Shown here piece by piece: positions 1 through 64,000 of a DNA stretch of 64,000 nt (positions are counted from its first letter, which is position 1; each line of letters opens with the position of its first letter). Made by a program: the position numbers and the translations under genes. Source of the stretch: Eledone cirrhosa (Eukaryota). Under the pieces are notes generated by a model. The model was not told where the DNA came from. It saw nothing but the letters and a program-made list of their open reading frames with translations, and did not search any database. Location of the stretch: positions 26,536,001 through 26,600,000 of the forward strand of contig OZ024742.1 of the NCBI GenBank assembly GCA_964016885.1, read 5' to 3'.

Positions 1-65
1 TATTTCATTATACATATTTCAAGGATACCAAGTTAAATTATGGTATGCCTTCATCAGACAAAATA
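1..65 (-). ncRNA. Minimal type I hammerhead ribozyme (family H1)
   Basis: Minus strand reads UAUUUUGU-CUGAUGA-AGGCAUACCA..UGGUAUCCUU-GAAA-UAUGU-AUA^AUGAAAUA; stem I pairs with G-U wobbles. Confidence 0.75.
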
Positions 66-170
66 CAATATATATCAGTTTTATAAATAACCATTGACGT
101 ACCCTTTCAAAATGCGACCACTACTTTTGGAGGACATCCTGATGTCCTCCAAAAGTAATGGTCGCATTAT
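1..170 (-). mobile_element. Penelope-like pseudo-LTR fragment with terminal fold-back; truncated by window edge
   Basis: Near-identical to 38841-38960 and to the reverse complement of 40495-40615; hairpin aatgcgaccactacttttggaggacatc/gatgtcctccaaaagtaatggtcgcatt at ~111-168; followed by (TA)n. Confidence 0.75.
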
Positions 171-177
171 AAATATA

Positions 178-332
<155 letters not shown>

Positions 333-545
333 ATATAAATGAAAATAGTGAAATTAATGTAAGCAAGAAGCCAACAGTATTTCATAATATATAAGTGATT
401 ATAACGTCAAGATGGAAATATATATATATATATATAATATTTTTTTTTTTTTAAATTAAAAATACGGTATATTGCCAAATATACTATACATACATTCATG
501 TATACATCGCTATTTCAGAGCACCAATCCTAATATATATATATTA

Positions 546-1271
546 ATTAGTTAAGCAAAACAAGACCACAAATTTCACAAGGAAGACATTATTAAAATAT
601 TGTCAACATATTTTAGTTTGATTTAAGGAATGTAGAGAATAATAATAATAATATTAATAATAATAATATCCGTTTACAATGGTTTCGCTACTCCATATAA
701 TATTTCTGGATCAGATGACTATATATCATTATTGATCTGGTTCAGTATTATGGCTGACAATTGATACAACCAGGACACCATAGTGAAATACCAATATATG
801 GAACATTACAAAATGTAACATTCTCTCCTTATCTTAAATTATATTCCTTTGAAGTTCCGATGAGCCGCTCTGTTTTTAAATATATTAATAATGTTCAACT
901 GAACCAGATCAATAATGATATATAGTAATCTGATCCAGAAATATTATATGGAGTAGCGAAACAATTGTAAACGGACATTATTATTATTAATATTATTATT
1001 ATTATTCTCTACATTCCTTACATCAAACTAAAATATGTTGACAATCTTTGAATAATATCTTCCTTGTGACATGTATAGTCTTGCTTTGCTTAACTAATGA
1101 ATATTTCCAGCTCTGTGCGCCTAACTTCTGCATGAACCCATCCACATAGCTGCTTTCAACTGCATATTGCACATTGAGCACATGCCTTTACGCTTTGGCT
1201 TTAAACTAATTCACCAATCTCTCCTCTCCTATCTCCATCTCTCTCTTTAAGATTGGTTACTCTTGAACTGT
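546..1271 (+). mobile_element. Solo Penelope-like pseudo-LTR with inverted 5' segment (same family as 26922-29240)
   Basis: 546-745 is the reverse complement of ~897-1098; 750-1271 matches 28705-29240; both ends abut (TA)n. Confidence 0.85.
845..975 (+). ncRNA. Type I hammerhead ribozyme with long stem II and U4C core variant (family H2)
   Basis: GUU-CCGAUGA-GCCGCUCU..~80 nt..GGAGUAGC-GAAA-CAAUU-GUA^AACGGA; palindromic stem III ACAAUUGU. Confidence 0.65.
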
Positions 1272-1872
1272 ATATATATATATATTAGTAAAAGAAAAGA
1301 AAATGCTGACAATTGTTTCCCTTTGAAAAATAGTTTAATTAGGAATAAGTATAAATTAGTAATAAGTATTGGTTAGTATTCAGTTTTAGTTTTAACTTTT
1401 TACCAGTTGCGCATTTTCAAAAATAATTTTGCTTTTCAAAAATAATTTTGAGTTAAAGTAGCCGTAACGTTTGCTCTAATATAGTTTTGAAAATTCTTCC
1501 TGTTTTATGTGAAAAAAGTGGCTCCAGAGGTATTAAGATTTGGTTGGTTGTTGAATGTCACGTGAATGAGTACTATACATTTCGCGCCAATTCGTGTTGT
1601 AAAAATTCTTGTAGTTAAAACAATTTTGATTGGTCGGTAGAGGTCACGTGAATGTTAAAAATTGATTTTGCGCCAAATGTGGGTTTGTCGAAGAGTGTTC
1701 TTTTTCGCCTGATTCAGAAGTCACTGAAAAATAGGTATTTTAAGACAAATATGTGTGTGTGTGTGTGTGTGTGTAGTAAAGAGGTTCATTGTTGTGATAA
1801 TGGTCAGTAGGGATGTATGTGTGAATTGCAGTCATGTTGAAAGGTCAACACTTCAGGTGTCTATTAAGACAA

Positions 1873-1914
<42 letters not shown>

Positions 1915-2025
1915 CAGCGTGGTTCGTGGTAGAGGGATTCGGTCAGTAGAAATGTGTCTGTGCGTAAGTGGGGGATATTTTTACTTTTTTAAAGATATTA
2001 TTCAGCTCTTGTCTTATACGGAGAA

Positions 2026-2133
2026 GTGTGTGTGCGTGTGTATGTATATTTGTATGTTAGTGTACGCGTGTGTATGTGTGTGTGTATTTGTGTGTGTGTG
2101 TGTATATGGGTTTATGTGTGTGTGTGTGTGTGT

Positions 2134-2215
<82 letters not shown>
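2026..2215. repeat. (TG)n microsatellite
   Basis: Direct inspection. Confidence 0.95.
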
Positions 2216-2217
<2 letters not shown>

Positions 2218-2653
2218 ATGGATCAGTATTTTTGTGATACTGGTAAAAATCGTGTACATTATTCGATATTTTCAGTAATTTGCAAAAACGATTCTCTCAA
2301 AAGAACATAAAAAACATTAATAATAAAAGGGGTGAAATGATGTATAGTATTGTCATAACACCAAGGTGTGTGTGAGTGTCCAGATTGTACGTACTGCAAG
2401 GGGAATCTATTAGGCCCTGCCGTATGGGAATACTTGTGTACAAATATGTATGTGCCTATCAGTGTGCAATGCATGTGTGCGTATATGTATGTGTGTGTGT
2501 CGGCACGTTTATATCTATAGACATCAAAAGGTATGCAAATTTGTGTATATTTGTGTTTACGTATGCCATTGTATTTATATGTGGATAGAAATGTATGTAG
2601 GATGTATGCTGATGTAGGTATGTATGTTGACGTGTGTATGTTGTGGGTTCGTC

Positions 2654-4313
2654 TTAGGGAGAAGTGTTTAGACGGGGTGCGTATTTGTTAATAAAGTGAG
2701 ATTCCTTGCTGATGCGCTGGGTATGGGTAGCATTATCTTTAAATTTGTAGAGGGGAAAGATTCTAAAGTTGGGATGATTTTGGGCGGCACATGTATCAAT
2801 GTCTTCACTCAGTGGTATTTTTCTGTATTCCCGTATTTTAATTTGGGATCTATTGACAGTCATGCGTTGGCGGAGGCTGCTTTTGGTGTGGCCTATGTAT
2901 TGTTCTCGACAACCTGAGCAAGTTCATACATATATTAGATTTTCTGATGCGCATGTGAAATTGTGTTTTACTATAAAACGTTGTCCTTCTTTGAAATATA
3001 ATTCCGAACCCTCTATTAGGTGGATGCATATGCCACAGTTAGGTCTATCGCATTTTTATACTGTGGGTTTCGTTGTTGTGGTTGGCAGTACTTTGGCATG
3101 TGTTAGGACGTTTTTTATTAACTTAGATTGTCTTTCGCTCTTTATGATATCGTGTGTTTGAAGGATTTGGTTCATTCTATGGTCCTTTTTTAACACAGGG
3201 ATGTTCTGGAGGATGGTGTCACAGGCCTCATTGGTGAGAGGGTTGTGTGTGGAGATGTATGGAAGAGCTTTTAATTTCGGTTGATTTACTTTAGGGTTTC
3301 TAAGGTCCTGGGTACTGAGTTTTAGGGCACGTTGGATTCCATTGTCAATTAGTGATGTAGGGTAGTTCCTGCCTAAAGTGTGTCCTTTAGTTCTTGTAGC
3401 CGTAAGTAACAGGTGTTTTTATTAGAGACTATAGTACCGATTCTCTTGGCTAAGTTGTAGGGAATATTAATTTTAACGTGTCTAAGGAAGATATTACTTG
3501 GAGTCTGTGGGCTTGTAGTATATGTCTGTTTCTATTTTTTTGTTATGAATCTTAATGAGGATGTCGAGGAAGGGCAGTTGTTGATGGCTGTATTCCATCG
3601 TAAAGTTAATATTCGTGTTGAGCCCATTTATAAGGGTGTGAAATTCTTTAAGTTTCTCAATGTTTTCGTGCCAAAGGATGAAGCAGTCATCTAGATATCG
3701 CTTCCAGTTCTTTTCTATGTGTAAGTGGAGAGTGTTTCCAAATGTGTTTAGTACTTTAGTGTAGAGGGTAAATTCCAGGTATCCCATGACTATTTTGGCA
3801 TAAGTGGGGGCTGTTTTCGTTCCCATAGCGGTCCCAGATTCCTGCCTGTAGGATTTGTTATTGAAAACGAAGTAATTGTTCTCCAAGATAAATTTGAGTC
3901 CCTCTATCACGAATTCTTTTCTGATGCGTTGTGGGAGTTCATTGTGGTGATTATCCAGCCAGAATTGGATAGCTTCTATTCCTATGTGGAGGATGTTGGA
4001 GTATAGGTTGACTACATCGCACGTCACTAGTAGGGTTTGTTCAGAAAGGGGCATATTAGGGTGGTGATTGAGCATATCTAGGTCGTCCTTTATATAGCTT
4101 TTGATGTGTTTGAGAAAAAGCTTGAGTAGGGTATCAATGAAGTTGCTATAGGTCTTAATTTGAGATCATTGGGTGAGGGGACATTGATGACTATGTCTGT
4201 GGCTTCCTTGCATGCCTTACTTATTAATTCGCTTTCATGTACTTTAGGGGTACCGTAGAAAAGGCTGGATTTACTTGTGAAGTCTGTGATGAAGCTGAAT
4301 TCCTTGTTAGTGA
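2654..4313 (-). pseudogene. Disrupted PLE reverse transcriptase plus C-terminal GIY-YIG endonuclease
   Basis: ORF 3494-4075 has GTAMGT..APTYA, YLDD, LPFLD and YYKPTD; downstream CDRPNCGIC...TCASENLIY.*TCSGCREQYIG..LRQR is the Neptune-type Cys-rich GIY-YIG; frameshifts and stops present. Confidence 0.9.
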
Positions 4314-5992
4314 GTATATATATATATATATATATATATATTGAAATGTTAGAAAATATTAATTACAGTAAATGTACAGATAATTTATAGCTGGAATTCA
4401 GGAACCATTTTATTCACCATAAGGTGATGAATGAGGCCTTGCAAAACAAATACATTACACGATGCTATTGTTCCTCAATCGTAATATAATATAAATTATC
4501 TATGAATGAGTAATGGTAAGCATTTTTCTGATCACGGCAGCACAACAAACTTAGTGTGTCTAGCCTAAACCCATCGTAACATACATTTATTTCAGCCTCT
4601 CTTCCATCTTATCTTTATACATCTGGATCATCTTTTCACAATACATATTCCCACCAGCTATTGAGCCTAGACATTCAATTAAGTATCAACAATATCGATT
4701 ATCGCCAGCTAAAAATGAATTTGAAGGGCTAACGGCAGGAAATTACTAGATGGATTTCTCTTCGACCTAAATAACAGTTTCTAACTTTACAAAAGGTTTA
4801 AAATATCAAGGAGCAAGAGTTTATAATCAATAAAATAAATCAACGAATGTTTCGTTACATTATTTTTCCAAGGTGAAATATTCCATGCAGCCACAAAAGT
4901 TTAGAGATCTCTACTTATAGAATATAATTTAAAACAGCGAAGCACAAGGTAAACAAAATACACTGAAAAGACAACTCCCAAATTCCCAAAAAGTCGTATT
5001 GAATTTGCTAGTATAAGTGGAAACAAAAACACTTCAACTTATTTACATAATACTCTCGACTTGTTTATAAATATCCATCTCTCCCTATCTCTTTCCCTAT
5101 CTTTCTATTTATATGCATCTCTCTCTCTCTTACAAATTCTTCAGTGGAAATTGATTATTTATGTACATATATATTTCAGTACTCTCTAGCTTTAGAGTTG
5201 AAGAAAATAAATAAAGTATAAAATATACAAAAATGTTTCGGTTCAACATTTTTGTTAGTTATAAATGTTTAAATGACTGTTACTGTTACACTCCTACGAG
5301 TTTTATTATTGTTTGTTGATAAATATAAAAATCAAGCTTCATCGAAAATTCGTATACTTCGAGAAATATATTCAAATAGTGTTCTCTCTTATTAACATAT
5401 AAGACTAATTTAACTTTTAATGGGCGCATTTTTTATCATATGTTTAACTGGAATAGACTTCCCTAGTAAATGATAAATGTGAGATTAACTAACTTTCACA
5501 GACAAAAACGTTTATGCTAAGATATTTTATTATACCAATGAGCATAAGAAAAACACTGGCAGATATGTTAGCATCACCACCACCACCACACTACAACCAC
5601 TACTATAACTACTTCTACTACGGCCACAATTATGACAACCACCACCACTACTACTACTGCTGTTACAACTACTACTGTGAACTTTGAAATAGTCTTTGAC
5701 TGTTTGACCAGCATGTTTGTCTTCAGGCCTTTCAATCTCGTCCACCATATAACTATAGTCACCATGACAACCACTGTCCCCATTGTTGCCGGAGAGGTAA
5801 AACCTCACTGTCATTCCCCGGGATTATTGTTGATTCTGTCTGCTTCTGACCAACAAACTGATTTATAGCATTCATTTTGTAATTTCTGATATCACCAAGG
5901 ATGGAGGACGTATGCGACCTAATTCCTTCTATTTTGATTTTTTTTATCGCGTCATGTTTGTGACTGTAAAATAAAAAGTACCACTCTAATAA

Positions 5993-7950
5993 CACGGTGT
6001 AACATAGTTTTTGTTCCCAGTTCTAAGTGTCATTTCATGGTTTGTTATATCCCATTATTATAAAAAAACACTATTATTTAATCAGAAGTTTGGGTTTGTG
6101 GTCAGGAGTTTGATATTTCGAAATTTTCATATTTTTCAAGAAAAAACATTTTTTTTAATTTATCAGTTCATATAATTAAATCAACAGAGCATATATTTAT
6201 TTTATTACACAAGCTTATCAAAAGCAAACAAGTAAAAACAGATAACACTTATAAAGCAACTTATACACGTCAGAAATGACTGGATTTCCTGGATTTGCGG
6301 TTGTAGTCCAGGTCACATTCCCGCACTAGCCCCCAGATATAGTCTCCCTTCATTTTTTCATTGTAGTGGCTCTGGTACCTCCGCTCTATCTCTTTCTCAT
6401 CTTGGTGGAATTGTTCGCCTTGTTCTTCTGAGTAGGCGCCCATATTGTCCTTGAAGTTTTCCAGGTGAGCGTCCAGCATATGGAGTTTAAGCGACATCCT
6501 GCATCACATGGCACCAAAAGCCTTTATCAGATCCTGCACCAGTTGCTGGTAGTTTTCAGCTCTGTCGTTGCCCAGGAAGCCCTTAACAACTGCCATGAAA
6601 CATTTCCATTCTGTTCTCTCAATCCTATTGATCTTATTGGAGAACTCGATAGACTCAAACACCTTCTTTATCTGAGGTCCAACAAAAATTCCACCTTTGA
6701 TTTTGGCCTCAGATAATTTGGGGAAGAACTCAAGAAGGTACTTAAAAGCGGCTGATTCTTGGTTGAGAGCCTTCACAAACTGCTTCATCATCCCCATTTT
6801 AATGTGCAGTGGCGGCATGAGCACAATCCTGGGATCAACCAGTAGCTCCCACATGACGTTCCGGGTCCCAACTACAAATTCTGTTCGCTGCTCCCAGTTC
6901 TTTCTTTTGTAGTGGTCAGAGGTGGCTCTGCTGTCCCAAAGGCAGAGGAAGCATTGGAATTTCATAAAGCCACCATCTTGAAGTCTCCAATGATTTCCCA
7001 ATTGTACTGGTTGTATTGCAGAGCTTCCAAGAGGACTTTCACACTGTAGTAATCTTCCTTCGGGCAGACTGAATGAGCTAGGGGCAATGTCGGGAACATG
7101 TTTTCATTGTGGAGGACAGCCTTCAAACTTGTGGTGGAGCTGTCTATAAATAGCCGCCACTCCTTGTGCACACATGGCATCCCAATAACGTCAAACAGTC
7201 CAGGCACGTCATGGCAGAAGCAGAGGCCATCCCTAAGAGTGTAAAAGCCTGAGAAACGTTCGTGTCGACTTCTCTGACATGTCACCTGCACTTCCTCCTT
7301 GCCCAAGTTCCACTGCTTCATCCTGGAGACGAATAACTCTGCATTGGACTTGGTCAGACCCATATCCCTGACCAAGTCATTGACTTCATTTTGGTTTGGG
7401 AAGTAAGGAACTTTTTCTGGTACCTCAGGCAGGTAATCCAAGTCCTCAGCATCCATCTCCTCCTCTTCATCAGAATACTTGTCTTGGAAAATAAATTTGA
7501 TATGCAATACAAAATAAATATTGGTAAGGGAAATACATATTTAAATATATAAAAGAACACTAATCATACTAATGAAAATTCGTGCTTAAAACATAAATTA
7601 CCCTTTATTCAGGGTGCAAAAATCCAGTATCAACAAATCTCTTTAATCCACTTTTTAACAATTTCATACCTTATTGCACTTTTATAATTTTCTTTAGGTA
7701 TTACTCTTTATTTTGTAATTTTAATTTAACCTGAATCATATATAAAAATAATCATTTAACATAAGCAAATTAAGCTTACATACAACGTAAAATCCAGCAT
7801 ACAAATAATTCTAGTGAATAGTTTAGAATTTTTACAAACCCAAAACTTTTAACTGTTTAATAGCACTTTTTTTTTATTTGGGACCTAAACAACACAAAAA
7901 AGTGATTACAAGCCACGAACAGAGAAAAAATATTTTTTTGTTACACGGTG
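5993..7950 (-). mobile_element. Chapaev3-like (CMC, Transib/RAG1-related) DNA transposon
   Basis: TIRs CACGGTGTAACA (5993) and TGTTACACGGTG (ending 7950) match 11/12; 3-bp TAA TSD at 5990-5992 and 7951-7953; internal transposase. Confidence 0.8.
6270..7490 (-). pseudogene. Frameshifted DDE transposase (Chapaev3 type)
   Basis: Three frames give FIDSS..SLKAVLH, GDFK, CFLCLWDSR, PPLHIKMG, MSLKLH..AHL and SEEQGEQFHQD, motifs alignable to the RAG1/Transib core. Confidence 0.85.
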
Positions 7951-9163
7951 TAATTAGTTCGACACTACCTCTATATCTAATTCTCACTTCCGCTCTGTCA
8001 CTTTCTAACCTTCTCTGGAAGAATTCTGCTGCTCGCAGGACTGGAGGGGGATGGGTTCCGCCAGGGTTAAGATGCTGTTGTTGTTGTGTCCTGGTTAAGG
8101 ATTTTACAATTAGTGTTGTTGTTATTGTTGTTACTATCACCGCTGTTACCGTTATTGTTATTGTGGACATGGGTTCTGGTTGCTGTTGTGGTGGTGGTTG
8201 CTGTGGTTGTGTTATGATGTTGGTAGATGTGTTTGTGGTGGTGGTGGTGGTTGTAGCTGTGTTGGTAACTCTGTTGGTGATGGTGGTGGTAGATGAGGTG
8301 GTGTTTGTAGCTGTGGTAGTGGTAGTGGTATTAGCTGTGCTGGTTGTAGAGTTGGTTGAAGCAGTGGTGATGGTATTACACTAGCTAAAAGCCATGTGGT
8401 GGAATCTGACATAATTCGCAATGATAGCTTCCTCATGGCCGTTTACATTTGTGGTTGATCAAGTGTGAGTTTGACTGTTCTATATACACAAACCTACTAT
8501 TTGTCATTTCTACAGAGGCCGGTATTTCATTATATTTATCTACTATACACATCAATATTTCTAACATAAATGTATATATTTGTAATATTACTGTTTGTAC
8601 ATATGTGTGTTAAAATATATATCAAGTACAAATACTATACGCCACCTGTACAACGTCAAATCATTGATAGAGCTGAAATATTCCTATGTATTGAACAGAC
8701 CTTGATAATGATATGGTGCAGTGAAATTGATATCATCTGCTATTCGTTATATGTCTTGGTTTCTGAAAAAATAGAAGAATATGTGGTAAATTTACTTACC
8801 TAAATTATTGTTTCAATGTGGATTATAATGATATCTGTTTTATGTGATCGTAATTTATCAAAAATAGTCAAAATACAGATACATTCGTATCTCCATGGAA
8901 TCGTGGGATGCTCATAATAGAAGACGTGTGTATTAAATTCGTTGCAGTAGAAGAGTTGTACAACACTAGATTCGGCATTCAAATGTCCCTGGAATGCATG
9001 CACGAGGAACCGTTTCTGGCTTTGGTTAGACCAAGTATATCTCATTCACGATCGAATGTATGTAACTTTTGAATTCTACTGCAGTATCATATGTCTTTCA
9101 ACAACCTTACAGGGCATGTAGTTACTATCCAAGTAAAATAGCATACTAGAAGCCTTAGTTCAT

Positions 9164-9165
<2 letters not shown>

Positions 9166-9262
<97 letters not shown>

Positions 9263-9279
9263 TTATATATATATATATA
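9166..9279. repeat. (CT)n followed by (TA)n microsatellite
   Basis: Direct inspection. Confidence 0.95.
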
Positions 9280-9319
9280 AATTACACAAATATCAAAGTT
9301 ATGTTCAAATCATTTAATT

Positions 9320-9364
9320 GCTGACAATTGTGTCTTCCAAACTTTCGTTTGGAGTCATCGGAGC
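9320..9364 (-). ncRNA. Degenerate hammerhead ribozyme (GAAA core mutated to GACA)
   Basis: GCU-CCGAUGA-CUCCAAAC-GAAA-GUUUGGAA-GACAC-AAUU-GUC^AGC; near a (TA)n end like the other pseudo-LTRs. Confidence 0.5.
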
Positions 9365-10045
9365 CTTATCAATGTTTGTACATATAATTAACCTCCTATT
9401 CAACTGAAAAATCATATGGATACATATATATTGATGTTGTGATCAACAGTTTAGTATTTACAGGGTGTAATGGATGCGACATATAATACAAGAGAATAGT
9501 CTAATAATTAAAGAGGCATTGAGAAAGATTGAAGACACTAGCAGTACATATTCATAACTTTGATATTTGCGTAATTTATATTCCTGCTCTGTACAACACC
9601 TGATTTTCTTACATTGAGCTATTTCTCTTACTGGTAATAAGGTAGTAAGAAATTACTGACCTTTCCTGTTTATAGTATATATATAACTATAAATAATATC
9701 ATTATTATTATTATTATTATTGAATGCCATGGTTGACGGAGGCTCGGCTCTGTAAGGAATAGTAATTTTTAACCGCTATAACAATTGTAAATTGTTTAAA
9801 ACGTTAACCAACTTGTAGATAAAAACACCCTCCCCCTCGTGAGAGGGGTCTTTCTGCCCGTCATTTGGCCCTTCGGTGTTAAATAACCGCTTATTGGGGT
9901 TTTGTGCCCAATATTCATTTTAAACCCCAAAAAACAGGGCTACAAAAAATAATTTTCACAAGTCACTCCCACTCATTCCGTCTTCTTCTTCCTCGATCGT
10001 CACTACACCAGAGAGAAGATTGTCTCTCTCCCCCCTTCTCTAAAT

Positions 10046-12041
10046 GTGTCTCTCTCCCTCCCTTCTCTTTCGCAAGCGACGCCAGTAAAGAAAAAGAAAA
10101 ATATAGTTTCTGATAGTTTCCTCGATAACGTGCAAACCGAGGAACATTTCTCCACAACGACAACGACGACAAATGTGTCCGGTAAATACGGAAAGCCATT
10201 TCATTCGTCTGACGTCATGAATAATAGCAGTAGCAGCCGTAATAACTGTAGCAGCAGCAACAGTGGCAAGGAAAACAACAGTAGCAGCCGCAAAAGCACC
10301 AGCAGCAGCATAAGCAACAACAGCAGCAGCAACAACAACAACAGCAGCAGCAGCAGCAGCAGCAACCACAGCAACAGCGGTAGCGGCAGTCGTAATACCA
10401 GCAGCAACAACAAAAGTAACAACAAAGTAACGACAACAACAACAGCAACAAGAAAGAAAAATCAATCTCGTTTGCAGGTATCGTAAAGAACCTGGAAACC
10501 ATCCCTATAACAAATGAGGAATTACAGGAAGCAAAGAAGATGGTGACGAAAGCCGGACACCGAGCAATCTGCAAGGCAGACGAAAACATTTTCGAAACCC
10601 AACAGCACTGTGCGGTCACGTACCGTACACTAAGCACAAAATCCCGTAAGGTTGAAAGAGTCACAGAGGCTCAAATACAAAAAGCATTAGGGTCTGTGTG
10701 GCAGCGGAAAACGCATATCACCCGAGGCAAGAAATGTGCCACCGTGGTGGTGATTTTTGCCACACCCCAGGAGGCAAAGGCTCAATCCTTAGAGACCCTA
10801 AGGAGCGAGGAAATGGTGTTGGTGCCCTCCTGCTGCGGGCAAAAAATTGTGTGGGTCAAACTGACCCCCCCCCCCCCTCCGGGATGGCCCCTTCTTGTTT
10901 GGTCGCGTCTGTCCGTCCTCGTCGGAATCGAGGACAAAGCAGCTGAGATTGGTTAATCTAAACCAACCAGGAGTGCATCGAAGCTATCCCGGATGCGATA
11001 GACTTCGATAACGGCAGTCAACTGCCAATAAGTGTTGAGGGCAAACGCCTGAAATGATTTCGCTGTGGGTCGAAGACTCACCTCAAGGCCTTCTGCAATG
11101 AGAAAACCCTGAAAAAGGAGAAAACCCTCCTACTTTCGAAACCGGCTCCACTGCTACCAGCAACAGGACAGGCGGCAAGCACGAGGGATAGGTCCGTGGC
11201 ACGCATACCAACGCCACGGAAATTAAGAACAGCAGCAGCAGTGGAAGTATTAACAACAACAACAGTAATACCAACTGCAGCTGCAACAGAGACTCCACTG
11301 CAACCATCACCAACAAGAACAAGTGAAAGAGTGGAGCTGGTAACCCTCCCCGACCTCACAGAATCAGACATGGAGTGTGAGGTGGGAGAGGAATGGCAAA
11401 AGGTCGCAAGAAGACACAAACGCAGAAGCAGCGCATCGTTGCCTTCGAAAAGGGAGGAAAGAAATGAAAACAGGGTAAAGGCTACTGCAAATAGACTTAC
11501 TGCAGCAACACCACCAACACCATCACCACCCACACTAGCACCACCATCACCACCGGCGACAACCCCACCGCCAACAACAACAACACCTACAACACCACCA
11601 ACACCACAAGCACCAACATCGGAAACACAACAACAAAACACACACACCCAACAACAACGACAAGAAAATAGCAGAACCACACCCCACCCCCAGAAAAACA
11701 AATGCACGGCAATAAATACACACATGAAACTAATGACTTACATAATTGAACACACAGACATTTCACAGCACGACCACATAATACCAGCACCAATCAAAAC
11801 ACCAACGAACATAGGACTGGTAAGAATAGCCCAGAAACAATACACTAACATTAAAGCGAAATTCCCCAACGCAGTTGGTGATTTCGGAGACCTAGGAGGA
11901 ACTCTCAACCGGAGAGTATATTCGGATATAATAATAGAAGAGCCGACGACCAGCCGGAGGGACGATTCAACGGTCCTTTCACCAGACGATCAAGTGAAAA
12001 GGGATGGAGAAACCATCCTTCCTTTACGAGAAGTAGGGTAA
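10046..12041 (+). pseudogene. Tx1-A ORF1 (Ser/Asn-rich N-terminus, RRM-like region, eroded CCHC knuckle, Pro/Thr-rich C-terminus)
   Basis: Frames 10046, 10540 and 11196; VEGKRL..FRCGSKTHLKAFC at ~11035-11097; homologous to ORF1 of Tx1-B and Tx1-C. Confidence 0.75.
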
Positions 12042-12075
12042 GTGGTCTTTCCCATCTTTTCCACTCCATTTCAAC

Positions 12076-15000
12076 ATGACCTCACTCAGAATAGGCAGCA
12101 TAAATACGCGTGGCTTGGGGTCGTCATGGAAGCAGGGCCACCTGCTCATCACCTCAGGTCACTAAACATAGATGTAGTGGCCATCAGCGAAACCAGAATC
12201 TCCGAAGCGCGGGCCTTCGCACCGATCTTCGGCGGCTACGATGTGTACGCATCTCCCAGCCGTCCTGGATCCGGGGGGGGGGTAGGGGGTAGGAGTTGCT
12301 GTGCTTTTTCGGAGAGGTTTGGATCTCGCCATACGGGCTATCTACCTGGACCCAGAAGGTAAGTTGGTGGTGCTGGACTTGACCAGAGGAGACGGGCAAG
12401 CTTTCAGGCTAGTGGCCGTCTATGCCCTGACAGGAGCAGGGCGGCCTGATTTCTTCCGGCGTCTGGAGACCTTTCTTGGAACGTCCCGTTCTTTAGTGTT
12501 AGTGAGCGACTGGAACGGGATCTTCGATGCACGCTGGGACTGTGTGGGATTAGCGGGTAGGGGAGGAGGGTGCAATAGCCTCACCAAGCTGCTCAGGTAT
12601 TTTGAACTGTCTGACAGGCACCGATTGAATTTCCCGAATGTGCCAATGTGGACTTGGACAAATCGTATAGGGTTATCCAGATCATATCTAGATAGAGTAT
12701 TTTGTAGGGAAATAGATAGGTCTAGCATAGGCTGTCCTCAATTCAAGATATTCAGCTACACGGACCACAAATTCGTGATCTGTGTGCTTGACTTAGATAG
12801 GGTTCATAGACGAGGACCCGGCTACTGGAAGCTAAACGAGTCCTTACCAGCGCGCAAGGCCTACAGAGACCGTATTAGAGAACTGTTTAGCGGGCGTTGA
12901 CGGGGGCCATCGTCAACAACAAGTGGTGGTTTGCTCTAAAAAGAGCGATTAGAATAGAGTCCATTAGGTTTAGTAAGGCTTTAGCAATAGAGAAAAATAG
13001 AGCAGAAGGAGAATTAGTTAGAAAATAAGACGAGACGCTTAGCAAAGGCATCGCGACCGACGTATTTGCGGCGAAATTGGCCCTTGACCAATTCTTCAAT
13101 GCTTAGAACGAAAGCTGCGTTGTCAGAGCTAGGGTGCTTGCTCTGAGACACGATGGGACGAAAGCCGTTCAATGGGCCCGAGTGGCGGAGGCGCGTCGTG
13201 GCAACAAAACCACGATCCGGTCTTTGGTAGACCACGACGGGCGCATGCTACTCGATCCCGGGCAAATGTGTGAAGCTTTTCAGCGACACTTCGCACAGCT
13301 GTTCTGGGGGCAGCTGCGGGCCGGATCGACGGATGGGCTTTAGAGTCTACCTCGATGGACTGCCACGGCTCTCGGCCACTGAGTCGGAGTGTTGCGAAAA
13401 AGCCGATAACAGCCGTTGAAGCACGGGAGGCCATGACTGGCTGCACAAGGCGTAAATCGCCTGGTTTGGATGGTCTGCCCTATGAACTTTACGTACAGAT
13501 GCCAGACTTATTCGGAGGACTCTTGGCGGACGTCTACTGCAACTGGCAACAAAACGGGAGAATTCACAGCTCCGTGAGCCGAGGAGCGGTGGCACTGCTG
13601 AGAAAGGATCCGAACAAGGGGGATAACATAGATAATTTCAGGCCCATAACTCTGCTAAACACAAAGTTCAAGATTTTGGCCAAGGTGCTAGCAAATAAGT
13701 TGGCGCTTGTCGTTGGTGGTCTGGTGGGAGAGGCGCAGATTGTGCCATTTCCGACAGATCCATCCACGACAACCTCCACCTCATGCGATACATCGTAGAG
13801 AGGGTAGCTAGGAAACCTGGCACGGGTGGGTCCCTGATCAATTTAGATCAGTCGAAAGCATTTGATAGGGTTGAAGGCGGTTGGCTTTGGGCCCGTCTTC
13901 AGAGGCTGTATCGTTGCCATGCACAACGACATCTGCTCTGTGGTGAGAGTGAACGGTCACCTTTCAGAACCGTTCAACATCATGCGTTCTGTCCGGCAAG
14001 AATGTCCACCCCCCTCGTCCCTCCTGTACGTATTGACTCTCGACCCATTACTGCACAAACAGGAGACGTTGAGGGGCGTCCCGCGCGAACTAGGATGCGG
14101 AAGATCCGTGTCAGCATTTGCGGACAATGTCACCGTAGTGGTGTCGAACGCCAAACACATCGAGGCGAACGGCACTACACTAAGAGAATACGAAGCGGTG
14201 ACAGGAGCAATGATCAACCAGGAAAAGTCAGTGGACCTGCAGCTCGGCACCTGGAGAGGCAGACCCATGCCGTCCAACAGTGTCGTCGGGCGCTGGACGG
14301 ACTGACCGGTTAAATTGCTAGGGCTCTGTTTCGGTCCAGACCGCCAGACGGGCAAAAACTGGAACGAGGTGACGAGCAGGGTGGCTTCTCTCACCCAGAA
14401 ATGGGCGGAGAGGAAGCTAACGCGTACATCGTGTCCGTTATCTGCTACCGCCTGACCGTCGTACCTTGTCCTAAACCTCGTCTGACTGCGCTGGAGCGTT
14501 TGCTCTTTCGCTTTTTGTGGAAGGGACGCGCTCCGATGGTCAGGAGGTCCATCTGTTGTCAACACCCGCTACGTGGAGGGCTGTGCATGCCGTGGCTGAT
14601 GATGCGCAGACACGCGCTCAGGCTATGACATCTCCACCTCTTCCTCGACGGTGATCAGGTGTGGTGGCCGTTTGCTAGACGCGTCTTTCCCAACTCGTTT
14701 CCTTGACGGAGCTGCAGTCCTGGGTCAAGCAAAGAACGAGAGGGAGCGCTTGGTGACTGGAATGTCTTCAGGCGCTCACAGCCATCGACCAATTGGGCAA
14801 TGTGATAGTCGGAAACTCCACCTCGGCTTTCTATAGAGGATTAGTGGAGGGGAAGAGCGACGACGTACTTGGGGAAACTCTAGGCCTCGACGAGAATCAA
14901 CTAGCCAATCTCTTCGGAAGAATTTCGTGCCGGGGCTTATGGTCAACGTCCAGAAATCCCTGGCCTGGCAGTGCTACCTAGGAGCCTTGCCAGTTCGGCA

Positions 15001-15454
15001 GAAACTCTACAGGAAAGGAGGTGCCGAAAGTCGGGAATGTCCGAGATACGCGCAGGGCGAGGAAACCGTCCTGCACGTACTCGTCCAGTGTCCGACACAT
15101 GCTGACTTGTGTGTTTATGTCGAACACCTGCTGTCGCGTGTAGGACGGATACGGCTATCAGCTGAGTCCATCGTGAGGATTGCCCCGCCCACTTCCTTTA
15201 GTCGGGAAGGGTAGGCAGTTTTTATCTGTCTGGTGGCCATGGCGAAAGAGATATTATGGTGGGCACGTTTGAAAGGTCTGAAGACGAGCATTTACCTCTT
15301 CGGTGATGCCCTGATTGATTTTTTCAAATTTCATTTGAAAAGGAAAATCAGGGTAGAGAGGGAAGTGCTCTCTTCCCAGCATTTTGTTGAAAGATGGGTG
15401 AGAGAAGCAAGAATGTCCCGAGTGAATGGGCCTACTCTGAGTATGTGTCTCTAA
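12076..15454 (+). pseudogene. Tx1-A ORF2: AP endonuclease, reverse transcriptase, C-terminal zinc finger
   Basis: SET, DWN, SYLDR, TDH, GPGYWKLN, KSPGLDG, FRPITLLN, LDQSKAFD, FADN, CPR..ETVLH..C; many frameshifts. Confidence 0.92.
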
Positions 15455-15720
15455 ATTAAAGGTAGAAAACTGGGAGAGGACAGTTGCCCTGGTGCTCAGG
15501 GTCACTGTAGCCTTTTAATGGGCTTTCTCCACAAATGGCCCTCCGAAGTCTCTCCAATATTGGGGAATTTTTCATTGTTATTTTTTGTTACATCCTCTGT
15601 TTTTGTTTTTTACACGAAGAAATGCCCATTTGTATCGTCCTGTATTGTCCTGTACTGTCCTTAATTTCTACTTTATGTAAACCCCTGTGGTTAATAAAGA
15701 AAGCATTATTATTATTATTA

Positions 15721-17255
15721 GGCTAATTAAACGGGAGAGGTCCTGGGCAAACCTGACCATCCCGGACGAGGCAATAGCGGCCATTCAAAGGAGGACGGTG
15801 CTCTTTCGATGTATTTCGGTGCAGACACAAAAAGTGGAACTTGCGAGCCAAGCAGAGGTAGAGGCTGCTTTGGAGCACATCGGAAGTAACATAGAGTACA
15901 AAGCAAGAGGCAAACAGTTCGGTACCATCTCGGTACTGTTCAAAACTGAGGCCCTCGCTATTAAGCACTCGGTGACCCCCTGCAGAACGGAACGCATTAT
16001 AATGCATCCGTCCTATATGGGTAGAAGGACAGTGAAGGTACGCATCCCCAGCATCCCACCAGGAATGAACATATGGTGGCTGCTGGGATGCGTAATCGAG
16101 GAGGGGATAGGCACTACCCTCCTGGACATCAAAAGGACACAGAGAGAGGACTGGTCCGGAATGGATTTGGAGATTCTTCTCCAAATGAAACTGGAGTTTA
16201 TGAATAACATCCCGGATTTTGCCCGCCTGCAGGACGGAACAACAATCCAACTAATGATTGACGGAAGAAGGCCACGCTGCTTCGTTTGCGGGGAAGCAAC
16301 GCATCTTCAAGCCTTCTGCCCTCAGCGCAAACATGCAGGGGATCGCAAACCTCCTTTGTTGCCAACGCCAGTGTCAGCACGGAAAGCTGCACCACCACCA
16401 CCACCACCAAAAACAACATCAACAAAAACACGGACACCAACATCAAAAGCAGCCGGATCACCACCAACACCAAAACCAATCCAAGGAGTAAACGAGGAAA
16501 GCTCTCCCACTCCCCCTACCCCCCCCCCAATTATACACATAGACAAAAAAATAAACGCACACACACACACAGACCCTTTGTCTTCCAGCAGCGAAGATGA
16601 AGGAAAACCCAAAAGTGCAAAAAAACAGAGAAAACTCACAAAAAAAAAAAGCCCCAACAAAACACAAAAACACACACACCAAAAAATACAGACACCACTA
16701 ACGCAAATACTTCCCCAATAACATCATCACCAACAGCTACATCGACACCACCTCCACAATCCCCGAAACGCAAACAACCTAAACAAACACAAGTACAAAT
16801 AAACACACAAATACCTGAAATTGCAGACACCACACGTACAACAAACATAGACATACCCGAAACAACACCACCAAAACCATCGCCACCACCTTCACCAAAA
16901 CGAAAACAAATAAAACCACACCAACAAAATGTTAAAAACTTCGTGCTTGTCTGAAGGGCCAACGATAAACTGATGACCCTCTTAGCGCGAAGCGAGGACA
17001 TTCAAACAGAGGAGGAGATTTTTTTAAATGAGCACGTTTTGCGTGCCAGAAGATTTGCTTCTGGTCCGAATGTCAATCAATTCCGTCAAAGAAATTCGAG
17101 AGAGCTTTCCTCAAGACGTGGGAACCCCGAATGTGAAACCCACATCAAGACTTTTAAAGGGGTTCCCAAAAGAAACCCCACCAACCATGGAGGTCGAACC
17201 ACCCGGCCTTCACAAGACCCGGGAGGTAAGTAAACCTTCCCTCTCTCTCTCTTAG
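15721..17255 (+). pseudogene. Tx1-B ORF1 with CCHC zinc knuckle
   Basis: PSYMGRRT and GRRPRCFVCGEATHLQAFCP; Pro/Thr/Lys-rich tail with frameshifts. Confidence 0.85.
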
Positions 17256-17264
17256 CTTACCAAT

Positions 17265-20200
17265 ATGGCCATATTAAGAGTAGGAAGTTTAAATGTTCGC
17301 GGCCTGGGGTCACCCTGGAAGCAGGGTCGCCTGCTCAACGACCTCCGGTCGCTGGAAATGGATGTGATTGCCGTAAGCGAGACCAGAATTTCCGACACGC
17401 GTGCACTAGCCCCCATTTTCGACGACTATCAGATCTTCGCATCTGTTAGCAGGCCGGGAATGGGGGGTGGGGTGGCAGTGCTGCTTAGGAAAGGACTGGA
17501 TCTCGAGGTAAGGTCGATCCTCCGGGACCCTGACGGTAAGTTGGTGGTCGTGGATGTGAGCAGTAGCGAAGGTGGTGCCTTTAGACTGCTGGCCGTCTAC
17601 GCCCCTACAGGGTCCGGACGACCTGACCTCTTTAGGCGCCTGGAGACCTTTCTGGGTACGTCTCGCCCTTTACTGTTAGCGGGGTACTGGAATGGCATCT
17701 TAGACGCACGCTGGGATTGTGTGGGAGTAGCCGATAGGAGCGGGGGTGCAAAAGCCTCAAGCACCTACTCAGCCAGTTCCAACTGTCTGACAGGTATCGA
17801 CTAGATTTCCCCAATGTGCCAGTATGGACATGGACCAACCGAATGGGGTCATCTAGATCGTATATAGACAGGATCTTCATTAGGAAAATAGATAGAAATA
17901 GTGTGGGCTGTCCACTTTTTAAAACGGTCGCCTATTCAGATCACACATTTGTGATCTGTACGGTCGACCTAAATACAACGCGTAGGTTAGGACCGGGTTA
18001 CTGGAAGCTGAACATATAAGGCTTACAGGGACCGAGTCAACAATTTAGTTAAGCAAAAGTTGACAGGGGAGATCATCAACAACAGATGGTGGGGGGCTCT
18101 CAAAAGAGAGATTAGAGTAACTTCGATACAGTTCAGCAGAGAACTAGCGTTAGAGAAAAATAGAAAGGAGGGGGAGCTGGTAGATAAGTTAGACGAGGCT
18201 ATTTGTAGTGGCATCGCAACTGACGTGCTAGCGGCGAGATGGCATTAGACCATTTCTTCAACGCCAAACACAAAGGTTTGTCAGAGCTAAGGCGCGTGCG
18301 CTGAGAAACGAGGGAACTAAAGCTTTTCGATGGGCCCGCGTGGCGGGGGCGCAGCGTGGTAATAAAACCACAATTCGTTCTTTGGCGGACCGAGACGGAC
18401 ACGAGATAAGCGATTCCAAGCGGATGTGTGAGGCCTTTCGCCAGCACTTTGCTCGGTTGTTCAGGGAGAGTGGCGAGTCAGAGAGAGTAGCGGATTTCAG
18501 TCCCTACTATGACGGCTTGCCGCGCATCTCGACGGTCGACGCTGAGCGCTGTGAAAGGCCGATTACTTCAGCCGAAATTCAGGACGCCCTTGTCGGCTGC
18601 ATGAGGCGCAAGTCACCCGGTTTGGATGGCCTGCCCTACGAGCTTTACGTAAATATGCCAGACTTGTTCTCCGAACTCCTCGAAGCACTCTACTGCAACT
18701 GGTAGCAGAATGGGAGTATTCCCAGTTCTGTGAGCAGGGGAGTGGTGACGCTGATAAGGAAAGAAAAGAACAAGAGGGATACATTAGACAACTTCAGGCC
18801 CATAACTCTGCTCAACACAGAGTTTAAGATTTTGGCCAAGGTCTTAGCAAAGAGATTGGCGCTTGTCGTCGAGGATTTGGTTGGGGAGGCGCAAACATGC
18901 GCAATCCCAGCCAGGTCCATAAACGACAATCTCCACCTCATGCGATACATCATAGAGAGGGTAGGGTGTAAACCTGGCTTCGGTGGGGCACTGATCAATT
19001 TAGATCAATCGAAAGCATTCGATAGGGTCGACCATCGGTATCTGGAGTTTGTCCTCAAAGCAGCTGGCTTCGGCCCTGTCTTTAGAAGCTGGATCGTTGC
19101 AAGGCACAGCGGCACACGCTCGGTGGTCAAGGTTAATGGCCACCTCTCGGAACCATTTCGGCTCTCCCGATCGGTCCGTCAAGGGTGCCCTCTCTCTTCC
19201 CTTCTGTACGTATTGACTCTCGAGCCTTTACTGCGGAAGCTGGAGCTGTTGCAGGGCATCCCGCTCGAACCGGGACGTGGAAAGGCGGTGTCGGCTTATG
19301 CGGACGACATCACCGTGATGGTGTCAAACACCTTAGAAATCGAGGTGGTCGGCACCTTACTGAAGGAATATGAAAGGTTGACAGGAGCCAAACTTAACCC
19401 GGAAAAGTCGGTGGGCTTGCAGCTCGGAACCTGGAGAGGCAGGCCCATGCCGTCCAACAGCGTCGTGGGGCGCTGGACGGACGACCGGTAAAGTTGCTCG
19501 GGGTTTGGTTCGGACCAGACCTCCAGGTGCAATAGAATAGGGACGAGGTAACGAGCAGAGTAGCCAGTCTCACCCAAAAATGGACTGGGAGGAAGCTATC
19601 ACTGAAAGGTCGCGCGGAGGTGGCGAATGCGTACATCGCGTCCGACATCTACTACCGCCTAACCGTCGTGCCTTGCCCCCGCCCGCGCCTCGTCAAGTTG
19701 GTACGGCTCCTCTTTAAATTCTTGTGGAGGGGACAAGTTCCGTTGGTGAGGCGGTCCATCTGCTGCCAGCACCCTCTACGCGGAGGGCTGGGCATGCCGT
19801 AGCTAATGATGAGCAGACATGCGTTGAGGCTGCGACATCTCCAGATATTCTGCCTCAATGGTGAACAGGTGTGGTCGCCGTTTATCTGACGGGCCTTTCC
19901 GCAGCTCATTTCTTTGACTGAGCTGCAGTCCTGTGTCAAGAAGAGACCGAGGCTGGGTGACTGTCACCTGGAATGTTGCCAGGCACTCACTGCCCTCTAC
20001 CAAGCGGGCAATGCGATCAGTGGAACCTCCACTCTCGAGTTCTATAGAGGATTAGTGGTGGGCAAGTGCGATGACGCACTCGGAGAAGCTTTGGGCCTCG
20101 ACGAAGTCGAACTGACCAGTCTGTACCGGAGGACTTTTGAGCCGGGGACGATGGACAATTTCCAGAAATCCCTCGCTTGGCAGTGCTACCGGGGGGGGGG

Positions 20201-20675
20201 GGGGGCACTGCCGGTTCGGGATAAACTCTACATGCACGGAAGTGCTGTCAGACGGACCTGCCCAAGATGCGCACAGAACGACGAAACCGTTCTGCACGCA
20301 CTTGTCCAATGTCCGTGCATTACTGACTTGTGGAGTTATGTCGAACAGCTGCTGTCGCGTGTGGAACGTATCAGGCTATCGGCCGAGTCCATAGTGAAGA
20401 TCGAGCCGCCACCTTCCTTAGGTCAGGAAGAGCAGGACATTTTCCTCGGTCTGGTGGCAGTTGCAAAAGAGATTATATGGTGGACCAGGTTGAAAGGACT
20501 AAAGACAGACACTTTTCTCTTCGGCCAATCCCTCATCAACTTCTTCAAGTTTCACCTGGAAAGGAGCGTGAGGGTGGAGAGAGAAGTGCTGCACCCCAGT
20601 ACATTTGCTAAAAGGTGGGTGAATGTGGCGAAAATGGCTCGTGTGAATGGGCCTACTCTGACCATGCGCCTATAG
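17265..20675 (+). pseudogene. Tx1-B ORF2 (APE-RT-zinc finger), disrupted
   Basis: SLNVRGL, SETR, SDH, RQGCPLS, YADD, CPRC..ETVLH..C; several stops and frameshifts. Confidence 0.93.
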
Positions 20676-20951
20676 GCTGGCTAACTTGAGGAGAGGGGTG
20701 TTCTTCCTGGGTGCCCTAGAAGCGCAGGGTGGTTCAGGATTGGTGGGGTACCCGAATCACCCCAGGGTCGTCCACCCCCTATCGGGGAATTTATTTTGTT
20801 ATATTTATGCATAGTTTATTTTGTATTTTATATTTTCATTGTTAAATTAGTCTTGCCATTGTGCACTTTTACTCGACCTTATTGTACACCTCCACTGTCC
20901 TTGTCTTTGTATTGTCTCCTACATGTCGGCCCTTGTGGCTAATAAATGAAA

Positions 20952-21010
<59 letters not shown>

Positions 21011-21032
21011 TCATAAATATATATATATATAT

Positions 21033-21129
21033 ATTCATTAGTTAAGCAAAACAAGACCACCAATTTCACAAGGAAAACATTATTAATAGATTGTCAACAT
21101 ATTTTAGTTTGATGTAAGGAGTGTAGAGA

Positions 21130-21130
<1 letters not shown>
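21033..21130 (-). mobile_element. Distal part of the inverted pseudo-LTR of the PLE at 26922-29240, split off by the R4/Dong array
   Basis: Matches 546-638 and continues colinearly at 26922 (gtccgtttacaattg), as in the uninterrupted copy at 638-680. Confidence 0.85.
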
Positions 21131-21190
<60 letters not shown>

Positions 21191-24100
21191 GGGAAGAAGA
21201 CGCACGAGGTGGTAGAAGGTCATGAAATCGCTCCCGTAAGTTTTGAATTTTTAACATATTTAAATCATTTGTGAAATAACAACTCTTAGTACAAATGCTA
21301 CGCAAAGCATCCGGCTTGAGCCCCAAAAAATTCGGACCCAAAATATATTGTTATAAGGCTCAAATATTCAAATATTCAACTTTGTATTGTACATTGTATA
21401 TTCAAAGAAGAAAATGGCTGTAAATGGAAGAAGAACCCCCCTCCCTCCTCTGTCTACGCTATATAGAACAGCCAAACAACACCAATCTCACCAACACCAG
21501 AAACTAGATACAACACCTACCCCATCACCTCTCTGTGTACACTAAACACAACAGCCAGATAACGGCAATTTCACCACCACCACTCACTACTGCCATCATT
21601 ACCACCACTATCCCATCACCGCCGCCACCACTCCTTCATTGCTGCCACCGCTACAACACCATCACTACAGTAATACGATCACATCACCACCACCACTGCC
21701 TCGGTATCGACATCACCACCACCACAGTCTCAGTATCGATACCGCCGCTACTGTCTCCCACATCTCCCCGCCGCCACCACTATTCCCCTGTTAACTTGAG
21801 AGAGAAAGGGGAAGGTGGCGGTATCACTAGACAAGGGAGAGGCTAGCAAAAGATATAAATAGATTGACTTAGTGACCTGGCCACGGCCAAACGTCAACAT
21901 CAACAACTATGGGACTGCTGGCTCACCCCTTCCACACCAACAATATAAAAAGCCCCGACACCACCACCGACATAGCCAACAACAATAACAGCCAACTACA
22001 ACAAAAAGTATATTATATTATTGTAATGCACTGGGTGATTGCTGGCCTTGTGCCTGGAGTGGAGACAATTATTAATAATTTCATTCTTAAGCCACGCAAT
22101 GCTCACATTAAGGAACCACTCATGATAATAACAATTTAAAAAAAACAACAAAAGAAAAACCCCGTGACCAAGAAATACCGGGATGGCGGCTGGCGGGGAA
22201 TAGCCGTGTCTCTAGGGGAGAACGACCCCTCTAGTCTTGGTTGACACTCGTTCTAGAAGTGGTAACACGAAATGATTACCCCTTGGCGGTTAAGGATAAA
22301 TGGCGACAAAATAAAGTAAATGTCTAATGATAAAATCTCATACCGGATCGGCCGTCACCCGGGTAAAAAAGGGCCGCGTCCCTCAGAGAGGAACCAGACT
22401 GGGGTCGAAAAATCAGCTAACGGTTCAAACCTTCCCATCACTTCGGAGCTGCAGACCTCCCATAACCGGAATACTCCTACTATTGGCCCTCCATGCTCAC
22501 CACCAAGAAATCCAAAGAAAAAGAGAGAAAAATGGTCAAGGGAAGATAATAAAGAAGTCCTTGAGGCTTTCTACACTGCCATGTACTACCCATCAAATAC
22601 ATCGAATACAGAACAGACATATATCAACTGGAAAAAGAAACATCCCGAAAACAGAGGCTATATTGACAGTAACAAACTAGCCAATATTCGAAGAAATATT
22701 GTAAGAAAAAAGTTACTAACTGATATAGAAATTGATCAGATCAAGCTATTAGCACAAAGTCAGCGAAGAGAAAATGAAACATGTGTCAGTGAAAACGAGG
22801 TCAACTGTAACACTTCGAATCCCAGGGTTGGGGCGGAATCACTGGCAACAGAACAAATTAAAGAAAGGATCGAAAAAGTGGAGGGAGTGCATGCTCAGGA
22901 TGAAAATCCAAATGAAAATAATGAGATCGTAAATGATAAAGAAATGAATGAGAATGAACTTGCCAACTTGAAGGATGAAATTATGATCGAATGGATGAAA
23001 ATGAAAGAATCTGACATGGGGCAACGAGACACCCTCCCTAAGATCCAGAACTCCAAACAGAACCAAAAGATAATACACAAGACTGACATAATTCTCAAAA
23101 ACATTATCATCACAAACAAACTAAACATTACTGATTTAAATCATCTCTATTATGCATCGGCTAAAGTCACCACTCACTTATGTGGAGTGAAGATGAAAAA
23201 ACAAAGGAATTCCCACAAGAAATCTACTTGGCAAGAGAACATCAATCGCCAAATAAACCTTCTCCGATCTGACATTGAAATTTTAACAAACTATAAAGTA
23301 GGTGAACATGTTAAACAAACTAAACTTAGAAAATTGAAAAAAAAGTACAGTATAAAATCAACATGTGACATAGACATGCTGATAGAAATAATGAAGCAAA
23401 AAGTGTCGGCCAAAGCTGCTCGTATAAGGCGCTTTGAAAAACGATCTAGATTCTATAAGGACAATAATATGTTCAAAAACAACCAAAGAAACTTCTACAG
23501 AAAAATTGGTAAGTCAACAATAACTGCTAAATCAATACCACCCAAGGAGGAAGTGCAAGAGTTCTGGGAAAAGATCTGGGGCGAAGAAAAAGTTCATAAC
23601 ATACATGCCCCATGGATAGACAGACAAATGAAAGATACAGCTCACCTTGAGGAACAAACATGGGAAAATATAACAGTTGAACAGTTGCGCGGGCTCTAAG
23701 AAAAGCCAGCAAATGGAAATCCCCAGGAAAAGACAAAATACAAAACTTTTGGATAAATGCCTTCACAGAGTCTCATGAGCTGTTAGCCCAACTTTACAAT
23801 GAAATAGTTAAGGAGCCAGAAAAGATACCTTCATGGCTAGTTAACGGCATTACATTCCTGCTTCCGAAGAATGATGAGACAAACAATCCCAAAAATTACA
23901 GACCGATAACTTGCTTGACAACAATGTATAAAATTTTAACATCAGTCCTAACTGAATACACATATGACCACCTGATAACAAATGACCTATTTCCCATTGA
24001 GCAGAAAGGGTGTAAACGAGGCTCATATGGCTGTAAGTCTCAGCTTCTGGTTAACAAAATGATACTGGAAGATTGTCATAATAGACACAAAAATCTATCG

Positions 24101-26113
24101 ATTGCTTGGATAGATTATAAAAAAGCATCTGATAGTTTGCCACACAGTTGGATTGAAAAATGTTTAGAGATTTTCAAAGTATCCCCCGTTGTCAGGAGGT
24201 TTTTGTCATTCAGTATGAAGACATGGAAAACGACACTCCTTTTGAATAATGAAACAAAATCACTGGAAGCTGGAGAAGTTAATATTAATTGTGGAATTTT
24301 TCAGGGTGACTCTTTATCACCGCTTTTATTCTGCATCGCACTTATACTTTAAAAGTAAAATACTCAATGAAACAAAACATGGATATAAAGTCTATGACAA
24401 AACCATTAATCACCTGTTCTACATGGATGACCTGAAACTATTTGCAAAAAATGATGAACAATTGCAAGGGCTATTATCCACTGTGGAGCAGTTCAGTGAT
24501 GACATTAAAATGGAGTTTGGACTAGATAAATGCGCCAAAGCAACGTTCACCAGAGGAAAGCTGCTAAAGAGTTCAGACATTAATCTTGATCGGGGGAACG
24601 TGATAAGAGAACTTTATCAAGAAAAAACTTACAAATATCTAGGTGTTTGTGAAGGAGACGGAATCAAGCACTCGACAATGAGGGAAAGGATAAGGAAGGA
24701 ATGTTACCGCAGAGTAAGAGCAATCTTAAGAACGGAATTGAATGCAAGGAATAGGATCGATGCCATAAACACGCTTGCCATACCAGTAGTAACCTACAGT
24801 TACAATGTCATCAACTGGTCAAGCACAGAGATCCGTAGGCTCGATACAAAAATTCGAAAATTCTTAACCATGCACAGAATGCATCACCCTGAAGCAGATA
24901 TAGATATAATATATCTCACTAGGAAAGAAGGAGGACGTGGGTTAATCCAGTTAGACATTGCGTTGAAAACTGCAACAATTGGATTATCTACATATCTAAG
25001 GGTATCACATGATTGGATGATCAAACTCGTTTTGAAACACGAATGCATCAAAAGATCATATTCCATTACAAAAGATGCACAAAGATACAGTAATGGACTA
25101 CAAGTTTCAGAAGTCCCATTTACTGCTGAAATGGAAAACACAGAAAAAGCAAAGCAGGTAAAAGTAACTGCAAAGAAAGAAATGCTACAGAAACTGGCTA
25201 AGAAATGGCAAGAAAAGCCTCTGTATGGAAAATACCCAGAGCGAGCTAACAATCCTGATGTTGACAAAACTTTAACCCATCAGTGGTTGGCATCCTCTGG
25301 ACTGAAATCGGAGACTGAAGGACTGTTTATATCGGCACAAGATCAGTGTCTGCCAACAAAAAATTACCAAGCCAACATAATAAAAAATGGGTGCAGCCCA
25401 TTATGCCGTGTATGCAAAAAACAACCAGAGACCATTGACCATATAATTTCAATGTGCAGTCCTATAGCTCCAACCGAATACCTAAACAGGCATGACAGAG
25501 CTGCACAATACATACATTGGATAATGTGTAAGCATTTTGACCTGCCCCATCAAAAGAATTGGTGGGAGCATCAACCACCTCCCATACTTGAAAAAGGTCA
25601 CATCTCAATCTTGTGGAACTTTAGCATCCAAACAGACCGAAAAATAGATAAAAACAGACCTGATATAATACTGAAAGACTTTCAAAAGAGGGTATGCCTG
25701 CTAATTGATATGTCTGTTCCAATAGACAAGAATGTATCTATAAAAACATTTGAAAAATTGAGCCAGTATAAGGATCTGGAGATAGAAATTGGAAAAACGT
25801 GGAAATTGAGAACTAAAACAATACCAGTGGTTGTAGGCGCTCTGGGAATGATACCTAAGGGGTCTAATGATTACATATCGCAAATCCCAGGAAACCCGCG
25901 TATAGGAGAAATACAAAAGATAGTACTAATGGGAACTGCCCATATACTAAGGAAGATTCTGTCAATATAAGTACATCACAAGTCTAAACACTAAAGATGC
26001 ATGTGTGAATATGTATGTTCTTTCTTGAACATGGCGGACCTTGTTGTCTCTTGAGGTCACTGGTTGTGAGTTGGTGATAACTCGTATGAACATAAAGCAA
26101 GATAAATGCAACT

Positions 26114-26114
<1 letters not shown>
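21191..26114 (+). mobile_element. R4/Dong-clade RLE non-LTR retrotransposon, family R4-A, full length, in (TAA)n
   Basis: (TAA)n at 21131-21190 and 26115-26171; 1.1 kb leader; single long RT-RLE ORF. Confidence 0.9.
22320..25970 (+). pseudogene. R4-A polyprotein: RT, CCHC zinc knuckle, restriction-like endonuclease; frameshifts near 23695 and 24345
   Basis: WKSPGKD, NYRPITCL, EQKGC, GIFQGDSLSPLLF, YMDD, CRVC..ETIDHI.S.C, RHD, RPD..D..K..Y.DL. Confidence 0.92.
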
Positions 26115-26170
<56 letters not shown>

Positions 26171-26173
<3 letters not shown>

Positions 26174-26892
26174 GCTGCGCAGGAGCAGGCCCTCAAAACG
26201 AAGTGGTTGAAGCACCATATCTACAAGGAGGAGGCTAGCCCACTGTGCAGAATCTGTGGAGAGAGAGAGGAGACTGTGGCTCACATTGTGTCCGAGTGTA
26301 AACACCTAGCCCAGACCCACTATAAGGGCTGGAGACACGATGTGATGGGCAGGGTGATCCACTGGCACCTGTGCAAAGTAAACAATTTACCACATTCTGA
26401 GAAATGGTATGAGCATAGGCCAGAGGCGGTGATGGAGAACAATCAGGTGAAGGTGCTGTGGGATTTTAGGATACAGACGGACAAAAAACTGGAACACAAT
26501 AGACCTGACCTGGTGGTTGTGGACAAAGAAAAAAGATCGTGCCTGATTGTGGATGTGGCCTGCCCGTTCGACACGAGAGTGCAAGAGAAGGAGAGGGAGA
26601 AAATTAACCGATACCAGGACCTAAAGTGGGAGGTGAAAAGGATTTGGAACTGCCATGAAGTCAAAGTGATCCCGATTGTCATAGGCGCACTGGGGACTAT
26701 CTCCAAAGGTTTCCAGGGATGGTTAAAGAAAATCGGCCCCTTCACGCTTTTTGGAACGCTTCAAAAGGCATGCTTGCTTGGAACAGCAAGAACCCTCCGA
26801 TACGTCCTGAATATCTGAGGCTGCAGGTAGTGGCTTGATATTCAATCCAACGGACTTTCCAGTTAACCAACATCAATGACTGAGATTCAAGG
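26171..26892 (+). mobile_element. 5'-truncated R4-B copy (zinc knuckle, RLE, 3' UTR)
   Basis: Near-identical to 55413-56133; flanked by (TAA)n. Confidence 0.93.
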
Positions 26893-26921
26893 AATAACAA
26901 CAACAATAATAATAATAATAA

Positions 26922-29237
26922 TGTCCGTTTACAATTGTTAAACTACTTATTATAATGTTTCAGGATCAAATGATTATAGATCACTATTGATCTGGTTCAG
27001 TTGAAAATAATTAACTTAGGTAAAAATAGAGCAGCTCATCGGAACTTCAAAGTGAGTATAAATTAAAATAAGGAAAGAATGTTACATGAATGTAATCTTC
27101 CATATATTGGTATTTCACTATGGTGTCTTGCGTATATATATTATCTGCCATTACTGCTCTGATGACTGCCGGTGGGTGGGTAGAGTGTGGGCTAATATAT
27201 GTAAGTATTTCACCTGGTTTCACCATCAGAGCAGTAATCAAATATATCTCGTATAGGATCTCCATGCTATCAGCAAATGACGAAATATTTATAAACCATA
27301 CGGCATATTATAATAAGGCTCTTTCTGAATCTAGTTATGAACAGTCCATTTGACACATACATAAAAGCCATAACACAGCACTTCACCACAACCATAATAA
27401 ACTTAGCACTAGAACTAGAAATACCTTAGCATATAGCCAGATTCGCCAGAATGTTATCAGTAACAGCACCTATGTAGGGAACCGTAATGGTGGAACCGGC
27501 CTGCTTCCCACTCCAAGGAGCAAACTAAAAATCAACCCTAGAATAGGAATAAGCAATGGGATGACAAATAACAAATGCCAAGGTAATAATAACCCTATGA
27601 AGGCCCCTACCAACTCCACTAGAACCCCTAGAAGGAATAGGTCTAGAAATATCCCCTGGCTTAACCCTCCATTCTCATCTAATCTAGCCACTAGTATCCC
27701 TAAACGCTTCTTATCTATCCTATCTAAACATTCACCCCCCCCCCCAACCATAGATACTACAAACTATTTAATATAAACAACATTAAAATCTCATTCTCCA
27801 CAACACCTAACCTGGCTAGCCACATCGCATTAACTTACGATCGTAATAAGCTAATACATTATAACTCCCACACCGCGGTACCACCACACCATCAAATACA
27901 CCACCCCACTACACCAATACTTACTCTAGTAGCACCCATCTAATCCTTCTAGCACTGACCTACCGCTTATTTTAAACTACCCTACTCTCACTAACCGCAG
28001 AAATAACTGCAACTGCCGTTACCCTAATGCATGCCAACTAAATGGACATTGCCTGACACCCAATATAGTTTATAGGTGCACAGTTAAAACTGCTTCGCAT
28101 ACCAGCTCCTATATTGGCTCTACCTCTAACCCTTTTAAAGTACGCTGTAACGCGCACTCTTTTTCCTCCCGAGACCCTAACAACAGATGTTCGACATCTC
28201 TAGCTAGACTCATTAAAAACCTTAAATTAACCAACATTGAACACTCACTAACATGGGATATCTTGGTTTGGGCCCAATCGTTCAATGGACGAAGAAACAC
28301 TTGTGACCTCTGTCTTTCGGAAGCATATTACGTAACTCTATCATGACCTCTACCGATTAACGGTAGAACGGAGGTAACTATTAGCTGTCAACATCGAAGG
28401 GCTAATTCCTTCGCCAACAGAATATTTGACCCAACATAGTCATCTAGCCCCATTTTTACTTGAGTTAATAAGTTAAATAGTTATAGCAACTTAGATAATT
28501 ATAAGTTACATTGTCTCTCAATTAAACAATTTAAAAAATTAGCAATTCTTAACTATAAAATACCCCAAACTTATAATTTCTCGAGGAGTCACTTCCCCTG
28601 AAACGACGCTCTAATTAGTAAGGTAAATATGTCCATTTGTGGCCATCTGGTTACCTATAGGCAGATCTCACACAATGTAGCCTCGACAGAAGAATACTGC
28701 TCGACTATGGCAGGCAATAGATATACCCAGGACACCATAGTGAAATACCAATATATGGAACATTACATTCATATAACATTCTTTCCTTATTTTAATTTAT
28801 ATTCATTTTCAAGTTCCGATGAGCTGCTCTATTTTTACCTAAGTTAATTATTTTCAACTGAACCAAATCAATAATGATCTATAATCATTTGATCCAGAAA
28901 CATTATATGGAGTAGCGAAACAATTGTAAACGGAGATAATTATTATTAATATTATTATTATTATTCTCTACACTCCTTACATCAAACTAAAATAGTTGAC
29001 AATCTTTTAATAATATCTTCGTTGTGAAATTTGTGGTCTTGTTTTGCTTAACTAATGAATATTTCCAGCTCTGTGCACCTAATCTCTGCATGAACCCAGC
29101 AACCTAGTTGCCTTCTTCTGCATATTGCACATTATGCACATGCCTTTACGCTTTGGCTTCTAACTAATTCACTAATCTCTCCTCTCCTATCTCCTCTCCT
29201 ATCTCCATCTCTCTCTTTAAGATTGGTTATTCTTGAA

Positions 29238-29240
<3 letters not shown>
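26922..29240 (+). mobile_element. Naiad-type Penelope-like element, 5'-truncated, with inverted pseudo-LTR at the 5' end
   Basis: RISMLSANDEIF..YYNKAL, WLNPPFS, and CNCRYPNACQLNGHC..IVYRCTV..YIGST..FK.R...CDLCLSE..CQH..FDPT* ending 28439; pseudo-LTR 28700-29240; inverted copy 26922-27150. Confidence 0.88.
28803..28934 (+). ncRNA. Hammerhead ribozyme family H2 (long stem II)
   Basis: GUU-CCGAUGA-GCUGCUCU..GGAGUAGC-GAAA-CAAUU-GUA^AACGGA; the inverted copy at 26923-27045 has a mutated GAAA. Confidence 0.65.
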
Positions 29241-29312
<72 letters not shown>

Positions 29313-29598
29313 AAAAAAAATAACGAAACGAAATTAAATTTCGTTTCGTTTGTAACTCACTTTTGTATGACTGACGCTTAAACAATTAAGTTAAAAATGT
29401 ACATCTGCATACTGAAATACTAGTATGCATATGAATACACACACGTATACATATGTAGATGTACCAAGTCTTTCACTGGTTACTTTACTGTGAGTATCCA
29501 GCTATTCTGTATGTAAACACACAGACAAACCGGTTTTTAGAGTCATACTGGTTTTTGAGGAAACACCTTTCCTCTATTTTCCAGAAAGCCAGACAAGG

Positions 29599-29643
29599 AA
29601 TATTGAACTAGTTTCGTTGTTGTTACAACTCATCAGCAATATT
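29599..29643 (-). ncRNA. Minimal type I hammerhead ribozyme (family H3)
   Basis: AAUAUUG-CUGAUGA-GUUG-UAACAA-CAAC-GAAA-CUA-GUU^CAAUAUU; perfect 7-bp stem I; palindromic stem III AACUAGUU. Confidence 0.9.
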
Positions 29644-30064
29644 TACCTATCTACCGGCCTTTCTGGAGAATCGTAAAAGCACATATCGTTATATGCTTTT
29701 TCTATGAAAATTAGTAGTGGGCAGACCAATTTGCATAGAGTGTGAGTACGCACCGGTTCAACGGAGACGATAAAAACAAATAACGAAACGAAATTAAATT
29801 TCGTTTCGTTTGTAACTCACTTTTGTATGACTGACGCTTAAACAATTAAGTTAAAAATGTACATCTACATATGCATACTGAAATACTAGTATGCATATGA
29901 ATACACACACGTATACATATGTAGATGTACCAAGTCTTTCACTGGTTACTTTACTGTGAGTATCCAGCTATTATGTATGTAAACACACAGACAAACCGGT
30001 TTTTAGAGTCATACTGGTTTTTGAGGAAACACCTTTCCTCTATTCTCCAGAAAGCCAGACAAGG

Positions 30065-30109
30065 AATATTGAACTAGTTTCGTTGTTGTTACAACTCATC
30101 AGCAATATT
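30065..30109 (-). ncRNA. Minimal type I hammerhead ribozyme (family H3), second copy
   Basis: Identical to 29599-29643, 466 bp away. Confidence 0.9.
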
Positions 30110-30575
30110 TACCTATCTACCGGCCTTTCTGGAGAATCGTAAAAGCACATATCGTTATATGCTTTTTCTATGAAAATTAGTAGTGGGCAGACCAATTTGC
30201 ATAGAGTGTGAGTACGTACCGGTTCAACGGAGACGATAAAAACAAATAACGAAACGAAATTAAATTTCGTTTCGTTTGTAACTCACTTTTGTATGACTGA
30301 CGCTTAAACAATTAAGTTAAAAATGTACATCTACATATGCATACTGAAATACTAGTATGCATATGAATACACACACGTATACATATGTAGATGTACCAAG
30401 TCTTTCACTGGTTACTTTACTGTGAGTATCCAGCTATTCTGTATGTAAACACACAGACAAACCGGTTTTTAGAGTCATACTGGTTTTTGAGGAAACACCT
30501 TTCCTCTATTCTACATATGTATACGTGTGTGTATTCATATGCATACTAGTATTTCAGTATGCATATGTAGATGTC

Positions 30576-33191
30576 CGGTGAGGAATACGTAGAGGTGCCG
30601 TAGCCTTAATGCGTGTTTACGCATCATTAGCCACGGCATCCCCAGCCCTCCTTTCGAAGGGTGTTGACAGCAGATGGATCTCCTCACCATAGGAGCCCGC
30701 CTCTTCCAAAGGAATTGGAAGAGCGCGCGCTCCATCTTGGTGAGGGTTTCCCTTGGGCAGGGCACTACGGTCAGGCGGTAGTAGATGACGGACGCTATGT
30801 AGGTGTTCGCCAACTCCGCCCGACCTTTCAGGGATAGATTGCAACTGGCCCACTTCTGGGTCAGTGCAAACACCCTGTTCGTAACCTCCGCACAGTTTTT
30901 CTCCACCTGGAGGTCCGGTCCGAACCAGACCCCGAGCAACTTCACCGGGCCCTCCGTCCAGCATCCGACGACGCCATCGGAGGGCATCGGTCTGCCCCTC
31001 CACGTGCCGAGTTGCAAACCGATCGACTTGTCCCGGTTCAGCTTAGCCCCTGTGAACTTTTCGTACTCCTCCAGTAAGGTGCCGACCGCCTCGATTTCGG
31101 AGGCCGTCGACACCATTACTGTCACGTCATCGGCGTAGGCCGACACCGCTTTCCGCAATCCCGGTTCCAAAGGGATGCCCTGCAACAACTCCATCTTCCG
31201 CAGTAGTGGCTCGAGAGTCAACACATACAGAAGGGAGGAGAGAGGGCACCCTTGTCGGATGGACCGCGCGATTTTGAACGGCTCCGAGAGGTAGCCGTTC
31301 ACCTTGACCCTAGAGCAGATGCGGCTGCTGTGCATGGCAGTGATCCAGCCCCTGAAAACGGGTCCGAAGCCTGCCGCCACTAGCACCGCATCCAGGTAAC
31401 CATGGTCGACCCTATCGAACGCCTTAGATTGATCCAAGTTGATCAGAGCCCCACCAAAGCCGGGTTCGTTCCCACCCTCTCTATGATGTATCGCATGAGG
31501 TGGAGGTTGTCATGGATGGACCTGGACGGGATAGCGCATGTCTGCGCATCTCCCACCAGGTTGCCCACGACAAGCGCCAACCTCTTTGCTAGCACCTTGG
31601 CCAAAATCTGTAAGTCTGTATTTAGCAGAGTTATGGGCCTGAAGTTACTTATTTCGTCCCCCTTGTTCTCGTCCTTCCTCACTAGCGTGACTACGCCCTT
31701 GGTCACAGTACAGGGAATTCTCCCGTTCTGTTTCCAGTTGCAGTAGACCGCCTCGAGGAGATCGGGGAACAAGTCCGGCATAGCTAGATATAATTCGTAA
31801 GGAAGACCATCGAGACCCGGGGATTTGCGTTTGCCGCATTGGCTCAGCACGTCCTCTATCTGAGCGGCCGAAATCGGCTCCTCGCAGGACTTCGCCTCCC
31901 TGTCCGAGAGGCGCGGCAGGCCGTCGAGGTATGGACCGAAGTCCACGTTCCCAACCGGCTCCCCGCCCCTCCCGAACAGTCGGGCAAAGTGCCTTTGAAA
32001 GGCCTCACACATCTGCTTAGGCTCAAGAATCGCCCGTCCATCCAGATCTCGCAAAGACCGGATGGTGGATTTAGGACCACTGTTGGCCTCTGTCACGCGG
32101 GCCCAGCTAACAGCTTTGGTCCCCTCGTTCCCTAGAGCACGTATTTTACTTCGGACAACGCAGCCTTCGTGCTTCGCGTCGAAAAACTGGCTCAAAGCCG
32201 TTCTCGACGCTAGCACTCTGGCCACGTCGCCGCTTCTAATTGCCTCTTCTACTCTATCTATTAGCTCCCTTTCCTTCCTATTCCTATCCGCAGCTAGAAC
32301 CTTACTAAATTCTATCGAGACTACTCTAATCTCTCTCTTTAGAGATACCCACCACCTGCTGTTGACGATCGCTCCAGTCAACCTTTCCTTAACTAACGTA
32401 CTAATCCGATTCCTGTAGGCTCTACTTGCCGGCAAGGACAAGTTGAGCTTCCAGTAACCGGGGCCCTGTCTATGAGTTCTGTCAAGGTTGACCATGCAGG
32501 TCACTAATTTGTGGTCTGAATAGCCAACCATGCGCATTTTTGGACAACTTAAAAAGTCCTTATCCTTAATTCTAACTAAGAACCTATCTAGGTACGACCT
32601 AGATGATCCGCTACGATTTGCCCAAGTCCAGGTTGGCGCAGTCGGAAAATCTAGTCGATATCTATCGGCCAGGTCAAATCGACCGATTAACCCTTTGAGG
32701 CTATTACACCCCACTCTATCGGGGCAGGCCCCTACGTAGTCCCAGCGTGCATCTAGGATACCATTCCAGTCCCCCACTAATAGCAAGGAGCGGGACGTCC
32801 CTAGAAAAGTCTCCAGACGATGGAAGAAGTCCGGCCGCATTGACCCGAAAGGGCCGTAGGCGGCTACCAGCCTAAACGCTCCGCCTTTACCACTGCCAAG
32901 GTCCAGAACCACTAGTCGACCCTCCGGGTCCAAATGTACCATCTGTGTTGCGAGACCCAAATGTTTTTGCAGCAGAACGACAACTCCACCCCCACCTCCG
33001 GGCTGACAGAGAGATGCGTGCATCTCAAAGTCATCAAAGGTGGGGGCCAGCTGTCGCACGTTGCTGATCCGGGCCTCGCAAATAACCATCACATCTATAC
33101 GTTGTGACCTGAGGTCATTTAGAAGCATTGCTTGCTTCCAAGTTGAGCCCAGGCCACGCGCATTTAAACAGCCTACTCTTAGCATAGCCAT
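30576..33191 (-). pseudogene. Tx1-C ORF2 (APE and RT), one frameshift near 31445, C-terminus missing
   Basis: CLNARGL, GDWN, SYLDR, SDH, KSPGLDG, DQSKAFD, RQGCPLS, YADD. Confidence 0.93.
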
Positions 33192-33215
33192 GTTGGTGGT
33201 GAAGAGAAAAGGCAC

Positions 33216-34752
33216 TTACCTCTCTGCGTCCCGGGTATCGGGCTGCACAATTTCCATTAGGGTGGGGGATGGGTTGTTGGGTGGGGTGGTGGTTTGTGGA
33301 AGTGTGGGGGCATCAGTGTGTTGTGTGGTTGGGGAGCTTGGAGTTGTGTGGGTGTTTGGGGAGGGGGTGGGATAGTTTTTTAGGAGGACGCGGTTAATGG
33401 GCCCGACGCAGGGGGGACCCACGTCCTCTTTAAAATTGTTTTTTAAAGTTTTATAGGTGTCCTGTGGGGCCTTAATCATTTTGAGGTGGGGGAAATCCCC
33501 TGCCTGGGTGAAGTTAGGCCCTTGTGTTTTTATTAGATTGTTGTTGTACACAATGTTTAACAGTTTTTTGTTTCTTGTATTTATGTATGTGTATGCATGT
33601 TTTTGTTTTTGTGTGGTGTTTTTTGTTTGCTGTTGTTGTGAGCTCTTTTGTGTTGGTGTCAGTGTTATGTTTTGGGGAGGTTTTTTTTTCATTTGTGTGT
33701 CTGAGGTGTGTTTTCTTTTTTTTCTTTTGATTGTGTGGAAGTGCTCCTCCTCGTCTGACGACGAACTAGGGTCATCCTCCGCGTTGGAGGGGTATATTTT
33801 CGGGTTGTGTTTGCGGTACGGGTGTTTTGGAAATTGTTTTTGTTTTTTGAGTGGAGGGGATGGGTTGGACATTGTTTTGTTTTGGTTTGAGCTGTGGTGG
33901 TTGTTTTTGTAGTGGTAGTTGTGGTGATTGTGTTGGTTGTGCAGTTGTTGGTGGTGTAGGCAGGTTTGGGGTTTTCTTATTAAGTTGGGGACAGACAGCC
34001 CTCAGGTGACCTCTGGTTCCGCAGAGGTAACACGAGGGCCGTCTACCCTCAACGGTAATGTTGATGAAGGTTAGATCATCCAGTATGACGCGTTCAGGGA
34101 TCTGGGCGTTCCTTTCGGGCCTCATTTGAACTACAAGTTCAAGGCTCGTTCCACTGAACGCGTCACCCGATGCCTTTCCCATGGACACCAGCATGTCATC
34201 CTCCAGGTCCAGAAAACCTGTCAAAACCCACCATATGTCCATAATCGGCAGGATGGTGTGGATTTTTATTTGTTGTGTTCTTCTACCCATGTACGTAGGG
34301 TAGAAGGTGTATGCGGTGGATGTGATTGGTTTGATGGACAGTTTCACTGCTGTGTCCCTGTCCTTCATGAGAATGGATAGACTCCCGTAGAGTCTATCCT
34401 TCTGAATGAAGGTGATGTCCTTCATGACGTCTTTTAAAACCAGCTCTATCTCGCTCTGTGATGGTTGAGCTGGTTTTTTACTTTTGTTCGAGATTGTCCT
34501 AAACATGACCGTGTTTAGGAGTCTCTGGCTTTTTAGTTCCGGGGGGGGGGGGGAATGGATTGTGAATGAACCATTTTCTCCGTACACTATATATTTTTTC
34601 GCATCCGCCAGTAGCTCCTTCGCTTTTGTTATATCTACTGGCAGATAGTCGAGGGTTTTCCTTGTCGTCTCGGCGAAGGAGAAATTTTGTTTGTTTGTGT
34701 TGTTGTTGTCGTTGGTGGTGTTGTTGTTATCATTGTTGTTGTTGTCACCGTT
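33216..34752 (-). pseudogene. Tx1-C ORF1 with CCHC knuckle
   Basis: PTYMGRRT and [22 protein letters not shown]; frameshift near 33850. Confidence 0.85.
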
Positions 34753-34767
34753 ATATAAAGAGATAAA

Positions 34768-38103
<3,336 letters not shown>

Positions 38104-38172
38104 ATATATATATATATCTCTATATATATATATACATATATATATTTATATATATATATATATTTATATATT

Positions 38173-38267
<95 letters not shown>

Positions 38268-38348
38268 ACATATATATATTTATATATATACATATATATT
38301 TATATATATATATACATATATATATTTATATATATATATACATATATA

Positions 38349-38396
<48 letters not shown>

Positions 38397-38398
38397 TA

Positions 38399-38443
<45 letters not shown>

Positions 38444-38464
38444 ACATATATATATATATTTATT

Positions 38465-38495
<31 letters not shown>

Positions 38496-38521
38496 TCATA
38501 CATATATATATATATATATTC

Positions 38522-38553
<32 letters not shown>

Positions 38554-38556
38554 ATA

Positions 38557-38605
<49 letters not shown>

Positions 38606-38660
38606 ATATATATTTATATATATATATATATATTCATACATATATATATATATATTCATA

Positions 38661-38691
<31 letters not shown>

Positions 38692-38718
38692 TTATATACA
38701 TACATATATATATATATT

Positions 38719-38759
<41 letters not shown>

Positions 38760-38760
38760 T

Positions 38761-38793
<33 letters not shown>

Positions 38794-38797
38794 TTAT
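38104..38797. repeat. Long interrupted (TA)n microsatellite
   Basis: Direct inspection. Confidence 0.97.
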
Positions 38798-38840
38798 ATA
38801 CGATATTAATAAATGGAAACTATATTTATAAAACCATATG

Positions 38841-38905
38841 TATTTCATTATACATATTTCAAGGACACCATATTAAACTATGGTATGCCTTCATCAGACA
38901 AAATA
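38841..38905 (-). ncRNA. Hammerhead ribozyme family H1
   Basis: Same fold as 1-65. Confidence 0.75.
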
Positions 38906-40550
38906 CAATATATAACAGTTTTACAAATAGCTTTGACGTACCCTTTTAAAATACAACCATTAATTTCCCTAGAACACATAAATATTACTCAATTTTTAAT
39001 AGACACACTATAAAATCAACCTACTGGTTCCACCTCTACAGAATTTAAATTTCGCTTCAATAATCATAAGAATTCTTTCACAGATCCAAACAAAAAATCT
39101 TCAACTTCGCTATCTAGCCTACTATGGGACCTAAAACGAGACAATATTAAATATTCGATGAATTGGAATATTATTTCATAAGCTACTCCTTTTAATTCCT
39201 CTTCAGAGAATTGTGATCATTGTATTGAAGAAATATTCTTTATATTAAAGTCCAAAAATTCCCTTAATCTAAGGAACAATTTATTCAGTTGCTGCAGACA
39301 TAGATTGAATTCAACGTTTTAATATAAATATGAATTTAAAATGTAGTATAAATAATTAAGTAATTTTAGTTAATATATGGAACCTGTCGATAAATCATTA
39401 GATTCCTTTACCTTTTTCTTTTTAAACTTTCTTCCTAAATATAAACAAGGATATACTAAACTACTCTAAAATGTCTATACTTCCAATATCTTAAATAAAA
39501 TATACGTAAGGTAAATTTCTATACTAAATATAAGGTTATCTGTAGAATCATTGGGTTTTTTTAAATTTTTTAAAAATCTTTAAAATTATTTATTTATACA
39601 TATGTATGTGTATATATATGTATGTGTATATATGTATGCGTATATATCTATGTGGTTAGGAGGTATGTTGCAGATATGCATAATATTAAACACATGAATG
39701 GTAATCGTATATATGAGGACATGAATGTTAATCGTATATATTTGTATATATATACTGTGAAATTTTTATGACACAAAGAATGTATAGCAGTGATTAAGAG
39801 AAATCATTTACGTTTTGTATGGCTATATTGTTGGCTTGAGTAAACATAATTTCTATTTTCAGGACGTGTGTATCTATATGTATATATATATACATATATA
39901 TTTGTATGTCTTTGCATAAAATACTGATCTCTATAGCAAGGGAACATTTTGAACTCAGATTTTGATATATTTATCTCAAGTTTTTAAACTAAACATATAG
40001 TCATTATTGAACAATGTTTAATTTCTCATATTATATATTTATGTCCCATTCATGAATATTGATACTTATATTTGTATTATCCATTTCATATAAATTGTTA
40101 ACTCAACTTAATATGACATGACGTAAAGTTTTCATTCCCCCCCCTATCTCTACATAGTATTTCTCTCTCTTGAGTTTTTCTCTCTGTATGATGACTTGAT
40201 ATCTCTCTGTTGCTTTCCTTTGTTTTTCTTATTTGTTCCTTTTCTTTCTTTTTTTATTTTTTATTTTTTATTTCCTCCTATCTTTATTTATCTCTTTCTT
40301 TTCTCCATACATTTCTCTCTCTTTCAGATATCTCTCCAGGTTTTCTTTCTTTCTTTCTCTCTCTCCGTCTTTGTTCTTTTCTCTCTCTCCGTCTTTTTTC
40401 TTTTTCTTTATCTCCGTCTTTTTCTAATTGTGCATAACACTATGACTTATTAAAACAATATAAACAATTCACTATCCAGACAGCCTCCGAAAGTAATGGT
40501 TGTATTTTAAAAGGGTACGTCAAAGCTATTTGTAAAACTGTTATATATTG

Positions 40551-40615
40551 TATTTTGTCTGATGAAGGCATACCATAGTTTAATATGGTGTCCCTGAAAT
40601 ATGTATAATGAAATA
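40551..40615 (+). ncRNA. Hammerhead ribozyme family H1
   Basis: UAUUUUGU-CUGAUGA-stem II-GAAA-UAUGU-AUA^AUGAAAUA. Confidence 0.72.
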
Positions 40616-40751
40616 AATATGGTTTTATAAATATAGTTTCCATTTATTAATATCGTATATCTACTCCAAAAACTTGTCGAGTGCTTTATATCAGTTATAA
40701 AAATATTTACTTGTTGTATCCCAACAACTTTAAATAGAACTTTTGCATATA

Positions 40752-40827
<76 letters not shown>

Positions 40828-40840
40828 CATATACATATAC

Positions 40841-40940
<100 letters not shown>

Positions 40941-40989
40941 ATATATACATATATATATATATATCTTGTGATTCTATAGACATGTTTTA

Positions 40990-41026
<37 letters not shown>

Positions 41027-41053
41027 GTAAATATATATATATACATATATATA

Positions 41054-41120
41054 TTTATAATGCGCATTTCAAAAACAAACATCATCATGCAATAATATTT
41101 GTGTTTTCATCAGATAAAAC
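41054..41120 (-). ncRNA. Hammerhead ribozyme family H4 (inverted arm)
   Basis: GUUUUAU-CUGAUGA-stem II-GAAA-UGCGC-AUU^AUAAA. Confidence 0.65.
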
Positions 41121-41976
41121 AGGAGGACATGATATGAAGGCTAAAAAACACTTGTGGATAGTGCAGTTTTAAATCAACATATGAAAAGTAATTTTAGATT
41201 GATGTGTGATATTGGGAAAATATTTTGTTTAGAGAGGGGGGTGGAAAGGATGAAAAAAAGGGGAGGAGATGAGAGTGAAGGTGGAGAGGGAGAGATGGGT
41301 GATAGAGAGAAAGAGATAGTTTTTATAACTGAGAAAAGATATATTGTTTTACATAGAGAGGTTGAAAACCGTTGGAAGATAATGTATAAATGAAAAGAAT
41401 TTGAAAATTAACGAAGGGAAAAATATGTACGAAGAAGGAGAGGGAGTTAATATGTATTTAGATTGAAAAGTTTGATGATAGAGAGAAAAGAATAAAGTAT
41501 TGCGGATGATTATTCTAACGTCAAAAAAAAAAAAAAAAAAAAAAAATTGTGTGTAAACAATTTTTTTTTTTTTGACTTTAGAATATTCATCCGCTATACA
41601 TTATTCTTTTCTCTCTATCATCAAACTTTTCAATCTCAATACATATTAACTCCCTCTCCTTCTTCGTACATATTTTTCCCTTCGTTAATTTTCAAATTCT
41701 TTTAATTTATACATTATCTTCCAACGGTTTTCAACCTCTCTATATAAAACAATATATCTTTTCTCAGTTATAAAAACTATCTCTTTCTCTCTATCACCCA
41801 CCTCTCCCTCTCCACCTTCACTCTCATCTCCTCCCCTTTTTTTCATCCTTTCCACCCCCCCTCTCTAAACAAAATATTTTCCCAATATCACACATCAATC
41901 TAAAATTACTTTTCATATGTTGATTTAAAACTGCACTATCCACAAGTGTTTTTTAGCCTTCATATCATGTCCTCCT

Positions 41977-42045
41977 GTTTTATCTGATGAAAACACAAAT
42001 ATTATTGCATGATGATGTTTGTTTTTGAAATGCGCATAATAAAAT
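41977..42045 (+). ncRNA. Hammerhead ribozyme family H4
   Basis: GUUUUAU-CUGAUGA-AAACACAAA..UGUUUGUUUUU-GAAA-UGCGC-AUA^AUAAAAU; palindromic stem III AUGCGCAU. Confidence 0.78.
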
Positions 42046-42227
42046 ACATGGAACACCTTTAACCATCTTTTGATCTTATATATTATGTATACTCCAGTCC
42101 TACAAACTGTAGAGTGCTTCTTATCCGATATCTGCATTGCTTTATTCTACTACAATAAAACTCACCTCCTACATATATATATTTATATATATATTTTTAT
42201 ATATATATATATATACATATATATATT

Positions 42228-42332
<105 letters not shown>

Positions 42333-42737
42333 GCCTCCCTAGTCAAGCTCCACTTAGGTTTTGATAACAGTCTGTCCTTGGCTTGGCACTGAACTAAAAG
42401 CCTGTTGAGAAAGTGACTTTCTTGTTCGATCATCATACCAAAAGCTAAACATTATTTGTCTAAGCAGACAGTACCTGATTTAGGAGTTGCAGAAACCCAA
42501 TGCTGGATTTTACCAACCTTCCAGGGATCCGGGTATAATTTTCAATCATATTTTATTTGTTTGACCCGAATTACTTGGTCGTTTCTATGGCTGTGCGGAT
42601 AATGGTTTCACCATCATCTCAGTGTGTTTGGCCTTTTAACTTATGTTGTTGCTCTAGTTCACTTGCTTCTATGGAGCGCTTGCCACACATCTCGGAAGTT
42701 GTTTTCCGCTAATTTCCAATAGGTAATTTATTATATT

Positions 42738-43305
<568 letters not shown>

Positions 43306-44317
43306 TGCAAACGCACACACAATAAGTTAAGAGACACTTCGTGTATGTCACACTTACAGTCACATTTAGCTTTGTAAAACATAAAACGTGTTCTTTTTAC
43401 TGTATATTATGTAGCCCTACCCCCACCACACACACATCTATATGTCTCCTCTATCTTTCTATCTATGTTTATAGATTAATATTCGGTAGTTTGAGGTGAT
43501 TTACCATCTACATCTGCCAAGTATTTATCTGGGTGTGGTCCAGCTTGATTTCTCATTCAGATATTAGCTACTAAGTATGTGCTAATATTCCATCATTGTA
43601 AGGAATCCAAAGAACGATGATTCCACTACATACATCATTTAACAATTTGATGGTTCAGCATTCACACGCCATTAAACACATCATTAACCTCTTGTCATGT
43701 ATCATTAAGAACATCTATGTAATTTTACACCTTCCTCTTATCTATTTAAAGTGTTACCTCCTTCACTCTTATCCGTCCGTTTTCTCTATAAAATCACCAT
43801 CGTCAACACAACCTCACTGCCTCATTGTCTCCGTGATATAATTATATACAAGAAACTTCTCATAACAATGGTACAAAAATATAAAAATAAAAGTTTGTCG
43901 TAGAGAGAAATGTAATATTACCAGATACAAATAGATTTATCTTCTCAATATTTGTAATGATAATTATTATCATATTAAATAGTACAAAATTATGGCTATG
44001 GGTATATTATTTATAACACGATGTTTATTATGTTATAAAAGTATCGACAAAAGTGTTAGATCTTACGTAGAATTCCTAAGAATAAATAGAATTGGTAGAG
44101 CTTTGGATATGTTGAATGTTGTAATGGCGCTGTTCATCTTTTATTGATTAATCTAACAATTGAAAAAAGTCAATAAAATAAGGTCTGGTCCCGTACTAAG
44201 TTTAAATCCCCACTAGGAGTATATCATAACTCAGTATATCTACTAATTAAATAACCAAAGGGATCATTTTAATCTCCGTAAAATCTCAGATGTGTTAGGA
44301 CGATGAATGTTAATTGC

Positions 44318-44404
<87 letters not shown>

Positions 44405-45014
44405 AATATATTGATAAGACCGTAAGCATATACATAGACGTATACCAGGTGCGAACTCAGAGGAGCCGTACTCATTGTCATCACCTCCATCTCTCTCGCC
44501 CTCCCCATCTCCCACTTTTTTTAGCAAATGGGGTCCCACGTGTTGGCTGCCTCACGGCCCCAGCGGACAGAATGGAGAAGGTGTTTCCTCGGGTGATAAT
44601 AAGGGAGATGCGGTGTTTGACAGGAATATATTAGAGTATTAATATTCTTTAGACACGTATAAATGTCATAATGTAGAAAATTTTAGAAACAGTTTAGGCC
44701 GAATTTGAAACATATTGGTATATTTGGTTGCATCCTTTTAACTCTGGGTCTCGTATTTTGCCCATGTTGAATTTGTATTTCGACTTTGCAAGAACAATAT
44801 AATAAAGGCCAGTTGGATATCGGTTCATATAATCAAATTTACCTTACAAAGTATTGCCGTAGCATGGGCAATTGCCAATGTTTGACAGAATGATGTGATG
44901 TAATGATTTGTGATTTTGACATTTAACATACGTGTACGTGGCGTGGTTATTAGACACTTGAATTCACAATCGTAAGGGTGTGAGTTAATTTTCTGCACAA
45001 TAGCAGACGACTGA

Positions 45015-45515
45015 AAATACCCCAGTATATGACTAGTACTATATTTTAACCACCATGGAAGGATGAAAGGTAAAATTGATCTCGGCAGAGTTTGAATTCA
45101 AAAGATAAAGAGCCGTAAAGATTTCTGTCCGAGGCTAATAAATGAAATTAATATTTCTAATACTGCCACAAGCCCAGCAATTGTAGGGTAAAAGCAAAGT
45201 TGAATAAACCGACCCCAGTTATTGACTGGTACTTTATGATATCTACCTTTAATCGATGAAAGGAAAAGTTGGCGTCGACAGTATTTGAACACAGAGCATA
45301 CAGAGCTTGAATTAAATAGCACCAAACATTTTCTCTATCGCAAATAAATAAAATTATCATTTATGATTCATGTACAGCGCCAACAGATATAGGAAAGAAA
45401 GTTGACTGAATGGATCCCAATGTGTTACTGGTACTTTATTTTATCGAGCCAGTGGGATGTGAACTCAAGAAATGAATGGAGGTAACTAAATAAGCAAAAC
45501 ATTTTTTCTGATGCT
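45015..45515 (-). mobile_element. Cluster of three degenerate tRNA-like SINE copies
   Basis: Recurring actggtactttatttt..cga..ggatgaaagg..gacctcggc..tttgaactca motif, as at 48258-48446. Confidence 0.65.
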
Positions 45516-46140
45516 AATAAATATAATAAGCTATACGACAAAAGCCCTTTACAAATAAATGTCAATCTTGTGGGGAATCGTTAAACTCCTTCGTGGGGCC
45601 AAGCTCAATGTGAGGTACATTTACATATATGAGAGATATGATAAGATATTAGGAAATGATGAGATTAGCAGCGTGGAATATTTGTTTCGCATCATTATTA
45701 ATAAATACTGAACAAACAAACGAAATATAAAATACTAAAATAAAATGTATATAATACATGTTGACATATAGCATCTCGATTTTTTAATAAATATTAGATA
45801 TGTATAGCATCAGTGTGTTTGTTGAGCATGTCATTGCATTGCTTTGTAACAGACGAGCGGAATTATGCCTTGCAGAAAAATGGAAATTAATAAAACTTTG
45901 TTGGTGATTTATATAGACATTGAGGCATACATATATACATATATACATGTATATGTGTATATATGTTTACATATATATACATACATTTACACACACACAC
46001 ATAAGTATGTATATGTGAGGCGTGGTGTACTGAGAAAGCGAGAATACAAAATGGGAGAGAGATAAAAAAAAGTGAATGAGAATTATAATATTCATATAAA
46101 TACGTACACACAAACACAGACACAGGCACACACACACACA

Positions 46141-46177
<37 letters not shown>

Positions 46178-46198
46178 ACACATAAGTATTGCCAAAAA

Positions 46199-46234
<36 letters not shown>

Positions 46235-47153
46235 ATATATTTGGTGTAGAAAATGGATTTTGCCCATGACTTTCGAAGGCCTTTCAAGATATGAAACATA
46301 GATGCACGCACAATTTATAGACGTCTTTGCAAAAAACAGTCGCTATATTAGTTTCCAGTTAAAACATATGTAAACTATGACTAATGCTATTATAATTTGT
46401 TATTTATGACACTTTCTTCAAGCTCTTTAAATACCCCCGGATGCAAGACATGTGATCAGTGTTATATACTTTCACTCCTGTATGATTGGATATCTGACAG
46501 CATTCACCCACATGAAAATGACCCAACCGAACTCGGTATCCCTTTCGAATTGTGTCTATGTGCCATTCAGACTCCACTGGTCAATTCTCACGCGTACACA
46601 TTAATTCATAGATACGCATACAAACATATACATGGATCAACATTCATTTATGAAATAAATCTAGTCGGTCACATGACTAGATTCCTTTTACTGTCCTCAG
46701 AAAAAGCGTATGAAGAAATTCGTTTGGAATAAATAAGCCTACTCCTAAGAGTGACTGGGGTTTCTCTGAATTTTTCTGATGCAGCTGTTAACTTTCATAT
46801 GCATCACATATCCATACCAATACAGTCTTCTTTCTTGTACACTACATTGAATTCCTCTTATACCTAACATGTATATAATAATGATATTGTCTAATTCCAG
46901 TATAGCACACTTCAAATCTCAAGGACTTGAACACATACATATTAAGGAAATAATTGTGATGTCAGGATGATCAAAATCTGTTGAAGCATTTGTTAATGTG
47001 AAATTTTAAAAATTACTCTACTTTAACTCTCTTACCTTCACCAACTTCCCCTACATCTTCACCTTATTTGTTATCAATGCTTGAGTTAACTCCACCTCAT
47101 ATGTTATCAATGCTTAAGTTCACTCCACCTCATTTCGGACAGTTTCAGCCAGC

Positions 47154-47323
47154 TTAACCCTTTAGCATTTAATCCGACCATAGCCAGCTAAAGTATTGTT
47201 CTCAAAATAAATAATATCAAAATCTCATAGATTCGATATTATGTGAGATAATTATGCGAGATAAAGCGTTTACCATGAAAACACAGTAGTAAATATAGAG
47301 TAATGCAAATGCTAATAGGTTAA
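47154..47323. mobile_element. TTAA-flanked MITE (piggyBac-like termini)
   Basis: TTAA-CCCTTTAGCATTT ... AAATGCTAATAGG-TTAA; related copies at 49914-50135 and 60773-60987. Confidence 0.7.
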
Positions 47324-47397
47324 ACCATTCACAATATCATCAACAAAAGTTGACTAAACTCAACAATCAGATATGTCTAATTTGAATATCTTCAACA

Positions 47398-47565
47398 ACC
47401 AGTTGGGATTCCAACAGCAGACATTATACATACAAGGACCAGTTGGGATTCCAACAACAGCAGACATCATATATAAAAGGATCAGTTGGGATTCCAACAG
47501 AGGACATCATATAGACAAGAACCAGTTGGGATTCCAACAGAAGACATCATATATGGAAGGACCAG
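47398..47565. repeat. Minisatellite, 40-43 bp x4
   Basis: accagttgggattccaacagNagacatcatatat..aagg units at 47398, 47438, 47481 and 47521. Confidence 0.9.
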
Positions 47566-48247
47566 AAATCAATTCAAAATCTGACATGGTTGTACTAATC
47601 CATGATCATCATTATTTTCCTTTCTTCTTTCTTATATATGTTTGTTTTCTCACTAAGATTTGTAAATAGAAAAGCTTCAATGGCTTAGTACTTGTTAATG
47701 TGCTCTGATCTTTGTTATAAAGGTTATAATTCTTGCTACAGATATTATCAGAGACAATGGAGTGTAAGCTACCATATCATGGGTCTTTTGGGTGATTATA
47801 TTTTGCCAGTGTGTGTAGTATCAAGTAATTTTATTTTGCTGAAATAATTATAATTTTATTCTGCATATCCAAATTGAAATGAATTCTAATTTTGAAAATA
47901 AAAATAATTGACTCAATAAAATTTCTCATTTGTATATTTATAATAAAAATAATACGGTAATACGGTAATAGTGAAGGGTTGTGTAAGGGTACTGTACACA
48001 GAAATCAAAACAATTCCAATTAAGTTGTATTTTAAATGTTTAACTTAAGTAGTCGAATATTTATATAAATATCAATCAATGAATATATGGAAGAAAACTT
48101 TATAATTTACTTGTACAAATGCTATAAGAATTCTCTCTTCATAAGTACCTATAAACACACACATATATAAATATATATATAATTTATATATATATATATA
48201 TATATAGTATACGGGGATCGGAATTAAGAGTATTGCGCAGTTCACAG

Positions 48248-48446
48248 TAATAATAATAATTGTTTCTACTTTTGGCACAAGGCCAGCATTTACCCAGTAC
48301 ATTACTGGTACTTTATTTTATCGACACCGTAAGGATGAAAGGCAAAGTTAACCTCGGCGGGATTTGAACTCAGACCGTAAAGGGACGTAACTCTATGCTG
48401 GAAAGCATGGCGTCCGACTCTCTACTGATACTGCCAATCCACCGCC
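48248..48446 (-). mobile_element. tRNA-like SINE with (ATT)n tail
   Basis: Minus strand starts ggcggtggattggcag, has B-box-like gagttcaaatcc and ends gctggccttgtgccaaaagtagaaacaattattattatt. Confidence 0.8.
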
Positions 48447-48657
48447 AGAATCAAGTCTCTGAAGTAGAGTTTTAAAACTCTACTTCAGAGATTTGATTCT
48501 GACTTAGTTTTTTTCTATTTAATTGCTAAACCTGTAGATATTGTTCTCTATACAGTAACGGAAAAACTCACTTGTAATAATTCTTTACACACATCTCACT
48601 GTGTAACACATTTCTCTTTGTGTAATATAGTTATATTTGTATATATATATTTATATT

Positions 48658-48699
<42 letters not shown>

Positions 48700-49218
48700 G
48701 GCTGACTAAAAACACTTGTTTTACACTTATCTTTTTATTTCATGTTTTATTTCTCATTCTATTTTCTGAAGGACTAGTCTCCGAAGAGTAAAGATTATTT
48801 TCCTACAATATCAAGCATTAAACGGTTAAACTAATATATTTCTTTATTGTAATGTGTTGGTTGCTTTGTTGTTTCTGTTAACTTTTTGCATAAATATCAA
48901 TTTGTTATTCAATTTAGCGAGACTGTTTTTGACATTCTAAAGGAACCAGACAAACTGAGATGGGTTACATACTGAAAATTATATTAATAAAGAAACAAGT
49001 CTCTATATGTCTCAGTTTATATCACTAAACATTTATAATTAGATATAGAGAGATTAAGTCACCTGGGTTGGTCTAGTTATATTATCAATATAATCACCTC
49101 TAGCACTATTTAGGTCCACCAGATAACAGAAATCTTCTACTACATTTAACAAGGCATCTCAGCAGTTCATGGAGGAGTTAGACATCTATGAACTATTGTT
49201 CTGATTCTTTGTTAACTC

Positions 49219-49754
49219 AGTCCATAGTGAAGATCAACCCGCCGCCTTCTTTTGTCCAGAAGGGCAGGCAGTTTTACTCTTTCTGGTGGCAATAGTGAAA
49301 GAGGTTGTATGGTGGACCAGGTTGAAAGGACTGAAGAGAGACACTTTTCTCTTCGGCCAATCCTTCATCAACCTTTTTAAGTTTCACTTAGAAGGAAGGT
49401 AAGGATGGAGAGAGAAGTGTCCCCCCCCCCCAGTACATTTGCTAAAAGGTAGGTGAATGTAGCGAGAATGACCCGTGTGAGAGGAGCTACTCTCATCATG
49501 CCTGTAGGTAGGGGAATTTGAGGAGAAGAGAGGTGTCCTTCCCAGGTGCTCTCAAAGCGTCGAGTGGTTCAGGATTGGTGGGGTACCTGAGTCAAACCTG
49601 GGTGGTTATCCCCCCTATTGGAGAATTTTCCTTGTATTTTTATTATTTTGTTATTGTTATTTATTTTGTTTACACCTTATATATGTAAAACCCCACTGTA
49701 CCTATCTTTTGTATTGTCCCCTACATGTCGGCCCTTGTGGCCAATAAATGAAAT
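49219..49754 (+). mobile_element. 3' fragment of a Tx1-B-like LINE
   Basis: Aligns to 20386-20952 (WWTRLKGLK, 3' UTR, AATAAATGAAAT); no (ATT)n follows. Confidence 0.9.
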
Positions 49755-49913
49755 ACCTGCACTGTATCTTTAATGTACACACTAATTGTACAAAGTACAG
49801 TGTTTAGTTTCTTCCAGTATTTTCTGCAGCTTCAATTCTCAGATGGTTTTAGGAATGGGGCTTTTTTTCCTGATTAGAACATTTTGACATTTATTCTTGT
49901 GACTTTCGATATG

Positions 49914-50135
49914 AACCTAGCATTTAATTCAGCTGTATCCAGTCAGATTTCTGTCACCTCTTTCTATTTAACCAGCTGTAACTGGCCACTCATATTGATG
50001 TTCAGTTATTGTTCTCAAAATAAATAATATCAATATCTCATAGACTCAATATTATATGAAATATTATGAGAGATAAAGCCCTTACAATGAAAATACAGTA
50101 GTAAATATAGAGTAATGTAAATACTAAAGAGTTAA
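49914..50135. mobile_element. MITE copy (family of 47154)
   Basis: Shared internal ttgttctcaaaataaataatatcaa..ctcataga.. and terminal aaatactaaagagttaa. Confidence 0.65.
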
Positions 50136-50239
50136 AGCAGATTGCTATTTCTCATTATTGACATGTCAGCATGAGTTAGATAGTCTTTTATCAGTACAAC
50201 CTCTCATGTTACATGCTGCTTCCATACTACCTTGTGTTA

Positions 50240-50520
50240 TACAGGTGTTTTCCAGCACCACTTCTCATGTATCTTCCAAGTTGGATTGGTTAGACAGGTG
50301 TTTTCCTGCTCAGCTTCTCATTATGCCAGGTGGTCCTTCCATACTGGCATAGTTAGACAGGTGTTCCCCTGTTCAGCTTCTCATTGTGTCATGTGGTCCT
50401 TCCACACTGGCATGGTTAGACAAGTCTTCAACAACACAGCATCTCATCATGTTAGGTGGTCCTACCATATTAGAGTGTTTAGACAGGTGTTTCCATGTTC
50501 AGAATCTCATCACCTCTCAT
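50240..50520. repeat. Degenerate 63-bp tandem repeat, ~4.5 units
   Basis: ttagaca(g/a)gt recurs near 50290, 50353, 50416 and 50479. Confidence 0.85.
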
Positions 50521-51223
50521 TGCATTTTATCATTTGATACACATGTATTTGTTTCTTTTTCATTAGAGTGCATCTCAGAAGTGAAAATTCCAAGTCATGC
50601 TAACTGAAAATGTTCCCTTTTTCCATGTTTGTTGGTTATTCAATTCTGTGTTGTCATCATCATTGTTCTTCACCTCCTCCTTCCCAATATCATCATTCTT
50701 TACATTTACTTTTTCCATGTTTGCATGTCTCAGAACAAGACATGTTACTGGTATTCTATGGCTGGATGCCCTTCTTGATAGAAACCTATAACTTAAATTT
50801 TAAGTATTAACTGCTGACTTATTATGGATGGTGTTCATATGTTTATTATGACTTGTGCATGCACACACACACATGCGCATACATATCTTCATCATTTAAC
50901 ATCCAATTTCTCTGCTAGCACCAACATTCAGAGTGACATCATGTCTGACAGCATTAGATAATCCACTCGACACTTTATTAGGCTAGTCTTCTTTGGGTTT
51001 TATAAATTTATATATATATATCGAATGTAGAAATGTAACACACGAGTTGATATATATGAAAACAAATAGTTCATAGGAAAAATATTCTTTCAGTAGAAAA
51101 TGTTGATTTTTTCAGTGAGATATCAAAACATTAAATTATTTACAATACCAGTTTCAGCATTATAAGCATTGTCAATTGCGGATATGCAGAATATTGTTAA
51201 GTTGCATATTTGTACAGATAGTG

Positions 51224-51292
<69 letters not shown>

Positions 51293-51295
<3 letters not shown>

Positions 51296-54200
51296 CGCAC
51301 GAGGTGACGGAGGTCATGAAATCGCTCCCGTAAGTTTTGAATTTTTAACATATTTAAATCATTTGTGAAATAACAACTCTTAGTACAAATGCTACGTAAA
51401 GCACCCGGCTTGAGCCCCCAAAAAATTCGGACCCAAAATATATTGTTATAAGGCTAAAATATTCAAATATTCAACTTTGTATTGTACACTGTATATCCAA
51501 AAAAAAATGGCTATAAATGGAAGAAGAGGAACCCCCCCCTCCTCTCCCCTGGCTACACTATATAGGACAGCTAAACTCACCAACACCAGAAACTAGATAC
51601 ACCACCCACCCCATCATCTGTGTACACTAAACACAACAGCATTTTCACCTTCACCGCCACCGCTCACTACGGCCATCATTACCACCACTATCCCATCACC
51701 GCCGCCAGCACCCCTTGACTCCTTCACTGCTGCTGCCACCGCTACAGCACCATCACTACAGTAATACGGCTCAAATATTCAAATATTCAACTTTGTATTG
51801 TACACTGTATATCCAAAAAAAAAAATAAAATGGCTATAAATGGAAGAAGAAGAACCCCCCCCCCCCTCCTCTCCTCTGGCTACACTATATAGGACAGCGA
51901 AACTCACCAACATCAGAAACTAGATACACCACCCACCCCATCATCTGTGTACACTAAACACAACAGCATTTTCACCTTCACCGCCACCGCTCACTACGGC
52001 CATCATTACCACCACTATCCCATCACCGCCGCCACCACCCCCTGACTCCTTCACTGCTGCTGCCACCGCTACAGCACCATCACTACAGTAATACGGTCGC
52101 ATCACCGCCACCACTGCCTCGGTATCGACATCACCACCACCACTGTCTCAGTATCGCCAACGCCGCCAATCTCTGCTGGCTACCACTTCCACATTATAGA
52201 ATTCCAACTACTAACAAAGAGGAAGGCATCAAAATATATAGATAGACTCAAAAGAAAAAAGAAAAAACAAACAACAAAAGCAGCACAGCAACAACAGTAA
52301 AAAACGAGAAAAACAGAGAAAAACAAAAACAAAAAAAGAAACCCCAAAAACGTAAAGAAAATAAGAATGAAGAGAGAAGCAGGCGGACGGACAGAGAAGA
52401 GGGGGGAAAAAGTAAAACTTAAAAAACAAAAACTAAGTCAGACATTCGAATACTACATTACAATGAAACTTATGCTTATTCATTTTTGGGGCCCTTTCTG
52501 CCCGTGTGTTTGTTTGTTTATGTGTGTCCGTATACAGCGTGGTGATAATGCCACACAAGGGCCAAGTGGGATGGCGGATCCACAGATGGCTATGTAAACA
52601 TACATTCGCCAATCCTCGATAAGAGTGTTTAAATATCGAACATAAACAGTTCGAATAACGGTGAAATGGAGACTAGAACGTCATGTGACAGACTCTCACC
52701 CAACAGGTGCCCCCTGGCTCAGCAGCAGGAACCTGACTGTCAACCAAATACTGCTGATGTTGGAGGAAGAAGAAGAAGGAAAGGGGCCAGAACCAACTGG
52801 ACGAAAGAATTGAATAGAACTGTTATGCAATGCTACCTGAAAAGTAACCCCAAGGAGAGGGGCTACAGGAGACGGATGCATAACATCTGGAACGAGATTG
52901 GTTTATTTAAATTAGATGAACAAAAATTGGCAGGGCAGGCTCGGGTAATAAGAACTAATGGGTGGATAAGCGAGCTGGAACTGGAGGAACTGAGCAGAGA
53001 GAATGGCTTGGAGATGGCGGGTGTAGTATGCCAGACAAGCGAGCCGGCGGGAAATGAAGGTGAGGAGGTCCTGAGAACGGAGGAACCACCCGAAGCAGAC
53101 AATGATCTGAATACTGAGATAAATAATACCTGGAACAGAGATACGGCCACTGAGGGGATGAATGCTGACGGGCTAGGACAAGATTCGGTTGACATCCTAA
53201 ATTTAGTGGTAGATGAGTTGAACAATGATAGTGGGAGACCTATGAACCTAAGATTTGTAGACAGGAAAAAGTTAAAAGAAACAACAGCTAAGGTAAACAA
53301 AGTCATCCCATACCTTGAGGCGAGGAGTCTTCACCAGTGCAACAATATCCTCAAAGCAACAGCAAATACGGTGAGGAAACTACTTGGTATAAAAGCGAGA
53401 GGAAACAACAGACAAGAAAGAGCAGAGCCGTGGTGGAGGAAGCGACTGAGTGGTCAAATCGGGGAAATGAGAAATGACATAGGAAAGCTTGAGTCACTAC
53501 TGAATGGGACACTAAAAAACATAGGCACTAAAAATAGACTGGAAATAAAATACAAAACTAGGAGTAAAAAGCTAAATATTATCATAGAGGAATTGAAGCA
53601 ACGCATTGTAGCAAAGAGTGCCAAAATCAGGCGATACGAGAACAGAGTCAGTCAGTATAAACAGAACCGCATGTTCGACAACAACCAGAAGATGCTGTTT
53701 GGACAGCTTGAGGGGAAAGAAAGAGGCAACGACTTGATCCCTGGGGCGGAACAAGCTAAAACATTCTGGAGAGGAATATGGGAGCAGGATGTTAGACACA
53801 ATGCCCAGGCGGGGTGGATTGAGACAGTACAGATGGAGATCGGTGAGCAGGCACAGCAACAGACTGATTTGAGTATCACAGTTGAAACTCTTAAGGGGCA
53901 AGCCAAAAAACTAACCAACTGGAAATCACCAGGCCCAGATGGTGTGCAGGGGTATTGGATTAAACATTTAACATCCCTCCACCCGAAGCTGACGGCCATG
54001 TTCAATGACTGCTTGGTGTCGGGTGAGGTGCCAGAGTGGTTGACAAAAGGTACCACAGTTCTGATAATGAAAGACCGAATCAAGGGTAATGATGTCACCA
54101 ACTATAGACCTATCACATGTCTGCCCGTAATGTGGAAACTGTTGACGAGCATTGTGTCTGAGGAAATCTACCATCACCTCCACACAAACAACTTGTTGCC

Positions 54201-56133
54201 GGACGAACAGAAAGGATGCCGAAAGAAGTCACGTGGTACAAAGGACCAGTTGCTTATTGATAAGATGGTAATGGGGAATTGCAGGAGGAGGCACACTGAT
54301 CTTGCCATGGGATGGATAGACTACAGAAAGGCATTTGACATGGTGCCTCATTCCTGGATCACCAAAAGCCTGGAGATCTTCAGGGTGGCAGATAACATCA
54401 GACAGTTGCTGGGCAGGAGTATGGGGTCCTGGGAGACAGAGTTGACATCAACTGGAGTATCCTTGGGAAGCGTGAAGATCAAGAGAGGTATCTTCCAGGG
54501 AGATAGCCTGTCCCCTCTGTTGTTTGTCCTTGCCCTGATGCCCTTGACCATTATGCTGCGAAAAGTGAGAGCAGGATACAAGTTGGGAAGGGGAGAGCTT
54601 ACCATCAATCACCTCCTCTTCATGGACGATCTTAAGCTCTTCGGGAAAAGAGAGAAGGAGTTGGATGTGCTTGTTGACACTGTCCGTATTTTCAGCAGTG
54701 ATATATGTATGCAGTTTGGTATTGGTAAATGTGGAGTCATTGTGATGAGGAGGGGTAGGTTGAGCAGAAGTAACGGGATCCAGATACCAACAGGTGAGAT
54801 GATAAAGGAAATTGACTCTGAGGAAGGATACAAGTATTTGGGCGTTCTGGAGGCTGATGGCATAAAGAACAAAAAAATGAAGGAATTGTTAAGAACTGAA
54901 TACATTCGGAGAGTAAGGAGCGTATTGAAGTCACATCTGAACAGCAGAAATGCCAATAAGCGCAGTAAATTCCCGAGCTGTGTCTATTATTAGGTACAGT
55001 GCGGGAATCCTGAGATGGAATGTTGCTGAACAAAAAGAAATGGATAGGAAGACTAGGAAGCTATTGACTATCTACAACATGTTCCACAAGAGGAGTGATG
55101 TCGATAGACTCTACCTAAGGAGATCTGAGGGTGGAAGAGGTCTTATCAGCATAGAGGACTGTGTTCAGATGGAGAAAAACAACCTATACAAATACGTGAC
55201 CTATAGTAAGGAGCCAATGCTCAGAGCTGTACTGAAGGAGGGGACAGTAGGCCAGGGGATACCCAAGGAGGAAATAACATCAAGGAGGAAGAGCAGCCGT
55301 AAGGGAAAATCCCTTCATAGTACCTTCTTTGAGAAAACTGAATTTAGAGATCCACAGACATGGAACTGGTTGAGAAGTGGAGACCTCAAAAAGGCTACAG
55401 AAGGAATGCTAATGGCTGCGCAGGAGCAGGCCCTCAAAACGAAGTGGTTGAAGCACCATATCTACAAGGAGGAGGCTAGCCCACTGTGCAGGATCTGTGG
55501 AGAGAGAGAGGAGACTGTGGCTCACATTGTGTCCGAGTGTAAACACCTAGCCCAGACCCACTATAAGGGCTGGAGACACGATGTGATGGGCAGGGTGATC
55601 CACTGGCACCTGTGCAAAGTAAACAATCTACCACATTCTGAGAAATGGTATGAGCATAGGCCAGAGGCGGTGATGGAGAACAGTCAGGTGAAGGTGCTGT
55701 GGGATTTTAGGATACAGACGGACAAAAAACTGGAACACAATAGACCTGACCTGGTGGTTGTGGACAAAGAAAAAAGATCGTGCCTGATTGTGGATGTGGC
55801 CTGCCCGTTCGACACGAGAGTGCAAGAGAAGGAGAGGGAGAAAATTAACCGATACCAGGACCTAAAGTGGGAGGTGAAAAGGATTTGGAACTGCCATGAA
55901 GTCAAAGTGATCCCGATTGTCATAGGCGCACTGGGGACTATCTCCAAAGGTTTCCAGGGATGGTTAAAGAAAATCGGCCCCTTCACGCTTTTTGGAACGC
56001 TTCAAAAGGCATGCTTGCTTGGAACGGCAAGAACCCTCCGATACGTCCTGAATATCTGAGGCTGCAGGTAGTGGCTTGATATTCAATCCAATGGACTTTC
56101 CAGTTAACCAACATCAATGACTGAGATTCAAGG
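51293..56133 (+). mobile_element. R4/Dong RLE retrotransposon, family R4-B, full length, in (TAA)n
   Basis: (TAA)n at 51224-51292 and 56134-56190; leader with ~320 bp tandem duplication; RT-RLE ORF. Confidence 0.93.
52666..56059 (+). CDS. R4-B polyprotein (RT, CCHC knuckle, restriction-like endonuclease), single +1 frameshift near 54955
   Basis: WKSPGPDG, NYRPITCL, DYRKAFD, GIFQGDSLSPLLF, FMDD, CRIC..ET..HI.S.C, RHD, RPD..D..K..Y.DL; the copy at 56338 lacks the extra A. Confidence 0.92.
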
Positions 56134-56145
56134 AATAACAATAAC

Positions 56146-56190
<45 letters not shown>

Positions 56191-56192
<2 letters not shown>

Positions 56193-57521
56193 GGAAATTG
56201 ACTCTGAGGAAGGATACAAGTATTTGGGCGTTCTGGAGGCTGATGGCATAAAGAACAAAAAAATGAAGGAATTGTTAAGAACTGAATACATTCGGAGAGT
56301 AAGGAGCGTATTGAAGTCACATCTGAACAGCAGAAATGCCATAAGCGCAGTAAATTCTCGAGCTGTGTCTATTATTAGGTACAGTGCGGGAATTCTGAGA
56401 TGGAATGTTGCTGAACAGAAAGAAATGGATAGGAAGACTAGGAAGCTATTGACTATCTACAACATGTTCCACAAGAGGAGTGATGTCGATAGACTCTACC
56501 TAAGGAGATCTGAGGGTGGAAGAGGTCTTATCAGCATAGAGGACTGTGTTCAGATGGAGAAAAACAACCTATACAAATACGTGACCTATAGTAAGGAACC
56601 AATGCTCAGAGCTGTACTGAAGGAGGGGACAGTAGGCCAGGGGATGTCCAGGGAGGAAATAACATCAAGGAGGAAGAGCAGCCTTAAGGGAAAACCCCTT
56701 CATGGTACGTTCTTTGAGAAAACTGAATTTAGAGATCCACAGACATGGAACTGGTTGAGAAGAGGAGACCTCAAAAAGGCTACAGAAGGAATGCTAATGG
56801 CTGCGCAGGAGCAGGCCCTCAAAACGGAGTGGTTGAAGCACCATATCTACAAGGAGGAGGCCAGCCCGCTGTGCAGGATCTGTGGAGAGAGAGAGAGGAG
56901 ACTGTGGCTCACATTGTGTCCGAGTGTAAACACCTAGCCCAGACCCACTATAAGGGCTGGAGACACGATGTGATGGGCAGGGTGATCCACTGGCACCTGT
57001 GCAAAGTAAACAATCTACCACATTCTGAGAAATGGTATGAGCATAGGCCAGAGGCGGTGATGGAGAACAATCAGGTGAAGGTGCTGTGGGATTTTAGGAT
57101 ACAGACGGACAAAAAACTGGAATACAATAGACCTGACCTGGTGGTTGTGGACAAAGAAAAAAGATCGTGCCTGATTGTGGATGTGGCCTGCCCGTTCGAC
57201 ACGAGAGTGCTGGGAGAAGGAGAGGGAGAAAATTAACCGATACCAGGACCTAAAGTGGGAGGTGAAAAGGATTTGGAACTGCCATGAAGTCAAAGTGATC
57301 CCGATTGTCATAGGCGCACTGGGGACTATCTCCAAAAGTTTCCAGGGGTGGTTAAAGAAAATCGGCCCCTTCACGCTTTTTGGAACGCTTCAAAAGGCAT
57401 GCTTGCTTGGAACAGCAAGAACCCTCCGATACGTCCTGAATATCTGAGGCTGCAGGTAGTGGCTTGATATTCAATCCAACGGACTTTCTAGTTAACCAAC
57501 ATCAATGACTGAGATTCAAGG
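56191..57521 (+). mobile_element. 5'-truncated R4-B copy
   Basis: Near-identical to 54805-56133; flanked by (TAA)n. Confidence 0.93.
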
Positions 57522-57560
57522 AATAACAATAACAATAATAATAATAATAATAATAATAAT

Positions 57561-59108
57561 GAAGAGTTCAGACATTAATCTTGATCGGGGGAACGTGATA
57601 AGAGAACTTGATCAAGAAAAAACTTACAAATATCTAGGTGTTTGTGAAGGAGACGGAATCAAGCACTCGACAATGAGGGAAAGGATAAGGAAGGAATGTT
57701 ACCGCAGAGTAAGAGCAATCTTAAGAACGGAATTGAATGCAAGGAAAAGGATCGATGCCATAAACACGCTTGCCATACCAGTAGTAACCTACAGTTACAA
57801 TGTCATCAACTGGTCAAGCACAGAGATCCGTAGGCTCGATACAAAAATTCGAAAATTCTTAACCATGCACAGAATGCATCACCCTAAGGCAGATATAGAT
57901 AGAATATATCTCCCTAGGAAAGAAGGAGGACGTGGGTTAGTCCAGTTAGACATTGCGTTGAAAACTGCAACAATTGGATTATCTACATATCTAAGGGAAT
58001 CACATGATTGGATGATCAAACTCGTTTTGAAACACGAAAGCATCAAAAGATCATATTCTATTTCAAAAGATGCAAAGATACAGTAATGGACTACAAATTT
58101 CAGAAGTCCCATTTACTGCTGAAATGGAAAACACAGAAAAAGCAAAGCAGGTAAAAGTAACTGCAAAGAAAGAACTGCTACACAAACTGGCTAAGAAATG
58201 GCAAGAAAAGCCTCTGTATGGAAAATATCCAGAACGAGTTAACAATCCTGATGTTGACAAAACTTTAACCCATCAGTGGTTGGCATCCTCTGGACTGAAA
58301 TCGCAGACTGAAGGACTGATTATATCAGCACAAGATCAGTGTCTGCCAACAAAAAATTACCAAGCCAACATAATAAAAAATGGATGCAGCCCATTATGCC
58401 GTGTATGCAAAAAAACAACCAGAGACCATTGACCATATAATTTCAATGTGCAGTCCTATAGCTCCAACCGAATACCTAAACAGGCATGACAGAGCTGCAC
58501 AATACATACATTGGATAATGTGTAAGCATTTTGACCTGCCCCATCAAAAGAATTGGTGGGAGCATCAACCACCTCCCATACTTGAAAAAGATCACATCTC
58601 AATCTTGTGGAACTTTAGCATCCAAACAGACCGAAAAATAGATGCAAATAGACCTGATATAATATTGAAGGACTTTAAAAAGAGGGTATGCCTGCTAATT
58701 GATATGTCCGTTCCAATAGACAAGAATGTATCTATAAAAACATTTGAAAAATTGAGCAAGTATAAGGACCTGGAGATAGAAATTGGAAAAATGTGGAAAT
58801 TGAGAACTAAAACAATACCAGTGGTTGTGGGCCTCTGGGAATGATTACCTAAGTGGTCTAATTATTACTTATCGCAAATCCCAGGAAACCCGCGTATAGG
58901 AGAAATACAAAAGATAGTACTAATGGGAACTGCCCATATACTAAGGAAGATTCTGTCAATATAAGTACATCACAAGTCTAAACACTAAAGATGCATGTGC
59001 GAGTATGTATATTCTTTCTTGAACATGACGGACCTTGTTGTCTCTTGAGGTCACTGGTTGTGACTTGGTGATAACTCGTATGAACATAAATAAAGATAAA
59101 TGCAACTG
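57561..59108 (+). mobile_element. 5'-truncated R4-A copy
   Basis: Near-identical to 24567-26114; flanked by (TAA)n. Confidence 0.93.
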
Positions 59109-59130
59109 TAATAATAATAATAATAATAAT

Positions 59131-59413
59131 CTCTGCAGGAAGTGCAAAAAATTGTTTTAACTGGTACTGCACACGTGTTGAGAAGAACACTATCTCTGTA
59201 TGATGGATATCCATCCTTGTATTTACATATGCATATGCACATGCGTATATATCTATACTGTTTTTTTTGTTTTTTTTTAAATTATAATCAATGTGCTGTA
59301 TTAACTGGCTTAACAATGCACACTGTGAATTTATTTGCTCTAGGTGTCAGGAAGACACTCGGCATATATCTCAGAAACAATAATGAAAGAAAATAAAAAT
59401 GATAATAATAATA
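59131..59413 (+). mobile_element. 3' tip of a third R4/Dong family (R4-C)
   Basis: LQEVQKIVLTGTAHVLRRTLSL is homologous to R4-A IGEIQKIVLMGTAHILRKILSI; distinct 3' UTR ending in short (AAT)n. Confidence 0.75.
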
Positions 59414-59594
59414 AAAATGAAAATAAAAGGGGAAGAAAAAATAATTCTCACATACATGTTCATTCAAAGAGCCTTCATTTCTCTGTCCAAGTTACTCTGC
59501 TTATAGCTTGGTTGTGACTGGTATATATATATATATATACATATATAAATATAGCCGTCGAAACGGCTTCAGCTCTGCCGAATGTGTCATATTT

Positions 59595-59664
<70 letters not shown>

Positions 59665-59726
59665 TTATATATTTATATAGTTCATTTTGCATCAGTTTTG
59701 TTTTTCCTTTAAATATTTTGAAATAG

Positions 59727-59846
59727 AGTCAGAAAATTGCCAATATCTTGACATTGAAACTCCACTGATTACTGATTCTGCAGTGATTGCTATGATGTCT
59801 CAAGTGAACAATGTAATTATTGGAACTCATACTGTGATAGCAAATG
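59727..59846 (+). pseudogene. EIF2B2: Orphan exon resembling translation initiation factor eIF2B beta subunit
   Basis: IETPLITDSAVIAMMSQVNNVIIGTHTVIANG resembles the eIF2B-beta segment [32 protein letters not shown] (recalled, not searched); upstream AG, downstream G/GCAAGT. Confidence 0.7.
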
Positions 59847-60059
59847 GCAAGTTAGTACAGTTACTATTTTCTCTCTCATAATGAATTCTTCTATTCCTTT
59901 ACTGGTTTCAGTCATTAGAGTGCAATCATGCTGTGGCAGCAAATTAAATGAATTTCGACAATCATATCGACCCCTTCTGGTACTTATTTCATTGACTTGA
60001 TTTTGTTGAAGTGCAAATTTATTGAATATAGATACTGACACGTATACACATATATATAT

Positions 60060-60215
60060 AGGCCGGGTGTCTGGAGTTTCTGTCTATCAAATTGTACTCC
60101 AAAATATTGGTCAACCAAGGCTATATTAGAAGACACTTGCCCAAAGTGCCACAGAGTGTGACTGAACCTGAAGCCATGTATTACAAAATGAATTCCTTAG
60201 CCACATTTCCAAATG
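60060..60215 (-). mobile_element. Degenerate SINE of a second family
   Basis: Minus strand ggttcagtcacactctgtggcactttgggcaagtgtcttct: tRNA-like head plus conserved body. Confidence 0.6.
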
Positions 60216-60239
60216 TTATGGGGAGAAGAAAGTCGAATA

Positions 60240-60590
60240 TATCAACCACAGTACATGGCTGCTACTTTATTTTATCGACCTTGAATAAAAGGCAAAATTG
60301 ACTTTGGCAGAATTTAAACTCAGAATGTACTAAACTGGTACAAATAGAGTAAAGCATTTGTTTGTCACTCTAATGACTCTTCAAATCCAAATCCTCTCCC
60401 CTATATAATGGCATTAGTAAATATAATTTTTTCTACTTTTGACGTAAGGCCAACAATTACTCCAGTGCATTACTGGTACATTATTTCATCGAGTCCATAA
60501 GGATGAAAGGCAAAGTGAATTCAGACCACAAAGGGCCATAACTCTATACAAAAAAGCTTGGCGTCCAGCCCTCCACCGATTCTGCCAGTA
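60240..60590 (-). mobile_element. Two degenerate SINE copies (family of 48248)
   Basis: tactttattttatcgacc..aaaggcaaa..tttaaactcag and actggtac..ggatgaaaggcaaag motifs. Confidence 0.65.
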
Positions 60591-60772
60591 AATATGATGA
60601 TGCCGTATAAACAAAACAAAACAAAAGAAAAAAAAGAAAATGAAAGACATACTGGGAAAGAAATATACAAAATTGTGAAAAGAATATTAAAATCCTCTCA
60701 AATAGTAGAAATATAATCACAACTATCAACTCAGTTGCTGTTTTTTACCATTTGATATCAGTGTAAGTATCA

Positions 60773-60987
60773 TTAACCAAGTAGCATTTACATTACACTA
60801 TATATACAAGTGTATTGTCATGGTAAAGGCTTTATCTCACATAATATTGAATCTATGAGATTTTGATATTATTTATTTTGAGAACAATAACTTAATATCA
60901 GTATGAGTGACTAGTTACGGCCAATTTGAACAGAAAGATGTGAGATAATTCTGGCTAGATATAGCTGGTTTAAATGCTAAAGGGCTA
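60773..60987. mobile_element. MITE copy (family of 47154), opposite orientation
   Basis: ttaaccaagtagcattt ... aaatgctaaaggg; reverse-complement internal match. Confidence 0.65.
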
Positions 60988-61379
60988 TTCCTTTCTATTC
61001 TATGTTACTAATGAAATATACTACCGAAGGTTTTAAATTAATTTAAAATATGAATAAATAAATTTGGCGGGATTTACTTATGTCACCAACTATCTTGTTA
61101 TTAAATTGGTGTTTAGATCATAAGGAAAGGTTCTTACATAAAATGATATTTGAAGGTTTACATTTAAATATGAACTCTTAAAAACAAACAGTTTTCCATC
61201 ACAGAAACAAGGATAGTTTCAGGCAAGTTTGTAGCAAGAGAATTAACTAGGACACTCAAGAACTACAAGATAGTCTACATGTGTTTGTACGTGTGTTTGT
61301 ACAATGACAGAGGCTGAAAGAGTTGTGCCTTTCTTTACACGCACAAGAGACATAGATTGGCTGCACACATACATATTAG

Positions 61380-61722
61380 TATGGTATGGTCCCAGACATC
61401 TTGATAGAGTCATAGGGGCACCACATTGATATACAGCGTTTCTTGGGTATTTTAAGCCCAGTGGAGCTCATCCATATCCAGGTCTGATTACAGCAAATTT
61501 CTTCCAGAAAAAAATAGAAGGTGAGTGAAAAGAAATGAGGAAAAGATATGGAGGAATAATCACCGACACTCCTAGACTGGTATTTTGTTTATCAACCTTG
61601 AAAGGATGAATAGCAAAGTTGACCTTGGAAGGATTTGGTCTGAGAAAGCTGAGGACGGGAACTAATAACATAAAGCATTCTCTCCGATGTTCTAACGACT
61701 CCGCCAATTTACTACCAATCAC
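61380..61722 (-). mobile_element. SINE with extended 3' segment
   Basis: Reverse-complement similarity to 62525-62870 in both the SINE body and the extension. Confidence 0.65.
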
Positions 61723-61867
61723 TTGTATAATGGTTTAGTTAAAGTAATACATTTTTATGATTTTTTTTTTTTGTGGTTATTGTAAACAACTTTGTTGAGA
61801 GAGAGAGTTAAGACAATGAGAAGTGTCTGAATTCAGGAGAGAGAAAGAGGTAACTAGACAATGAGAT

Positions 61868-61904
<37 letters not shown>

Positions 61905-62524
61905 AGAGAGAGAGGGTTGTTACATGGATGGTATCTGAGAGAGGAAAAAGACAAGAGAAGGAAAGAGAGGGTGGATATAAGGAAATGAAAAATGCCTGTG
62001 GTGGAAGTGAAGGGTGACAGAGAGAGAAAAAAACAACATACAAAGGAAATAGAGACCTCCAGATAAAAACACAATTAACATCCATGAAAAATGTTTTTGA
62101 TTCTGTCTCATCTCAATCATTTCTACCTCTATTGTAGCTCGAAAACAGTTGAAGGTTGCCACATTATTTCTCTTGCTGCTAAATACCATTCGGTACATGT
62201 AAGTGACATATTTATTATTACGTTGAAATAAATGAAATGATTCTAGCATTTTGTTTCCATTCTATAGGACTTGCTGTGTGTATCTAGTTTAGGATCGATA
62301 CATTGTAACTCTACATGTTGTAAGAAGTGACTAAAAGAGATGCTAGGAAGGGCATCTAGCTATAAAACATTGTCTAAAAATGAACCCCATGATGATTAGC
62401 AAGCTTTTGAGGTCAATTTTCCCTGCTAAAGCTTTAGCAGGGAAAATGGCCTTATTATGCTTGTTGTTAATTTTTGTATATTCTATATGACCTATGATTT
62501 TAGCAGTTTTATTAATGAAATATA

Positions 62525-62870
62525 GGCTGTGAATTGACAGAGTCGTTACAACATCGGATAGAATGTTTGATGGTATTCGTTCCGGCTCTCTGCTCTCTGA
62601 GTTCAAGCGCCGCCAGGGTCAACTTTGCCTTTCATCCACTCGAGGTTGATAAAAAAATGTACCAGACTAGTTCTGGGGTTGATTATTCATCTATATCTTT
62701 TTGTCATTTCCTGTCTCTCCCTTTCTATCTTTCACTGGAAGACATCTACTGTACTCAGGCCTAGAGAGGGATGGGCTCCGCCAGGCTTAAAATGCCCAAG
62801 AAACGTTGTATGTTAATATGGTGCCCTTATGAGTCTATCGGGAGTTACGAGACCATATATACATACCATA
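62525..62870 (+). mobile_element. SINE with extended 3' segment
   Basis: ctgagttcaagcgccgccagggtcaactttgcctttcatcc..gtaccag; extension gggctccgccaggcttaaaatgcccaagaaacg shared with 61380-61500. Confidence 0.65.
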
Positions 62871-63489
62871 AATGAACTAAAAGTATAAAAAGAATCATCA
62901 TCATCATCATCATCATTTTCATGTCTCTTTTAACACGTTTCTAGAGATTGTATAAGACTTTGAAAAAAAAGTTTTCTTTCGCAGGATGATTTTCTTGGTG
63001 CCAACTAATGCCTTAAGTACTTTATATGTGCTGCAAGGTAAACTCATTACCGGGAAAAAAAACAACTATTAATGCTTGTTTTTTATAAGCAATGTCAATA
63101 TGTTGTTTGTGACAGAATTATATACACATATACATGTATTATTATCATTAGTTTATGGCAGTTTTTCTTTCCTAGCATGGGTCAGATGACATTGGACATG
63201 CAATAGTTTAAGGAGAATATTAACAGTATCATCTCTTTCATTTAGAAGGTTAGAAAATCAAAGGAGACTGACCCTCCTTCTTCTTCTCCAAGTAGAAGGA
63301 TGGGCACCATCAGCTTTAAAATTGCTCCAGACATATGCTACAATGACACCTCTACAATTCTGTCAGGAATTATGGAATCAGTGATTGTGATGTCACATTG
63401 ATCTACTGTGACCAGGGTGATATATACATACACACATATAGATATATATGCAAATTGGTTGTGGAGGTGCCACGGCAAAATAAAAAAGC

Positions 63490-63610
63490 ACCCAGCATTC
63501 ACTGTAAGCGAGGTTGGTGTTAGGAAGGGCATCCAGCTGTAAAAACAAGCCAGAATCAGTTCCCGTCCTACCCTTGCAAGCAGGGAATAGCAGACGTAAA
63601 ATGATGATTA
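63490..63610 (+). mobile_element. SINE-like repeat 3' part
   Basis: ggttggtgttaggaagggcatccagctgtaaaaa..gacgtaaaatgatgat; related ggaagggcatc motif also at 62346 and, inverted, near 50760. Confidence 0.55.
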
Positions 63611-63720
63611 TATATATATATATACAATACATAAACAGAGAAAGCCTTAAGCGATACTCCGACCAACTCCATCTCACTCAACAAACATTAGGATATACTT
63701 AAGTATCATATATATATAAA

Positions 63721-64000
63721 TTCCCGAGATACATGGACGAGTTCTCACCAGCGGTCTCTGTCCCTCATTATCGCTGCCATGTCCTGCGCCTCTAACAGAC
63801 CAGTGCCTGTCCTTAGGGCATCAATATACGTTAACCTGGGTCTTCTTCTTCCAGTGTGTCCATGTAGGGGCTCTTACCGGAGCACTGAGTGCCATGGGAA
63901 CTCTGGATGTCGGTGAGCATGTTCAGCTAACCTCAGTCTCCCCTGTGTCACTTTTGAGCTGACTTTTGGGAGGCTCCCATACAGCTCTGAGTTTTTCATC
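63721..64000 (-). mobile_element. 3' end of an RTE-clade LINE, truncated by window edge
   Basis: MKNSELYGSLPKVS..RLRLAEHAHRH..EPLHG..RRRPRLTYID..MRDRDRW, typical RTE/BovB C-terminus, with stops. Confidence 0.75.

Follow-up and report, generated by a model that had tools for sequence, protein, structure and literature searches.

RLE-type elements such as R2 obtain their RNA by excision from host transcripts, and to our knowledge there is no settled account of how the microsatellite-targeting R4/Dong elements get transcribed. The window analysed here, that is, the whole 64-kb stretch taken from the 3.0-Gb assembly of Eledone cirrhosa, holds three APE-type LINEs and two RLE-type elements (Table 1), and raises the question whether elements of these two kinds can have one and the same 5' leader. 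A preliminary description of the window had claimed that they do, and had explained it by a portable cassette moved between Tx1-A and the R4 elements. If such a leader is indeed common to the two clades, it has to be asked to which of them it properly belongs, in which direction it was transferred and what it does for the elements carrying it.

The identities given earlier to the elements were borne out, Tx1-A having an APE and an RT, and R4-A and R4-B an RT with a CCHC/PD..D nuclease and no APE. In Tx1 ORF2 the N-terminal APE is followed by RT motifs, and PF03372 was matched at E 0.0012 in the broken A frame and at E 2e-6 and 2e-8 in Tx1-B and Tx1-C. These three elements are 68-72% alike across ORF2, and the Tx1 elements possess a separate ORF1 with a CCHC zinc knuckle. 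Translation of R4-A and R4-B gave a single ORF with an RT and a C-terminal CCHC plus PD..D/E nuclease, no PF03372 (APE) match was obtained in either of them, and their homologs are single RT proteins of 1050-1200 aa. The two R4 proteins show 26-47% amino-acid identity, their coding DNA does not align, and in an RT tree that gave R4-A no firm position, 23 of 114 outside proteins had a smaller distance to the RT piece of R4-A than R4-B has; yet despite such diverged proteins the first 480 nt of the two elements are 86% alike. The clade names Tx1 and R4/Dong follow architecture and target repeats; insertion at (TAA)n, a Dong trait, is shown by R4-A and R4-B, the R4 homologs bore no informative names, and searches of PDB sequences for R4 placement returned no match. 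In PMC4640811, the Tx1 and RLE clades are treated as separate groups with different nucleases.

Table 1. Features of the window (positions are those of the whole stretch; folds are predicted and derivations putative)
Feature	Position	Strand	Remarks
Tx1-A	9722-15700	+	APE-type LINE
Tx1-B	from 15722		5'-truncated APE-type LINE
Tx1-C		minus	5'-truncated APE-type LINE
R4-A	21190-26100	+	RLE-type element
R4-B	51295-56130	+	RLE-type element
(ATT)n target repeat	9701..9721	+	Ahead of Tx1-A
Tx1-A 5' leader	9722..9935	+	Family-typical Tx1 5' UTR; most divergent among families seen
Tx1-A core motif and T-rich block	9746..9773	+	Core GGCTCTGTAAG; portion truly common to R4 and other Tx1 leaders
Conserved Tx1 hairpin	9862..9885	+	Predicted fold, 50-70 nt ahead of ORF1 start
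Tx1-A body	9936..15700	+	ORF1 (start codon altered in window copy) and APE-RT ORF2, broken
(TAA)n target repeat	21131..21189	+	Ahead of R4-A
R4-A leader	21190..21413	+	Putatively Tx1-derived; core TCGCTCCCGTAAG at 21228-21240; upstream ATG at 21414
R4-A CAC/AAC-rich broken reading frames	21414..22022	+	Behind leader ATG; might derive from the beginning of a Tx1 ORF1
SINE-like tail and ATT/AAT junction	22023..22079	+	Within R4-A 5' region; putative nested-insertion trace
R4-A inner 5' UTR	22080..22319	+	Family's own; presumably the older UTR
R4-A ORF	22320..25970	+	RT and RLE, broken
(TAA)n target repeat	51224..51294	+	Ahead of R4-B
R4-B leader	51295..51506	+	Putatively Tx1-derived; core at 51322-51334; upstream ATG at 51507
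Remainder of long R4-B 5' region	51507..52632	+	With 327-nt tandem duplication
R4-B ORF	52633..56059	+	RT and RLE, one frameshift

The matching blocks on which the claimed homology was based are indeed present in Tx1-A, R4-B and R4-A, but tested against shuffled sequences this pair gave only a borderline result. Over 12 combinations of scoring and length, z was 0.9-4.3, and the score of Tx1-A against R4 was equalled by 0 to 438 of 2000 dinucleotide shuffles, depending on the combination. R4-B was the best non-self segment for the Tx1-A leader among 2128 in the 64 kb, and family-typical copies aligned globally end to end gave z 3.6-5.9 for A against R4-B (300 shuffles; the ATG end used as anchor was included). 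Two of the blocks did not hold: TGACGGAG is private to the R4-B subfamily and is probably a chance match, as it was found in 1 of 13 diverse R4 leaders, and the CCCCAAAAAA blocks fall at non-equivalent places in a multi-family alignment. A common repeat site had also been described; the microsatellite is indeed the same, but it is used on opposite strands, Tx1-A lying behind (ATT)n (ATT run upstream in 29/30 loci of its family) and R4 behind (TAA)n (TAA/AAG run ahead of 30/30 R4-B-type and 30/30 R4-A-type loci). With the strands opposite, sharing of a site yields head-to-head pairs and not read-through neighbours. Similarly, R4 does start at the repeat junction, but its normal start lies 10 nt earlier with AGGGAAGAAG, which was found in 27/30 R4-B-type and 25/30 R4-A-type loci and is absent at the copy at 51293, the R4-B window copy being without the first 10 nt of the family start.

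The leaders were, as claimed, located at element 5' ends and not as a free repeat, since the A, R4-B-type and R4-A-type leaders run into their own bodies. Among the copies that scored highest of the 1400-1800 candidates a first look gave for each leader, a selection and not a random sample, 30/30 A leaders extended into the Tx1-A body for at least 575 nt, 30/30 R4-B-type leaders into the R4-B body and 29/30 R4-A-type leaders into the R4-A body; conversely, the leader was found upstream in 15 of 20 loci chosen by their R4-A ORF. An independent SINE or MITE was rejected, as in these best-scoring copies nearly all leaders continue into their LINE bodies. We also rejected the reading in which 21190 would be an R4-B cut short and followed by an R4 unrelated to it, as the link between the leader and R4-A is family-wide.

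That a 5' leader is common to APE-type and RLE-type clades was confirmed through other Tx1 families and not through the pair originally compared. All the Tx1 families recovered (A, B, C, F, K and an old group) carry one leader type of 200-235 nt, in which a GCTCC-GTAAG-like core at +25-50 is followed by a T-rich block, a hairpin, an A-run and the ATGG opening ORF1; leave-one-out profiles were among the evidence for this. Full-length starts of Tx1-B and Tx1-C were taken from elsewhere in the genome (their window copies being 5'-truncated), F represents a fourth family, and K, a fifth one, was found blind with a profile of A, B, C and F. Families A, B, F and K lie behind (ATT)n and C behind (TATC)n. 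The Tx1 hairpin is predicted at -5.6 to -16.4 kcal/mol in A, B, C, F and K and at a median of -9.6 kcal/mol in 24 old-group copies, with values of -8.5 to -16 kcal/mol for the majority of old-group copies and for A, B, F and K. In other copies of Tx1-A, ORF1 is read from the ATG directly after the leader; position 9937 of the window copy is unlike the other copies of its family, and one contig run added only copy variants. With these families alone the link to R4 was weak and no more than suggestive. A profile built from R4 leaders only, applied to 808 kb, placed the F and B leaders above all background (E 0.09-0.7) and matched Tx1-A only at model positions 41-86, and the A, B, C and F profile scored R4 leaders at E 0.26-14. 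Out of 187 unrelated sequences flanking junctions, none scored above F, 1 scored above B, 2-8 above A and 6-8 above C. Tx1-only profiles applied to G-type R4 leaders gave best E values of 9e-5 to 14 over 7 distinct builds, and the choice of families mattered. The leader is the normal Tx1 5' UTR, carried also by TAA-targeting R4 families, and what had been taken for a stand-alone cassette passed between Tx1-A and R4 is instead the usual 5' UTR throughout the local radiation of Tx1. It may be added that at least four more ATT-targeting Tx1 families were noticed (loci L243-L289), with distinct first 30 nt and the same core motif.

The decisive evidence for homology was obtained by searching the R4 core genome-wide behind (ATT)n, where R4 rarely sits. 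This gave 367 matches against 1 for the reversed pattern (repeat offsets make these counts overlap), and of 26 distinct loci, 20 had a Tx1 ORF1 or APE within 2 kb, 1 had R4 and 5 had neither. One locus, L280, scored 38.9 bits on the R4 profile and led to an old, decayed Tx1 group whose copies are 68-84% alike. This seed was picked for its best score on the R4 profile; the other copies were gathered by similarity to L280 and not to R4, so that the homology holds. Among 30 loci of the old group, a downstream Tx1 ORF1/APE was strong in 15 and weak in 2, and R4 was present in none. The set used for comparison (n=14) comprised 13 strong loci with near-whole leaders and the weak L297; L304, L317, L314 and 13 loci without a downstream match were excluded. 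The R4-only profile matched 12 of these 14 leaders at E <= 5e-5 (best 1.8e-15), colinearly over model 19-206. In the reverse direction, an old-group profile from which the search core had been removed ranked the R4 leaders first in the window (21250-21387 at E 5e-8 and 51343-51483 at E 3e-7) and reached Tx1-A only at E 3.7. Between core and hairpin, R4 leaders share 56-65% identity with the old group, as against 50-57% with F and 43-46% with Tx1-A. Thus, as judged by sequence comparison, the homology of the R4 leader to Tx1 5' leaders is confirmed. Tx1-A had been presented as the partner of R4; it is the most distant version of the leader, the closest donors belonging to the old, decayed group, and is a distant cousin of the donor and not the partner.

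The exact donor was not found among these copies. The first 35 nt of the R4 leader had no old-group match, most matches beginning at model 33-42, and are more like the start of family C than that of the old group. A search with (ATT)n followed by GGGA..ACRCAC yielded no Tx1 donor, 8 of 30 loci being R4 leaders and the others different repeats or chance, and a pattern placed behind TATC, TA or TC repeats gave 5 matches and no new family. Dozens of matches to the (ATT)n plus GGGA..ACRCAC pattern fall in a satellite array with a period of 55-nt multiples (G000:C28:15730906-15784568).

We put at about two in three the probability that the ~220-nt, Tx1-homologous leader of TAA-targeting R4/Dong elements was captured from an old Tx1 family and works as an internal Pol II promoter. 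The leader forms the 5' edge of full-length copies, ahead of the first ATG, and an internal promoter would explain why the start lies right at the edge of the module in elements of the two clades, and also why R4 has retained the front half of the module. In distant R4 leaders the first 112 columns are 79% alike and the remainder 53%, the core showing the highest column conservation (0.96), and in 5/5 R4 leaders the predicted hairpin no longer folds (0 to -3.5 kcal/mol). Retention of the first 110 nt along with loss of the hairpin fits a DNA promoter. The constraint on the R4 leader looks like one on sequence motifs and not on structure, because no base-paired fold is common across families and no Rfam match was obtained. 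Selection in R4 would then keep the first 110 nt, with the E-box-like start, the GCTCCCGTAAG core and the T-rich block, and would leave the Tx1 hairpin and ORF1 start to decay. E-box-like hexamers were noticed near the start in B, C, K and all 5 R4 representatives, and not in A or F; these fit a promoter role and prove nothing. As per PMC3600994, 5' UTRs of the L1 group are internal promoters and are often replaced.

It could also be argued that the leader, though captured from Tx1, acts on RNA, GTAAG serving as a splice-donor-like U1 element or the whole as a leader for translation or stability, with transcription driven by flanking DNA. The resemblance of the most conserved letters to a splice donor does extend over A, C, F, R4 and old-group leaders, and in both clades the leader ends with an A-run and ATGG. 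However, no conserved acceptor lies ahead of the ATG in the leaders, GTAAG is altered in families B and K, and most full-length copies have a fixed 5' edge, as an internal promoter would give; we consider such a role unlikely. A spliced-leader RNA was also considered for the donor-like motif and rejected, as there was no conserved fold and no Rfam match and the leader is always fused to a LINE; its U-rich block is without the closing G of the Sm-site consensus.

A self-cleaving ribozyme, or a promoter-ribozyme pair like Pr77, which cuts the element out of host transcripts would account for the sharp and constant 5' ends; such ribozymes are known at the 5' ends of R2 and L1Tc (PMC3774820 and PMC3383444), and a 5' hairpin is possible in both A and R4-B. 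But leaders of R4-A-type, G-type, F and K elements do not preserve this hairpin, and the sole conserved hairpin is the one lost in R4. No Rfam match at gathering score was obtained in the window, the leaders of 4 loci at E <= 10 gave only repeat-driven miRNA-type noise, and folding z values were -1.0 and +1.7. With no covariance-model match and no conserved nested or pseudoknot fold, an HDV-like or other self-cleaving ribozyme was rejected as a candidate, and we regard this explanation as very improbable against that of an internal promoter. The inner UTR of R4-A gave no Rfam match at E <= 10 beyond noise; several GC-rich inverted repeats are visible in it by eye, and it may represent an older 5' structure.

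As regards the direction of transfer, the leader appears to have passed from Tx1 to R4, with later swaps among R4 families, because it is general, diverse and complete in Tx1 and decayed in R4. The ATG following the R4 leader opens only short broken frames; in Tx1 the ATG at the same place is the ORF1 start in use. An R4-like lineage was noticed behind (TACA)n and not (TAA)n (L228, L233, L236); it is abundant, with 2472 candidates. This lineage is 28-39% identical to R4-B and has an unrelated 5' end (best profile E 1.4; 3 full-length among 20 loci). R4 relatives from other organisms have a median of 395 nt outside the ORF, with 3/41 above 1300 (from 41 short contigs, which may be cut, among 52 hand-picked full-size rows of 120), and the elements here have about 1350 nt upstream. 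The opposite history, in which the leader went from R4 to Tx1 or was taken by both clades separately from a host gene, would be in keeping with the first 35 nt of the R4 leader having no clear Tx1 donor and with there being no direct intermediate among 108 Tx1 leaders. Against it, the leader is found in all Tx1 families, is more diverse there and has its hairpin and ORF1 start intact, one R4-like lineage is without it, and the similarity of R4 leaders to one Tx1 group exceeds that of the Tx1 families to one another; the chances of this history we would call slim. Least probable of all is that the captured leader is a neutral passenger hitch-hiking with a successful R4 lineage, for although its 3' half and the region downstream decay and rearrange freely, its first 110 nt stand at 79% and its core at 0.96 where 3' halves fell to 53%, and it is present in two deeply diverged R4 families.

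Under capture from Tx1, an R4 RNA would have become attached downstream of a Tx1 5' end, either by nested insertion and read-through from the Tx1 promoter or by a template switch during reverse transcription. The chimera, freed from dependence on host read-through, would have spread, passed its leader on to the second, deeply diverged family R4-A and would still be swapping it among R4 subfamilies. No same-strand nest of a Tx1 front and R4 was found when R4 was sought within 1.8 kb of 108 Tx1 leaders, and head-to-head Tx1/R4 pairs were found at 13 of the 108 (these loci were partly chosen for R4). With the repeat strands opposite and no same-strand nest among the 108, the capture route itself was not observed. 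R4-B-like subfamilies show 80-97% protein identity (over the N-terminal part seen) and leaders 66-95% alike, which is consistent with one old capture. The leaders of R4-A and R4-B are 78-96% alike, and R4-A must have gained its leader separately, because the leader region is followed by an ATT/AAT junction, by a SINE-like tail and by another UTR further in; in 2 of 20 loci (L112, L120) the junction occurs without the SINE-like tail. Such a layout would result if R4-A had landed in the 5' region of an element that carried the leader, with copying from the start of that element. The window copy of R4-A is, from its sequence, a recent mosaic: over 570 nt from 21190 it agrees at 94-96% with an R4-B-type locus, and what follows agrees at 96% with R4-A, the CAC/AAC-rich region being R4-B-type to about 21760 and R4-A-type beyond. 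The reading of this CAC/AAC stretch as an ORF1 remnant failed a protein profile test (best E 0.065, composition-driven); its position and composition fit Tx1 ORF1, and the DNA matches were of biased type only. Where the R4-B frame begins (about 52640-52690) there is a word like TGTCA(C/T)GTGACA, which is met again near the old-group ORF1 start (L290-L319, E about 0.5) and could be a second captured Tx1 piece.

LINEs with a 5' end derived from another class of retroelement have a parallel in BovB/RTE, whose 5' ends are reportedly built from SINE heads and 3' fragments of CR1; here, unlike that case, it would be the intact 5' UTR of another autonomous LINE clade. For mammalian L1, PMC3600994 describes 11 replacements of the 5' UTR/promoter in mouse, some from ancient families, and as in that system the 5' ends here vary independently of the coding body, old leaders are reused and families recombine. 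There, however, L1 both gives and receives the 5' end, or the origin of the new part is unknown (PMC3600994), and here the transfer would be from an APE-type Tx1 to an RLE-type R4 with different target strands. The trypanosomatid L1Tc/ingi Pr77 is likewise a short 5' module found in several retroelement families and is an internal promoter (PMC3383444, PMC8190864 and PMC4035085), but its inheritance is confined to one clade with the derivatives of that clade, and it doubles as an HDV-like ribozyme, a fold not supported here. R2 with its 5' HDV-like ribozyme is, similarly, RLE-type and site-specific and needs a defined 5' end; it is cut from an rRNA co-transcript (PMC3774820), whereas these R4 elements appear to import a leader. 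In Octopus vulgaris, Dong-R4 (5 families, 1129 insertions, 4.7 Mb) and L1-Tx1 (13 families) are described as recently active in PMC13282606, and activity of octopus Dong-R4 and Tx1 families is reported also in PMC9115989; judging by size and repeats, the genome analysed here is probably similar. In the passages covered, neither survey discusses these 5' ends, and UTRs are not mentioned in those of PMC13282606. No published account of a leader transfer from APE-type to RLE-type elements, or of a Tx1 leader on R4, was found in the literature covered, Repbase reports and most subscription papers being outside its scope.

The traceable Tx1 leader at the 5' end of R4/Dong elements is a concrete candidate for their promoter; its 13-nt core is conserved in both of these distant clades, and the question of R4/Dong transcription thereby becomes testable. 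Recruitment of 5' UTRs, which is known within L1, would then reach over from APE-type to RLE-type elements, and a single genome would show the donor group, the recipient and the swaps that came later. Somewhat short of even odds is what we would give to the wider proposal that R4/Dong became promoter-autonomous by means of a Tx1 promoter, which was passed to a second R4 family and enabled thousands of microsatellite copies, and that nests at microsatellites serve as a promoter marketplace for unrelated LINE clades.

A few further observations were made. Head-to-head Tx1/R4 arrangements on one (TAA/ATT)n tract were seen at L036, L041, L043, L047, L050, L053, L057, L058, L107, L112 and others, and such pairs would set two related promoters back to back. 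Within the window, several 5'-truncated R4-A/R4-B copies lie in tandem at TAA tracts at 54805-59130 and 24567-26922. The minus-strand stretch 35219-37730 is, by its translation and motif, presumably a Penelope-like RT element; it gave no Pfam match, and a long inverted repeat (37748-38104) adjoins it. The stretch 29310-30574 holds a tandem repeat of 466 nt, one end of which is inverted, and an inverted repeat of 1.6 kb was noticed at 40760-42329.

What the first reader, a model, noticed from the sequence alone, without database searches (positions are those of the whole stretch)
21191..21870. Two R4/Dong families with very divergent ORFs and 3' UTRs share a near-identical ~550 bp 5' leader
Seen: 21198-21748 and 51295-52165 match closely base by base, yet the ORFs behind them (MSNDKISY.. 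versus METRTSCD..) differ strongly in protein sequence and base composition, and the 3' UTRs differ. No (TAA)n tail separates leader from ORF in either case. Inference: recent 5' UTR capture or swap by template switching, or a non-autonomous TAA-targeting promoter cassette that drives whichever element lies downstream.
Basis: partly seen in the sequence, partly recalled or inferred. Interest (0 to 1): 0.72.

Follow-up and report, generated by a model that had tools for sequence, protein, structure and literature searches.

The report
Two retrotransposon families trade their leader
Two jumping-gene families whose proteins are only 36% identical carry the same front-end DNA because it passed from one family to the other and later back again, likely when copies of both, stacked head to tail in the same TAA repeats, were joined; the shared piece is likely their promoter.

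Summary
Confirmed and extended. The shared block is the real 5' end of both families across the genome: 60 of 60 position-ordered ORF starts either carry it or are 5'-truncated onto (TAA)n. It is not a free cassette. The proteins are 36% identical, yet the window pair's leaders are 92% identical over aligned columns (84% counting gaps).

The leader tree interleaves the two families (AU test p=1.5e-70). Older copies keep the junctions. Old B copies (B3) carry an A leader fused to B at one fixed point (28 of 30). That leader evolved stepwise on B bodies, then returned to A: subfamily A1, the window copy, differs from B2 at 0 of 341 majority sites and from other A at 31 of 317. Long A1 copies still hold B-specific UTR at the join. 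A third, older layer of homology lies beneath.

Both recipients keep a remnant starting at an internal (TAA)n run. Mixed head-to-tail arrays are common, and one shows a fitting precursor layout. The joining route (template jump or DNA deletion) and the promoter role are inferred. No 5' HDV-like ribozyme was found. This resembles mouse L1 5' UTR swapping and R2/R1 hybrids, but is two-way and between distant protein-coding families.

The parts
21131..21190 (+). (TAA)20 target run upstream of element A1
   Evidence: an element-free version of the same repeat lies at 532-668
21191..21653 (+). Shared leader, A-derived part that evolved on B bodies and came back (B2 type); likely promoter
   Evidence: boundary read
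21654..21767 (+). Part of the shared block that is native to B's UTR (found in B3's own remnant); shows the direction B to A
   Evidence: B3, B2 and long A1 copies
21760..21771 (+). Join to A sequence in this short A1 copy; a later internal deletion of the long A1 form, which keeps the original B-to-A junction
21772..21834 (+). A UTR up to the point where the old A-to-B capture ended (B3 junction at about 21834)
   Evidence: 28 of 30 B3 copies
21835..21883 (+). A UTR stretch with older homology to B's UTR, beyond the B3 junction
   Evidence: 0 of 500 shuffles, in both pairs that could be tested
21884..22319 (+). A-specific ORF-proximal UTR; holds a short piece of another repeat at 22023-22077
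22320..25970 (+). Family A ORF (RT, CCHC zinc knuckle, RLE-type C-terminus); two frameshifts in this copy
   Evidence: intact 1216-aa copy at another locus
25971..26171 (+). A 3' UTR and (TAA)19
26172..26921 (+). 5'-truncated B copy head to tail behind A1, ending in TAA
   Evidence: 99% to 55414-56145
51225..51293 (+). (TAA)23 target run upstream of element B1
51294..52203 (+). Shared leader of B1 with a tandem duplication of about 316 bp; 52203 corresponds to the last B base captured by long A1 copies
52204..52665 (+). B-specific UTR; 52221-52248 is the decayed homolog of the A stretch 21835-21883
52666..56059 (+). Family B ORF (RT, CCHC zinc knuckle, RLE-type C-terminus); one frameshift in this copy
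   Evidence: intact 1130-aa copy at another locus
56060..56192 (+). B 3' UTR and (TAA)15
56193..59129 (+). Truncated B copy (56193-57535) and truncated A copy (57560-59108), head to tail behind B1, separated and ended by TAA runs

Best explanation
The shared block is the 5' leader of two TAA-targeting retrotransposon families, A and B, and it passed from A to B and later from B back to A, likely by joining of neighbours in mixed head-to-tail arrays, and it likely works as their promoter. Shown: (1) both families start with it; (2) old B3 copies are an A leader fused to a B remnant at one junction; (3) the leader changed stepwise on B bodies (B3, B2, B1); (4) A1 carries the B2 leader plus B-specific UTR, fused to A at a 4-nt microhomology; (5) B's remnant is itself an older homolog of A's UTR; (6) both remnants begin at an internal (TAA)n run near leader position 390-400, where copies also 5'-truncate. 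Inferred: a copy truncated at that run has lost its promoter and sits behind a full copy of the other family. It would be read through from that neighbour's leader, and its reverse transcriptase would jump from the TAA run to the neighbour's UTR (route about 0.45). A DNA deletion across the same array would give the same product (about 0.3). The 3' end and ORF-proximal UTR stay family-specific, so the chimera keeps its own protein and tail and founds a subfamily.
For: Every sampled ORF start has the leader or is truncated onto TAA: B 21+9 of 30, A 23+7 of 30; 30 of 30 5' starts lead into A or B UTR. Leader p-distance A1-B2 is 2.2% against A1-A2 13.0%, while A1-A2 is 2.7% in the ORF and 4.2% in the A-specific UTR. 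Majority differences: A1 vs B2 leader 0 of 341; A1 vs A2 leader 31 of 317 against 3 of 404 fourfold sites, p=6e-9. Monophyly of A leaders is rejected, p-AU 1.5e-70, on 26 of 55 leaders. Intermediates lie on B bodies. 28 of 30 B3 copies share one junction and 2 are truncated at it. The long A1 junction has 29 exact copies; 20 of 20 examined run into A UTR. Older layer: 25 of 25 B3-remnant vs A-UTR alignments beat all 40 shuffles; the stretch beyond the junction beat 500 of 500 in both testable pairs. Arrays: 34 of 158 neighbour gaps are under 10 kb (2.1 expected), 33 on the same strand, 18 mixed. Precursor layout: full B, (TAA)n, then A starting at the internal run, at one C14 locus; a second locus has a truncated B upstream. 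Template jumps by an RLE-type RT in vivo: PMC3414825 (passages).
Against: No founder locus was found, and the full-length upstream copy in the precursor layout is B1, younger than the B2 donor. The route cannot be told from sequence; PMC3414825 judged DNA recombination more likely than a template jump for R2/R1 hybrids. The promoter role has no direct support. Bombyx Dong uses a 5' HDV-like ribozyme instead (PMC3774820), and my ribozyme descriptor was not checked on a known ribozyme. The direction of the old event rests on B carrying two nested leader layers while A2 carries one; no pre-capture B and no outgroup species was seen. An ancient tandem duplication in B captured by A is not fully excluded. 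Support inside the A1+B2 clade is low, so the number of later tip exchanges is unresolved.
Confidence: 0.8

Rival explanations
1. Same history, but the joins arose in DNA: a break in the (TAA)n run between neighbours in an array was repaired by a deletion with a short microhomology. This is a rival route, not a rival history.
For: Mixed arrays are common; the precursor layout exists; both remnants start at a TAA run that the element's own endonuclease would cut (inference); internally deleted single copies occur (L184, L186); favoured for R2/R1 hybrids in PMC3414825.
Against: It needs a deletion of about 4 kb that leaves a competent copy; PMC3600994 reports that DNA-level recombination was discounted for rodent L1 for that reason. 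Duplicated tips and (GAA)n runs at 5' junctions suggest an RT that slips and jumps readily (inference).
Confidence: 0.3
2. A 5'-truncated A copy inserted into the UTR of a B copy, and transcription from B's leader then mobilised leader plus A.
For: It gives the same junction; one leader with an expanded internal TAA run is followed by a full B1 (L331/L340).
Against: 0 of 26 long A1 copies with a readable 3' end are followed by the rest of B's UTR (29 examined, read by eye). The B site is not a TAA run. L340 is rearranged and is not a clean nested insertion.
Confidence: 0.1
3. An unsampled third family or a host sequence donated some leader versions, for example that of A3, so part of the apparent fast evolution is import.
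For: The A3 leader differs from A2 at 21 of 310 sites against 7 of 405 fourfold sites, with no intermediates in my sample.
Against: No third ORF family was seen behind 70 + 30 + 16 sampled leader hits (overlapping samples). The B3-to-B2 change has intermediates on B bodies. A genome-wide look for A3-type leaders was not done.
Confidence: 0.1
4. One capture only: the leader split into two versions inside family A, and B took the A1 version once.
For: A1 and B2 leaders are as close as copies within one subfamily.
Against: B3 already carries the old A2-type leader; the intermediates are on B bodies; long A1 copies contain B-specific UTR; A1 nests within A2 in the ORF tree.
Confidence: 0.03
5. The leader is a separate non-autonomous TAA-targeting cassette that drives whatever lies downstream.
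For: One leader joined to A's last ~40 nt and a TAA tail was found (L184).
Against: L184's junction has no second copy among 40 scored of 2013 candidates. 69 of 70 leader hits run into A or B bodies. Junctions are fixed per subfamily, and 5' truncations fall inside the leader as in any UTR.
Confidence: 0.02
6. The leader is conserved from the common ancestor by selection, or the match is an assembly artefact.
For: None beyond the conserved first 55 nt in all subfamilies.
Against: The leader changes faster than fourfold sites within each family. The same junctions recur at tens of loci with different flanks. Raw reads of a 2026 DNA run under the same species label show the TAA-to-leader join.
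Confidence: 0.01

Closest known systems
R4 clade / Dong (Bombyx mori Dong; Ascaris R4)
   Same: Single ORF with RT and C-terminal CCHC plus RLE-type motif, (TAA)n target, precise 5' end. PMC3774820 (passages) places Dong in the R4 lineage with TAA repeats upstream.
   Different: Dong self-cleaves by an HDV-like ribozyme at its 5' junction; no such fold was found here in 0 of 69 full-length copies (unvalidated descriptor). My literature searches found no report of leader exchange between Dong families.
5' UTR replacement in mammalian L1 (PMC3600994, PMC5872511; passages)
   Same: Families recruit and re-recruit 5' UTRs by recombination (11 replacements estimated in mouse).
   Different: There the exchange is among L1 families of mostly one lineage, and long-coexisting lineages carry different 5' UTRs. 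Here two families at 36% protein identity pass one homologous leader in both directions and amplify together.
R2/R1 hybrid SIDEs of Drosophila (PMC3414825; passages)
   Same: The 5' module of one element is joined to the 3' part of an unrelated element that shares the target locus and forms tandem arrays.
   Different: SIDEs are non-autonomous, one-way and carry a ribozyme. Here the chimeras keep a whole ORF, became a major (B) or substantial (A1) subfamily, and the transfer ran both ways.
Pr77 hallmark of trypanosomatid L1Tc/ingi elements (PMC4035085; abstract and outline)
   Same: A 5' module shared across families of a clade.
   Different: Pr77 is a short conserved ribozyme attributed to common origin; this leader is about 600-700 nt, fast-evolving and horizontally exchanged.

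Membership tests
R4/Dong clade | Single long ORF with an RT domain | tested here: met
   Intact 1130-aa and 1216-aa copies; RVT_1 above cut-off in both families; best PDB matches are R2 proteins
R4/Dong clade | C-terminal CCHC knuckle and restriction-like endonuclease motif, no APE domain | tested here: met
   Motifs read by eye (motif definition recalled); zf-RVT weak, below cut-off; no endonuclease family hit in the four ORF pieces scanned
Dong | Insertion in (TAA)n repeats | tested here: met
   TAA run within 40 nt upstream in 135 of 155 leaders, GAA run in 17; TAA at truncated 5' ends and 3' ends
R4/Dong clade | RT phylogeny groups with named R4/Dong proteins | not testable with these tools
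   No named R4, Dong, NeSL or HERO reference was available; nearly all homologs were unnamed. The label rests on anatomy and target.
R4/Dong as described for B. mori and Ascaris | HDV-like ribozyme starting at the 5' junction | tested here: inconclusive
   0 of 69 copies fit at the junction; no Rfam match at gathering score; no structure signal; but the descriptor had no positive control (one search found none)
SIDE / non-autonomous hybrid element | No coding capacity; multi-copy 5' module plus 3' end | tested here: not met
   Leaders run into whole ORFs; the one leader-plus-tail copy is single among those scored
L1-type 5' UTR replacement | 5' UTR tree discordant with ORF tree, with a breakpoint shared by a subfamily | tested here: met
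L1-type 5' UTR replacement | The exchanged UTR holds the internal promoter | not testable with these tools
   Needs a reporter assay or capped 5' ends

The most novel reading that the evidence does not exclude
A standing promoter relay between two distant retrotransposon families. Sharing a target makes mixed arrays, the leader's own internal TAA run acts as a built-in acceptor site, and a fast-evolving leader (about 4 times the fourfold rate on two stems) under conflict with host silencing is handed across the family boundary again and again: three nested layers here, plus later tip exchanges. Two families would then share one transcriptional niche cooperatively, against the rule proposed for mammalian L1 that coexisting lineages need different 5' UTRs.
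Probability: 0.3. Interest if true: 0.8.

Novelty: new variant of a known kind. Interest (0 to 1): 0.62.

Why it matters
5' UTR swapping is known among L1 families and in non-coding R2/R1 hybrids. Here it runs both ways between two protein-coding families at 36% identity, with junctions, intermediates and a precursor layout still in one genome. That makes two open questions testable: how LINEs acquire new 5' UTRs (RNA jump or DNA deletion), and whether coexisting families need different promoters, a hypothesis PMC5872511 calls not yet validated experimentally. It also suggests that some R4/Dong lineages may have replaced the 5' ribozyme by a portable promoter, and it warns that repeat libraries keyed on 5' ends will merge unrelated families.

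Tried and rejected
Rfam at E up to 10 on both UTRs: 4 and 5 matches, all below gathering score, rejected as chance.

HDV-like descriptor: none at the 5' junction. One ORF-proximal fit occurs in 6 of 6 B1 but 0 of 21 B2/B3, and 2 of 40 shuffles also hit, so it was not accepted. A genome search with RF01787 gave nothing in the genome or the controls, so no positive control exists.

Folding: leader 1-230 z +2.1; ORF-proximal UTRs z +0.2 and -1.0; alignment folding gave at most 1 compensatory pair per region.

Splicing as the route: no GT or AG at the junctions read. Search for a nested-insertion founder: 0 of 26. Search for a pre-capture B: 0 of 30.

Sequencing runs: no RNA holder listed. The ESM Atlas gave only RVT_1 clusters. 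Earlier scan findings: none.

Literature: searches found no report of two-way leader exchange between R4/Dong families; subscription journals, Repbase entries and supplements were not seen. Whether a third family donated the A3 leader remains untested.

Full report
OBSERVATION. The window holds two full-length non-LTR retrotransposons on the + strand, A (21191-26114) and B (51294-56147). Each follows a (TAA)n run and heads a short array of truncated A and B copies. Their first 560-580 nt match at 92.4% over ungapped columns and about 84% with gaps; B has a duplication of about 316 bp. The ORFs align only as protein, 36% between intact copies from other loci. The 3' UTRs are unrelated. Both have an RT and, read by eye, a CCHC knuckle and an RLE-type motif. 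The R4/Dong label rests on this anatomy and the TAA target; it was not tested by a tree. The genome is 3.0 Gb; the host was not identified.

THE LEADER IS THE 5' UTR OF BOTH FAMILIES. Exact patterns gave 1121 hits for a leader 24-mer, 1622 for the B ORF start, 947 for the A ORF start and 829 for TAA plus the 5' tip. In the first 30 hits by position, 21 B starts had leader sequence upstream and 9 were truncated onto TAA inside the B UTR; for A the numbers were 23 and 7. None had another 5' end. Of the first 70 leader hits, 63 had an ORF-start motif within 2.2 kb. Six more proved to be B, and one breaks off after about 100 nt without a tail. 30 of 30 5'-tip hits ran into A or B UTR. Of 16 further tip hits fetched because the lists did not explain them, 14 were A or B elements and 2 were internally deleted copies. 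One of these, L184, is a leader joined to A's last ~40 nt and a TAA tail; no second copy was among the 40 best of 2013 candidates. The samples come mostly from contig 1 and overlap in part.

THE TREES DISAGREE. Copies fall into A1 (window type), A2, A3, B1 (window type), B2 and B3. In the ORF trees A1 and A3 nest in A2, and B runs roughly B3, B2, B1. In the leader tree (55 copies, 324 columns) A and B interleave. Mean leader distance is 2.2% for A1-B2 and 13.0% for A1-A2, whereas A1-A2 is 2.7% in the ORF and 4.2% in the A-specific UTR. With more copies, majority differences are 0 of 341 for A1 vs B2 and 31 of 317 for A1 vs A2, against 3 of 404 fourfold ORF sites (p=6e-9). On 26 of the 55 leaders, chosen to span the groups, holding A together is rejected (p-AU 1.5e-70). 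The clade of A1, B2 and B1 has support 98/96 but is unresolved inside. Only 4 of the 23 leader-bearing A copies in the position-ordered sample are of the A1 type, so the window shows the minority form of A.

JUNCTIONS AND DIRECTION. Recent event, B to A: leaders on B bodies form steps from the old A2 type to the B2 type (L195, L193, L187, L220, L192). Long A1 copies carry the B2 leader and the start of B's own UTR, joined at a 4-nt microhomology (AATT) to A2 sequence from about leader position 400. This junction has 29 exact copies; 20 of 20 examined lead into A UTR and 17 keep B2-type leader upstream. The window's A copy is a shorter derivative. Older event, A to B: 28 of 30 B3 copies carry an A2-type leader of about 700 nt joined at one point to B's own remnant; the other 2 are truncated at that point (221 exact hits). 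Oldest layer: that remnant aligns to A's UTR in 25 of 25 pairs, above all 40 shuffles each; in the pair printed it spans A positions 399 to 800, 49 nt past the B3 junction. The part beyond the junction alone beat 500 of 500 shuffles in the two pairs that could be tested; a third pair lacked the anchor. B therefore has nested leader layers and A2 has one, which favours A as the earlier donor (inference; no outgroup). Short A1 copies carry three 5' tip variants also seen in B, which may mean further small exchanges.

HOW THE JOINS LIKELY FORMED. Both remnants begin at an internal (TAA)3-4 run of the old leader. Of 5 hits for a long TAA run at that site, 3 are copies truncated exactly there and 2 are intact leaders with a longer run. 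On the first 118 Mb of contig 1, 34 of 158 gaps between ORF starts are under 10 kb (2.1 expected), 33 on one strand and 18 mixed A/B. One locus reads full B1, (TAA)n, A from position 390: the layout from which long A1 would arise by removing B's body, though with a younger B. I favour an RT jump on a read-through transcript of such an array (about 0.45) over DNA deletion (0.3), a jump between separate RNAs (0.15) and nested insertion (0.1; 0 of 26 founders). These weights are judgement. PMC3414825 shows R2 jumps in vivo but prefers DNA recombination for its hybrids; PMC3600994 lists all three routes for L1 (passages).

WHAT THE LEADER DOES. B. mori Dong self-cleaves at its 5' junction (PMC3774820, passages). 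Here no HDV-like fold starts at the junction in 0 of 69 copies, Rfam gives nothing real, and the first 230 nt fold worse than shuffles. The descriptor lacked a positive control. A fixed 5' end without RNA structure points to a promoter (about 0.7; inference). The leader changes faster than fourfold sites on two stems: A2-A3 21 of 310 against 7 of 405 (p=7e-4), and B3-B2 22 of 322 against 7 of 401 (p=9e-4). It does not on B2-B1 (13 of 330 against 9 of 402, p=0.2). Relaxed constraint, constraint on fourfold sites, or an unsampled donor for A3 could also explain this.

COMPARISON AND VERDICT. It works like 5' UTR replacement in mouse L1 (PMC3600994) and like R2/R1 hybrid SIDEs (PMC3414825). It differs in being two-way, repeated and between coding families at 36% identity that share a target. 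PMC5872511 (passages) states that mammalian L1 lineages coexist only with different 5' UTRs and that the explanation is untested; A1 and B amplified with the same leader, though outside mammals. Dong-R4 is listed among recently active LINEs of an octopus (PMC13282606, passages), cited as context only; PMC9115989 (passages), PMC4640811 (passages) and 10.1101/2025.02.02.635956 (abstract and outline) added background only. Nine searches found no report of this exchange; Repbase, subscription papers and supplements were not seen. Verdict: new variant of a known kind, interest 0.62.

Noticed in passing
B ORF, B2 vs B3 copies (L316-L330 and others): Second-codon-position differences (28 of 1127) match or exceed fourfold ones (7 of 401), a hint of fast protein change in B after the capture.
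   Followed up: partly
L184:342-720 (G000:C1 near 90.399 Mb): Leader of about 345 nt joined to the last ~40 nt of A's 3' UTR and a TAA tail; SIDE-like, apparently single-copy.
   Followed up: yes
5' junctions of L007, L009, L012, L016, L021, L024, L059, L072: (GAA)n runs or duplicated 5' tips stand directly upstream of the leader (GAA run in 17 of 155), possibly RT slippage on the element's own first bases.
   Followed up: partly
window 22023-22077: All A subfamilies carry a piece of another short repeat in their UTR (84% to 48305-48251, opposite strand); that repeat's TAA-ended copies are also frequent insertion sites of A and B.
   Followed up: no
window about 52505-52640: B's ORF-proximal UTR fits an HDV-like descriptor in 6 of 6 B1 but 0 of 21 B2/B3 copies; alignment fold z -3.2 with 1 compensatory pair.
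   Followed up: partly
window 12072-15453, 17261-20674, 30580-33197 (minus), 49219-49754: Three divergent copies (69-72%) of an APE-plus-RT LINE, Tx1/L1-like by recall, and a 3' fragment; A-rich 3' ends with (TTA)n tails recur as flanks of A and B.
   Followed up: no
window 540-1104, 20977-21158, 26892-27156, 28706-29255: A repeat with inverted arms, about 550 bp; the A1 array sits in its TAA run, and 532-668 is an empty-site version.
   Followed up: partly
window 35219-37249 (minus): 676-aa stop-free frame with an RT-like part and a GIY-YIG-like C-terminus, Penelope-like by recall.
   Followed up: no
window 29310-30574: Near-identical direct repeats of about 740 bp (98%) and an inverted 65-bp end next to the minus-strand LINE.
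   Followed up: no
G000:C1 131.99-132.02 Mb: Four A ORF starts on one strand spaced about 5.27 kb apart, a tandem run of A copies.
   Followed up: no
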